A stretch of 64,000 nucleotides of DNA from Macrostomum lignano (taxonomy: Eukaryota): assembly GCA_002269645.1 (NCBI GenBank), contig NIVC01002767.1, positions 78,205-142,204 of the forward strand. Direction: 5' to 3'. Every line of letters starts with the position of its first letter. Position 1 is the first letter of the stretch. The position numbers and the translations under genes are program-made. The notes below the pieces were generated by a model that searched no databases, had not been told where the DNA came from, and worked only from the letters and a program-made list of their open reading frames with translations. Below, in pieces: positions 1-64,000 of this stretch.

Positions 1-6133
<6,133 letters not shown>

Positions 6134-6416
6134 CCGGAAGCGCAAACAGCATACAAAGTTGAACCATAACCAGTTTGACTGGAATGCTGTGGCATTCCGC
6201 CTTCAACCATTAATAAACCATCAGTTCGAAGTTAAAAGCCCCCCCAGGCAGCTTGATTGGACCCGAGAGGCCCGACCCCCACCCCTCCCTCAAACTCTCA
6301 ACCACTGGCTGGTTGGTTCGGGAAATTTCTCATCATCATCATTTGGGGTGTTCAGATATTTTTGGGATAAAGCCTTGCACCCTTTGCTTTTTATCACGAC
6401 GTAAAATTAAAATTGA

Positions 6417-6525
6417 AAGGTCGGGGGTTCGATTCTCGACCAATTCGGAACAGATTGTGTCCATGAGCAAGACACTTAACTCTGCATTGCTTCAGTTCAC
6501 CCAGCTGTAAAATGGGTGCCAGCAT
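6417..6525 (+). mobile_element. 5'-truncated tRNA-derived CORE-SINE copy
   Basis: B-box GGTTCGATTC followed by TGTGTCCATGAGCAAGACACTTAACTCTGCATTGCTTCAGTTCACCCAGCTGTAAAATGGG, resembling the MIR/CORE domain (TGTGTGACCTTGGGCAAGTCACTTAACCTCTCTG..CTCAGTTTCCTCATCTGTAAAATGGG). Confidence 0.75.
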
Positions 6526-6626
6526 TAGCTGGGGAAATTGAGGATGTGTGTCCTGGGACTGAACTGCCGTACGCAGCCTTCAGATGCGCCGCGCAATAGC
6601 TGCGGCTGAGCTGTCGGTTGCACACC

Positions 6627-6765
6627 TGCCCATTTTACAGCTTGGGTGAACTGAAGCATTGCAGAGTTAAGTGTCTTGCTCAAGCACACAAATCTTTCCA
6701 GTGGGATCGGAAATCGAACCCCCGACCTTCAAGTCGTGAGTCCGACGCTCTGACCACAAGCCACA
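6627..6765 (-). mobile_element. tRNA-derived CORE-SINE copy with intact tRNA head
   Basis: Reverse strand reads TGTGGCTTGTGGTCAGAGCG (A-box-like)...GGTTCGATTTCC (B-box)...TGTGTGCTTGAGCAAGACACTTAACTCTGCAATGCTTCAGTTCACCCAAGCTGTAAAATGGG; inverted relative to the copy at 6417-6525. Confidence 0.8.
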
Positions 6766-7110
6766 AGGCCACTGTATAGTGACTGACGCAAAACCGAGAT
6801 AATTTGGTAAGACTTCGGCCCCGACTTAGGCATTGATTGGGATATGTATATTTAAGAGCCAACCCAAGGGTTCGATACGAGAGAACAACATCCAATTGTA
6901 CGTATACATCAGCTCAATGTGCAACTGGAATAAAGTAGCCCGCGCAGAGACTGGGGGTGGCCGCGTGTAACAGCCACAACACCCACCCAGGCTTGTAGTC
7001 TATGGCAGCCAGCAGAACAGAACAGTCAAGCATTTTAAGCGATGCAAGAGCCAGTCAGAAATCCACTGAAATCAACTTAATCACAATTACATGTACCAAC
7101 ATTAGTTAAC

Positions 7111-7563
7111 ATGGCGCCGAGAAGGACACAGAGGAATACGAAAAAATCCCGTTCTAGTGCTGCCGGCTCTTCGACTAGCAAAACTCTGAAGTCGTCGATG
7201 AGTCGTCAGACAAGAATTGAAGATTTTTTTCGGATAGTACCGCGGCTTCCAGCACCATCCGCGGCAAACATGAATGAGCGACATCAAATGGCTGTCCGCG
7301 ACTCGAATCCTGCCCCGGTTGTCGACGGTTCAGGCGACAATGCCGCATTGACAAGGATGGCCAGAGAGACGCGCCCGCCAACCGATGCGCTGTCCGGTGC
7401 ACATGACGTAGAGCAGTGTCGATCTCGCACTTTCGAGGAGATATTTTCTATCGAGGCTTTCCGACAGGACTGGTACAGCGCTCTCTGCCAAGCGGACGCC
7501 TTCGCACCGCAATGTATTTTGCGCTGTTTAAAAAATCTGACAAACCAGACGAAAGAGTTATGA
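7111..7563 (+). CDS. Orphan 150-aa ORF with basic N-terminus and canonical PIP-box (QTRIEDFF)
   Basis: Non-repetitive ATG-initiated ORF; Q-x-x-I-x-x-F-F motif; AATAAA about 80 nt after the stop. No firm homology; could be TE-derived. Confidence 0.35.
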   Translation: MAPRRTQRNTKKSRSSAAGSSTSKTLKSSMSRQTRIEDFFRIVPRLPAPSAANMNERHQMAVRDSNPAPVVDGSGDNAALTRMARETRPPTDALSGAHDVEQCRSRTFEEIFSIEAFRQDWYSALCQADAFAPQCILRCLKNLTNQTKEL

Positions 7564-7962
7564 AATGGGACCAAAAAGATTGACGGTTCGTCCGCTCAAT
7601 TTTCACTAACAAAAGGGAGGCAGCGGGATTAAATGCTAAAAAATAAACGGATGGAAATCAGCCGAAAAACCGGTCCAGACGCGTATTTGACGTCTCGCCC
7701 GCCCCCCTCCCCGACTCCCATGACTTCCCCCCACCCCGGACTACCCCAACTGTTGATGCAAGTTCTGTCGCTTGCACATGTACGATTACTATAATATAGC
7801 TATCAAATATATCACATATTTGTAACCAACAAATAAGAAATGCCTTCGCTGACGCATCTCAGTATCCTCAGGATCAGCCGATCAGGATCTGGTTTCGGCG
7901 ATAGTAACAGTAGTAATAGTATCATAATACTGTACCGACTGGAGTTGGTTAATTAATTAATG

Positions 7963-8378
7963 ACTGCTTGTGACACTCGTGAGACACACTGCTTGTGACA
8001 CTCGTGAGACATACTGCTTGTGACACTCGTGAGACACACTGCTTGTGACACTCGTGAGACATACTGCTTGTGACACTCGTGAGACGCACTGCTTGTGACA
8101 CTCGTGAGACACACTGCTTGTGACACTCGTGAGACAGACTACTTGTGACACTCGTGAGACAGACTACTTGTGACACTCGTGAGACACACTGGTTGTGACA
8201 CTCGTGAGACAGACTACTTGTGACACTCGTGAGACACACTGCTTGTGACTCTCGTGAGACAGACTACTTGTGACACTCGTGAGACACACTGGTTGTGACA
8301 CTCGTGAAACACTGCCTGTGACACTCATGAGACACACTGCTTCTGACACTCGTGAGACACTGCTTCTGACACTCGTGA
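7963..8378. repeat. 25-bp minisatellite (GCTTGTGACACTCGTGAGACACACT)n
   Basis: Tandem units downstream of the RPL35A stop. Confidence 0.93.
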
Positions 8379-8545
8379 GCTATTTGACGCCAGCCAGCAA
8401 CCAGAGAAAAAAATTGAAAGCAGTTAAGGCTTCTACCAAAAAAGTATTTCATGAATTTTTTTACTCCAAAGCCCAAACCAGCCATTTCGCTTAGTGTATT
8501 TGAAATTCAGTCCAAGGCCAGTGAGGGGCGGTCAGTCGGGCGCAG

Positions 8546-8929
8546 TCAGATGCGGGACGGGTACAGCATCACGCGGACCCGCTTGCCCATAGCCGCAGGC
8601 GGCAGGTTCGTGGTGAACTTGGCCCTCACGGCGCCCGAATTTCCGTGCGGCCGGGTCACCCGGCCCCAGATGACGCGAACCCGCGACTTCTCCTTGCCTT
8701 TGCCGGGCACGGGGGTCTGCCGCTTGCCTTTGTAAACGTAGGCGCAGCGCTTGCCCAGGTAGAAGTCCACGTCCTGGCGCTTCTCCACGCCTTCGATGCG
8801 CAGCAGAGCGGTGTTCTCGTGCTGGTTGCGCAGGCCGCGCTTGTAGCCGGTGAACACCGCTTTGACGTACATGCGGCCTGGGGACCGCAGCTTCAGCGGC
8901 TGCTTGGAGGAGGACTGCTCGGATGACAT
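8546..8929 (-). CDS. RPL35A: 60S ribosomal protein L35a (eL33), single coding exon, 127 aa
   Basis: [31 protein letters not shown]...[12 protein letters not shown]...[41 protein letters not shown] is the eL33 signature; ATG at 8929 follows acceptor cattag|cagccggagac. Confidence 0.97.
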
Positions 8930-8994
8930 GTCTCCGGCTGCTAATGTGAGCTGACTGGCAGCGGGTGGCGGTTGGGGAGTTTGCGGATGCGAAA

Positions 8995-9362
8995 TGACCT
9001 CAGCTGACCCCGACCCCATAGTGACCTCAGCTGAACCCGACCCCATAAGTGACCTCAGCTGAACCCGACCCCTTAGTGACCTCAGCTGAACCCGACCCCT
9101 TAGTGACCTCAGCTGAACCCGACCTCTTAGTGACCTCAGCTGAACCCGACCCCTTAGTGACCTCAGCTGAACCCGACCCCTTAGCGACCTCAGCTGAACC
9201 CGACCCCATAGTGACCTCAGCTGAACCCGACCCCTTAGCGACCTCAGCTGAACCCGACCCCATAGTGACCTCAGCTGAACCCGACCCCATAAGTGACCTC
9301 AGCTAAACCCGACCCCTTAGCGACCTCAGCTGAACCCGACCCCATAGTGACCTCAGCTGACC
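8995..9362. repeat. 27-bp minisatellite (GTGACCTCAGCTGAACCCGACCCCTTA)n
   Basis: Tandem units immediately upstream of the RPL35A acceptor. Confidence 0.93.
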
Positions 9363-9986
9363 CCAAATCCCTTGCAACCTAATCTACCCCAAACGTCCTG
9401 TTTTGGTCTCATAAAGCAATAAATTGATACAAGGCAAAAAATCCAACAGTCAAATAGAAGTCCCAATCAGCAGATGGGAACAAGGAAAATCGTCCTGGAT
9501 TTATTGAATACAGTCTCCTGGTTCGTGGGGTCATAAAACGATAGCAGCGCGCAGTATTAAAGAATAATTAAGTAAGACAAAAATGATCAAACTGAAAGAA
9601 TAATACAACTAAATAAAGCATAATAACCCAAAATGCACTTTATAGCCTACTATACGAGAGTAGTATAAGTAGTAAATTTAAACGCAGACAAAAAGCAAAA
9701 ATTTGAAGCACAGAAAATTTTTTGAAATGCATTAAGAAAAAAAAATTTTTTAGCACGCTGTGCATTTGAGCTGGGGGCAAACGACAATCAAGCCAATAAA
9801 TAACGCAGAGCAGAGCGCGAATTACCGGCTAATTATTAATTGAACAGCTTATTGTGGTAACCACAGCGTCATTGCTTTATACAGTAATAAAAAACAGATG
9901 GTAAACAAGCTTATGAATATGATACAGTAGCCACACGGAATACAGGGATTATGGGCTGAGCTAAGGGAATCGGGCTATGGGCGGTG

Positions 9987-10240
9987 GCCCAGCAACTGAC
10001 GATCTGGGAGGCTGGCCCAGCAACTGAGGATCTGGGAGGCTGGCCCAGCAACTGAGGATCTGGGAGGCTGGCCCAGCAACTGAGGATCTGGGAAGCTGGC
10101 CCAGCAACTGAGGATCTGGGAGGCTGGCCCAGCAACTGAAGATCTGGGAGGCTGGCCACAGCAACTGAGGATCTGGGAGGCTAGCGGCGGCCCAGTAACT
10201 GAGGATCTGGGAGGCTGGCGGCGGCCCAGTAACTGAGGAT
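9987..10240. repeat. 28-bp minisatellite family A (CAGCAACTGAGGATCTGGGAGGCTGGCC)n, copy 1
   Basis: Same unit as at 10952-11700, 16950-17122 and 17781-18235. Confidence 0.93.
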
Positions 10241-10342
10241 CAGCGATTTAAGTGGCATCCCGACTATGACTCGAACTCGAACCCGAAAATGGGTAGTTAA
10301 TTTAGCTCTTAGCAACCCAGAGCGCAGACGCGCCGGGCCAGC

Positions 10343-13300
10343 TCAGACGGCGGTGAGCCTAACGATGCGGTCGGGCCGCTGGGCGGAGATCTTCACGAAG
10401 CCCATGAGCTGCAGCTGAGCGCAGGCCCGCATGAATCGAACTTGCAGCATCTGTGACGGCGACGGCGAATTCTCGGCATTGCCAGCGTCACCATCGGCGG
10501 CGCGGCAGGCGGCAAACGACTGCATGAGCTCCACGGTGCGGACCAGCCTGCGGCACTCCTTCACCAGGCGGAAGGCCACGCGCACGTCCGCCATGCCGTT
10601 TGACTCGCTGACCTCCGCCTCATCGCCGCCCAGCAGCTGCTTCTCAAGCCAGCCGGCCGGATCGGCGGCGAAGGCGGCCGTCAGCGCAGGCCGGCAGTTG
10701 GCGTGGAGGCCGGGCAGCGGCGCTTGCAGGTCGGCGCGTAGGCGCCTATTGAGACAATCGGCCAGGCGGGCGCGCAGATTGGCGCCGATTTTGGTCTGCT
10801 CAGCGCGACGGCTGATCTCAGCCTCCAGCTGCTGGCGCTGCGCCTGCCGGGTCAGCTGATGCGGGCAAATAGGTGCGTTTCCATGGCAATAAGTAGGTAC
10901 GTTTCCATGGCAATAAATAGGCACAGTGAGTTGCTGCAAACTAGAAAGACACAGCAACTGAGGATCTGGGAGGCTGGCCCAGCAACTGAGGATCTGGGAG
11001 GCTGGCCCAGCAACTGAGGATCTGGGAGGCTGGCCCAGCAACTGAGGATCTGGGAGGCTGGCCCAGCAACTGAGGATCTGGGAGGCTGGCAAACAGCAAC
11101 TGAGGATCTGGGAGGCTGGCAAACAGCAACTGAGGATCTGGGAGGCTGGCAAACAGCAACTGAGGATCTGGGAGGCTGGCCCAGCAACTGAGCATCTGGG
11201 AGGCTGGCAAACAGCAACTGAGGATCTGGGAGGCTGGCAAACAGCAACTGAGGATCTGGGAGGCTGGCAAACAGCAACTGAGGATCTGGGAGGCTGGCCC
11301 AGCAACTGAGGATCTGGGAGGCTGGTCCAGCAACTGAGGATCTGGGAGGCTGGCAAACAGCAACTGAGGATCTGGGAGGCTGGCAAACAGCAACTGAGGA
11401 TCTGGGAGGCTGGCCCAGCAACTGAGGATCTGGGAGGCTGGTCCAGCAACTGAGGATCTGGGAGGCTGGCAAACAGCAACTGAGGATCTGGGAGGCTGGC
11501 CCAGCAACTGAGCATCTGGGAGGCTGGCAAACAGCAACTGAGGATCTGGGAGGCTGGCAAACAGCAACTGAGGATCTGGGAGGCTGGCAAACAGCAACTG
11601 AGGATCTGGGAGGCTGGCAAACAGCAACTGAGGATCTGGGAGGCTGGCCCAGCAACTGAGGATCTGGGAGGCTGGCCCAGCAACTGAGAATCTGGGAGGG
11701 TAGCGGCCAAGCTTGAGAATGGGAGGCCCGAAGAACACAGAGTACCCCAGCCACACACCTTGTGCTCGGAGCCGTGGTCGCCCTGTCCGGGGCTGGCAAC
11801 TGCAGGTTCGGTCAAAGCTGCGGTCTCGTCCCGCCGTCTGGTTAGTTCATCGGCTAGTTCGTCAAGATAGGCGGACCAGCCGGCAAGCAGCGACTGGGTG
11901 AGCGAGTCGCAGTCCTCATTGAGCAGGTTGAGCAGCTGCCTGGCGGACTCCACCCTGGCCAGCACAGTCTCGGTGCTCTCAGCCAGCAGGGCGGCCAGGC
12001 GGCTCAGGTATTCCTCGCTGTCGCACAGGTGCTGCCGGTTGCTAAGCAACAGAGAATAGATGTCCCGACGTGAGTCCCAGTTGAGCAGTTTGCCAATGAG
12101 CTGCATGACCAGCGGCACCGCGCGCAGCTGGCGAAGGTGCGCCGTGCCGGCCGGGTCCTCGGCGCCGATATGGCCGAGCAGCGCGAGCCTCAGCCGCAGC
12201 ATGAAGGCCGCTATGGAGAACTCTCTCTCGTCGAAGGCTTCAACTAGACAGTCAAAAGTCGGCCGGCTGAGGCGGAAATGCCACTGCCGGCAGTTGATGA
12301 GGACGCGGTCCAGCACCCGGTCGAACAGGATGCCGGCCGGGGCGGACCGGAAGCAGCGGACGGACAGGCGGGCCAAGGCGCGGCTGGACAGCAGAGACTG
12401 CAGGCTGGCCAGAGTCTTGGACAGGCTGCACACACAGGCCACGGGCAGCTGGGCCGCGTAGTGGCTGCTCACCTGGAGGAGATCGATCGGGTGACGTTGC
12501 AAAATTAGCAGCATGCAGTAACCCCCCCCCCCCCTCCGACAAACACGGGGAGGGCGGCTGAGGATCGGACACTGCCATCAGATCCGACACTGCCATCCGA
12601 CACTTTACCAGCATAAAGTACTACTTACTAAGTAGACGAAAACATGTCACTCACAAGAATAAATTTGTTTAGCGCCTTGCCGCTGGTGGTCTCGTCAAAG
12701 TCGCGAATCAGCAGAACGAGCTGCGGCGGCTGTTGCTTTTGCTGCTTCTGCCTTTTGTCCGCGGCAGCCCCGAAGACGCTCTGATAGACTTCAGCAGCCA
12801 GCAGAAACGTGTGCTTTATATTGACAGATACTTTGCCAGCCTGTACCGGGGTGGACCCGATCTCCGGCAGCCACTGGGCCAGCGCTTTGGAGAACAGCTG
12901 AGTAGACGATACCAGGTCGCTGGAGTCAACCTGAGGGAGACAGTTGCAGAGCGTAAGGGTGTTGGTTGGATCTTCGGGTCTCTCGTCAGGGTTAGGTCTC
13001 AATGGGATATTTTTTAAAGATCTTAGAGTAATCTCTAGGCACAGCCAAGTCTGTCCGGAAAGCCCCAGGCATAGTCAAGACTGTCCGGGAAATCCCAGGC
13101 ACAGCCAAGTCTGTCCGGAAAGCCCCAGGCATAGTCAAGACTGTCCGGGAAATCCCCAGGCACAGCCAAGTCTGTCCGGAAAGCCCCAGGCATAGTCAAG
13201 ACTGTCCGGGAAATCCCCAGGCACAGCCAAGTCTGTCCGGAAAGCCCCAGGTATAGTCAAGACTGTCCGGGAAATCCCCAGGCACAGCCAAGTCTGTCCG

Positions 13301-14113
13301 GAAAGCCCCAGGCATAGTCAAGACTGTCCGGGAAATCTCCAGGCACAGTCAAGTCTGTCCGGAAAGCCCCAGGCATAGTCAAGGCTGTCCGGGAAATCCC
13401 CAGGCATAGTCAAGACTGTCCGGGAAATCCCCAGGCATAGTCAAGAGTGTCCGGGAAATTCCAAGGTTTCTGAAGTGTCCGGAAAATCTCAGTGTCTTTT
13501 CAAGGTCACTGATGAGTCCCTAGGCCTTACCAAAGTTTGTCAAGGTAACCGAAGAATCCCTGTGACCTACCTGAGCCAGTCGGAAATTCCCACTCGCCTC
13601 AAGGCTGGCGGTCAGGCCGGACAGCATGGCGTCCCTGTCGGGCGTGTTGACCCCGGAGTGCAGCGCGGCGAACGGCAGCCGGCCAGCCAGGCAGTCGAAG
13701 AAGCCGTCGTCATCGGCGGTTGGCGAGTCCGACCGTCGACGCCACCGGAGCAGCCATTCGGCGTGCTGTCCGGCCAGAAAGTCGGCCAAACTGCTGCAAA
13801 CGCCGACGTTGGACTCGGCGAGGACGCTGGCCGCCTGCTGTTCGTACCAGGGCCAGACGGCGGCGAATCGAGCGTCGGCCGCCGCCTGCTCAGCGGCTGC
13901 GTCACCACCGCCGGCGACGCCGCTGTCAATCTTCATGGCCAGCGGCTGAGGCGACAGGGCGCGACGGCGGCTTTTGCCGGCCGACTGCGGAGGCGGCGGC
14001 TGCTTGGCTGGCGTCCCCGCTGCGGCGCCCGAAGCCCTGGCAAACTTCGGCAGCCGAGCCAGCAGGGCGGGCGGGCCGTCCAGAATGAGCAGTCGGCGAG
14101 GGGCTGGCTTCAT
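10343..14113 (-). CDS. ORC3: Origin recognition complex subunit 3, 4 exons, ~681 aa
   Basis: Exons 14113-13571, 12930-12655, 12472-11759, 10855-10343, all phase 0 and [20 protein letters not shown] matches ORC3 IPTAAL.LGVN..DH; [12 protein letters not shown]...LNKFILVSS; [20 protein letters not shown]; C-terminal winged helix [12 protein letters not shown]...[16 protein letters not shown]....DRIVRLT. Confidence 0.93.
10952..11700. repeat. 28/29-bp minisatellite family A, copy 2 (ORC3 intron 3)
   Basis: CAGCAACTGAGGATCTGGGAGGCTGGC(CC/AAA) units. Confidence 0.95.
13037..13460. repeat. ~30-bp dimeric minisatellite (CAGGCACAGCCAAGTCTGTCCGGAAAGCCC / CAGGCATAGTCAAGACTGTCCGGGAAATCC) in ORC3 intron 1
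   Basis: Alternating related monomers. Confidence 0.9.
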
Positions 14114-14261
14114 TGTGCTACTTGAAGTAGTTTATGTTCACGCGACTATAGTGGGGGAGTTTTGATCAGGAGCTTTTCATGAAACCACGGTAGGAATCGG
14201 GTGAACGATAATCTATGAATAAATTCAAGTTCGGCCTTTTTAAATCGCCTAGTAGAGTTGT

Positions 14262-14645
14262 AGCGCCCCCAACTACAAGGCCAAAGGGGTGGTGGCGCCC
14301 CCATCTACAAGGCCGAGGGGGTGAGGGCGCCCCCATCTACAAGGCAGAGGGGGTGAGGGCGCCCCCATCTACAAGGCAGAGGGGGTGGTGGCGCCCCCAA
14401 CTCCAAGGCCAAGGGGGTGAGGGCCCCCAAATACAAGGCCAAGGGGGTGGCGGCGCCCCCAACTCCAAGGCCAAGGGGGTGAGGGCGCCCCCAACTCCAA
14501 GGCCAAGGGGGTGGCGGCGCCCCCAACTACAAGGCCAAGGGGGTGGCGGCGCCTCCAACTACAAGGCCAAGGGGGTGAGGGCGCCCCCAACTACAAGGCC
14601 GAGGGGGTGGCGGCGCCCCCAACTCCAAGGCCAAGGGGGTGGCAA
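14262..14645. repeat. ~32-bp minisatellite (GGCGCCCCCAACTACAAGGCCAAGGGGGTG..) in the VPS51-ORC3 spacer
   Basis: Tandem units. Confidence 0.9.
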
Positions 14646-15365
14646 CCTCAATCAGTGACTTATTTAAGGTTTTTAAAGATAATGCATTCTCTATATATTT
14701 TAAGAGAAGCTACTGTCAAACAAACCTGGATATCAGAAACGATTGTATTTCTGTTTGGTTTCTAGTAACAATTTTATTATTATACTAATATTAATTGTTC
14801 ATTTAACTACAAAGAGCTAGGTGGACAATGTGATGTGCACGAAAAACGGAAAAGCAAATTTGAACAGTAGTATGCATAGCATATTGTCAGAAAATCTATT
14901 CAAATCACCAGAATTTGAAGTGTCAATAAAGTCAGAGAGAATTATAACGAATTAGACAATTACATGCAACAAATTGAAAACTGGAAGACAATTAACTGGC
15001 TCTATCTGTAACAATGCTTACCAATAAATAACAATGGCATACAAAGCTGAAAAAGCGCCATGAAAATTTTTTTACACTTTTATAACAACTCTAAGACTAA
15101 GCAATATCCTATGAGAAAAGTACATTGATATACTAATTAGGGTCCGCAAGCTAAGACTGAAACTGTATTGCATCGGCTTATAAGGTTTACAGAGTTTATT
15201 TTGACTGAAGTTTACTCGAAAGTACACGAAATCAAATAATAGTACATCATATCAAATTAAGAGTACATAAACTCTTATTAAAGTACACAACCCCATTAAA
15301 GTATACTGGCTTTTTATTTAAAAGTACAAGAACCATAATAAAAGTACATCCACAAACAAAAAGAC

Positions 15366-18300
15366 TCAGTCCCGCTCAACGATGAGCTCAACAACAGACT
15401 GCTCCATGGAGACGGGATCGATGCAGCGGTGCGCGGCGCTGGCCAGAATCTCCTCGAGCAGAAAGTGCACAACACTGTCGTCGGACACGTAGCGCCAGAG
15501 AAACGCGTGCAGATAGTGGCAGTCCACCTGCACCTGCTGCAGGCCGTAGCGGCCGAAGGTCTTCAACCGGACGCATTCTAGCAGGGTTTTCAAAGCTAAC
15601 CGGACAACTCCGGACACAACGGAGGCGCGTCCGAATTCGGCCGGACCGAGAAGGTCGACTTTGTCGCTGAACAGGCGGTGCAGCAGGCTGTTGCCGAGGG
15701 TGGACGGCGTTGCCGACCATTGGCTGCGGCTGGCGGCAGTCAGCGGCCGGCGGGCGAGCCGGCTGGCGCTGCTGTCCGAGGACCGGTCGCCGCCGCCGCG
15801 GCCGCCGCCACCGCTAGGCGCTTCATCGTATAGGCTGGACACCGAAGCGTCGATGCCGGCGAGATCTTCAACGACACGTTTGACAACGGCGCGAACTGAA
15901 CGGGGCTCGATGCCCTGCGGAATTCGACAGTAAATGACAGTATAGAGTACAGTAAATTACAGTATAGAGTACAGTAAATGACAGTATAGAGTACAGTAAA
16001 TTACAGTATAGAGTACAGTAAATGACAGTATAGAGTACAGTAAATGACAGTATAGAGTACAGTAAATGACAGTATAGAGTACAGTAAATGACAGTATAGA
16101 GTACAGTAAATGACAGTATAGAGTACAGTAAATGACAGTATAGAGTACAGTAAATGACAGTATAGAGTACAGTAAATGACAGTATAGAGTACAGTAAATG
16201 ACAGTATAGAGTACAGTAAATGACAGTATAGAGTACAGTAAATGACAGTATAGAGTACAGTAAATGACAGTATAGAGTACAGTAAATGACAGTATGGAGT
16301 ACAGTAAATGACAGTATAGAGTACAGTAAATGACAGTATAGAGTAAAGTAAATTACAGTAGCTTACAGCATGAGATGTGGTAGCTTTTACAATGAATTTA
16401 AATATTCTAGATACAGTATGCAAACATTTATGAATCATTAACTACTATGAGTAGATAATCAGCACTCGACGGCAGGCCCCACCGTACCTGCAGCCAGTCC
16501 CTGGCATCCACCGACTTGCGCAGCATGCCGGCCAGGGTGCCGCCGCTAGCGCAGACGTAGGCCTGCAGCAGCTCGGCAGCCGAGTCGCTGTACACCGCCG
16601 ACAACTCGCTGACGGGCGTCACCAAAGCCTCCGCCTGGGGAGACTCCGGCACCAGGAATTGCTCGTCTGCCAGGGTGCACAGGTAGTGCAGAGAGGAGTT
16701 GCGAAAGTCCAAACAGTAGCGGGACAGAAGCAGCAGCAGGAGAGGCGGTGGCGTTGGCGACAGCTGGGCGAGGCGGGCGCATTGGGTGGCCTGGTGGTTC
16801 AGGAAGCCGGCCAGGAGCTCCTGGCGGACGGCGCGCACGCAGAACCGTTCGCGGAATGCCGGCTTCAGCGAGAAGCTCACGTCCGTTGCTAGGAAGGCCT
16901 GCGAGTGGTTCGGGACGACATTGGGATGATTATGGATTCTTAAATGAAAGATCTGGGAGGTCGGCGCTGGCCCAGTAACTGAGGATCTGGGAGGCTGGCC
17001 CAGCAACTGAGGATCTGGGAGGCTGGCCCAGCAACTGAGGATCTGGGAGGCTGGCTCAGCAACTGAGGATCTGGGAGGCTGGCTCAGCAACTGAGGATCT
17101 GGGAGGCTGGCCCAGCAACTGAGTGAAGTGATACATTTTGGCTCTAGAAAGCTCCCATCCAGATTGAATGTATTTTAACCAATGAATGCGCTCCAAATAG
17201 CAAAAGCTGAGGACACGACCCCAACCTCAACCAATGAAAAGCAGTTATGTACCATCCAATGCGATCAAGACTGAAAAGTACTATAAAAGCTCATGTTAAC
17301 CAAGCAAGAAGCTCGCCTTTTTTCTGCTCGCTCCGCCTCTCCACGCCCTTGCCTCTCCTTCGCCATTCTCCTAGCTTACCTCGTTTGACTATTTTGATTG
17401 ACACAGTTAGGGTCTCAACCCAAACACCAAAACTTATAAGTCGACTTACTAAAGCCAAACCAACACCCAATCCACGTTTCACAATAGACTGAACCTTCGG
17501 TTCACCCGAACAACTAGAAACACCTTGTGACTTAAATCGAACGAGCTTCTTATTTGGAATTCCACCTTAGACATTATATTTTGTGAGAAAACATCTCGAG
17601 ATTGTGACCATCAAATACAACGGTCTGTAAGTTACCATCAAGTGTTTGCATCATCAGGAAAAGTCAGTTGAATCCGCCGCCTCAGTTATTTGGCTCTCAC
17701 ATTGATATTTGAAGTAGAACAAGAGCCATAGAAGTGAGAGACCAGAAGAAGAACAAGAACATATATTTTAAAATATTTCATGAGGATCTGGGAGGCTGGC
17801 TCAGCAACTGAGGATCTGGGAGGCTGGCTCAGCAACTGAGGATCTGGGAGGCTGGCCCAGCAACTGAGGATCTGGGAGGCTGGCCCAGCAACTGAGGATC
17901 TGGGAGGCTGGCTCAGCAACTGAGAATCTGGGAGGCTGGCCCAGCAACTGAGCATCTGGGAGGCTGGCCCAGCAACTGAGGATCTGGGAGGCTGGCCCAG
18001 CAACTGAGGATCTGGGAGGCTGGCCCAGCAACTGAGGATCTGGGAGGCTGGCCCAGCAACTGAGGATCTGGGAGGCTGGCCCAGCAACTGAGCATCTGGG
18101 AGGCTGGCCCAGCAACTGAGGATCTGGGAGGCTGGCCCAGCAACTGAGGATCTGGGAGGCTGGCCCAGCAACTGAGGATCTGGGAGGCTGGCCCAGCAAC
18201 TGAGGATCTGGGAGGCTGGCCCAGCAACTGAGGAACTGCACACAGGACAAAGCAATAAAACAATAAAACAAGAGGTCCCCCTCACCTGCAGCCCAGCAAG

Positions 18301-20288
18301 GGCGGCCTTCACAGCGTCCACCAGCTCCGTGAGCAGGCCGGCCATCAGCTGAGGCAGGCTGACACTGCGGGCCCCGGCGGTGGCCAGCTGGGAGCGGAGG
18401 CCGGACAGCGCGGCGGTCAGGCGGAGGTCCAGCTGCGCCCGCACCGCAGCCGCCCGCTCGGCAGCAGCGTCGCACACCACGGCCAAGGCTCTGACTGACA
18501 GCTCGCCCTCGGTGACCAGCCGGTGCATGGCCTGCAGCTTGCGGTGGAATCTGTCGCAGGCGCGCACCAGCAGGGAGTCGCCGGTGCCGCCGGACTCTCG
18601 GGCTTCAAGACAGAACCGCTTGGACACGATGGCCAGGTAGGAGCGCATGACTGACTCGTGGTAGGCCTCGAGCTTGGCGCGGGACTCGGGACTGGTTTGG
18701 GATATTGAGGAAGGAATGGGATGGGAAACCTAATGACTAACTCAAACAAATGAAAAAATCAAGATATTGGAATCCTCTTGATAAAACCCTGGGGTAGAAA
18801 AACTTTTTGATCCCAAGGGCCAGATAAAGAATCTAGCTTTTGACTACGAGCCAGACGAGAGTGGAAAGGAGATAAGAGAAGAGAGAATAGAGGAGAGAGG
18901 GGAAAGGAGAAAGAAGAGAGAAGAGAGAAGAGAGAAGAGAGGACAGAAGCAAGAAGAGAGAAGAGAAGAGAAGATAGGAGAGAGAAGAGAGAAGATAGAG
19001 GGAAGAGTAGAGAGGGGAGAGAAGAGGGGAGAGGAGAGAAGTTTCAAAGGACCCGAGGGCCGGACAGATGCTTTGCAGAACGCATGTGGCACGGGTACCG
19101 GAGCTTGCTCGACCCATGTGCGATGGGATAAAATCCCATGAAATAAGTATACCTGTATAATGAATACAAAAATCCTCACCTGGGAAAGATGTCGCCAAAC
19201 ACAGCGATGAGAATGCAGAGCTCGGACACCAGGTGGTTGCAGCCCTGGTCAACAAACTGCAGCACGTCGTCCTGCAGGCTGCCAGCCTGAGCTTCGAGGT
19301 CGCCCAGCAGGCGCTGCATCCGCGGGTCGGCCTGACGCAGGAAAGCCGCCGACAGGTCGGCCTCGGACTCGCCCAGCTGGCCGAGCAGGTCCACCAGTTC
19401 CGCCAGCTGCCTGGCGTCTGGGGCGCCGCCACCACTGCCGCCTTCGCCGCCGCTCTCGGTGCCGCTGCCGCCTTCGTTAAACCGCTGCCACAGCTGGGCG
19501 CGCAGCTCGGCCATGATGGCCAGGCAGTCCGCTCTGCGAATTTGGTAAAAGACGGCGATGAAGAACCCGCCAGCCCGCTAGATCTGTGGAGAACCCGCCA
19601 GCCCGCTAGATCTGTGGAGAACCAGCCCGCTAGATCTGTGGAGAACCAGCCCTCTAGATCTGTGGAGAACCCGCCAGCCGATCGCCAGATGCACTCACCT
19701 GATAGGCCGGAAGCTCGGCAGATCGGCGTACCGACTGAGCACCCGGTCGGCCTGTTGCCAAGCTCGAATGGCCTGCTGGTGAGCTCCCTCACGTCGCAGC
19801 TCGGTGAGCCGAGCCGGCAGGTCCAGCAGGTACTGCAGCTTGTGCAGCAGGGCGGACACCCCGGCCAGCCGCTTCAACTCGGCCCGCTTGCCGCCTACGT
19901 GCTGGCGGACGTCAGCAGCCTGCTGGCTCATTGCGGACACGCTCTCAGCCAGGTTGTTCATCTCCTGCTCCATCCGGTGGAAGTCGCTCTTCATCTTTCT
20001 AATAGTATCGGTGGCCGATATGAATTTGGAATAATTATCGTAGACCAGAGTCTGCATGTCGGAGTCCAGCTGGCGGATCTGGTCAACCATCTGCTGCTCC
20101 TTTGCCATGAGGCTGGTCAGCGGCTGCTCCTGCAGCAGCTTGCTTAGGTACACCTCCGGGTCGAAGCCGGCGCCGTCAATGTCGCACGGATCGACATTCA
20201 GGCCGACTGAGGCGGCGTCGGACTCGACCTGGCCCTGCTGGTAGAAACTGCGCAGCCGGCTGTTGCGGCTGGACCGGTCGGGTTCGGC
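15366..20288 (-). CDS. VPS51: GARP/EARP complex subunit VPS51 (Ang2/fat-free), 5 exons, ~770 aa; initiator ATG absent from the genomic frame
   Basis: Exons 20288-19699, 19533-19180, 18691-18286, 16898-16488, 15914-15366 are phase-consistent. DPCDIDGAGFDPEVYL...QIRQLDSDMQTLVYDNYSKFISATDTIRKMK and C-terminal [64 protein letters not shown] are diagnostic. Confidence 0.95.
15928..16355. repeat. 22-bp minisatellite (AGTAAATGACAGTATAGAGTAC)n in VPS51 intron 4
   Basis: Tandem units. Confidence 0.95.
16950..17122. repeat. 28-bp minisatellite family A, copy 3 (VPS51 intron 3, acceptor side)
   Basis: Same unit as copy 1. Confidence 0.92.
17781..18235. repeat. 28-bp minisatellite family A, copy 4 (VPS51 intron 3, donor side)
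   Basis: Same unit as copy 1. Confidence 0.95.
18860..19035. repeat. AG-rich low-complexity tract in VPS51 intron 2
   Basis: GAGAGAAGA-type purine tract. Confidence 0.85.
19563..19675. repeat. Short ~21-27-bp tandem repeat (GCCCGCTAGATCTGTGGAGAACC) in VPS51 intron 1
   Basis: About 4 units. Confidence 0.8.
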
Positions 20289-20574
20289 CTGAAACAGCAG
20301 GGGGGTCCATGGACTGCTGGGTCTGTTGGATGTGGCAAGGACTGCTGGCTCTGTTGGATGGGGCAAGGACTGCTAGAGTCCATGGACTGATGACTCTGTT
20401 GTATGGGGCAAGGACTGCTAGAGTCAATGGACTGCTGGCTCTATTGTATGGGGCAAGGACTGCCAAGGTTCCATTGGATTGGCAAACTGAAATCCAAGGA
20501 CTGATTAGAAAATTCTAACTGAAATGGTAGGCGGTAGTCAAGGACATATAGTTCAACTTGGACTGGAAAACTGG

Positions 20575-21125
20575 AAGCTAAGGACTGCTAATAGTTCTAC
20601 TTGGACTGGATAACTGGCAGCCAAGGACTGCTTTAGTTCTACTTGGACTGGATAACTGGCAGCCAAGGACTGCTATAGTTATACTTGGACTGGATAACTG
20701 GCAGCCAAGGACTGCTATAGTTCTACTTGGACTGGATAACTGGCAGCCAAGGACTGCTATAGTTCTACTTGGACTGGATAACTGGCAGCCAAGGACTGCT
20801 ATAGTTCTACTTGGACTGGATAACTGGCAGCCTAGGACTGCTAATAGTTCTACTTGGACTGGATAACTGGCAGCCAAGGACTGCTATAGTTATACTTGGA
20901 CTGGATAACTGGCAGCCAAGGACTGCTATAGTTCTACTTGGACTGGATAACTGGCAGCCAAGGACTGCTATAGTTCAACTTGGACTGGAAAACTGGCAGC
21001 CAAAGACTGCTATAGTTCTACTTGGACTGGATAACTGGCAGCCAAGGACTGCTATAGTTCTACTTGGACTAGATAACTGGCAGCCAAGGACTGCTAAAGT
21101 TCTACTTGGACTGGATAACTGGCCA
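20575..21125. repeat. 42-bp minisatellite (CCAAGGACTGCTATAGTTCTACTTGGACTGGATAACTGGCAG)n in the gelsolin-VPS51 spacer
   Basis: About 13 units; related degenerate units also at 20310-20470. Confidence 0.93.
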
Positions 21126-21416
21126 AGGATGGATTTTTGTATAAACTAGAATAAAAAAAAAGCAGAACACGATCGCGAATAGCATATTAACAAATCCGCA
21201 ACTACCAAAATACTCGTATATAAGCTTTTGTTTTAAACAATCTATTTATGGAATAAACAAATTTTAAAGTCAATTCTAGAGACAAGAATAAACGGTTTAT
21301 AATTCGATAAACAGATCACTCTGCAACCAATATAATGAACTTAAATAAAAACAGGAGAAACAATCCATAGAATGTCCAGGCAAATGTTTATTTGCCAGGC
21401 AGTCAGCTGCCAAAGC

Positions 21417-24400
21417 TTAGAAGCTGGCCTCGAAAGCGGCTTTAGTCTTGCTGGGAGCCTCGGGAGTGACCACAGTCACCGGGGCGAACGGATTCTCGCT
21501 GGATTGTAGGTAATTCTGAAATTTTTAACAGATTAGATATATTGGAAGACTATATAAGGCTTTAATGCTATCAAATACGTCAGGATAGAACAGTCAGCTA
21601 AGCGATCTCACGTGAGCATAGCTCAGGGCGTTGCGACGCTCAGCCACGGAGGCCTCCTTGCCAACGTAAACGTAGACTTCGAATCCATTGTCAATGATGA
21701 ATACGTCCTTAAATATATAGAAGATTGTGTCATGCAGATTTGAAAAATCAACTGCGCACGATACTACTTACAACCCTGTTGAGTAAGTAGTGTGTAAAAC
21801 CAATAACTTAAATAAAAAACTCACCTCTTCAGTGATGCCGCCGCGATCGAGTGACTCTGACTGAATCTGGTCGAACTGCAGATTGCCCGACTCGTCGGAC
21901 AGTCTGTAAGACAAGGGTGAAAATTCGGGAGTGACAATTACAGAGTGACAATCCTGGAGTGAAAAATCGGGAGTGACAATTGCAGTCACAATCCTGGAGT
22001 GAAAAGTCGGGAGTGACAATCCTGGAGTGAAAAGTCAGGAGTGACAATTTCAGAGTGACAATCCTAGAGTGAAAAGTCGGGAGTGACAATTACAGAGTGA
22101 CAATCCTGGAGTGAAAAATCGGGAGTGACAATTGCAGTCACAATCCTGGAGTGAAAAGTCGGGAGTGACAATCCTGGAGTGAAAAGTCAGGAGTGACAAT
22201 TGCAGAGTGACAATCCTAGAGTGAAAAGTCGGGAGTGACAACTGCAAAGTGACAATCCTGGAGTGAAAATTGCAGAGTGACAATCGAAAAAGCACTCGCC
22301 TGAGCATCCGCTTCTGTCCAGAGCGGCTCTGCTGCGATCCAAACGGGTTCGAGTCGGCCGGATCCGCCTCCTCTTCGGTAAGTGACGAGTAGAATTCGTG
22401 CTGAATTGAGCGAGTATTGATTTTCTAATTATAGTGAATTTGATTATTAGCAGCATTCATGGCTTTTTATGGCTCAAATTCACTCACATTGGGATCGGCG
22501 CTGTCCTCTTCAATGACCTCGCAGGACAGGCGTCCGTTCCGCTCGCTCTTGAGTCCCTGCAGGTACTGGGCAGCTTTGAACCGCTCGTTCTTATTGGCCC
22601 CGCTGCTGTTCCACTGGATGGCCCGGTCGCCAAGGTCGAGAATGTACACGTCGGTGTTGTCAAGCGATTTGCGCGACTTTGACACCTCCCAAACTACGAT
22701 GTTTTGGCGTTCGCCCTGATGTAGGGGTATGGGGTTTGCATTTTTAGATACGATAACGATACCAGTAAGGATCGAAAGTACCACAGACTTTAAGTACTTT
22801 TGACTAAAATTACACCAGACTGAAAGTACATCAGACCAAAAGTACAATAGACGGAAAGTACATCAGACTAAAAGTACATCAGACTAAAATTACACCAGAC
22901 TGAAAGTACATCAGACCAAAAGTACAATAGACGGAAAGTACATCAGACTAAAAGTACATCAGACTAAAAGTACACCAGACTAAAAGTACACCAGACTAAA
23001 AGTACATGACTGGAAGTACACCAGACCAAAAGTACACCAGACTAAAGTACACAATACTGAAACTACATCCGACTGAAAATACACTTGATGTAACTATATG
23101 CCACCTTAAAGTGCAGCAGCCTAGGCTTGTACTCGCGAGTTTTAACGCTGCGAAATCCGCTCGGACAGCCGCCGGCCAGGTAGGTGATCTCAGGAAAGTA
23201 GCTGCGCATCAGGCGACTCTCGTGGCCTTGAACCTCGCGGTGCTGCACAGGCAGGTCGTCTAGCAGAGTGTCCAGCTCCACAGTCTTGTAGGCGGCGGTG
23301 CCGTACTCATCAGCCGTGCTCTCCTTGCCAATCCAGAAGTGCACATCGTAGCAGAGCTTGTCCTGCTCCATATAGGCGTTCAGAATAATGTAGGAGTCGC
23401 CGCTATAGAATTTGCCGTACAATTCTTTGGGCCATTCGACAACTTTGAAGTTCTAGAAAAGGAAAAAGTAATAAAGTAAATATGAAATCACTATCCAACT
23501 GACTACTGAAAGTAACAGTTTGGGAAAGGCAAAGCAACGATTATATATTTTAGTTGAAACCGAACGGAACACCCCACTGAGGAGCATGACTGCAGTACAT
23601 CTCCAGGTTTAGAAATCCTGCTGCCACAGGCCGTTCCTCCATAGACAACGCAAAGTCTGGGGTTGGTAGAAAGGCCCTAATTCTAGGTGTCTAAAGCTTA
23701 ATTAGGTCGCTATAAGCTCAAATGCCCGTGTTACGAGTAAAACCCGATAAAAATGACACCTTGGCCAAGAAGCATCCCAAGAGTCAGTTCCGTCGCCTCA
23801 GAGTCGTTGCAGGTCACACAGGTAAAATAGAAAAGAATTGACTCTAGAGACGACTTTAAAACGACGATATGTCACGGTACAAGTAGCCAAAAAGTCGTCA
23901 AAGAGTGCCTAAGAGTCAATTTAAGGAGTGCCTTATTGTCTGCGACTCTGGGGTATCTGAGGCGTGTTGGAGTCGCTGTAGAATCACTGAGTAGCATCTA
24001 AAGCGCATCTGCGTCATTTTATGCATCAGCTAGCAGAATCGCATTTAGCATTCATCATGACAACTCTATTTAGTCTACTTCAGTTAGTAGACAGTTAAGC
24101 GCTAAAACTGGCGGCTCTTTTACGATTCTGAAACTCGCTTAATGCACTCGTGACTCAACAGTCCCTCTTTTTCGCATTTCAGCCGTTAAAAGTCACAAGA
24201 ATCGTCCCAGAATCGCTAGTAGTGAGTTGTTTTTCAACCCGTTGTTTTCAACGGGGAAAAACAGAAAGGGTTGCTTTATTAAATACTCGCCTCAATTCGC
24301 CAGACGTACAGTTGAGGCCGCCTGTTCTCAAGTACTGGCGCCCAGGCCCGCTCCTTCTCGGCGGACTCCTCTGAAAAGTGCAAATTTCAAGTCACTGAAG

Positions 24401-24536
24401 CCTGTAGATTATATCACAGATCACAAAGGTTTTGTCACTGTGCCAAATATGTCTCACTTTTCACTTGTCTATCCAAATCTGAACCGAACAGGGCCAAATT
24501 GCTGTCCTTCCAATCGTACTGCTTAGCTTTCTGCAT
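21417..24536 (-). CDS. Gelsolin-family three-domain actin-severing protein (severin/fragmin type), 8 exons, ~369 aa
   Basis: Exons 24536-24458 (MQKAKQYDWKDSNLALFGSDLDRQVK), 24370-24291 (..YVWRIE), 23452-23105 (NFKVVEWPKELYGKFYSGDSYIIL...HFWIGKEST.DEYGTAAYKTVELD...VQHREVQGHES), 22715-22488, 22400-22300, 21903-21825, 21707-21612, 21515-21417. Phases are consistent; two introns use GC donors. Confidence 0.95.
21915..22285. repeat. Compound minisatellite (GAGTGACAATCCTGGAGTGAAAAGTCGG..) in a gelsolin intron
   Basis: Tandem nested units. Confidence 0.88.
22800..23050. repeat. ~15-bp repeat (AAAAGTACA(T/C)CAGACT) in a gelsolin intron
   Basis: Degenerate tandem units. Confidence 0.85.
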
Positions 24537-24616
24537 GATTATTAACTCATACTCAACTTATGCAACAGCTTTAGCTAGCAGGCTAGATTGAAGAGAATTA
24601 GAATTCCAACACTGCA

Positions 24617-24626
24617 CTATATATAG
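24617..24626 (-). promoter_or_regulatory. Possible TATA box upstream of the gelsolin gene
   Basis: CTATATATAG about 85 nt upstream of the gelsolin ATG (24536); positional inference only. Confidence 0.3.
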
Positions 24627-25064
24627 CTATTCGAGTTTCAAAGTTCAAGCCAGCGTGCGAGAGAGCCAGTGTGCGGCACTCCTACTCAACTCAGCTAGGA
24701 AATGGGGAGGAGGCCGGCGCTGCATGTTATTACAGGCACAATTGAAAAGCAACGACGGTGCACGGCCAGAGGGCGCTCAAGAAGTTCGCGACTTGGGGCT
24801 CTTCGATCTGGTTCTGCAAACTAGCAATGCTTTAGCGGAGCAGGTGCTACAGCCTAGCCTAGGAGGAGAGACAATACCATTTGCAGCGCTGCCATTTTGC
24901 AGAGCTGCATGTCGCACTGTGTATGAAATTGCAGAGCTCTTTGCGAGTTGAAAGAATAAGAAGAACTACGAAAGCCGCTTGTACCTCGTAAAACGGCTTG
25001 AAATGTAAAACTGCAGAATAATTCTGCCCCAGGCTCCTATTCCTCTGTCGTGCACCCTGCACTC

Positions 25065-25680
<616 letters not shown>

Positions 25681-26542
25681 AAATAACCTACAGTTAGCAG
25701 TTAAATAAAGCAACCAAGAGCAGCACGTCAGCAGATTTAAGCGTTTTAATTCATCAATAAAAATCAAGCACTAAAATTAACAGATGCGCTGGAGGCATTC
25801 AATTAGCTGAATAACTTAATGCAATTAGGTGGCAAAATTGTTCGGCAACCTTTAATTACTGGTAACCACCGAGTTATTACCGGTAGAAAGCGCAAAAATG
25901 GCTTGGTTAAGTGTCTACTGTTATGAACTGCATTGAACACAGCGGTGCACTGTATCAAACATCTTTAAAACTAGTTAATCGGACTCAAAAAACAAGGCAA
26001 ATAACATCGTAATTGCATCATAATTGTACTCGTAATATAATATGCTATCGAAATGCGCTGCTATGAAATCTGTCAAATAATGCAGTTAAATAATCAACGA
26101 TAAAATACGCTAAACAGGCTAAAATATCGGTCCGCAAGAACTATATTGTTTAATAAAACAATCCAATTTTCACTAACAATAGGGCGGGCAGCGGTGCCCC
26201 TCTGACAAAATAGAGAAATTAGACAGTTTGCAAAAATAATGTGAGAAGCAACAGTACTAAAAGATTGGCATGAAAGCTACAGCTAAGCATGGGGGGCGTA
26301 GCCAGACTCTCTGATGTGCCAGAATCCGAGGCTCGATTTCAAGTGCAGTCGCATTAATTTGGGACTAAATTGAATTGTCCCGACTTGGCTCTGCTCGTGC
26401 AATTAACACCCTTGAGGGCCAACCCCCCCCCCCAGACACAGTGAGGTGTACATGCCTAAGGATGAGCGTACACTCCCCTGCCTCTAGTAAAAAATACAGC
26501 TAAGCATAATGAAAGATAGGTGTGCTACCGGTACGTGTCATG

Positions 26543-28949
26543 TCACGTGGCGTGCCTTAACGGCATCAGGAAGGTGGCAAAGTGCTCGTACACCACGAAG
26601 GTGATGCAGCAGGCCGGAGTCACTCTCAGCAGGGTTGGCAGCAAGCCTTTGTAGAAGCCGCGCCAGCCTTCAACGGCTAGAAGGTCGCGGCAGACGCGGA
26701 GGGCGCCGCGCGACTCCCTGTGCTGCTCCTGCAGGCGGGACCTGACCACCTGGTAGGGATAAGTGGTGGCCGCGGCCACAATCTTGGAGAGGGCGGCGCA
26801 GCCCAGGTACACTAGGGTGGGCAGCTTGGCGTTCGCGGCCAGCTGATAGGCGGATGTGTACTGGTTCTTCATCTTCTCGTACACCAGAAACTGGATGGCG
26901 CCGTGGGAGACGCCGAACAGGCCGGGCAAGTAGCCCTGGTTGAGTGAGGCAACGCAGAAGTTTGCGTACGTCAGGATTCAAAGTCTAGGATATTCGACAA
27001 CCCGGAATTATTGATAGATATCTGCTAACATACTCCGATAGATAAATTTATATGCCAACTACGAGCTACCCTATTAATCTATCTACCAACTAACCCACTA
27101 ATCTATTTACCAATAAACCCACTAATCTACCGATTAACCTACTAATCTATCTACCAATCAACCTACTAATATATCTATTGTACCATTTAACCCACTAATC
27201 TATCTATTGTACCAATTAACCTACTAATCTATCTACCAACTAACCCACTAATCTATCTACCAATTAACCTACTTATCTACCAATTAATCTACTAATCTAT
27301 CTACCAATTAACCTACTTATCTACCAATTAATCTACTAATCTATCTACTAATTAACCTACTCATCTATCTACCAATTAACCTACTCATCTATCTACCAAT
27401 TAACCTACTTATCTATCTACCAATCAACCTACTAATCTATCTATTGTACCATTTAACCCACTAATCTATCTATTGTACCAATTAACCCACTAATCTATCT
27501 ACCAATTAGCCTACTTATCTACCAATTAATCTACTAATCTATCTACCAATTAACCTACTTATCTACCAATTAATCTACTAATCTATCTACTAATTAACCT
27601 ACTCATCTATCTACCAATTAACCTACTCATCTATCTACCAATTAACCTACTAATCGATCTACTTTATTTACCTACTAATCGATCTACCAGTGAACCTACT
27701 AATCTATCTACCAATTAACCTACTTATCTACCAATTAATCTACTAATCTATCTACTAATTAACCTACTCATCTATCTACCAATTAACATTCTCATCTATC
27801 TACCAATTAACCTACTTATCTATCTACCAATCAACCTACTAATCTATCTATTGTACCATTTAACCCACTAATCTATCTATTGTACCAATTAACGTACTAA
27901 TCTATCTACCAATTAACCTACTAATTTATCTAACAATTAACCTAATCATCTATCTACCAAATAACCTACTAATCGATCTACTTTATTTACCTACTAATCG
28001 ATCTACCAGTGAACCTACTAATCAATCTACCAATTAACCTACCAATCTATCTACCATTTAACCTACTAATCGATCTACTAATTAACCTACATATCGATCT
28101 ACTAATAAACCTACTAATCTGTCTATCAACTAACCTATCAACCAAACAATATATCAACTTAGAAGTCAATAATAATCAAAGCTAAATGCCGCAGTCTCCC
28201 AAGACTCCCTCCCACCTTGTACAGCCCGGGCAGACCCTCCAGCCGGGCGATGCTGTACAGAGCGTGCAGCATGCCCCTGTAGCGATGCGCCGCTACCGAG
28301 GCGTCAGATCCCAGGCCGTACTGCAGGCACAGCCGGGTCTTGCACACCCAGATAGGGTTGGTGAACATCAGCGTGACCGCGCCGGACGCCGCTGCCGCTC
28401 CCATCAAGTGTCCGGCTGGCAGACGGGCTGTCCGGTCGCCGCCCTGCAGCTGCACCTTGGCGGCCTCGTAGAACAGGAAGTACAGACCCCAGCTGGCGCC
28501 CGCGCCCCACAGGTTCGGCACCACCCCGGCGTACAGGCCTGTCAGGCCCTGCGTCCGGTAGATGCTGGACAGCGCGTGCATCAGGCCGCGGTACACCGGC
28601 CGGGAGCTGGGACGGCCGCTGGCGCCGACTCCTTCGTCCACCTGGTTGGGGTGGGGGTGGTGAGTCATTGGGGATCAGAGACTTCCGCATCGACTAATTC
28701 TATTGAGCACTACTGGTTGTATCTCTATGTAGTAATTCATTGGGATACCTTCGCTACCTGATACTTGAGAACTCTTGAAAGCTTGAGAACTCTCACCTGG
28801 AAGCGAATCTTGACCAGGTCAAGCGGGTGCAAGGCCAGTGTGGACAGCAGGCCGCCAGCCACGCCGGCCGCCATGTTCTCCCAGTGCACGTTGCTTAGCA
28901 ACTGACGCTGCCAGCTGTCGGAGCCGTTGCTACTGCTGCCCGACTGCAT
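26543..28949 (-). CDS. SLC25A32: Mitochondrial folate/FAD carrier, 3 exons, ~320 aa
   Basis: Exons 28949(or 28943)-28797, 28641-28216, 26935-26543. Carrier motifs HPLDLVKIRFQ, NPIWVCKTRLCLQY and YPYQVVRSRLQ; GVVPNLWGAGASWGLYFLFY, GLFGVSHGAIQFLVYE and GFYKGLLPTLLRVTPACCITFVVYE match SLC25A32. Confidence 0.93.
27060..28140. repeat. AT-rich compound repeat (ACCAATTAACCTACTAATCTATCT) in SLC25A32 intron 2
   Basis: Degenerate tandem units. Confidence 0.9.
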
Positions 28950-29024
28950 TGTGAGCAGGAAAAGCAAGAGTCATATTGGCCAGAGGCTCATGAGGAAATT
29001 CTCTTCAGTTGATCCAGTGCTCAT

Positions 29025-29750
29025 GGGAGATTTTCCCTCTGTTGATCCAGGGCTCATGGGAGATTTTCCCTCTGTTGATCCAGGGCTCATGGGAGATTTT
29101 CCCTCTGTTGATCCAGTGCTCATGGGAGATTTTCCCTCTGTTGATCCATGGCTCATGAGGAGAATTTGGTTGATCCAGGGCTGATAGGGGGGATTTACCT
29201 CAGTTGATCCAGGGCTCATAGGGGGAATTATGCTTAGTTGATCCAGAGCTTATGGGGGGAATTTCGCTTGGTTGATCCAGGGCTGATAGGGGGGATTTAC
29301 CTCAGTTGATCCAGGGCTCATAGGGAGGATTTCCCTTAGTTGATCCAGGGCTCATAGGGGGGAATTATGCTTGGATGATCCAGGGCTCATGGGGGGAATT
29401 TCCCTTAGTTGATCCAGGGCTCATGGGGGAATTTCTCTTAGTTGATCCAGGGCTTATGGGGGGAATTTCGCTTGGATGATCCAGGGCTCAAAGGGGGGAT
29501 TTCCCTTAGTTGATCCAGGGCTCATAGGGGGAATTATGCTTGGATGATCCAGGGCTCATGGGGGGAATTTCCCTTAGTTGATCCAGGGCTCATGGGGGAA
29601 TTTCCCTTAGTTGATCCAGGGCTTATGGGGGGAATTTCGCTTGGATGATCCAGGGCTCAAAGGGGGGATTTCCCTTAGTTGATTGAGGGCTCATGGGGGG
29701 AATTTCCCCAGTTGATTTAGGGCTCCCGAGGGGAATTTCCCCAGTTGATC
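29025..29750. repeat. ~33-bp minisatellite (GTTGATCCAGGGCTCATGGGGGAATTTCCCTTA) upstream of SLC25A32
   Basis: Tandem units. Confidence 0.9.
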
Positions 29751-30098
29751 TAGGAGTCCAGCTATTGAAACTGACCCTGTGCGATATTTAGATTAAGGTT
29801 TAGTTATATACCTGTAGAAATTCTAAAAACTCAAAGCCAAAGGCTGTGGCAGAACCAATAAGAAAAGACACGCAAATCTGCTTTGCTCGGACGCCATAAA
29901 TCAATCAATTGATTTATTATCTGAATACAGATATATAGCGTGTTACACGAGACAATTAAATGCCACTTGAGATGTTTAAACATTGTAGCGTATGCAGAGT
30001 TAATTCTAGAATCGCGACTAAAACTAAACAGATTTCAAATTTTTTGCAACATATACTACTGATTGTAATAAGAACCAGCATTAGAGTCCTTCATTTGA

Positions 30099-31063
30099 TT
30101 AATAAGTTGACTCGTCCAACTGCACGTCGAAGCTGATGTCGACCATTTCCTCTTCTTCAACCGGTTTCAACCAGTTCAGCCGCAGGTTGGCCTGCCTGTT
30201 GGTGCGCGCCTCAGCGTCGGCTGCGGCATTGGCGCCCTCCGCCTGGCTGTCCGCCGGGCCGCGCCGCTCCTGATAAAATATTATAGCCGACATGTCGATC
30301 CGAGAGCCGACGGACACGTAGGGCAGGTAGCTGGGCAGGTTGACCCCGCCGCCAAATACATAGTGATTGACAGTTGACTCGGCCCAGCGCCAGCTGCCGC
30401 CCGGGTTCACCTTTCTGTAGAGCTTCTTTGTGCACAGAATGAACCGGCAGCCCCGGTTGTTGGCTTGGAATATCTGCCAATTGGATGGGGAGGGGCTGTT
30501 GGAGCATGGACCACTGGGAGTAAAATGGACTGAATACAAATGCAAGGACTACTGAGAGTAGAATGGATTGGACGCTTGAATGCAAGGACCACTGCGAGTA
30601 GAATGGACTGGACACTTGATTGCAAGGACCACTGCGAGTATGATGGACTAGACACAAATACAAGGACCACTGCGAGTATGATGGACTAGACACAAATGCA
30701 AGGACCACTGCGAGTATGGACTGGACACTTATATGCAAGGACCACTGCGAGTATGATGGACTGGAAACTTGAATTCAAGGAATCAAGGATTCAAGAAATT
30801 TAAACAATTGAGATAATAATTCTATCCATGAAAACCGAATGCGTTACCTTGGTAACGGTACCCCGCAGCCTAATTTCGTTATAGTCGCGCGGAGCGGCGG
30901 CCCGAAGCTCGCCGCCTTCGCTTCCAGGCTGTCGTCTACTGCGATTATCGCTGTAGTTCTTGCCATCCCAAGTGTACAAGCCGGCTGTGAGTAGCTGAAG
31001 CCGCTGAGGCTGCTGCTGCTGAAGTAGCTGACGGGCGATTGACTTGTAAGCCGCTGAGAGCAT
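30099..31063 (-). CDS. Divergent mitochondrial SSB-like OB-fold protein, paralog 2; 2 exons, ~196 aa
   Basis: Exons 31063-30848 (donor GTAACG) and 30473-30099. Presequence-like N-terminus; RDYNEIRLRGTVTK..CRFILCT..YVSVGSRIDMSAIIFYQ aligns with SSB (SLNRVHLLGRV..FSLAT..YVKKGSRIYLEGKI) and with paralog 1. Confidence 0.65.
30505..30780. repeat. ~40-bp repeat (TGCAAGGACCACTGCGAGTATGATGGACTAGACAC..) in the paralog 2 intron
   Basis: About 7 degenerate units. Confidence 0.85.
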
Positions 31064-31161
31064 GGCACTTGCGTGCGAGCGTGTCTACATGCAGTAGAGA
31101 GTCGTGCAGACAATGCGATTTTTTAAGGATAGGGATCAATCAATTATTGTCTATACCTCAC

Positions 31162-31935
31162 TTGTTGGCCCCTCGGTGAGCTGCCCGCTACCCACTGCTG
31201 CTGATCCTCCAGTGAGCTGCCCGCTACCCCCTGCTGATGATCCTTCAGTGAGCTGCCCGCTACCCCCTGCTGCTGATCCTCCAGTGAGCTGCCCGCTACC
31301 CCCTGCTGCTGATCCTTCAGTGAGCTGCCCGCTACCCCCTGCTGCTGATCCTTCAGTGAGCTGCCCGCTACCCCCTGCTGCTGATCCTCCAGTGAGCTGC
31401 CCGCTACCCCCTGCTGCTGATCCTTCAGTGAGCTGCCCGCTACCCCCTGCTGCTGATCCTTCAGTGAGCTGCCCGCTACCCCCTGCTGCTGATCCTTCAG
31501 TGAGCTGCGCGCTACCCCCTGCTGCTGATCCTTCAGTGAGCTGCCCGCTACCCCCTGCTGCTGATCCTTCAGTGAGCTGCCCGCTACCCCCTGCTGCTGA
31601 GCTGCCCGCTACCCCCTGCTGCTGAGCTGCCCGCTACCCCCTGCTGCTGAGCTGCCCGCTACCCCCTGCTGCTGATCCTTCAGTGAGCTGCCCGCTACCC
31701 CCTGCTGCTGAGCTGCCCGCTACCCCTGCTGCTGATCCTTCAGTGAGCTGCCCGCTACCCCCTGCTGCTGAGCTGCCCGCTACCCCCTGCTGCTGAGCTG
31801 CCCGCTACCCCCTGCTGCTGAGCTGCCCGCTACCCCCTGCTGCTGAGCTGCCCGCTACCCCCTGCTGCTGATCCTTCAGTGAGCTGCCTGCTACCCCCTG
31901 CTGCTGATATCCTCCAGTGAGCCCGCTCCCCCCGC
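31162..31935. repeat. 36-bp minisatellite (GTGAGCTGCCCGCTACCCCCTGCTGCTGATCCTTCA)n between the two SSB-like genes
   Basis: Tandem units with shorter variants. Confidence 0.95.
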
Positions 31936-32270
31936 TGCTGATCCTCCAGTGGTCCTCAGAAAAGAAATAGATTATAAAGCAATTATAAAACAAACGCAGT
32001 TATTCTAACTAAAAAGCCTGTGCAATGCAACAGTTATATATTAATAGATCAATATATACGAGGCCAATATAACAATATTTTTGCATGACTCCAGGCGGGT
32101 AAAGTTTGAAGAAATGCTCGCCAATATTGTTTTTCTTATAAGTAGTATTGAAGCATCTTGTTGTTCTTATTTTTATACGCGTCGAAATTTGAAACCTACG
32201 TAATCATCAGGCTTAGATTAAACACTCCCCTCCTTAGTAAAACAAAACAATTCATCGAAATGCGACCGCA

Positions 32271-33092
32271 TCAGTTGCCCTCGGCTGGCTCCGACCAGGG
32301 GTCCCGATCATCCGCGGCCCGACCGCCCGATCGACTGGAGCGGTCAGAGCCGCCGCGCCTGCCTTCGCCAGAGTCGTCGCCATCGTCCCAGCTGTCGCGA
32401 TCGCGGCGCTGCCTCCACTGCCGCTGCGGCTGGCGCTGGTCAGCAAAGGAGCCGCCAACACCCGAATTGGCGATGGGGGCGAGTCGGGTCATGCGAATCA
32501 CCGGCTCGAACTGCGGCCGGTCAGGCTGCTGCTGCTGCTGCCCATCGACGGCGTTGGTGGCTTCGTCGCCAGCCGGCCGACGAACAAACCGATTAGCCAG
32601 GTGGCCGACCACCTCGACCCGGCTGCCCGGGTACAGGTGCTGCTGCCAGTCCGGCTCGCCAGCCTCAGCGGAGCCGCCGCCTTCGAACTCGCCATCGGCC
32701 AGGCCGGCTGACCTGCCGGGGCCGGCGGTCCGCGCGATCACCAGGTGGGAGATTCGCTCCTGCCGGACCTGCGGCTGCTGGTCGCTGCCGGGCTCCGCCG
32801 GCCGGACCAGGCGCTGGTTCTGAGTTGACAGCAGGAACGAGGCCCACTGGGCGCTCAAATTCAGCACCTTGGAGACTCGGCCGACTAGACGAACTTCGTT
32901 GAAGTCCAAGGCTACTCGACGGATATTCTGCTGAGGCTGCTGGGGCGGCGAGGAGCTGTCTGCTGCGTCAGACGCGGCGACGTGGAACCGCGCAGAGGAG
33001 CTGGAGAAGGCAGCTCGCCTGAGCAGGCCGGCCAAGGGAGCGGCGAGGCGGCTGCAGCCAACCGGGAGGGTGCAGAGGCGCAGGGGTGCCAT
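32271..33092 (-). CDS. Divergent mitochondrial SSB-like OB-fold protein, paralog 1; single exon, 273 aa
   Basis: Arg/Leu/Ala/Ser-rich presequence-like N-terminus; LDFNEVRLVGRVSK..WASFLLSTQ..ISHLVI..QHLYPGSRVEVVGHLANR..EPVIRMTRL follows the SSB OB-fold pattern; long Asp/Arg/Gly-rich tail. Confidence 0.72.
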   Translation of the reverse strand: MAPLRLCTLPVGCSRLAAPLAGLLRRAAFSSSSARFHVAASDAADSSSPPQQPQQNIRRVALDFNEVRLVGRVSKVLNLSAQWASFLLSTQNQRLVRPAEPGSDQQPQVRQERISHLVIARTAGPGRSAGLADGEFEGGGSAEAGEPDWQQHLYPGSRVEVVGHLANRFVRRPAGDEATNAVDGQQQQQPDRPQFEPVIRMTRLAPIANSGVGGSFADQRQPQRQWRQRRDRDSWDDGDDSGEGRRGGSDRSSRSGGRAADDRDPWSEPAEGN

Positions 33093-33394
33093 GAGATTGG
33101 ATTGGGCAGTGAAAGGCTCAGGAGCTCATTGTGGCGGCAGCAACCAATTTTTTTGCACCTATATTTTAACTTACTGTGTTGCACTATATCAAACTTATTT
33201 TAAAAAGAGAGAAGAACAGAGTGAACGGGCATCGGCCTAATTGGCTAATTTTGTTAAAAATGGTTCTATAAGAGAACGCATGTTTCACCAAAAATTAGAT
33301 AGTTGCTAATTAGATAGGTTTACATACAACTTTAGAAGTGGTAGTAGTTCGTCACATAGGATTTTCAAAAAATATTTTATTATTTGAGTCTCTT

Positions 33395-33460
33395 TGGTAG
33401 TAGTAGTACTAGTAGTAGTAATATTAGCAGTAGTAGTAGTAGTATAAGTAATAGTAGTAG
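33395..33460. repeat. (TAG)n microsatellite, degenerate
   Basis: Seen directly. Confidence 0.75.
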
Positions 33461-34069
33461 TACAAGCCTTATTAGTTATGAATTTGTAAGCTAAAAATCT
33501 AAACTCAAGAAACGCCATCCTAACATACGTAGCACTATATATTTTAAGCCGCCACTAGAGAAATCCATAGAGTTACTCGTAACTGGAAAACTGAATTGAA
33601 ATTAAAAATGATGAAAAATCAAACAACACAAGTGTTAAGTTAGCGAGAGTTCAGCTTGTACTTTCAACGCTTTTTTTGGCTGTCAACATCAATATGTACC
33701 AGACACCAGCGGGAACTTACAATCAGCAACTTTATACAAAAATATTGAACAGAAAGAGGGCGGGAGAAGCATTAAAAATTAACCAACGTAAGATCTGCGT
33801 AGCTTTAGGAAACGCCTAGAGGGATGCAAAAAAACCAAGCGAAGAAAAAAATTGGGAAGAATTAAAAGGCTCGAGAATATTCCAAGAAATGTTCCTTAAT
33901 CCTACCAACTGTTTTACTGCCAACTAATTTAAAGTCAAGCAATAAAGATATGCATTACAAAGGTTTAAAGTTACTTGTAAATGAATGAAGGCACAGTGCA
34001 TATCGTAGACTCGGAATTCCAGCGGGGTTTAGGGGAATCCCTGATTTCTAGGGAAACCTAAATTTTGAT

Positions 34070-34680
34070 GGGAATTCCGAGTTAAAGGGGAATCCCTACT
34101 GTCAATGATAATTCCGAGTTAAGGGGAACCCCTAGTGTCGATGGGAATTCCGAGTTAAGGGAAATCCCTAGTGTCGATGGGAATTCCGAGTTAAGGGGAA
34201 TCCCTAGTGTCGATGGGAATTCCGAGTTAAGGGAAATTCCCTAGTGTCAATGGGAATTCCGAGTTAAGGGGAATCCCTAGTGTCAATGGGAATTCCGAGT
34301 TAAGGGGAATCCCTAGAGTCAATAGAATTCCGAGTTAAGGGAATCCCTAGTGTCGATGGGAATTCCGAGTTAAAGGGAAATCCCTAGTGTCGATGGGAAT
34401 TCCGAGTTAAGGGAAATCCCTAGTGTCAATGGGAATTCCGAGTTAAGGGGAATCCCTAGTGTCGATAGAATTCCGAGTTAAGGGAATCCCTAGTGTCAAT
34501 GGGAATTCCGAGTTAAGGGGAATCCCTAGTGTCGATAGAATTCCGAGTTAAGGGAATCCCTAGTGTCGATGGGAATTCCGAGTTAAGGGAATCCCTAGTG
34601 TCGATGGAAATTCCGAGTTAAAGGGAATCCCTAGTGTCGATGGGAATTCCGAGTTCAAGGGCATCCTCAGTGTCGATGGG
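34070..34680. repeat. ~36-bp minisatellite (GGGAATTCCGAGTTAAGGGGAATCCCTAGTGTCGAT)n
   Basis: Tandem units in the MFSD14-SSB spacer. Confidence 0.92.
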
Positions 34681-35437
34681 AATCCGAAATGCTTTAAGTA
34701 GGAATTGTCACAAAGTCCCAATTTGCACGGCGGCGTCTTCGTTCGCGGATAAATAACAGACTATCAATACAGACAGGTGTAATGATAATTAAGTTGCGCA
34801 GTCGATATAATTTTTTGTTTCAATTGGGTGCCCGTGCAAGGCAGCCAGAGAGGAAGCAATTAGAGTTCGGAAACGGCAGCAAGCTGGCAGTTTTGCAGTA
34901 GACGGGCTTTCACAAGAAACTCAAACAAATCAAACGCAGTAAAGAATGCCTGTGCCAAAAAGAACATGAAAATCAACGAGAATAATTTCAATATTTAATA
35001 AATCCTCAATTGCAAAGCAAATATAAGCCAAAATGAATGAAGACAGTCCTACCTACACAGATAAAATGTACAAACAAATGAATTAATTAACCCGGAAACC
35101 AAAAATACCGCGGACCAAAACGTGAATGATATAAAAATTATACACGTATGCAGAATGATGATGATGAGGCTGGAATGCTGGGGCGGAGAAGCACGCAGCG
35201 GTTAATTTTTTATGCACTGTTTTGAAGCATCTTCGTAGTGAGCGGAAAATAACATCTGTTCTGAACTTACAAGCGCAGTTGATAATTCTTTCAAATAAGC
35301 GGAAAGAGCTCTGTTTAAAATTCAAATCCTTTCGAACTGAGGTCGAACTTGGCTTACAAAATTGAATCAAAGCAACGGTTAAGCAAAGAGAAATAGCCGG
35401 TTTGACATAAAAAACTTCAAATCAAACTGAATCCTGT

Positions 35438-37736
35438 TCAACTGCTCGAAGAGGCCCCGGCGCCAGCGGATGACGAGCCCGCGGTGGCTGCCGAAGTCGC
35501 CGAGGTCGCCGCCTGCTGCTCGGGATCGTCATCGTCAGTGGCTGAAAATTTTTTAATATTGGATTTTCAGGGCACTGAAGAGAGGGTGTCAGATACTGTG
35601 AATAGGGTGTCAGATACTGTGAATAGGGTGTCAGAGACTGTGAATAGGGTGTCAGATACTGTGAATAGGGTGTCAGATACTGTGAATAGGGTGTCAGATA
35701 CTGTGAATAGGGTGTCAGATATTGTGAATAGGGTGTCAGATATTGTGAATAGGGTGTCAGATACTGTGAATAGGATGTCAGATACTGTGAATAGGGTGTC
35801 AGATACTGTGAATAGGGTGTCAGATACTGTGAATAGGGTGTCAGATACTGTGAATAGGGTGTCAGATACTGTGAATAGGGTGTCAGATACTGTGAATAGG
35901 GTGTCAGATACTGTGAATAGGATGTCAGAGACTGTGAATAGGGTGTCAGAGACTGTGAATAGGGTGTCAGATACTGTGAATAGGGTGTCAGATACTGTGA
36001 ATAGGGTGTCAGATACTGTGAATAGGGTGTCAGATGCTGTGAATAGGGTGTCAGATGCTGTGAATAGGGAGTCAGATACTGTGAATAGGGTGTCAGATAT
36101 TGTGAATAGGGTGTCAGATACTATGAATAGGATGTCAGATACTGTGAATAGGGTGTCAGATACTGTGAATAGGGTGTCAGATACTGTGAATAGGGTGTCA
36201 GATACTGTGAATAGGGTGTCAGATATTGTGAATAGGGTGTCAGATACTATGAATAGGATGTCAGATACTGTGAATAGGATGTCAGATACTTTGAATAGGG
36301 TGTCAGATACTATGAATAGGATGTCAGATATTGTGAATAGGATGTCAGATACTGTAAATAGGGTGTCAGATACTGTGAATAGTGTGTCAGATACTGTGAA
36401 TAGTGTGTCAGATACTGTGAATAGTGTGTCAGATACTGTGAATAGGGTGTCAGATACTGTGAATATGGTGTCAGATACTGTGAAAAGGGTGTCAGATACT
36501 GTGAATAGGGTGTCAGATACTGTGAATATGGTGTCAGATACTGTGAATAGGGTGTCAGATGCTGTGAATAGGATGTCAGATACTGTGAATAGGGTGTCAG
36601 ATACTGTGAATATGGTGTCAGATACTGTGAATAGGATGTCAGATGCTGTGAATAGGGTGTCAGATGCTGTGAATAGGGAGTCAGATACTGTGAATAGGGT
36701 GTCAGATATTGTGAATAGGGTGTCAGATACTATGAATAGGATGTCAGATACTGTGAATAGGGTGTCAGATACTGTGAATAGGGTGTCAGATACTGTGAAT
36801 AGGGTGTCAGATACTGTGAATAGGGTGTCAGATATTGTGAATAGGGTGTCAGATACTATGAATAGGATGTCAGATACTGTGAATAGGGTGTCAGATACTA
36901 CGAATAGGGTGTCAGATATAGAGAATTGGGTGTCAGATGCAGAGAATCGGGGGTCAGGCACTCACCCAATCTGTGATAGTTAATAACTAAGCTGGGCGTC
37001 CGCCTGTGCCCGTCGCCCGGCTTGACGCTGATGTTGATGCTGGAGTGCGGGTTGTCGGGGATCAGCACGGACACCAGGATGGCCAGCAGCACCAGCACGG
37101 CTCCGAAAGCGAACGGCGGGCCTGGCATGATGGCCTTGTTGAAGTTGTGCATTCGCTGCTGCCAGCTCAGGGCGGTGACGCCTGCCGATGCGACCTGGAA
37201 GTTTATGGCAGATAAAATCCTTTTCGTTTAATATGGGCTGCCCAACAGCAAATCAAAACAGTCTCTCTACTGATTTAACCTATTGGGATTTGGAAAATTA
37301 TTGGATATTTAAACCTCTGTAGAATTCGATGCTAGATAGTCTGGGAGGCATGGATTAAGTAACAGATAGACAGACAGACACTATGACGCAAGAAGGGCAG
37401 ACACTAAAACGCAAGAGAAACGATGCTAAGACTGACAGATGGACAGACAGACATACAGACAAACAGACAGACAGAAACAGGCAGACAGAAACAGACAGAC
37501 AGAAAGACAGACAGACAGAAACAGGCAGACAGACAGAAACAGGCAGACAGACAGACAGACAGAAACAGACAGACAGACAGAAACAGACAGTCAGACAGAC
37601 AGACAGACAGACAGACAGAAACAGGCAGACAGACAGAAACAGGCAGACAGACAGAAACAGACAGACAGACAGAAACAGACAGACAGACAGAAACAGACAG
37701 ACAGACAGACAGACAGACAGAAACAGACAGACAGAA

Positions 37737-37767
<31 letters not shown>

Positions 37768-40700
37768 GGCAGGCAGGCAGGCAGACAGAGAAAAAGACAG
37801 CAGAGAAGGACACTAGAAAGTCTAGAAGGACACAAGCAGACACAAGGCAGACGCAAGTCAGACACCCCTAAAAGAAGCAGACCAACCGTAGCAGCTGCAG
37901 TCCGATTGGCGGCGCCAGCCAGGCCGGGAATGAGCGGCGAGGAGGCCATTTTAGGCGCGTCATTTAAGTCCACCTCGAACACGTAGAAGATGAAGCCGAA
38001 CAGGGCCGGGCCGAGGCCGTTGCACAGGCCGCGGATGCCGGTCAGGATGCCCTGGGCGACGCCCTGCTGGTCCTGCTCGGCGTGGTTGGACACGAAGGCG
38101 GAGATGGCCGGGTAGGTGATGCTGCCCAGAGCGGCCAGGCAGCCGGCCAGCCAGAGCAGGAAAGTCTTAGAGGAGAATCCGTAGATGCCCATCTGCAGCA
38201 TGTGGAACACCAGGCCAATCATGATTGTCCGCTTCGGGCCGCAGTGCTTGATTAAAAAGCTCAGGCCGGCTGTCTGGGCAATGCAGGACAGAATGCCCAC
38301 AACGCAGATGAAATACGCCACGCCCTCCTCTGAGAAGCCCATGATGAGGCGAAGGTAGACAAAGAAGCAGGTGTACTCGCCGGCCTCGGGCAGGTAGCTC
38401 AGAAAGGTGGTGATGCACAGCATCAGAATGAGCTGGTCGGCGCCCATCTTGCGCAGCGAGGAGAACGGATCGGCCTTGGCCCAGCTGATCTGCGAGCCCC
38501 AGGCAACGCAGCGGTTCTTCTCTGATAGGGACTCTGGCACCACCTGCGGGCGGGGGTTCGATTCCGGCTTTTATTGTCTGACTTTATAGCCTCTTTAAGC
38601 ATCTGTTTACTATAGGATTGCAGCCTGTTTATGCATCTGTTTACTATGAGGTTGCAGCTTGTTTATGCATCTGTTTACTATGAGATTCCAGCCTGTCGAT
38701 GCATCTGTTTACAGTGGGATTGCAGCCTGTTTAAGCATCTGTTTACTATGAGATTCCAGCCTGTTTATGCATCTGTTTACTATGAGATTCCAGCCTGTTT
38801 ATGCATCTGTTTACTATGAGATTCCAGCTTGTTGATGCATCTGTTTACAGTGGGATTGCACCCTGTTTAAGCATCTGTTTACTATGAGATTCCAGCCTGT
38901 TTCAAAGCTGAGTAAAAATCCCAAAGCTCAAGAATTGCAGCCCGCAGTCTCACTGTCAGTATAAAGAAGATGTCCAGCAGAGCCACAAACGTGGCCAGAG
39001 CCACTACAAAGTTGTCGCTATACAATTTGCCCAGGTGGGCGCCAATTGCCGGAGAAGTGATGAGGCTGGCAGCGAAGCTGGCCGAGACGAGGCCGTAGGC
39101 CCAGCTGCGGTCCTCCTCGGTGGTCACGTCCGACACGTAGGCGAACACAACGGAGAAGGTGACGGAGAAGATGCCGGACACGGTGATCAAAGTGAAGTAC
39201 CACCAGTGTGACACGTGCATAAAGGGGATTGGGGAACAGGTGAAAAACACCGTCACCAATAGAAAAGTTTTGCGGCCGAACACGTCTGACAGAGCGCCGA
39301 CCAGGGGAGCGGCCAGGAAGGAGAGGAAGCCCTGCAATGAGTTTAAGTTTCGCAGTACATACGCTATTGAACTACTACTTGTTATTCAGTAGCAATCAAT
39401 TGTGAAGCAATCAGTTGGAGTATCAATTTTGCTGAGACTTTACAAGCTCGAAGCTTCACAAGCTCGAAGCTTCACAAGCTCGAAGCTTCACAAGCTCGAA
39501 GCTTCACAAGCTCGAAGCTTCACAAGCTCGAAGCTTCACAAGCTCGAAGCTTCACAAGCTCGAAGCTTCACAAGCTCGAAGCTTCACAAGCTCGAAGCTT
39601 CACAAGCTCGAAGCTTCACAAGCTCGAAGCTTCACAAGCTCGAAGCTTCACAAGCTCGAAGCTTCACAAGCTCGAAGCTTCACAAGCTCGAAGCTTCACA
39701 AGCTCGAAGCTTCACAAGCTCGAAGCTTCACAAGCTCGAAGCTTCACAAGCTCGAAGCTTCACAAGCTCGAAGCTTCACAAGCTCGAAGCTTCACAAGCT
39801 CGAAGCTTCACAAGCTCGAAGCTTCACAAGCTCGAAGCTTCACAAGCTCGAAGCTTCACAAGCTCGAAGCTTCACAAGCTCGAAGCTTCACAAGCTCGAA
39901 GCTTCACAAGCTCGAAGCTTCACAAGCTCGAAGCTTCACAAGCTCGAAGCTTCACAAGCTCGAAGCTTCACAAGCTCGAAGCTTCACAAGCTCGAAGCTT
40001 CACAAGCTCGAAGCTTCACAAGCTCGAAGCTTCACAAGCTCGAAGCTTCACAAGCTCGAAGCTTCACAAGCTCGAAGCTTCACAAGCTCGAAGCTTCACA
40101 AGCTCGAAGCTTCACAAGCTCGAAGCTTCACAAGCTCGAAGCTTCACAAGCTCGAAGCTTCACAAGCTCGAAGCTTCACAAGCTCGAAGCTTCACAAGCT
40201 CGAAGCTTCACAAGCTCGAAGCTTCACAAGCTCGAAGCTTCACAAGCTCGAAGCTTCACAAGCTCGAAGCTTCACAAGCTCGAAGCTTCACAAGCTCGAA
40301 GCTTCACAAGCTCGAAGCTTCACAAGCTCGAAGCTTCACAAGCTCGAAGCTTCACAAGCTCGAAGCTTCACAAGCTCGAAGCTTCACAAGCTCGAAGCTT
40401 CACAAGCTCGAAGCTTCACAAGCTCGAAGCTTCACAAGCTCGAAGCTTCACAAGCTCGAAGCTTCACAAGCTCGAAGCTTCACAAGCTCGAAGCTTCACA
40501 AGCTCGAATCTAAACTTCAAAAGCCCCAAACTTCAAAAGCTACTCACCTTCACGCCTTGAATAAGGCCGTTCATAAGGAATTTATGCGCCGGAAACGTCT
40601 CCTCGAGCACGTTGATCATGGGATTAGTGAGCAGGCCCCAGGCGAAGAATTCTAGGAATATCACGATTAGAGCGTGATAAACTGACGGCTTCTGAAAGAA

Positions 40701-42490
40701 TGACGCCTGCGGATTGGAGAAAGAGGCCGTTTTGATAGTGAATTGGCCGCGCGCTCGTTTAAACAAGTAAATTATGCAAAAAAATCAACGCAGATTTTTG
40801 CCGTCTAAAAGCTGAACAATTCATAATTCTACAGATTATAAAGAAAAACAGATAGCATATGAGCCAGTTTGCTGATTGAGGCAATGATTTCCAACACTAG
40901 GTTCATGCTTAATTTAGGCCAACCGGATAAATACGACCGTAATTAATAAATATTCAAACTACTAATAAAATATTGATCCCATGCTACTCCCCCCAGTCTG
41001 ATCCCATGCTACTCCCCCAGTCTGATCCCATGCTACTCCCCCAGTCTGATCCCATGCTACTCCCCCAGTCTGATCCCATGCTACTCCCCCAGTCTGATCC
41101 CATGCTACTCCCCACCCCAGTCTGATCCAGTCATGCTACTCCACTCACTATGATCCCAAAATACACCCCAGTCTGATCCCATGCTACTCCCCACCCCAGT
41201 CTGATCCAGTCATGCTACTCCACTCACTATGATCCCAAAATACACCCCAGTCTGATCCCATGCTACTCCCCCAGTCTGATCCCATGCTACTCCCCACCCA
41301 GTCTGATCCCATGCTACTCCCCCAGTCTGATCCCATGCTACTCCCCACCCAGTCTGATCCCATGCTACTCCCCACCCAGTCTGATCCCATGCTACTCCCC
41401 ACCCAGTCTGATCCCATGCTACTCCCCACCCAGTCTGATCCCATGCTACTCCCCACCCGTCTGATCCCATGCTACTCCCCACCCAGTCTGATCCCATGCT
41501 ACTCCCCACCCAGTCTGATCCCATGCTACTCCCCACCCAGACTGATACCATGCTACTCCCCCAGTCTGATCCCATGCTACTCCCCACCCAGTCTGATCCC
41601 ATGCTACTCCCCACCCAGACTGATACCATGCTACTCCCCCAGTCTGATCCCATGCTACTCCCCCAGTCTGATCCCATGCTACTCCCCCAGTCTGATCCCA
41701 TGCTACTCCCCCAGTCTGATCCCATGCTACTCCCCCAGTCTGATCCCATGCTACTCCCCACCCCAGTCTGATCCAGTCATGCTACTCCACTCACTATGAT
41801 CCCAAAATACACCCCAGTCTGATCCCATGCTACTCCCCACCCAGTCTGATCCCATGCTACTCCCCACCCAGTCTGATCCCATGCTACTCCCCACCCAGAC
41901 TGATACCATGCTACTCCCCACCCAGTCTGATCCCATGCTACTCCCCACCCAGTCTGATCCCATGCTACTCCCCACCCAGTCTGATCCCATGCTACTCCCC
42001 ACCCAGACTGATACCATGCTACTCCCCCAGTCTGATCCCATGCTACTCCCCACCCCAGTCTGATCCAGTCATGCTACTCCACTCACTATGATCCCAAAAT
42101 ACACCCCAGTCGGATCCCATGCTATTCCACTCACTATGACCTCAAATTACATTTATTACATTTAAAACATAAAGTGCAAGTAAAAGCGCATATTGAAATC
42201 AGCAATTAATTATTACACTGCTGACTAGCTGTATTAGCACTATTAGTAGTATGACTGGAATATAACAATTTTAAGGCACTTAAATATCAGCTTACCGATG
42301 AGCACTGTAGGTTAATATCATAAATATAGAGAAGGGAAATTATTAGCATAAAATACGCGAAAAGCTGGACGCTGCGGCAGGAATACGCACACACGGGACA
42401 TCAGCGAGTACTTACATCTGAGCGCTTAGTCCAGTCTAGAAAGGCCATGGGATTATACTTCTTCTTGTGCTTGGCCCGGTATAGATGCAT
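35438..42490 (-). CDS. MFSD14A: MFS transporter MFSD14/HIAT1 family, 6 exons, ~533 aa
   Basis: Exons 42490-42416, 40706-40548, 39331-38954, 38543-37887, 37194-36966, 35541-35438 are phase-consistent. PSVYHALIVIFLEFFAWGLLT, FLMNGLIQGVKGFLSFLAAPLVGALSDVFGRK, FLSYLPEAGEYTCFFVYL, QQGVAQGILTGIRGLCNGLGPALFG and IMPGPPFAFGA are diagnostic. A versus B paralog assignment not possible. Confidence 0.95.
35585..36945. repeat. 21-bp minisatellite (GTGTCAGATACTGTGAATAGG)n in MFSD14 intron 5
   Basis: About 65 units; source of the 499/464-aa periodic ORFs. Confidence 0.97.
37435..37790. repeat. (GACA)n microsatellite in MFSD14 intron 4
   Basis: Seen directly. Confidence 0.95.
38600..38900. repeat. ~36-bp repeat (GCATCTGTTTACTATGAGATTCCAGCCTGTTTAT) in MFSD14 intron 3
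   Basis: About 8 units. Confidence 0.88.
39442..40507. repeat. Homogeneous 16-bp minisatellite (CAAGCTCGAAGCTTCA)n in MFSD14 intron 2
   Basis: About 66 units with no variant seen; source of the 417-aa ORF. Confidence 0.98.
40977..42120. repeat. 23-27-bp minisatellite (CAGTCTGATCCCATGCTACTCCCC..) with higher-order structure in MFSD14 intron 1
   Basis: Tandem units interrupted by a longer variant (..CACTCACTATGATCCCAAAATACACC..) four times. Confidence 0.95.
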
Positions 42491-42659
42491 AATATGCCTG
42501 ACTGCGGCTGTTAGCAATATGCCAGTTAATTATTGCTAACCATGCGGCTGCAATGCGATTGATTGGGCTCAGTTATAAGGCTTGGATTGTTCAGTTACAC
42601 TGAACTATTTATTGAACATGGAACATAGTTTCATGATCCCATTCTAGGCCAATGGAGTA

Positions 42660-43115
42660 AGGTAGCGGTCCAATCAGGACACAGGAATATGGAGTGAGGT
42701 GGTAGCGGTCCAATCAGGACACAGGAATATGGAGTGAGGTGGTAGCGGTCCAATCAGGACACAGGAATATGGAGTGAGTTGGTAGCGGTCCAATCAGGAC
42801 ACAGGAATATGGAGTGAGTTGGTAGCGGTCCAATCAGGACACACGAATATGGAGTGAGGTGGTAGCGGTCCAATCAGGACACACGAATATGGAGTGAGGT
42901 GGTAGCGGTCCAATCAGGACACAGGAATATGGAGAGAGGTGGTAGCGGTCCAATCAGGACACAGGAATATGGATTGAGGCGGTAGCGGTCCAATCAGACA
43001 CAGAAATTAGGGGTGAGATGTTAGCGGTCCAATCAGGACACAGGAATATGGAGTGAGGTGGTGGGTGGCCCAATCAGGACACAGGAATATGGAGTGAGGT
43101 GGTGGGTGGCCCAAT
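42660..43115. repeat. 40-bp minisatellite, each unit carrying CCAATCAG
   Basis: GTAGCGGTCCAATCAGGACACAGGAATATGGAGTGAGGTG, about 11 units, just upstream of MFSD14 exon 1. Confidence 0.93.
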
Positions 43116-43764
43116 CAGGGGACAGACTGCACGGGTGTATTAAAAAGTCTATAAGAGACAATAAGAGTTGACTAGGTCATACTAAAAAATCTACAGCCAG
43201 ACTTCCAATCTAGATAATTATTATGCCTACTAAAAGTACACAGAGAAGTGCCACATTATTCGAGGCAATACGAATGAATCACAGGAAGCCAGCACACAAA
43301 AATAAAGCCCACAGATACATATCTTTGCATCTGTATGATATATTTTTTGTTTTAAACAACATTGCATTTGATCGAAACTCTTGGAAAAATTTAAGCATCA
43401 GTTTTTCAGTTAAAATCTTACATACAGCCATAAATTAGGCGCACAATTTAAACTCAACTACAAAACAGGATTAAAACAGCTCTACGAGTATTAATATTGT
43501 ACATCAAATCAAGCATGACGAATGAGATTATGAAAATACGAAAAACACAGCACTGGGGTGTTATTAAGCATACTGAACTGGCAATAGCCAACACTGTGGC
43601 CAGAAAGCTGGGTAAAAACTACGGGGCGAAAAAAGCATTGCACAAACAGAAAAACCCATTTATTCAATAGCAGCTGATGGCGATGAAGTATCATATTGCT
43701 TTTTACTGCAATAAAAGTTAATTGCTATTTTTAGGAATTTTTTGTTGATATCATTGGCTGGCCA

Positions 43765-44365
43765 GGCTCACTGTTACAGCCACCTCACCCCCATCTCTTC
43801 TGATTGGCTGGTCAGATTCACTGTTACAGCCACCTCACCCCTATCTCTTCTGATTGGCTGGTCAGGTTTACTGTTACAGCCACCTCATTTCTATCTCTTC
43901 TGATTGGCTGACAGGCCCACTGTACAGCCACCTCACTCCTATCTCTTCTGATTGGCTTGTCAGGTTTACTGTTACAGCCACCTCATTTTTTATCTCTTCT
44001 GATTGGCTGACAGGCCCACTGTACAGCCACCTCACCCCTCTCTTCTGATTGGCTGGTAGGCCCACTGTTACAGCCACCTCACTCCCATCTCTTCTAATTG
44101 GCTGGTCAGGTCCACTGTTACAGCCACCTCACCGGCCTCATCTCTTCTGATTGGCTGGCCAGACCCACTGTTACAGCCACCTCACTCCTATCTCTTCTGA
44201 TTGGCTAGCAGGCCCACTGTACAGCCACCTCACCCCTCTCTTCTGATTGGCTGGTAGGCCCACTGCTACAGCCACCTCATCCCCATCTCTTCTGATTGGC
44301 TGGCCAGGCCCACTCGAGCCACCTCTCTCCTCACCATCTAATTCCGCGGTCTCTGATTGGCTACC
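43765..44365. repeat. ~50-bp minisatellite, each unit carrying CTGATTGGCT
   Basis: ..ACAGCCACCTCAC..TCTCTTCTGATTGGCTGG.., about 12 units, directly 3' of the LZTR1 stop. Confidence 0.9.
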
Positions 44366-44378
44366 TGCCAATTGTGGA

Positions 44379-45201
44379 TCACTTCTCCAGCACAACAGCG
44401 CGCAGAATTTCAACAAGCAGCTGAGGCGGCAGGCGCAGGAGCGTAGCCGACTGCTCACCGTCCACAATGCGCCTAGCATTCTTAGCCACAATTCTTAGCG
44501 CGTGCGATTTAACGCCTTGAGATTTGATAACATCAGCGGCTTCGAGAATAGTGAGCACATTATCGGGCGAAATATTGACCTCGATATTCTGCTTGCAGTA
44601 GGCCTGCAGCCTGTCATTAGCGAAGTTGTAATAGTCGCAGGCGTTGGCAATGTACATGAGGTCGGCCGGCGGCATGCTCATATCGCCGCAGTAGATGTAG
44701 CGCAGCAGATTGCTGAAGGCCTGCTTGGTTGGCACGAATTTGCCGAAGCTCACCTCAACCACATCGTCCTTGGGTGGAAAGGAGCGAAACAGGGCTTCGA
44801 AGTAGCCACAGCGGGCGGCCAGAACGGCCCGATGGGCGGAGATTCGATGTTCGCCTAGCAACAGAGTCACGTCCGAATAGTCCGGCCCCACCGTGCTCAG
44901 AAAGATGGCCATATCTTTCTTTAAGCTGTTCGTGTGCTCGAGAATGTCGCGCTTGTGCGCGTCGATAATCCGATTAGCAGAGTTGGCCGCCGACACAGCG
45001 CCACTCGGCGAGGCGGCAAAACGTTCGCGACGCCGGACAACTTCCAGGATTAGCGGCTTGTCCAGCTCTTCGAACTCGCGGCTGTAAGGAGTTTTGGGGT
45101 TTGTTTATGCCAGGGCTGGTGCCTGTCCGCATCTGCTGTCTACGAGCGTAGTCTGTCTGTCTTAGTGTCTGTATGTCTGTCTGTCTGTCTTAGTGTCTGT
45201 A

Positions 45202-45234
<33 letters not shown>

Positions 45235-45285
45235 TAGTGTCTGTATGTCTGTCTGTCTGTCTGTCTGTCTTAGTGTCTGTATGTA

Positions 45286-45318
<33 letters not shown>

Positions 45319-45463
45319 TAGTGTCTGTATGTGTGTCTATCTGTCTGTATGTCTGTCTATCTGTCTGTCTGTCTGTCTTAGTGTCTGTCTGTTTGTCTGT
45401 CTTTATGTATGTCTGTCTATCTGTCTGTCTGTCTGTCTTAGTGTCTGTATGTATGTCTGTCTA

Positions 45464-45494
<31 letters not shown>

Positions 45495-45523
45495 TAGTGT
45501 CTGTATGTATGTATGTCTGTCTA

Positions 45524-45586
<63 letters not shown>

Positions 45587-45713
45587 GTCTTAGTGTCTGT
45601 ATGTATGTCTGTCTATCTGTCTGTCTGTCTTTCTGTCTGTCATAGTGTCTGTATGTATGTATGTCTGTCTATCTGTCTGTATGTCTGTCTATCTGTCTGT
45701 CTGTCTGTCTTAG

Positions 45714-45750
<37 letters not shown>

Positions 45751-45799
45751 TTATGTATGTCTGTCTATCTGTCTTAGTGTCTGTATGTATGTCTGTCTA

Positions 45800-45865
<66 letters not shown>

Positions 45866-48800
45866 GGCCCGTCTGCCTGTCTGTCTATCTGTCTGCCTGC
45901 CTGCCTGTCTGACACAATCATGAAGTGAACAGTGACACAATATTGTAGACAACAGGCGATGTCTTCCTGTCTGTCTGTCTATCTGCCCGTTCGTCTGTCT
46001 ATCCATTAATTTTAAAAAGCAAGCCACTGCACCCCGAGCAACTAACCTGTGTATAACAGATTTATAGACGGAATCCTTGGTCATAAAGTTCAAGCAGTAC
46101 TCTTTAACGGGCACTTGGCCCAATTCGCTAGCCCGCTCGTAGGTCACAACAACATTGCGATCGTTGATGCAGGACTCCAGATACTGCGTGACAACGTGCT
46201 GCAGCCTGGACATCTGGAACTGCAGGGCCAGCTGGTAGACCTGCATCATCAGCAGGATAGTGGCCGTGTTCTGCATGTCCTCGGCATTCTCGACCGGCTG
46301 CAGCTGGTCGGTGTACACAAAGGACAGAATCAGGCGGAAGGCGGTGGGATCGGTCTCGGGCAGACGGACACGCAGAGGACCGGACTGCGGCTGCTGGCCG
46401 GCCGCCTGCTGAGCCGCCGCCTGACGGGCCTCGCGAATTCGATTGATGAGAAAGCAGGACCTGCGGGCAGGGGTGGGTCAGTTTCTTAGAACCCCATTGG
46501 CATACTGTTAAGTCCCATGTTTCTAAGAATCTTATTGCCTAATCCCATATTTCTAAGAATCTTATTGCCTAATCCCATATTTCTAAGAATCTTATTGCCT
46601 AATCCCATATTTCTAAGAATCTTATTGTTTAATTCCATATTTCTAAGAATCTTATTGTCTTAATCCCATATTTCTAAGAATCTTATTGTCTTAATCCCAT
46701 ATTTCTAAGAATCTTATTGCCTAATCCCATATTTCTAAGAATCTTATTGCCTAATCCCATATTTCTAAGAATCTTATTGCCTAATCCCATATTTCTAAGA
46801 ATCTTATTGCCTAATTCCCATATTTCTAAGAATCTTATTGCCTAATCCCATATTTCTAAGAATCTTATTGCCTAATTCCCATGTTTCTAAGAATCTTATT
46901 GTTTAATTCCATATTTCTAAGAATCTTATTGCCTAATTCCCATGTTTCTAAGAATCTTATTGTTTAATTCCATATTTCTAAGAATCTTATTGCCTAATTC
47001 CCATGTTTCTAAGAATCTTATTGTTTAATTCCATATTTCTAAGAATCTTATTGCCTAATCCCATATTTCTAAGAATCTTATTGCCTAATTCCTATGTTTC
47101 TAAGAATCTTTTAGCAATACAATTTTGACTTTTAAAATTTCATAAATATGCCCTTATAGAACCCTATTGACAAATCCGATATATCCAAGAATTTTATTAC
47201 ACAATCTAAATATTTCGGCCACATTCCATTAGAAACCCTCTTCCCTACCAGCTCAAAATCTAAAAAATATAAGCATTCCCCAGACCAATAAGATACAATA
47301 AAACTCAAGCCGCACCTGGCAGCCAGGAAGCACTGGTGCGCCATGATCGACTGCTTATCAGGGCCAACAAGGAACTCAACATCGCACAGCATGTTACTCT
47401 GCAACAGTCTGCCAAAATCGTCCTGCAGCGTGCAGCGGGGATAGCTGGACAGCTGGATTCTGTACATGTCGCCGCTGAATAGGTTCTTTTCAACATTGCC
47501 GCCGAATATGTACATGCTGGAGTCCACCAGCACTGCGCTGTGGTACAGCCGGCCGTCTGGTACGCGACTGCCTGCAGTTGCAGTGGATGGATTTAACAGC
47601 TTTCAGATCACTCTGATAGTTCTTATAGCCTGTCTTCTTCACCATCCAGTTCTCTTCTTCCCCCTCTAGTTCTTTTTCTTTACCCTCGAGTTCTCTTCTT
47701 TACCCTCCAGTTCTCTTCTTTACCCTCCAGTTCTCTTCTTTACCCTCCAGCTCTTTTCTTTACCCTCCAGCTCTCTTCTTTACCCTCCAGTTCTCTTCTT
47801 TACCCTCCAGTTCTCTTCTTTACCCTCGAGTTCTCTTCTTTACCCTCCAGTTCTCTTCTTTACCCTCCAGTTCTCTTCTTTACCCTCCAGCTCTTTTCTT
47901 TACCCTCCAGCTCTCTTCTTTACCCTCCAGTTCTCTTCTTTACCCTCTAGTTCTCTTCTTCACCATCCAGTTCTCTTCTTTACCCTCTAGTTCTCTTCTT
48001 CACCCTCCAGTTCTCTTCTTCACCCTCCAGTTCTCTTCTTCACCCTCTAGTTCTCTTCTTTACCCTCCAGTTTAACCCCGCAATGGGCCAAAATGGGCCA
48101 ATCCCAAAAAGCAACGAACCAGCGGCGGGCTCCACAGTGGACCAGGTTTTATCATCCAGATCGTAGCTAAACAGCTGGTTCATAACGGACGAGCCGGTCA
48201 CGCCGCCGAACACAAACAGGTGCCGGCCGTAGCTCAGCATAGAGTGGCCGAACACTTTCTCCGGCGCGGGGGCTACGCAGCCCAGCACGTTGTCGCGATT
48301 GATAACCGACCAGTGGCTGCTGGAGAAGTCGTATTGGTAAAGCTTGTTAGAGGACTTGCTGCCGCTCTCGCCGCTAAATACGAACAGAGTGTCCCTGCAG
48401 ACCTGCGGGTTTTTTAGGGCGTTTAATACGAGACTATTTATAGTAAGCTGGAAGGCGGATGTGCAGATTAAATAAACTTTATATAGTACAAGAGATAATA
48501 AATGTGAGCCTGCCAGTTATAAAATATTTCACAACAAAGATTCGGACATATATTCAGGCACTGGATGAGACACTGCGACTGTCGCTGTGACATGTGACAA
48601 TATGAGGCACTGGCTGTGACTACAATATGAGGTACTGACTGTGACTACAATATGCGGCACTGACTGTGACTACAATATGCGGTACTGACTGTGACTACAA
48701 TATGCGGTACTGACTGTGACTACAATATGCGGCACTGACTGTGACTACAATATGCGGCACTGACTGTGACTACAATATGCGGTACTGACTGTGACTACAA

Positions 48801-51083
48801 TATGCGGTACTGACTGTGACTACAATATGAGGCACTGACTGTGACTACAATATGAGGTACTGACTGTGACTACAATATGCGGCACTGACTGTGACTACAA
48901 TATGCGGCACTGACTGTGACTACAATATGCGGTACTGACTGTGACTACAATATGCGGCACTGACTGTGACTACAATATGAGGTACTGACTATGACTACAA
49001 TATGCGGCACTGACTGTGACTACAATATGCGGCACTGACTGTGACTACAATATGCGGTACTGACTGTGACTACAATATGCGGCACTGGCTGTGACTACAA
49101 TATGCGGTACTGACTGTGACTACAATATGCGGCACTGGCTGTGACTACAATATGAGGCACTGGCTATGACTAAAATGAGGCACTGGCTGTGACTGCAATA
49201 TGCGGCACTGGCTATGACTACAATATGCGGTACTGACTGTGACTACAATATGCGGCACTGGCTGTGACTACAATATGCGGTACTGACTGTGACTACAATA
49301 TGCGGCACTGGCTGTGACAACAATATGAGGCACTGGCTATGACTAAAATGAGGCACTGGCTGTGACTGCAATATGCGGCACTGGCTATGACTACAATATG
49401 CGGTACTGACTGTGACTACAATATGCGGTACTGACTGTGACTACAATATGCGGTACTGACTGTGACTACAATATGCGGCACTGACTGTGACTACAATATG
49501 CGGCACTGACTATGACTACAATATGCGGCACTGACTGTGACTACAATATGCGGCACTGGCTGTGACAACAATATGAGGCACTGGCTATGACTAAAATGAG
49601 GCACTGGCTGTGACTGCAATATGAGGCACTGGCTATGACTAAAATGAGGCACTGGCTGTGACTGCAATATGCGGCACTGGCTGTGACTGCAATATGCGGC
49701 ACTGGCTATGACACAAAATGCTTCTCTCAAACCCACCGTCAGCGAGAAGTTGCACAGAGGCGGCGGCTGGGCGCCCATCTGCTGGGCCTCCTCCCAGAAA
49801 TGAACGGCCATGGGGGAGGCTCCGTAGCTGGACGGCACGGGCGTGTTCCACAGGTCGTTGAGCCGCCTGTTGCCGTCGTATCCGGCGTAGATCCACATCC
49901 TGCCGTTGTAGACAAAAGCGCAATGGGCGGTGCGCGGCACGGGCTTTGCAGACTTGGCGTCGAATTTCCACTCGGCCCAGTAGCGCGAGCCGAACCGGTA
50001 CTCGAACAGGTCGTTTTTGTTCTCTTCGCCTGTGTAGCCACCGAATATCAGCATGGAGTCGTCGGCGACCACCGCCGAGTGAGTGTAGCGGGGCGCCGGC
50101 GGGGTGCCGTTCACTGGCAGCACCTGCGTCCACGTGCGGGCTTCGATGTCGTATCTGACGGGGTGGAGGCGCGGTTAGCGAGAAATGGATTTAGTGAGAG
50201 ATTCAGGGCTGAGATCCAGAGAGATTTAGGGCTGAGATGCACAGATATTTAGGGTTGAGATTCATAGAAATTCAGGGTTAGACACCAGTCTAGAGACTCA
50301 GGGTTAGACACCAGTCTAGAGATTCAGGGTTAGACACCAGTCTAGAGACTCAGGGTGAGACACCAGTCTAGAGACTTAGGGTTAGACACCAGTCTAGAGA
50401 CTCAGGGTTAGACACCAGTCTAGAGACTCAGGGTGAGACACCAGTCTAGAGACTTAGGGTTAGACACCAGTCTAGAGACTCAGGGTTAGACACCAGTCTA
50501 GAGACTCAGGGTTAGACACCAGTCTAGAGACTCAGGGTTGGACACCAGTCTAGAGACTCAGGGTTAGACACCAGTCTAGAGACTCAGGGTTAGACACTAG
50601 TCTAGAGACTCAGGGTTAGACACCAGTCTAGAGACTCAGGGTTAGACACTAGTCTAGAGACTCAGGGTTAGACACCAGTCTAGAGACTCAGGGTTAGTGA
50701 TGGACACTTCACCTGAGCACGTCATTCAACGTAGCGCGGCCATTGTCGCCACCGAAAGCGTACAGGAAGTATCTGCCAGCCTCGATATGCGCCACCATGG
50801 TGTGCTTGCTTCGCTTGAAGTCCTCCCAGCTGCCCACCAGGCTCCAGTAGTGAACGGTGTCGGCCGGGTCGCCTTCGAATCGATGAGCAGCGGAGCCGCC
50901 GGCCGAGGACAGCGACAGGACGGAGGCGGCCGCGGCCGCTGCCCCGGTCGGGTCGGCCACGTAGCGGCTGGCGTGCGGAGCCGCGGCGGCGGCAGCAGCG
51001 GCCGAAGCCGAAGCTTGAGACTGATTGCGCAACTGGAAATTGCGAATGAGTAGCTTCTTTAAGCCAACTGTCCTGGTTGGCAT
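44379..51083 (-). CDS. LZTR1: Kelch-BTB-BACK-BTB protein LZTR1, 6 exons, ~800-814 aa
   Basis: Exons 51083(or 51032)-50713, 50154-49737, 48402-48120, 47571-47316, 46460-46047, 45081-44379 are phase-consistent. DTVHYW..RSKHTMVA..LYAFGGDNGRATLNDVLR, PAPRYTHSAVV..MLIFGGYTG..NKNDLFEY, CTLQDDFGRLLQSNMLCDVEFLVG, REFEELDKPLILEVVRRR and YSDVTLLLGEHRISAHRAVLAARCGYFEALFRSF match LZTR1. Confidence 0.95.
45150..45905. repeat. (TCTG)n compound microsatellite in LZTR1 intron 5
   Basis: Seen directly. Confidence 0.95.
46505..47105. repeat. ~30-bp minisatellite (CCCATATTTCTAAGAATCTTATTGCCTAAT)n in LZTR1 intron 4
   Basis: Tandem units. Confidence 0.93.
47640..48070. repeat. 20-bp minisatellite (TACCCTCCAGTTCTCTTCTT)n in LZTR1 intron 3
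   Basis: Tandem units. Confidence 0.95.
48600..49710. repeat. 25-bp minisatellite (ACTGACTGTGACTACAATATGCGGC)n in LZTR1 intron 2
   Basis: About 44 units. Confidence 0.95.
50275..50697. repeat. 26-bp minisatellite (CAGGGTTAGACACCAGTCTAGAGACT)n in LZTR1 intron 1
   Basis: About 16 units. Confidence 0.95.
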
Positions 51084-51679
51084 AGCAACGGGAGGGAGTC
51101 AGACTAGGGCTCCAGAGCTAATCAAGCGCGTCATAATTTGTAATTTCTTATCCGATTTGGGGAGGCGGGGATCTATTCCTCATACTGCTATACGCGTACT
51201 TGGCTTCATTTTTCCGCTCAGCCCCCTCTACCAGCCAAAGTGCATTCTGGGAGTGAGTGTTGAAGTGCCCCAATTTTGAGTCATTTCCTATTGAGAACGG
51301 GGCCAACCAGATCGATAGCTTATTGGAGCTAGGAACAAAAACTACAATTCTAAAATATCGACAAGCGGATTTGGGATAATTTTCACATCTATAAATAATA
51401 ATTCCCCCTATATTGTTTTGAGTTGCTAGGAACAAACTCTGCACAGGGGCGCTCTGTGAGAAACAAGAAATAATTATAGGAAAACAAGTGCGCAGCTTTG
51501 AAGTGGTTTTTAATAGATTACTGCAGCTTTTTATTAGCAAAAGATTGTTTCGCTTTAAATACAAATATCGACTTAATATTACAAGTAAAAATTACTATGT
51601 GAGAATATTGAAGCCAAAGCTGGTCATTTTCAAACCCAACTCTAAAATCTAACCCCTGAGTTTTCATCTCACCCCTAGA

Positions 51680-52378
51680 ATCCCCAAATCGCAAAACCTG
51701 ACACCTAGAATTCCCCAAATCGTAAAACCTGACACCTAGAATTCCCCAAATCGCAAAACCTGACACCTAGAATTCCCCAAATCGTAAAACCTGACACCTA
51801 TAATTCCCCAAATCGTAAAACCTGACACCTATAATTCCCCAAATCGTAAAACCGGACACCTAGAATTCCCCAAATCGTAAAATCTGACACCTATAATTCC
51901 CCAAATCGTAAAATCTGACACCTATAATTCCCCAAATCGCAAAACCGGACACCTAGAATTCCCCAAATCGTAAAACCGGACACCTAGAATTCCCCAAATC
52001 GTAAAATCTGACACCTAGAATTCCCCAAATCGTAAAATCTGACACCTATAATTCCCCAAATCGCAAAACCGGACACCTAGAATTCCCCAAATCGTAAAAT
52101 CTGACACCTATAATTCCCTAAATCGCAAAACCTGACACCTAGAATTCCCAAAATCGCAAAACCTGACACCTATAATTCCCCAAATCGCAAAACCGGACAC
52201 CTAGAATTCCCCAAATCGTAAAATCTGACACCTATAATTCCCCAAATCGCAAAACCGGACACCTAGAATTCCCCAAATCGTAAAATCTGACACCTATAAT
52301 TCCCCAAATCGCAAAACCGGACACCTAGAATTCCCCAAATCGCAAAAACCTGACACCTAGAATTCCCCAAATCGCAAA
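51680..52378. repeat. ~31-bp minisatellite (CACCTAGAATTCCCCAAATCGTAAAACCTGA)n in the PSME3IP1-LZTR1 spacer
   Basis: About 22 units. Confidence 0.93.
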
Positions 52379-52561
52379 ATCTCATTTCTAGAACTAATCA
52401 AATTCCCAAAATTTTTTTTAGTTCGGGATCACTACTTTACAAGAGATTTTGACCCGTAAACAACATGTTTCATTAACAAATTCAAAGGCCAACCAAGAAT
52501 GTCAGGTACTTAAATCTGAAAAATGCATAATTGTTAAAAACACGAAAAAGGCAGGCCAAAC

Positions 52562-53802
52562 TCAAGACGCTGATGCCTCATCAGCCTCTGAGTCTGAGTC
52601 AGTCGCGTAGGCGGCTAAAAGCGACACCGCGGCATCCTTTGCCTCAGGTTTCGCTTCTGTCTTTGAATCGGCGACCGACTTTGCCGGAGGCTGAGACTGA
52701 GACGATGCCTCATCATTGCCGCCAGCTGAGTCAGTGTGCAATTTTCGTTTCACGGCAACAGCCCGGCCCAGCAGACTGCGCTGGGCGCTGGTCTTTTTGG
52801 GACCGGCGCCAGACGAGTTGGAGACGCTGATCGACACAGTCACAGGCGCGGCGGTGACGTCTCCAGCGCTCGGATCTGCCGCGGGCTTGCGGCCCTGCAC
52901 CGCACGGTTGTAGGCCTCGATGAGGGCGCGGTCCTCGGCGCGGCGTTGGCGCTCCTCTTCGGCTTGGCGCTTGGCCAGGTCGGACAGAAACTGAGCCTCG
53001 TCCTCCGTGATGCGGGACACCTGCCGGCGGCGGGGTGATTGGTCCACTTTGGGAACTGGAATAATTACATTAATCTACAGTACTGACTACTCAAGTAGTG
53101 TTTGGAGGTGTCCTGAGAGAGGAGCGCGTCCAAGGAAAGGCGTGTCCAGAGAAGATTTCTAGGCAAAGGATATACTGGTAAAAAACTGTCCATTGCGTCC
53201 TGGGAAAGGCTATCTAGGGTGTCCTGGGAAAGGGTCCATGGTGTCTTCGCAAAGGGTCTATGGTGTCCTGAGAAAAGCTGTCCAGGGTGTCTTAGTAAAG
53301 CTGTCCAAAGTGTCCTGGGAAGGGTCCATAGTGTCCTGGAAAATGGTGTCCAGGGTGTCTTAGGAAAGGCTGTCCAGAGTGTCCTGGAAAAGGCTGTCCA
53401 GGGTGTCCTGGGTGTCCTTGGATGGAAAGGGTACATGGTGTCCTGGAAAAGGCTGTTCTGAGGAGGCGATCCAAGGCTGCCGAGTAAAGGGTGCCCAGAC
53501 AAAGAGGACGCCCTCCATACGAAATGGAATTACAATAGGGAATTGTTAAGTTAGCTTTTTGATACTGGTAGCCAGTTTAGTAAGTAGTATAAAGCGGCTT
53601 TTATTATCTCAGAAACCTGATTTCGTAACGCGTGCTGCTCCTCATATTCTGCTTGCTTTTTGTCTTTCTGCTCCTGCAGACGCTCATAGAGGGAGCGCGG
53701 GTCGTATGGCTCCTGCTCTTCATCGCCCTGGCCGCCTCGTTCCAGTTTCCGCTGCTGGGCAATGTCAGCCAACTGCTTCTCCGATATGAACCGGCGCTCC
53801 AT
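52562..53802 (-). CDS. PSME3IP1: PSME3-interacting protein (FAM192A/NIP30), 2 exons, ~214 aa
   Basis: Exons 53802-53617 and 53020-52562. RRFISE...[44 protein letters not shown] is the NIP30 domain; C-terminal LLAAYATDSDSE. The ATG directly follows acceptor aaagtcag|. Confidence 0.92.
53170..53460. repeat. Degenerate repeat (GTGTCCTGGAAAAGGCTGTCCAGG) in the PSME3IP1 intron
   Basis: Imperfect tandem units. Confidence 0.75.
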
Positions 53803-55459
53803 CTGACTTTGTATTTAGATTTTAATAAATATCTGAAGAAAATTAGCAAATGAACTGAATGACACTACTAACAGCAGGAAAATTCGAATAGAATAATTTT
53901 TTATCTATATGCTTCTGATTTAAATTGTACGCTCGTATATATTGATGCATATTTAATTATATTATATTGAAGTCAAGTGTCCTAGCTATAATCAAAAGTA
54001 AAAAAACATTAAAAAGTACATACTAGCGCATTAAGCCCCCCCCCCCGGGGGCATTCGAATTCAAAATCCAAACTTGGAAGGCATGAAAATTTCTTTTTTG
54101 AACATTTGACCCTCTTCTAAATCTATTTTTTATTGTTTGAAGTTTTTTATATACTCAGCAACATTGAAAAGTTGCCACTCTATGCCCCAGTGAGCAATTT
54201 CTCATGGACTATTCTGAAATAAAATATACAAGAAAACTGATTGGGTAGCTTTAATCCATCGGCCAACAAAACCCTCGCACACTGCACCCCCCATCACTTC
54301 ATTCCTCAACTCAAGCCTGCCACAGAATAGCAAGTTGCTTCACTCCCAAAGATGGAGAAGCTTACCTGCACTCTAAAAAGTGGCAACCACAGACTTTTTG
54401 ATGTTGCACACTATGACACTCAGCCCCCAGTGGTTGGCATTCAAATAAAAAATTCAAACATCAAAAACATTAAAAACATTGTTTTTCGAATATTTGACTT
54501 ACTAACAATTGATAGACATTTTATACCAATTTGCCAAATGAATTTGCATCAATTGGGCTCATTAGCTATTGACCCCCCCCCTCTGCAACTACGCCACCTA
54601 GTGTTGTATTCATAAAATAAGACAAACAAGATCAGAGCAGTTTAGGGGGTTGATAAATTTTAGGCCAGCTGTTTAACCCCCCCCCCATGCACCCACTCTC
54701 TATCATCAACAATAATAAACTTTAACCAACCCTACAAATTGCGAGCCCACTGTGCAAAGGGTCATAAAACTCATTTAGCTCAATTGTGGTAAATGTATAT
54801 CTTAGACTGTATATTGGCCAAGGAGAGGCCTAAATGGTTGAACTGAGCAAATAAATTTAAAAACAGAATGCCTATTGAAAGCATTAAAAAATCATTTTTT
54901 GAATATTTGACCCACTTTCCATTTTAATTTTTTATCAAAAAAAGTTATGCACGATCCTAAAAATGTCAATTTTTTTAAAGCAAATTTGAAAAAAAAATTG
55001 GCCAGATGGTTTTCAAAAAGATCAATGACAGACAGATAGACAGACAGACAACAGATAGACAAATAGTGCAAAATTAGTATATAGAAGCTAGCTCATAATA
55101 AAGCTCTTAAAAACTAACTACATGCTTGAATATTCTGACATGCATAAAATTCATGCATATACTTTGGTAGTTTCGTATATATTATGACTGGCCATTGCCA
55201 TAAGAAAGTTATATTGCCTTTTGACATTTACTTTTGACTTAATGAACATAAAAATGTACAGAGTCCTAACAAAACAAAAGTATTAATTCTTTAATTTGAA
55301 TTTTTACTTATATTAGAACTTGATGTGGCATTATTAATTTTCATATAGGGAATTAGGCACTTGCTTTGAAAATCAGAACCAATAGAATCTAAACTAAAAT
55401 GGAATAAATAATAAGCAACTGTTTTTCTAAAAAGCATTTTGCTGAAACAGACTTTTCTA

Positions 55460-55560
55460 TTAGTGTTATAACATGATAAGGGCAATGGATTTGTTATCTT
55501 AAACATTGAAGATTACAACAAAAAATAAAAAACATTCTGGCTGACAAAATCAAGTTGTCT
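55460..55560 (+). mobile_element. Decayed Penelope-like retroelement RT N-terminal fragment
   Basis: Conceptual translation ..DKGNGFVILNIEDYNKK*..NILADK resembles the PLE motif (K.ADKGN..VIL...DY..KM..IL.D); contains a stop and frameshifts. Confidence 0.6.
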
Positions 55561-57719
55561 CTATTAAATACTAGGCCTATCAAATATAGATACCTCACCT
55601 AATTTAAAAAAGCATTGTATTTAAAGTTTATTTTAGAGACTCAAAATCAAGAATTTTTGTTGAGTAGTTAAGTAGTCAAAAATTACTTTTTAAAAATATT
55701 TTTTCGTAGAAACACTACACATACAGAACAAATAAAGTTCTTTTCTAATTCATTTGGACTTCTTTCAATAAGGCATCAAATTCCTAACCTAGAATAATTA
55801 TTTAAATTTTTATTTTGAATCCTATAGACATCTACATGTTTGACAAAATAAGCAAATGACTATTTGATGAAAAGGCTTTTAAAAAACTATCCATACATAT
55901 TGAACTAGTAGCATTTGCCATGGTAAAAAGTTGTTTATATATAGGGCACTGAATAATTTTTTACTTGTAATATAGTTTCCCTATAATGAACAGTGATTGG
56001 TTTACATTTATAATGATTAGATAAACTTTCAAAAGTGTTTAAGCATTCTTAATAAAAATAACAAATAAATAAAGTGAAAAAAAATTTGCATATATTGCTA
56101 TATTTAAATCTTATATTATATATAATATTTAATTTAAATATATTTCAGTATATATTTATGGCTTTTTTCCTGATCTTTATTATACTCGAGGCCTAATATC
56201 TAAAAATATTAAAACTTCTCAAAAATATACTGCTTAGACCATAAAGTATTCTTTCTATTTTTAGTCTTAGAGTTTTTTGTTTGCAATTTTAATGCAAATT
56301 TGAGTTTGTGCACTGATATCACTGGCAAAAAAAATATTTCTATGGCCAAAATTAGTTATGAACTCTAGGGCTTCAAAGAGAGAGGTTTGGGGTTAGAAAT
56401 ATTTTGCTACTAAGCTTAAGCTACAAATACTGCGAATAAAGTGCTTTTTACTTAAAAATGGCTAGTAGATGAACTTCTGCCCAAACATAAGCATGGATTA
56501 GGGTGCAAGTCATTAGCAGACAAAATGTTTTCTCTTTTAAAAAATATTCGTCTGCTAGGAAATGGGGGTTGGGGGATATGGAATGGGTGGGGAGCTGCCT
56601 AATGCACAACCTCTTCATTAACCTCTTCATACTCCTTTTGGCTTATGCCTGAACCACATATTTGGTGCTTATTGACTACAGTCATCACATTTAAAAGCTT
56701 GCTGTTGACCATGGTCAGGAAGGTGCAGCGTGTGCGCCGGAATAACATCCATCAAAATTTTTGTTGTGCGCCGCGTGCGCCGAGAAAAAAAAATTACTTG
56801 TGCGCCATGCGCTGAGAAAAATACACTTAAAAAAGCACCATCAAGTATTAAGTATCTAAATTGAATCAATACCAATGGAAGTTCAAGCAGTTCAATCATA
56901 GCTTCTATTTGCAAAATATAAGCAAAAAGACGCAACAAAAGCCGCGAAAGGCGCAAATTTGTTAAGTTTGTTAAGTCAATTAATGAAATTTGAAATAGAA
57001 ACAACATTGGAAATAACGACTATCGTATCGACTATCGTTTATTTTATTGATTGATTGACATTTAATATACAATATCATTATTATATTGTCACGTACACTG
57101 ACGTACCTTGTGCGCCATGCGCCGAGCCATGCACCGATGCACCGAGCCATGCGCCGATGCGCCGAGCCCATGCGCGCGGCGCAGTGAAGTGTGCGCCGTG
57201 CGCCGGCAAATTGCTGATTTGCGCCGGAAAATTCCGAGGATTCTACCGTCTTCCTGGCTGTGGGCTGTTGAGTGCTTACACACTCTATAAACAATAGGCC
57301 TATAGGTCAATGTCTTGCATCCGAAAAATTTGAATAAGATTATAAGAATAAATATTTGCTGATATTTTATCTTTATCAAATTTTTAACAGTTTTCATTCC
57401 ATTGTTTTTTAGTTAAGCTTTCTTATTTTAGGTTTATATTGTAAAATAGTTTGTTAAAATGATGGAAAACCCCTATATGTAGCTCTATAACATTAACAAT
57501 GTTAATGGACAAAGAAGAATTGTTGGGCTATTAGGCAGCTCCTTAGTCCCCACCCTACTCTTCATCTCTACCCCATTTCGCAGCAGATGAACAGTTTTTA
57601 GAAGGAAAGGGCATTTTGTGACTTGTCTACTTAGCAGATGAACTGTCAGCAGACAAATGAACTGGAAACCCATGGATTGTACCCCCCTCAAGAGGTTCAC
57701 CTAGCCCTTTCCTTGAACT

Positions 57720-58440
57720 AACAAATATGAATGTCACCAAAACAGTAGGAAAATAAATGTCAACAAAAACATAAAATAAAACATTTCTTTCCAGCCAACG
57801 CGTTTTGTCAAACACAAGACATCGCCAGGGTAAATTCAACTAACCTTAATTTTCAGCACCAATATATTTAAGCAAAACAAACTGCACAGTCCAAAGGCAA
57901 GTCAAAACAGTCCAGTAGAATTTCAAAAGTGCCAAGTACATAACAAAGCTTTTTAGCCAATGTTCCCTAGCTCTAGTGTGCAGGTGTCGCTTTGTTTTTC
58001 CAATGTAGGAAATGCTCTGATCCTCAGAGCAGCGAAATTGGTAAACAACACCAGCCTTTAGAGCAAGTGGAACAGCTGACTTGAGCCTGCTAGCATAGCA
58101 ACCAATCTTTTCAGTGCGAAAAACAATCCTAACAGTGCACTTAAGCCATTTGTTAAATGTTTTCTCAAGTTTTTTCATGAAGTCAAGCGAAACGTTACCA
58201 AAAAATGGGAGAACCAATAGAGCGTCCCAAGAATCTATCTCCGATTGCCTAGACCGGACTGTTTTGACCTGCCTTTGGACTGTACAGTTTGTTTTGCTTA
58301 AATATATTGGTGCTGAAAATTAAGGTTAGTTGAATTTGCCCTGACGACGTCTTGTGTTTGACAAAACACGTTGGCTAAAAAGAAAAATTTTATTTGATGT
58401 TTTTGTTGACGTTTATTTTTTCCTACTATTTGTTAGATGA
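57720..58440 (-). mobile_element. 5'-truncated Penelope-like element: GIY-YIG endonuclease fragment flanked by inverted copies of its 3' end
   Basis: ORF 58217-57846 contains LPFFG...GVVYQFRCSEDQSISYIGKTKRHLHTRAREH (GIY-YIG). Segment ~57720-57920 is the reverse complement of ~58250-58440. Confidence 0.85.
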
Positions 58441-60507
58441 GCTACACTTCTACAGTCACCAAAACACTTCTAAAATTTTGGCAAATGAAAATATTCATTT
58501 TTGGAAAGTAAAAAAGCAACAGCTAAAAATGTGCATTGATACAGTGAGTTTAACAAACTAGGCCTATTCTGTAGGATAGCCACCTACTCCTAGCCCTAGG
58601 CCTAGCCTAACTTCATCAATATTATATATATTCAATAATGCAAGCCTTTGGAATTTCTTATTGTTTTTTTTGCATTTTAATGAAAACTAGCTAGCCTAGC
58701 ATTCCTAAAACTGTAGTCGTAGAACGCAAAAGGTATAGGCCTTGCAGCCCTAGGCTTAGCATAAACAAAATACAGATCAAAGTAGAAAAATTAGTAGTAT
58801 ACTAGTAATTCAGTATATACTTGGTAGAGTAATTTTTTCTCGCTTTTAAAATTGTATTTTTAATTTTTAATAATTAAATAATAACGATGTGGAATCAGTG
58901 GAATGATAAAATGAATCAAATAAAAGATACAGAAGCATACGCAGTTGTCACTTGTCAGTCAGTCAATAAAAAATTAATCAGACAACCTTGTTGTTCGTTT
59001 CAAAATTCAGCGCAGGTTTTACGAAAATAACAAAATTTAGATTTAAAACCATCCAAAAAATAATATTTGTCTTTAATTACAGGTTCCAACGAGTAGCACA
59101 ATACATTCTTGCATTCAAAAGTGTAAGACTTGATTTGCATTCTCTTACTTATACTTACTTTACTTCTAGTCTTTTCACGAAAGATTGATTCCAGAACCTG
59201 AATTATTGCGATTCCAGAACCAGGATCGGTAGGAAAAGCATCGAACCTACTTTAAATATTTGTCAGTCTACAAGTGTAATTTTGTCTTTCTTTGACTTTC
59301 TATTTCCTCCTGGATATGACAAAAACTCTGATATAATATTCATAATAAAAATTGACGATTTCAAATTATTATATTTTTATATACTGTTTCAACGGAAAAG
59401 CAGCTGCCAAAATATTTCGATTCAAATTCTAGAACCACAACACGTTTCTGGAACCGATTCTGAAAACGGAACAGGCAAGAGGCAATATGAAAAGCAGCTC
59501 CAAACCGGTTCTGGAACTGGTAATATACATGTATGAATTAAGCCAATTATCTATTCCACGTACTTGTACATGTACGACGACGCTGCTTTTCCGTTGTTGC
59601 TGATACCCATTAGCAAGGGCTTCTTAAATAGCGGCCCTTGAGAAGCCTGACGGTAGACAGACATAGCGTGCCACCCATGTTTCCCGGGAAAGTATACAGA
59701 GTGATCGCTATAACATGTCATAAAAGTCTGCCGTGGCAAAAGATGAAGCCGATCGACTATGGGCGCGCTAATCTACATGTAGAGAAAAAGTTGTCCGTAT
59801 TGATCTCCGTACTGATTGTACATGCATCTGAGTTTATGATGCCATTTTAGTGCAGTAAAATAGGGTTGGATTACCAAAACAACACAGACTATTAGAATTA
59901 TTTCAAATAAATGCATCCAGTTGCAATGATTTGCGCCGCATCTACCATACATGTACATGCTCAGGTTGTCACACAAGTACATTTACATGTACTCAAGGTA
60001 TAACTATACTCTCTGGCTGTGAGACACCACACACTGTAGAAGAAAACACTAATGGCTGTGACATCGTACATGTACTTACTCAAACTCATAAACACTAATG
60101 GCTGTGACATCGTACATGTACTTACTCAAACTCATAAACACCGGGTATTGTTTCCGGCAGTTTTGTATGACGACTGAGTTGAGCAAATTACAGGAAACGC
60201 GAGTGGCATAAACTGATGCACTTGGCATAACGCATCAGAGGGCCAAATGTTTCATTAAACATTTGCTGGCATCGATAACCATCCGACTGGTGATTGACAG
60301 CTCTTCCTAGTTATAGATTGGTTGTCAGCCAACGATAGAATGCCAATAGTAGATCTCTATCCATGGATCCATTGCTCCGCAGTGTCCAATCAGAGCTGGG
60401 GGGGGGTTCAACCGGATTTAAACAGTCACCAAAGCCTAGACAAAAATTGAAACTCTCAGTCCGATCGCAGCAGAGTTCCTACAGCAGCTCACAGACAGAC
60501 GGTCGAA

Positions 60508-64000
<3,493 letters not shown>

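What the first reader, a model, noticed from the sequence alone, without database searches (positions are those of the whole stretch)
20270..21417. VPS51 has no genomic start codon; phase-0 acceptor at its N-terminus suggests the spliced-leader AUG initiates translation
Seen: the VPS51 frame upstream of the first conserved block has no ATG (the track ORF starts at TTG 20366). A good acceptor ctgctgtttcag|GCC GAA CCC GAC at 20289/20288 is in phase 0. I found no ATG-plus-donor exon in the 1.1 kb up to the gelsolin stop, which is mostly the 42-bp array and gelsolin 3' UTR. Adding AUG yields MAEPDRSSRNSRLRSFY.., which aligns with the extreme N-terminus of VPS51 orthologs. Known: flatworm spliced leaders end in AUG, and that AUG can serve as initiator Met (shown for Schistosoma). 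Inference: this essential trafficking gene is translatable only after trans-splicing.
Basis: partly seen in the sequence, partly recalled or inferred. Interest (0 to 1): 0.8.

Follow-up and report, generated by a model that had tools for sequence, protein, structure and literature searches.

The report
VPS51 start codon supplied by spliced leader
In this flatworm (Macrostomum lignano) contig the VPS51 trafficking gene has no start codon of its own, and almost certainly receives its AUG from the spliced-leader RNA that is trans-spliced onto the message; this mechanism is already known in flatworms, so the case is real but ordinary.

Summary
The window matches M. lignano Mlig_3_7 contig NIVC01002767.1 exactly over the 24.9 kb compared. 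VPS51 lies on the minus strand in 5 exons (20288..15366) and encodes 769 aa.

- **No genomic start codon.** An in-frame TAG sits at 20375..20373. No in-frame ATG precedes Met61, although residues 6-58 contain positions conserved in orthologs.
- **One acceptor.** The only pyrimidine-rich acceptor nearby is tttcag|GCC at 20290-89/20288. It is in phase 0 and fits the published trans-splice motif [T/C]TNCAG.
- **No cis exon.** No ATG-plus-donor exon exists in the 1.1 kb up to the gelsolin stop.
- **Annotation agrees.** GenBank PAA55357.1 ('partial') equals my model and starts at 20288.
- **The leader fits.** The published M. lignano leader ends ...TTGCATG. Adding AUG gives MAEPDRSSRNSRLRSFY, the same N-terminal length as Schistosoma VPS51.
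- **New indirect evidence.** A sister assembly copy reads tttATG|GCC. The same CAG-to-ATG/CTG change recurs at three other gene 5' boundaries, while all 24 VPS51 cis-splice sites are intact. The likeliest cause is polishing of the assembly with RNA-seq, which would be a footprint of leader-bearing reads.

The mechanism has been known since Cheng et al. 2006. Gelsolin next door shows the same dependence. No reads or peptides were seen directly. Interest is low to moderate.

The parts
20289..20307 (-). Pyrimidine tract plus AG acceptor (cccccctgctgtttcag). Proposed spliced-leader trans-splice acceptor, in phase 0 with the VPS51 reading frame.
   Evidence: It fits the M. lignano trans-splice motif [T/C]TNCAG (PMC8629364). 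The GenBank CDS of PAA55357.1 starts at the next base.
19699..20288 (-). VPS51 exon 1 (AEPDRSS...PSFRPI-). It has no ATG before Met61. The donor is CAG|gtgagt.
   Evidence: Pfam PF08700 E=1e-25.
19180..19533 (-). VPS51 exon 2
   Evidence: The model is identical to PAA55357.1.
18286..18691 (-). VPS51 exon 3
16488..16898 (-). VPS51 exon 4
15366..15914 (-). VPS51 exon 5 with stop TGA at 15368..15366. An AATAAA follows at about 15318..15313.
20373..20375 (-). In-frame TAG that closes the frame 84 nt upstream of the acceptor.
   Evidence: The upstream 'frame' is not kept between copies: they differ by indels of 28, 49 and 1 nt.
20291..21416 (-). Gelsolin-VPS51 intergenic region, the presumed outron removed by trans-splicing. 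It holds the gelsolin AATAAA at 21392..21387, the 42-bp tandem array at 20547..21123 and degenerate 28/45-bp repeats at 20311..20463.

Best explanation
VPS51 copy g3 of Macrostomum lignano (BOX15_Mlig030090g3) is made as a pre-mRNA whose 5' part, the outron, carries the 42-bp repeat array. It may be part of a polycistronic transcript with gelsolin upstream.

The spliceosome joins the 35-nt spliced leader (...CAAUUUAUUGCAUG) to the acceptor uuucag|GCC at 20289/20288. The leader's 3'-terminal AUG then sits directly in frame before GCC GAA CCC. It is the first AUG of the mature mRNA and starts translation of a 770-aa protein, MAEPDRSSRNSRLRSFY....

- **Shown:** the sequence anatomy, the organism, the leader sequence (from the literature) and the coincidence of the annotated 5' boundary with the acceptor.
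- **Inferred:** the trans-splicing event at this site and initiation at the leader AUG.
For: 1. There is no in-frame genomic ATG between the TAG at 20375 and Met61, yet positions within residues 6-58 are invariant across orthologs.
2. There is a single strong acceptor, in phase 0, and no plausible cis 5' exon.
3. The window is M. lignano. Its leader ends in ATG. A Macrostomum genome paper states that the leader's final ATG is likely a translation start codon (PMC10468722).
4. The GenBank CDSs of the three copies are 5'-partial. Those of g3 and g1 start at the first base after the acceptor, and that of g2 starts 3 nt later. The annotation pipeline cuts transcripts at peaks of leader-trimmed reads and then runs TransDecoder. 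A 5'-partial ORF that starts there means the transcript starts there.
5. Copy g1 (L003 5998-6000) reads ATG where g3 and g2 read CAG. Exons differ by only 0.2-0.7%.
6. The same CAG-to-ATG/CTG change occurs at the 5' boundaries of the mitochondrial carrier, ORC3 and RPL35A genes. In all, 9 of 15 boundary sites are changed, while 24 of 24 VPS51 cis-splice sites are intact.
7. The assembly was polished with Pilon using RNA-seq mapped by STAR. These changes are therefore best read as the leader's AUG carried in by reads, that is, read-level traces of ...AUG|GCCGAACCC.
8. Schistosoma VPS51 begins MEDDLQRKVIKQRLKQFY, with 11 residues before RL(K/R)xFY. This equals M+AEPDRSSRNS.
9. The mechanism is established in S. 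mansoni (Cheng et al. 2006, as cited in PMC12582326 and PMC9851317).
Against: - No leader-containing read, cDNA or peptide for this gene was seen directly. No near-identical transcript-derived protein turned up in the protein searches, and exact-ORF look-ups found nothing.
- The leader AUG has U at -3, which is a weak context, although +4 is G. Leaky scanning to Met61 is therefore possible.
- The 'imprint' reading of the g1 ATG is an inference from the pattern and the published methods. It was not checked against raw reads.
Confidence: 0.85

Rival explanations
1. A cis-spliced 5' exon that was not recognised supplies an in-frame ATG and is spliced to the same acceptor.
For: The acceptor alone cannot tell cis- from trans-splicing. 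Parasitic flatworms share acceptors between the two (PMC12582326).
Against: - All phase-0 ATG...GT combinations in the 1.1 kb up to the gelsolin stop have poor donors, at most 4 of 9 consensus positions and none with GTRAG.
- The interval is mostly tandem repeat whose copy number differs between gene copies.
- Gelsolin lies immediately upstream on the same strand.
- The GenBank transcript-based CDS is 5'-partial and starts at the acceptor.
Confidence: 0.04
2. Translation starts at the first genomic in-frame AUG (Met61, MAKEQQ), giving an N-terminally shortened VPS51. The upstream 60 codons would be 5' UTR.
For: The leader AUG has a weak -3 base. Met61 is the first genomic in-frame ATG.
Against: - The 60 upstream codons align with orthologs and include invariant positions (R6, L13, Y17, D34, P35, F43, L49, L58).
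- The Pfam Vps51 N-terminal domain match starts at residue 37.
- An out-of-frame AUG at 20197 lies before Met61.
Confidence: 0.05
3. This copy and g2 are start-less, defective duplicates. The working gene is copy g1, which truly has a genomic ATG in place of the acceptor.
For: L003 reads tttATG|GCC. The DV1 line carries duplicated chromosomes, so spare copies exist (PMC8629364).
Against: - The same CA-to-AT, or A-to-T only, change appears at three other gene boundaries.
- Those include sites where ATG has no coding use (the ORC3 5' UTR, where the uORF is MKSS*) and sites where no copy keeps an AG (mitochondrial carrier, RPL35A).
- That pattern fits a polishing artefact, not selection.
- All copies keep intact reading frames and splice sites.
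Confidence: 0.04
4. Non-AUG initiation (CUG at 20300 or 20297, or UUG at 20366) on transcripts that are not trans-spliced.
For: These near-cognate codons are in frame upstream.
Against: - They lie in degenerate tandem repeat whose length and frame differ between copies.
- They sit behind several upstream AUGs.
- The resulting extension has no counterpart in orthologs.
Confidence: 0.02

Closest known systems
Spliced-leader AUG used as initiator methionine in Schistosoma mansoni (Cheng, Cohen, Ndegwa & Davis 2006, J Biol Chem 281:733; 'slORFs' in PMC9851317)
   Same: A flatworm leader with a 3'-terminal AUG is joined in frame to an ORF that lacks its own start codon. The conserved N-terminus is complete only with the leader's Met.
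   Different: This is a different flatworm lineage (Macrostomorpha) with a different leader sequence (35 nt...TTGCATG). It is a different gene, and here there is only genomic and annotation evidence, with no cDNA or translation assay. Schistosoma's own VPS51 has a genomic ATG (S. mekongi, L007 1501).
M. lignano SL trans-splicing and operons (Wudarski et al. 2017, PMC5730564; Ustyantsev & Berezikov 2021, PMC8629364)
   Same: The acceptor motif is [T/C]TNCAG. VPS51 is a conserved housekeeping gene. The neighbours are co-oriented and trans-spliced. The gelsolin-VPS51 spacer is 1.1 kb, but more than half of it is tandem repeat, so the repeat-adjusted distance is below the authors' 1-kb operon threshold.
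   Different: In the passages I read or searched (PMC5730564 by term search, PMC8629364 results section), those papers do not discuss the leader AUG as a start codon for particular genes. The GenBank entries simply flag the CDS as partial.
Gelsolin-like gene immediately upstream in the same window
   Same: It is also 5'-partial. Its CDS starts directly after an acceptor (ttttcagaggag|TCC at 24365). An in-frame TGA lies 24 nt upstream and exon 1 has no ATG. The leader AUG would give MSAEKERAW.
   Different: It has tandem alternative acceptors 3 nt apart (copy g1's model starts at GAG). No ATG imprint is seen in any copy.

Membership tests
Flatworm mRNAs that take their initiator AUG from the spliced leader (Cheng et al. 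2006 class) | The organism has a spliced leader ending in AUG | tested here: met
   The window is identical to an M. lignano contig. The leader is CGGTCTCTTACTGCGAAGACTCAATTTATTGCATG (PMC8629364; PMC5173321).
Flatworm mRNAs that take their initiator AUG from the spliced leader (Cheng et al. 2006 class) | The mRNA is trans-spliced at an acceptor directly 5' of the ORF | tested here: met
   The evidence is indirect. The 5'-partial GenBank CDSs begin at the acceptor in copies g3 and g1, and 3 nt downstream of it in g2. They come from a pipeline driven by leader-containing reads. There is also an ATG imprint in copy g1. No read was seen directly.
Flatworm mRNAs that take their initiator AUG from the spliced leader (Cheng et al. 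2006 class) | The leader AUG is in frame with the main ORF, with no intervening stop | tested here: met
   The acceptor is in phase 0. AUG|GCC GAA CCC... reads through 769 codons.
Flatworm mRNAs that take their initiator AUG from the spliced leader (Cheng et al. 2006 class) | No genomic in-frame AUG upstream of the conserved N-terminus | tested here: met
   TAG lies at 20375 and the first in-frame ATG is Met61. Conserved positions lie before it. No cis exon candidate exists.
Flatworm mRNAs that take their initiator AUG from the spliced leader (Cheng et al. 2006 class) | Translation demonstrably starts at the leader AUG | not testable with these tools
   This needs N-terminal proteomics, ribosome profiling or a reporter assay.
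VPS51 (Ang2/fat-free), subunit of the GARP and EARP tethering complexes | Vps51 N-terminal domain and full-length similarity to VPS51 orthologs | tested here: met
   PF08700 E=1e-25. The protein is 42-44% identical over 96-100% of its length to vertebrate VPS51, E about 1e-177.
M. lignano operon (polycistronic unit resolved by SL trans-splicing) | Co-oriented trans-spliced neighbours with a repeat-adjusted intergenic distance under 1 kb | tested here: inconclusive
   Six co-oriented genes are annotated. The gelsolin-VPS51 spacer is 1128 nt, of which about 730 nt is tandem repeat. No transcript spanning the spacer was seen.

The most novel reading that the evidence does not exclude
The ATG/CTG found in place of the CAG acceptor at several gene 5' boundaries is real genomic sequence, not a polishing artefact. 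The boundaries are VPS51 copy g1, ORC3, the mitochondrial carrier and RPL35A. In that case the 3' end of the spliced leader would have been written back into the genome from trans-spliced mRNA by cDNA-mediated conversion. Some duplicated gene copies would then have swapped a leader-donated start codon for a genomic one.
Probability: 0.04. Interest if true: 0.8.

Novelty: new member of a known kind. Interest (0 to 1): 0.3.

Why it matters
**Biology.** This adds a clear example, outside the parasitic flatworms, of a conserved housekeeping gene whose reading frame is completed only by the spliced leader. The neighbouring gelsolin gene is a second example. Because Schistosoma VPS51 has its own ATG at the equivalent codon, the dependence arose or was lost within flatworms.

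**Annotation.** Gene models flagged 'partial' in M. lignano that begin at a trans-splice acceptor in phase 0 are probably complete once Met is added.

**Assembly quality.** The Mlig_3_7 assembly appears to carry leader-derived ATG/CTG in place of CAG at many trans-splice sites. This can destroy true acceptors and create false start codons or uORFs in silico. It may also lower the measured frequency of the acceptor motif.

Tried and rejected
- **Exact-product look-ups.** Three window ORFs were not on record.
- **First homolog search.** Exon 1 alone returned only hits of 344 aa or shorter and no Macrostomum protein. The tool seems to list only hits up to about 1.75 times the query length. The full-length query then found the M. 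lignano entries.
- **No transcript-derived hits.** No near-identical transcript-derived (Logan) protein appeared in the searches, so no contig showing the leader joined to GCCGAACCC could be fetched.
- **Rfam.** A scan of the window found nothing.
- **SL RNA gene.** None is in the window. The 15-mer TCAATTTGTTGCATG at 14963-14977 has one mismatch to the leader's 3' end. It is not followed by a GT donor and does not match the leader further upstream, so I treated it as chance.
- **Papers.** Supplementary tables of PMC8629364 are not held. The Wasik et al. 2015 paper is not held.
- **cDNA-mediated conversion for the g1 ATG.** Rejected as the main reading. All four introns are present in every copy. 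Bases -4 and -5 stay genomic rather than leader-like. 'CTG' half-changes occur at other sites.
- **Crude pairwise comparison.** The BLAST-based comparison of copies is noisy in tandem repeats. I used only hand-checked sites from it.
Full report
**What is there**

The feature lies on the minus strand. The stretch ...ccatggacccccctgctgtttcag|GCCGAACCCGACCGG... puts an AG at 20290-20289, and GCC starts at 20288. Walking upstream in frame from 20288 meets TAG at 20375..20373. The only start-like codons on the way are TTG 20366 and CTG 20300 and 20297. The first in-frame ATG is downstream, at Met61 (MAKEQQ).

I built the whole gene from a tblastn guide and by reading the junctions. The human VPS51 sequence used as the guide was recalled from memory and served only to locate exons. 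The exons are 20288-19699, 19533-19180, 18691-18286, 16898-16488 and 15914-15366. All introns are GT-AG, and the product is 769 codons plus TGA. Exon 1 matches Pfam PF08700 (Vps51 N-terminal) at E=1e-25. The full protein is 42-44% identical to vertebrate VPS51 across its length.

**Organism and annotation**

A gelsolin exon gave a 97% hit to Macrostomum lignano. The full-length VPS51 query then gave a 100% match to GenBank PAA55357.1, 'BOX15_Mlig030090g3, partial', which is 769 aa and begins AEPDRSS. Its locus on GCA_002269645.1 contig NIVC01002767.1 is base-for-base identical to the window.

The deposited CDS therefore starts exactly at 20288 and is flagged as lacking a start. Two further assembly copies, g2 (PAA59625.1) and g1 (PAA59791.1), are also 'partial'. 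The g1 model begins at the same acceptor and the g2 model 3 nt inside it. The older UniProt models begin PWTPLLFQAEPD and have no Met either.

The annotation came from a pipeline (TBONE) that cuts transcripts at peaks of leader-trimmed RNA-seq reads and then calls ORFs with TransDecoder (PMC5730564). A 5'-partial ORF that begins at the first base after an acceptor implies that the processed transcript begins there.

**Excluding a genomic start**

The 1128 nt between the gelsolin stop (TAA 21419-21417, AATAAA at 21392) and the acceptor contain six minus-strand ATGs. Every phase-0 ATG...|GT exon that can be drawn from them has a donor matching at most 4 of 9 consensus positions. The gene's real donors are all CAG|GT(G/A).

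Most of the interval is the 42-bp array (20547-21123, 13.7 copies) and degenerate relatives of it. Between the three copies this region differs by indels of 28, 49 and 1 nt, so the apparent upstream reading frame is not maintained. The 20290/89 site is the only pyrimidine-rich AG between 20600 and 20200. It fits the published M. lignano trans-splice motif [T/C]TNCAG (PMC8629364).

**Does a leader AUG fit?**

The M. lignano leader is CGGTCTCTTACTGCGAAGACTCAATTTATTGCATG. Joined at the acceptor it gives AUG GCC GAA CCC..., which translates to MAEPDRSSRNSRLRSFY.

Schistosoma mansoni and S. mekongi VPS51 begin MEDDLQRKVIKQRLKQFY and MEEDLQRKAIKQRLKKFY. They have the same number of residues before the conserved RL(K/R)xFY. 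Positions R6, L13, Y17, D34, P35, F43, L49 and L58 are invariant in the six-species alignment. The region upstream of Met61 is therefore coding.

S. mekongi has a genomic ATG at the equivalent codon (L007 1501). Reliance on the leader is thus a Macrostomum-side state for this gene.

**An unexpected line of evidence**

In copy g1 the acceptor reads ctgctgtttATG|GCC instead of ...tttCAG|GCC. The exons of the three copies differ by only 0.2-0.7%. A chance double substitution that creates an in-frame ATG at exactly this spot is therefore not credible.

Comparison of the extended loci showed the same change at other gene 5' boundaries:

| Gene boundary | Window copy (g3) | Copy g2 | Copy g1 |
|---|---|---|---|
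| VPS51 | tttCAG | tttCAG | tttATG |
| ORC3, 64 nt upstream of its ATG | tttcATG\|AAAAGC (14180-14178) | ATG | tttcCAG |
| Mitochondrial carrier | ttttcCTG\|CTC (28958-28956) | ttttcATG | ttttcATG |
| RPL35A | cccgCTG\|CC (8961-8959) | cccgATG | cccgCTG |
| Gelsolin | unchanged | unchanged | unchanged |

In all, 9 of 15 boundary sites are changed. At two genes no copy keeps an AG, which a real trans-splice site cannot lack. By contrast all 24 VPS51 cis-splice sites are intact.

At ORC3 the ATG is out of frame (uORF MKSS*), so selection cannot explain it. Only positions -3 and -2 change, -2 more often than -3. Positions -4 and -5 stay genomic.

The Mlig_3_7 assembly was polished with Pilon using Illumina DNA reads and RNA-seq mapped by STAR. 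For the transcriptome mapping, STAR was run end-to-end. The simplest account is that reads carrying the last bases of the leader were forced onto the genome, and Pilon then wrote A and/or U over C and A.

I did not see the reads, so this is an inference.

**Mechanism and its standing**

A leader-donated initiator AUG is established for Schistosoma mansoni. There, 28% of trans-spliced cDNAs have the leader AUG in frame and more than 40 require it (Cheng et al. 2006, as summarised in PMC9851317, and PMC12582326). [quoted passage not shown] VPS51 here is a new, well-supported member of that class, not a new mechanism.

The neighbouring gelsolin gene behaves the same way. Its CDS starts at 24365 right after ttttcagaggag|, an in-frame TGA lies 24 nt upstream, and exon 1 has no ATG. 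A paralog's model also starts ESAEKE.

In this six-gene, co-oriented block the leader AUG falls as follows:
- gelsolin and VPS51: in frame and required;
- the mitochondrial carrier: in frame but redundant;
- ORC3 and RPL35A: out of frame.

**What remains open**

No read, cDNA or peptide was seen. The leader AUG has U at -3 and G at +4, so some leaky scanning to Met61 is possible. Whether gelsolin and VPS51 are co-transcribed is not shown. The spacer is 1.1 kb, about 0.4 kb after removing repeats, which is under the 1-kb repeat-adjusted operon threshold of PMC8629364.

**Verdict**

It is a new member of a known kind, and interest is low to moderate. The by-product may be more useful in practice than the finding itself: leader-derived ATG/CTG apparently written into the reference assembly at trans-splice sites.

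Noticed in passing
window 24365 (minus strand); L001 1924, L002 2125, L003 1919: The gelsolin-like gene upstream is also 5'-partial. Its CDS starts right after ttttcagaggag|TCC (copy g1's model starts 3 nt earlier, at GAG). An in-frame TGA lies 24 nt upstream and exon 1 has no ATG. The leader AUG would give MSAEKERAW or MESAEKERAW. This is a second gene in the window that depends on the leader AUG.
   Followed up: partly
window 14180..14178 (minus); L002 11922-11924; compare L003 10669-10671: 64 nt upstream of the ORC3 start codon the window reads gtggtttcATG|AAAAGC, where copy g1 reads gtggtttcCAG|AAAAGC. The ATG is out of frame (uORF MKSS*). It is probably the ORC3 trans-splice acceptor overwritten by leader bases during RNA-seq polishing.
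   Followed up: partly
window 28958..28956 (mitochondrial carrier CDS start 28955) and 8961..8959 (RPL35A; trans-splice site 2 nt before CDS start 8956): At both gene boundaries the window reads CTG and a sister copy reads ATG. No copy keeps the AG that a trans-splice site needs. This points to a systematic CAG-to-(A/C)TG artefact in the Mlig_3_7 assembly.
   Followed up: partly
window about 30288..8546 (minus strand): Six co-oriented annotated genes lie here: an unknown 202-aa protein, a mitochondrial carrier, gelsolin, VPS51, ORC3 and RPL35A. Their spacers are rich in tandem repeats. The block is a candidate multi-gene operon. A WormBase/UniProt model (A0A1I8IU63) fuses VPS51 with ORC3.
   Followed up: no
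window 17781..18238 and 16966..17123 (VPS51 intron 3), about 10900..11800 (inside the ORC3 gene): The same 28-bp tandem repeat (GCTGGCCCAGCAACTGAGGATCTGGGAG) fills an intron of VPS51 and non-coding sequence inside the neighbouring ORC3 gene. It creates long spurious ORFs such as the 723-aa ORF at 10343..12514.
   Followed up: no
window 14963..14977 (minus): TCAATTTGTTGCATG matches the last 15 nt of the spliced leader with one mismatch. It lies in the VPS51-ORC3 spacer, is not followed by a GT donor and shows no further leader similarity upstream. It is probably chance.
   Followed up: partly
L007 1460..1503 (Schistosoma mekongi VPS51): The Schistosoma ortholog has a genomic ATG at the codon equivalent to the leader-donated one. 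An acceptor-like ttttctttag lies about 30 nt upstream of it.
   Followed up: no

Follow-up and report, generated by a model that had tools for sequence, protein, structure and literature searches.

A tandem pair of highly diverged genes, probably of the mitochondrial SSB family, in Macrostomum lignano

Two adjacent genes of Macrostomum lignano, here called A and B, are paralogs whose products are both predicted to adopt the OB fold of the single-stranded DNA-binding protein (SSB) type. The reading that we favor, with moderate confidence, is that they are tandem members of the mitochondrial SSB (mtSSB) family, of which B would be the working mtSSB and A a copy with an altered role. The mtSSB protein is a core component of the animal mtDNA replisome and is normally single-copy and well conserved. 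Gene A is an unannotated, diverged paralog of gene B and alone of the pair is labelled "hypothetical protein"; gene B is not unannotated, as its UniRef entry, A0A1I8FYV6, already bears the automatic name "Single-stranded DNA-binding protein."

Results

Gene Structures and Locus

Both genes lie on the minus strand of contig NIVC01002767.1, of which we analyzed a window of 64,000 nucleotides (positions 78,205 to 142,204). They span 30099..33092 of the window, from the stop codon of gene B at one end to the ATG of gene A at the other, and are arranged head to tail with 1.2 kb between them (Table 1). A sequence-only reading of this region had described a tandem pair, one gene without an intron and one with an intron, beside a gene for a mitochondrial protein, and the gene models bear out each part of that description: A is uninterrupted, B has its single intron, and the gene adjoining the pair encodes a Mito_carr (PF00153) protein. 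The spliced product of gene B (196 aa) has 100% identity to the deposited model PAA59622/P0002. In the databases gene A is represented by PAA59621, PAA59787 and relatives, labelled "hypothetical protein"; it shows 100% identity with loci L003/L004 and ~98% with L001 and L002. Three homeologous contigs share one gene order (A, B, mitochondrial carrier, gelsolin, COG8), and the window, scanned in all six reading frames, revealed no third copy and no pseudogene. The length of a polyQ tract in A varies between homeologs.

Table 1. Coordinates, within the window, of genes A and B and of features of their products
Feature	Coordinates	Strand	Description
Gene A	32271..33092	-	Intronless CDS, 273 aa + stop; one ORF
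A presequence-like N-terminus	32970..33092	-	Residues 1-41: 5 Arg, 0 acidic, Ala/Leu/Ser-rich
A OB core	32457..32915	-	Residues 60-212; AlphaFold, core pLDDT 80-87
A Gly/Ala-rich insert	32655..32735	-	Residues 120-146, between β3 and helix
A low-complexity tail	32271..32456	-	Residues 213-273 + stop; Arg/Gly/Ser/Asp-rich, three Trp
A-B spacer	31064..32270	.	1,207 bp
36/25-bp minisatellite	31176-31951		Most of A-B spacer; Tandem Repeats Finder
Gene B exon 1	30848..31063	-	Residues 1-72: presequence-like N-terminus, linker, β1 (NEIRLRGTVTK)
Gene B intron	30474..30847	-	374 nt, phase 0, GT..AG (GTAACG...GGCAG)
40-bp minisatellite	30504-30781		Inside gene B intron; Tandem Repeats Finder
Gene B exon 2	30099..30473	-	Residues 73-196 + stop: OB core β2 to β5, then acidic tail
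B acidic C-terminal tail	30102..30155	-	Residues 179-196 (EEEMVDISFDVQLDESTY)

Both open reading frames are intact at all three homeologous loci, and their GC3 (0.72-0.80; 0.80 in gene A) compares with a GC of 0.32-0.34 in the flanks. Compared in turn with the two other loci, the window copy of gene A has 7 synonymous and 3-5 non-synonymous differences, equivalent to a pN/pS of 0.15-0.25, while L001 against L002 gives 0.35 from 2 and 2 differences and gene B has 0 non-synonymous differences between homeologs; these values derive from very few substitutions, and homeolog identity in this genome is mosaic.

Similarity of A to B

BLASTP matched A to B with an E-value of 1e-6 across 40 aa, and the Smith-Waterman score of 79 compares with 33.2±5.4 for shuffled sequences, none of 2000 shuffles scoring as high. 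The signal resides mostly in the first 40 core residues; without them it is weak (38 vs. 26±4.8, with 54/2000 shuffles as high). In the MAFFT alignment LDFNEVRLVGRVSK of A is collinear with RDYNEIRLRGTVTK of B and HLYPGSRVEVVGHL of A with YVSVGSRIDMSAII of B, as are SFLLST with RFILCT and ISHLV with VNHYV, so that the shared motifs quoted from the sequence at the outset are all present and in the same order. BLASTP to the SSBs of human, fly and E. coli produced nothing comparable to the A-B match, the best result being B against human SSBP1 at E=0.018; A had no match to human SSBP1. Because A and B are, judged by their sequences, each other's closest relatives and stand in tandem, a lineage-specific duplication is the simplest origin of the pair, which agrees with the initial proposal that they are peculiar to this lineage.

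Searches for the SSB Family

Pfam and NCBIfam scans of A and B at E<=10 detected no SSB: PF00436 missed both proteins, and the sole match of B at this threshold was a spurious one to T3SS_SCTL. Against PDB sequences, phmmer with either protein returned noise (an antibody light chain, a disintegrin, and a plant mitoribosomal protein), and a joint A+B profile found no SSB, with giardin at E=1.1 its only match. Word-indexed searches of 5.8 billion clusters gave nothing beyond the M. lignano copies of A/B. Run exhaustively with HMMER over 1.84 billion representatives, the A+B profile recovered both proteins and no orthologs of other species, the remaining matches being three low-complexity false ones with E-values of at least 8.5e-5. 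In the reverse direction, we made SSB HMMs from vertebrate SSBP1, either by itself or supplemented with the E. coli, yeast and fly proteins, and the scores that these gave to A and B were no different from those of shuffled sequences; in a search with human SSBP1, the 120 best matches listed were all vertebrate.

Aligned by hhalign to an SSB alignment, the A+B profile scored 39.2 (P~1e-5) with a probability of 82-84%, which is a moderate value and was obtained with a narrow target consisting of vertebrate SSBP1 and three further sequences. Column shuffles scored 12.3±2.4 (maximum 18.6) and reversed sequences 14.6, placing the real match clearly over noise and under the level usually counted as proof; A and B entered singly scored 22.5 and 21.6, respectively, with an unchanged collinear register.

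Predicted Structures

No SSB sequence was included in the AlphaFold inputs for A and B, and the alignment for A consisted of A and B copies only. The model of A has strands at residues 66-79 (β1), 83-97 (β2), 108-121 (β3), 158-170 (β4), and 194-206 (β5), and a short helix at 149-152. In a Foldseek search of the PDB with this model, the top 50 matches were all SSB-type OB folds (E 1e-6 to 3e-5), among them bacterial SSBs (Coxiella, Mycobacterium, and E. coli 1eyg/1qvc), human mtSSB (1s3o/2dud/6rup), Plasmodium falciparum SSB, and T. brucei editosome OB proteins. TM-scores normalised to target length (TMt) were 0.54-0.78, save for 4dni, an editosome entry of 257 residues, with 0.32. The B model is of low confidence (core pLDDT 65-72, mean 48.7) and shows the topology β1 62-77, β2 80-94, β3 101-112, helix 119-124, β4 130-143, β5 163-176. 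Of its top 50 Foldseek matches, 48 were SSB, PriB, mtSSB or Rim1 (E 1e-3 to 2e-2) and two were T. brucei editosome chains. Both models are five-stranded OB barrels with a helix between β3 and β4 and are closest to SSB. We consider the assignment of both proteins to the SSB-type OB fold, as first suggested from their sequences, to be supported by these models made in the absence of SSB input and by hhalign with its shuffle controls.

Two other candidates were rejected. A chance similarity of A and B with no OB fold behind it was rejected on the Foldseek matches of A and the shuffle controls of hhalign and Smith-Waterman, and another OB family (RPA, Stn1 or SOSS) was rejected because none of these was among the top 50 Foldseek matches of either model.

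Termini, Insert, and Charge

The first 32 residues of B include 3 basic and 0 acidic ones, and the N-termini of both proteins have a moderate helical hydrophobic moment. Their composition fits the presequences that had been proposed for the pair, and we infer from it a mitochondrial location for A and B. The composition of the C-tails agrees with the earlier description of them as acidic or disordered: the last 18 residues of B carry a net charge of -7 and include Phe and Tyr, and the last 61 residues of A hold 12 K/R and 14 D/E, with RGG, RS and D runs. The core is basic in B (net charge +8) and neutral in A (-1). In the alignments, neither B nor canonical SSBs have a counterpart to the 27-residue insert of A, which is disordered in the AlphaFold model (pLDDT <50 at model residues 69-92).

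Key Residues

The Trp of the WH motif is otherwise near-universal in SSBs. Its place (E. coli W54/human W84) is taken by N108 in B and by S115 in A, while the adjoining His (E. coli H55/human H85) is present in both, as H109 in B and H116 in A; the sequence-only reading was thus correct that the Trp of "WHRI" had been replaced. At the position of E. coli W40/human W65, B has Y91 and A has V96, and the equivalent of E. coli F60/human F90 is F112 in B, two residues off, with no counterpart in A. Neither protein has the full set of stacking aromatics (E. coli W40, W54, F60, and W88; human W65, W84, and F90): as aligned, the set is partly kept in B, which has an aromatic in, or close to, three of the four classical positions, and largely lost in A. 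With the Trp replaced and PF00436 silent even at E<=10, neither A nor B is an ordinary SSBP1 with intact aromatics, in keeping with what had been anticipated.

The loss from A of most DNA-stacking aromatics and of the helix, together with its low-complexity insertions, the polyQ length polymorphism among homeologs and a core that is not basic, is what might be expected if A were a decaying or non-functional duplicate and B alone mattered. We consider this very improbable, since the 273-codon ORF is intact at three homeologous loci, the pN/pS is 0.15-0.35, the GC3 of 0.80 is coding-like and a complete five-stranded OB is predicted with confidence for the core.

The columns of the interface His and the G-S-R motif (human G105-S106-R107; G128-S129-R130 in B) are invariant between A, B and human SSBP1. 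In E. coli SSB and human SSBP1 the His and GSR are at subunit interfaces, as illustrated by the ssb-1 H55Y and SSBP1 R107Q mutations. That both proteins have these residues raises the possibility of an obligate heteromer in which A and B, for example as an A2B2 tetramer, would together form the functional mitochondrial SSB. In such an assembly ssDNA would be contacted mainly by B, while A would offer a surface for regulation or interaction, an arrangement with a parallel in SSBs that combine two distinct OB folds. The co-oriented tandem arrangement kept on three homeologous contigs, the complementary charges (a core of +8 and an acidic tail in B, against -1 for the core of A) and the presence of heteromeric T. 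brucei editosome OB proteins among the best superpositions of A would all fit with such a complex. However, interface residues are equally expected to persist in separate homotetramers and adjacency may be a plain remnant of tandem duplication, and we regard an obligate heteromer as unlikely.

Comparison with Known Systems

With animal mtSSB (human SSBP1, PDB 3ull/1s3o/6rup/2dud, and Drosophila mtSSB), A and B share a single SSB-type OB domain behind a presequence-like N-terminal segment and the register N-x-V-x-L-x-G (β1), F-x-L-x-T (β2), x-H (β3), and G-S-R (β4). Human mtSSB is also among the top Foldseek matches of both models. They differ in that neither PF00436 nor any HMMER search detects them, two tandem genes take the place of one and their β4-β5 loops are longer. 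A further difference is in the acidic C-tail of B and, in A, the 27-residue insert and 61-residue RG/D-rich tail; we know of no animal mtSSBs with such C-terminal tails.

Bacterial SSBs (E. coli SSB; PF00436) have the OB topology in common with A/B and are among their top structural matches, although identity in the structural alignments is only ~10-17% and A and B lack a W54 equivalent. The short acidic tail of B, with its aromatics, resembles in composition the bacterial SSB acidic tip, which recruits partner proteins, but it has no Gly/Pro/Gln-rich linker before it.

By TM-score and rmsd, the best matches to the A model are T. brucei editosome OB proteins (TMt 0.69-0.70, 3.6 Å). PDB 9dei and 4dni are editosome SSB-like OB proteins of this organism (KREPA). 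KREPA proteins are mitochondrial SSB-type OB folds that have diverged from ssDNA binding and serve as heteromeric scaffolds and RNA binders. To our knowledge kinetoplastid editing has no flatworm counterpart, and the likeness of A to these proteins is a structural analogy only.

Such folds among the best structural matches of A, and its RGG/RS-like tail of a kind typical of RNA-binding proteins, bring to mind a different explanation: that A and B are both accessory, a canonical SSBP1 elsewhere replicating the mtDNA, and that the pair has been neofunctionalised, for instance as RNA binders or scaffold proteins that are perhaps not mitochondrial. The missing near-universal WH Trp and the failure of Pfam to find either protein would be compatible with this. 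Against it are the basic core of B, its retention of aromatics in or close to three of the four positions used for stacking, and the fact that the UniProt automatic rule takes B as an SSB, and we judge it slightly less likely even than the obligate heteromer.

Bacterial SsbA/SsbB and PriB, plant organellar SSB1/SSB2/OSB, and yeast Rim1 are precedents for a duplicated SSB-family gene with a specialised role, and PriB, SsbA/SsbB and Rim1 occur in the Foldseek lists of A/B. All these duplications are independent of that of A/B and belong to other kingdoms. We know of no comparable diverged tandem pair for animal mtSSB, and none was found in the literature on Macrostomum/flatworm mtSSB/SSBP1; the supplements of M. 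lignano papers and the flatworm mtSSB literature held nothing on Mlig002114, Mlig034073 or SSBP1.

Discussion

The analysis shows the structures of both genes, their paralogy, an SSB-type fold in each product, conservation at three homeologous loci and the changes at key residues, and from these the scenario that we favor starts. In the ancestry of Macrostomum lignano a local duplication would have given rise to A and B, which would since have diverged past HMMER detection. B is probably a fast-evolving mtSSB, with ssDNA binding its most likely activity, and its acidic tail may serve partner binding or self-inhibition, by analogy with bacterial SSBs. A keeps the fold, the His and the GSR with most stacking aromatics gone, and its disordered insert occupies the usual helix position. 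It is probably no longer capable of classical high-affinity ssDNA wrapping, and it would then serve B as an altered subunit or partner, or have some other mitochondrial task that involves nucleic acid. A canonical SSBP1 may be present elsewhere in the genome, and B would then not be "the" mtSSB. That the two genes make up a two-gene mtSSB, in which a DNA-binding B with its acidic tip either co-assembles with A, a degenerate OB with an RGG-like tail, as a heterotetramer or has A as an RNA-binding or regulatory partner, we hold to be doubtful, to the same degree as the obligate heteromer.

The A/B pair represents a real but modest lineage-specific duplication. Standard annotation misses A entirely, profile HMMs miss both proteins, and the signature Trp is gone. 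Gene A (PAA59621, PAA59787, and relatives), now "hypothetical," can be given the annotation of an SSB-fold protein. Were B the only mtSSB, it would provide a measure of how far this protein can drift and still work, and natural variants for the study of its essential contacts. If A and B cooperate, or if A has a new role, the pair would be an instance of subfunctionalisation affecting an organelle replication factor, in a model animal amenable to transgenesis. Should a heteromeric or subfunctionalised pair prove true, it would be the first such animal mtSSB system, and one that evolved alongside the loss of the conserved stacking tryptophan.

Gene Models and Relatedness of A and B

The predicted products of A and B, two adjacent, divergent genes resembling mtSSB (SSBP1), the protein that binds single-stranded DNA in mitochondria, both match GenBank models of the Macrostomum lignano assembly GCA_002269645.1, and over the length of both genes the window shows 100% DNA identity with contig NIVC01002767.1. 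The genes lie head to tail, with a 1,207-bp spacer consisting mostly of a 36/25-bp minisatellite. The span proposed in the sequence-only reading runs exactly from the B stop codon to the A start codon, and the gene models agree with its description of A as intronless and B as having an intron. The spliced product of B is identical to the 196-aa protein PAA59622. The GenBank models of A (PAA59621 and PAA59787) are flagged as partial and start at codon 2 (window 33090-33092; 7698-8525 in L001, another version of the locus); the ATG immediately 5′ of them is the first start codon past the upstream in-frame stop.

Coordinates of the A/B genes, their neighbors and minisatellite arrays in the window
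Feature	Position	Strand	Remarks
Gene A	32271..33092	-	single ORF, 273 aa
Gene B exon 1	30848..31063	-	
Gene B intron	30474..30847	-	374 nt, phase-0, GT..AG
Gene B exon 2	30099..30473	-	
Neighboring genes	26543-28955; about 21417-24365; below 20288; 37404-38543	-	Mito_carr neighbor typed by Pfam PF00153
Minisatellite downstream of B	28980-29754		34 bp
Minisatellite inside B intron	30504-30781		40 bp
Minisatellite between A and B	31176-31951		36/25 bp
Minisatellite upstream of A	34067-34687		36 bp
Example minisatellite arrays	4275-5836; 35583-36957; 39438-40508; 48597-49721		

By sequence comparison A and B are related to each other (BLASTP E=1e-6 over 40 residues; Smith-Waterman score 79 vs. 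33.2±5.4 in shuffles, with 0/2000 reaching 79), and more similar to one another than to any of the other SSBs compared. Every shared block quoted in the sequence-only reading was present in a MAFFT alignment in which the whole core is collinear. Most of the signal comes from β1-β2; what is left scores only marginally by itself (38 vs. 26±4.8). No further copy of A or B was found within the window.

Assignment to the SSB Fold

No SSB match to either protein was found in Pfam or NCBIfam at E<=10, nor among PDB sequences queried with A, B, or a joint A+B profile, and both scored like shuffled sequences against SSB HMMs built for this analysis. When the A+B profile was run exhaustively with HMMER against 1.84 billion representative proteins, the sole hits were A, B, and three low-complexity false positives. 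Profile-profile comparison by hhalign of the A+B alignment with an SSB alignment (vertebrate SSBP1 plus one sequence each of E. coli SSB, yeast Rim1, and fly mtSSB) gave a probability of 82-84%, P about 1e-5, and a score of 39.2, compared to 12.3±2.4 (maximum 18.6) for 150 column shuffles and 14.6 for reversed sequences. Singly, A scored 22.5 and B 21.6, both in the same register.

The AlphaFold input alignments held only copies of A and B and so supplied no SSB information. The modeled core of A (residues 55-215; strand pLDDT 80-87) is a five-stranded OB fold in which β3 and β4 are separated by a short helix, and its best 50 Foldseek matches in the PDB were all SSB-type OB folds, comprising bacterial SSBs, human mtSSB, Plasmodium SSB, and T. 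brucei editosome SSB-like OB proteins (E 1e-6 to 3e-5; TM-score normalized to target length 0.54-0.78, except 0.32 for 4dni, a 257-residue editosome entry). The B model was poorer (mean pLDDT 48.7, core 65-72); its Foldseek list consisted nearly entirely of SSB, PriB, mtSSB, and Rim1, the others being T. brucei editosome chains (E 1e-3 to 2e-2). We consider the SSB-type fold of A established and that of B well supported, the latter also by homology to A and by the automatic UniProt name of A0A1I8FYV6 (B), "Single-stranded DNA-binding protein." The SSB-like OB fold originally proposed for both proteins is supported by the more sensitive tests, hhalign scores above shuffles and the Foldseek matches, the HMMER-type searches being blank.

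Departures from Canonical SSBs

Common to A, B, and human SSBP1 are the Asn opening β1, an L-x-G-x-V in that strand, F-x-L-x-T in β2, then an Arg past β2, and G-S-R where β4 starts. All three also keep the "WH" His (H109 in B, H116 in A); in E. coli SSB this His is H55, the site of the ssb-1 mutation, which like human SSBP1 R107 lies at a subunit interface. The retention of interface residues in both proteins, together with the heteromeric editosome OB folds among the best structural matches of A, is in keeping with the possible heteromer formation or RNA binding suggested earlier; however, these features do not separate a heteromer from two separate homotetramers.

As the sequence-only reading had noted, the WH Trp (E. 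coli W54, human W84) is replaced: B has N108 there and A has S115. Where W40/W65 would align, B carries Tyr and A carries Val; B retains the equivalent of F60/F90, though two residues out of place, and A has none. The core is basic in B (net charge +8; human +5) and neutral in A (-1). Both β4-β5 loops are longer than is usual for canonical SSBs, and in A the place where the helix region normally begins is taken by 27 Gly/Ala-rich residues (120-146) that are predicted to be disordered.

Over its C-terminal 61 residues, A abounds in Arg, Gly, Ser, Asp, and Trp. The last 18 residues of B, EEEMVDISFDVQLDESTY (30102-30155, - strand), have a net charge of -7 and include Phe and Tyr; their composition is similar to that of the acidic tip through which bacterial SSBs interact with other proteins, a feature ordinarily missing from animal mtSSBs. 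The likeness could be convergence or chance. The N-termini, free of acidic residues for 41 residues in A (5 basic) and 32 in B (3 basic), fit mitochondrial presequences by composition.

Homeologous Loci and Possible Constraint

The evidence says that A and B are real genes. Their GC3 is 0.80 and 0.72, respectively, vs. 0.32-0.34 GC in unique flanking DNA, and both are intact in all three homeologous or allelic locus versions of the assembly (L001, L002, and L003/L004), with genes for a mitochondrial carrier (PF00153), a gelsolin, and COG8/Dor1 following in each. The window copy of A differs from each of the other two loci by 7 synonymous and 3-5 non-synonymous changes (pN/pS 0.15-0.25), and L001 from L002 by 2 and 2 (pN/pS 0.35), with an additional two-Gln length difference between loci; B shows 1-2 synonymous and 0 non-synonymous differences. 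This pattern is consistent with constraint but no proof of it, the counts being small and inter-locus identity mosaic.

When window 29760-33600 is set against L001 and L002, identity in non-coding pieces ranges from 92 to 100%: it is 100% to L001 for 339 bp downstream of B, 94-95.5% for 508 bp upstream of A, and 92% in the 5′ part of the B intron. Such a mosaic suggests gene conversion or recombination between copies.

Neighborhood and Repeats

An MFS transporter, A, B, the Mito_carr protein, gelsolin, and COG8/Dor1 are all co-oriented on the - strand, in an order identical on three homeologous contigs. Unrelated minisatellites flank and interrupt the A/B pair, and window 1-64000 contains >30 such arrays (periods about 16-50 bp, up to 67 copies). 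Several long "ORFs" were rejected as array artifacts: 4250-5842 (three frames), 39402-40655, and 35484-36983 (both strands), the last with spurious matches to 119 Pfam families, mostly coiled-coil or repeat families. An uninterrupted 723-aa ORF at 10343-12514 (-) matches ORC3_N and ORC_WH_C (origin recognition complex subunit 3) and contains a 30-bp tandem array (10951-11699).

Origin and Possible Roles

The simplest history, judged from sequence, is that an mtSSB gene was tandemly duplicated in the Macrostomum lineage, after which A and B would have diverged rapidly; the M. lignano genome is fast-evolving and duplicated. A search for SSBP1 gave, among the matches listed, vertebrates only. B has the look of a functioning mtSSB, albeit an aberrant one. 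A seems to be a paralog that keeps the fold and is poor in DNA contacts; it might serve as a partner subunit or regulator, or have taken on a new role involving nucleic acids.

Neither gene was mentioned in the literature and paper supplements searched. B is already auto-annotated as an SSB, and for A, so far a "hypothetical protein," an assignment to the SSB fold can now be made. Bacteria, plants, and kinetoplastids are known to have specialized SSB paralogs; to our knowledge, no diverged tandem pair of mtSSB-like genes has been described in animals. The pair adds a divergent new member to a known family and is not a new kind of system, and its interest would rise if heteromer formation or neofunctionalization were confirmed.
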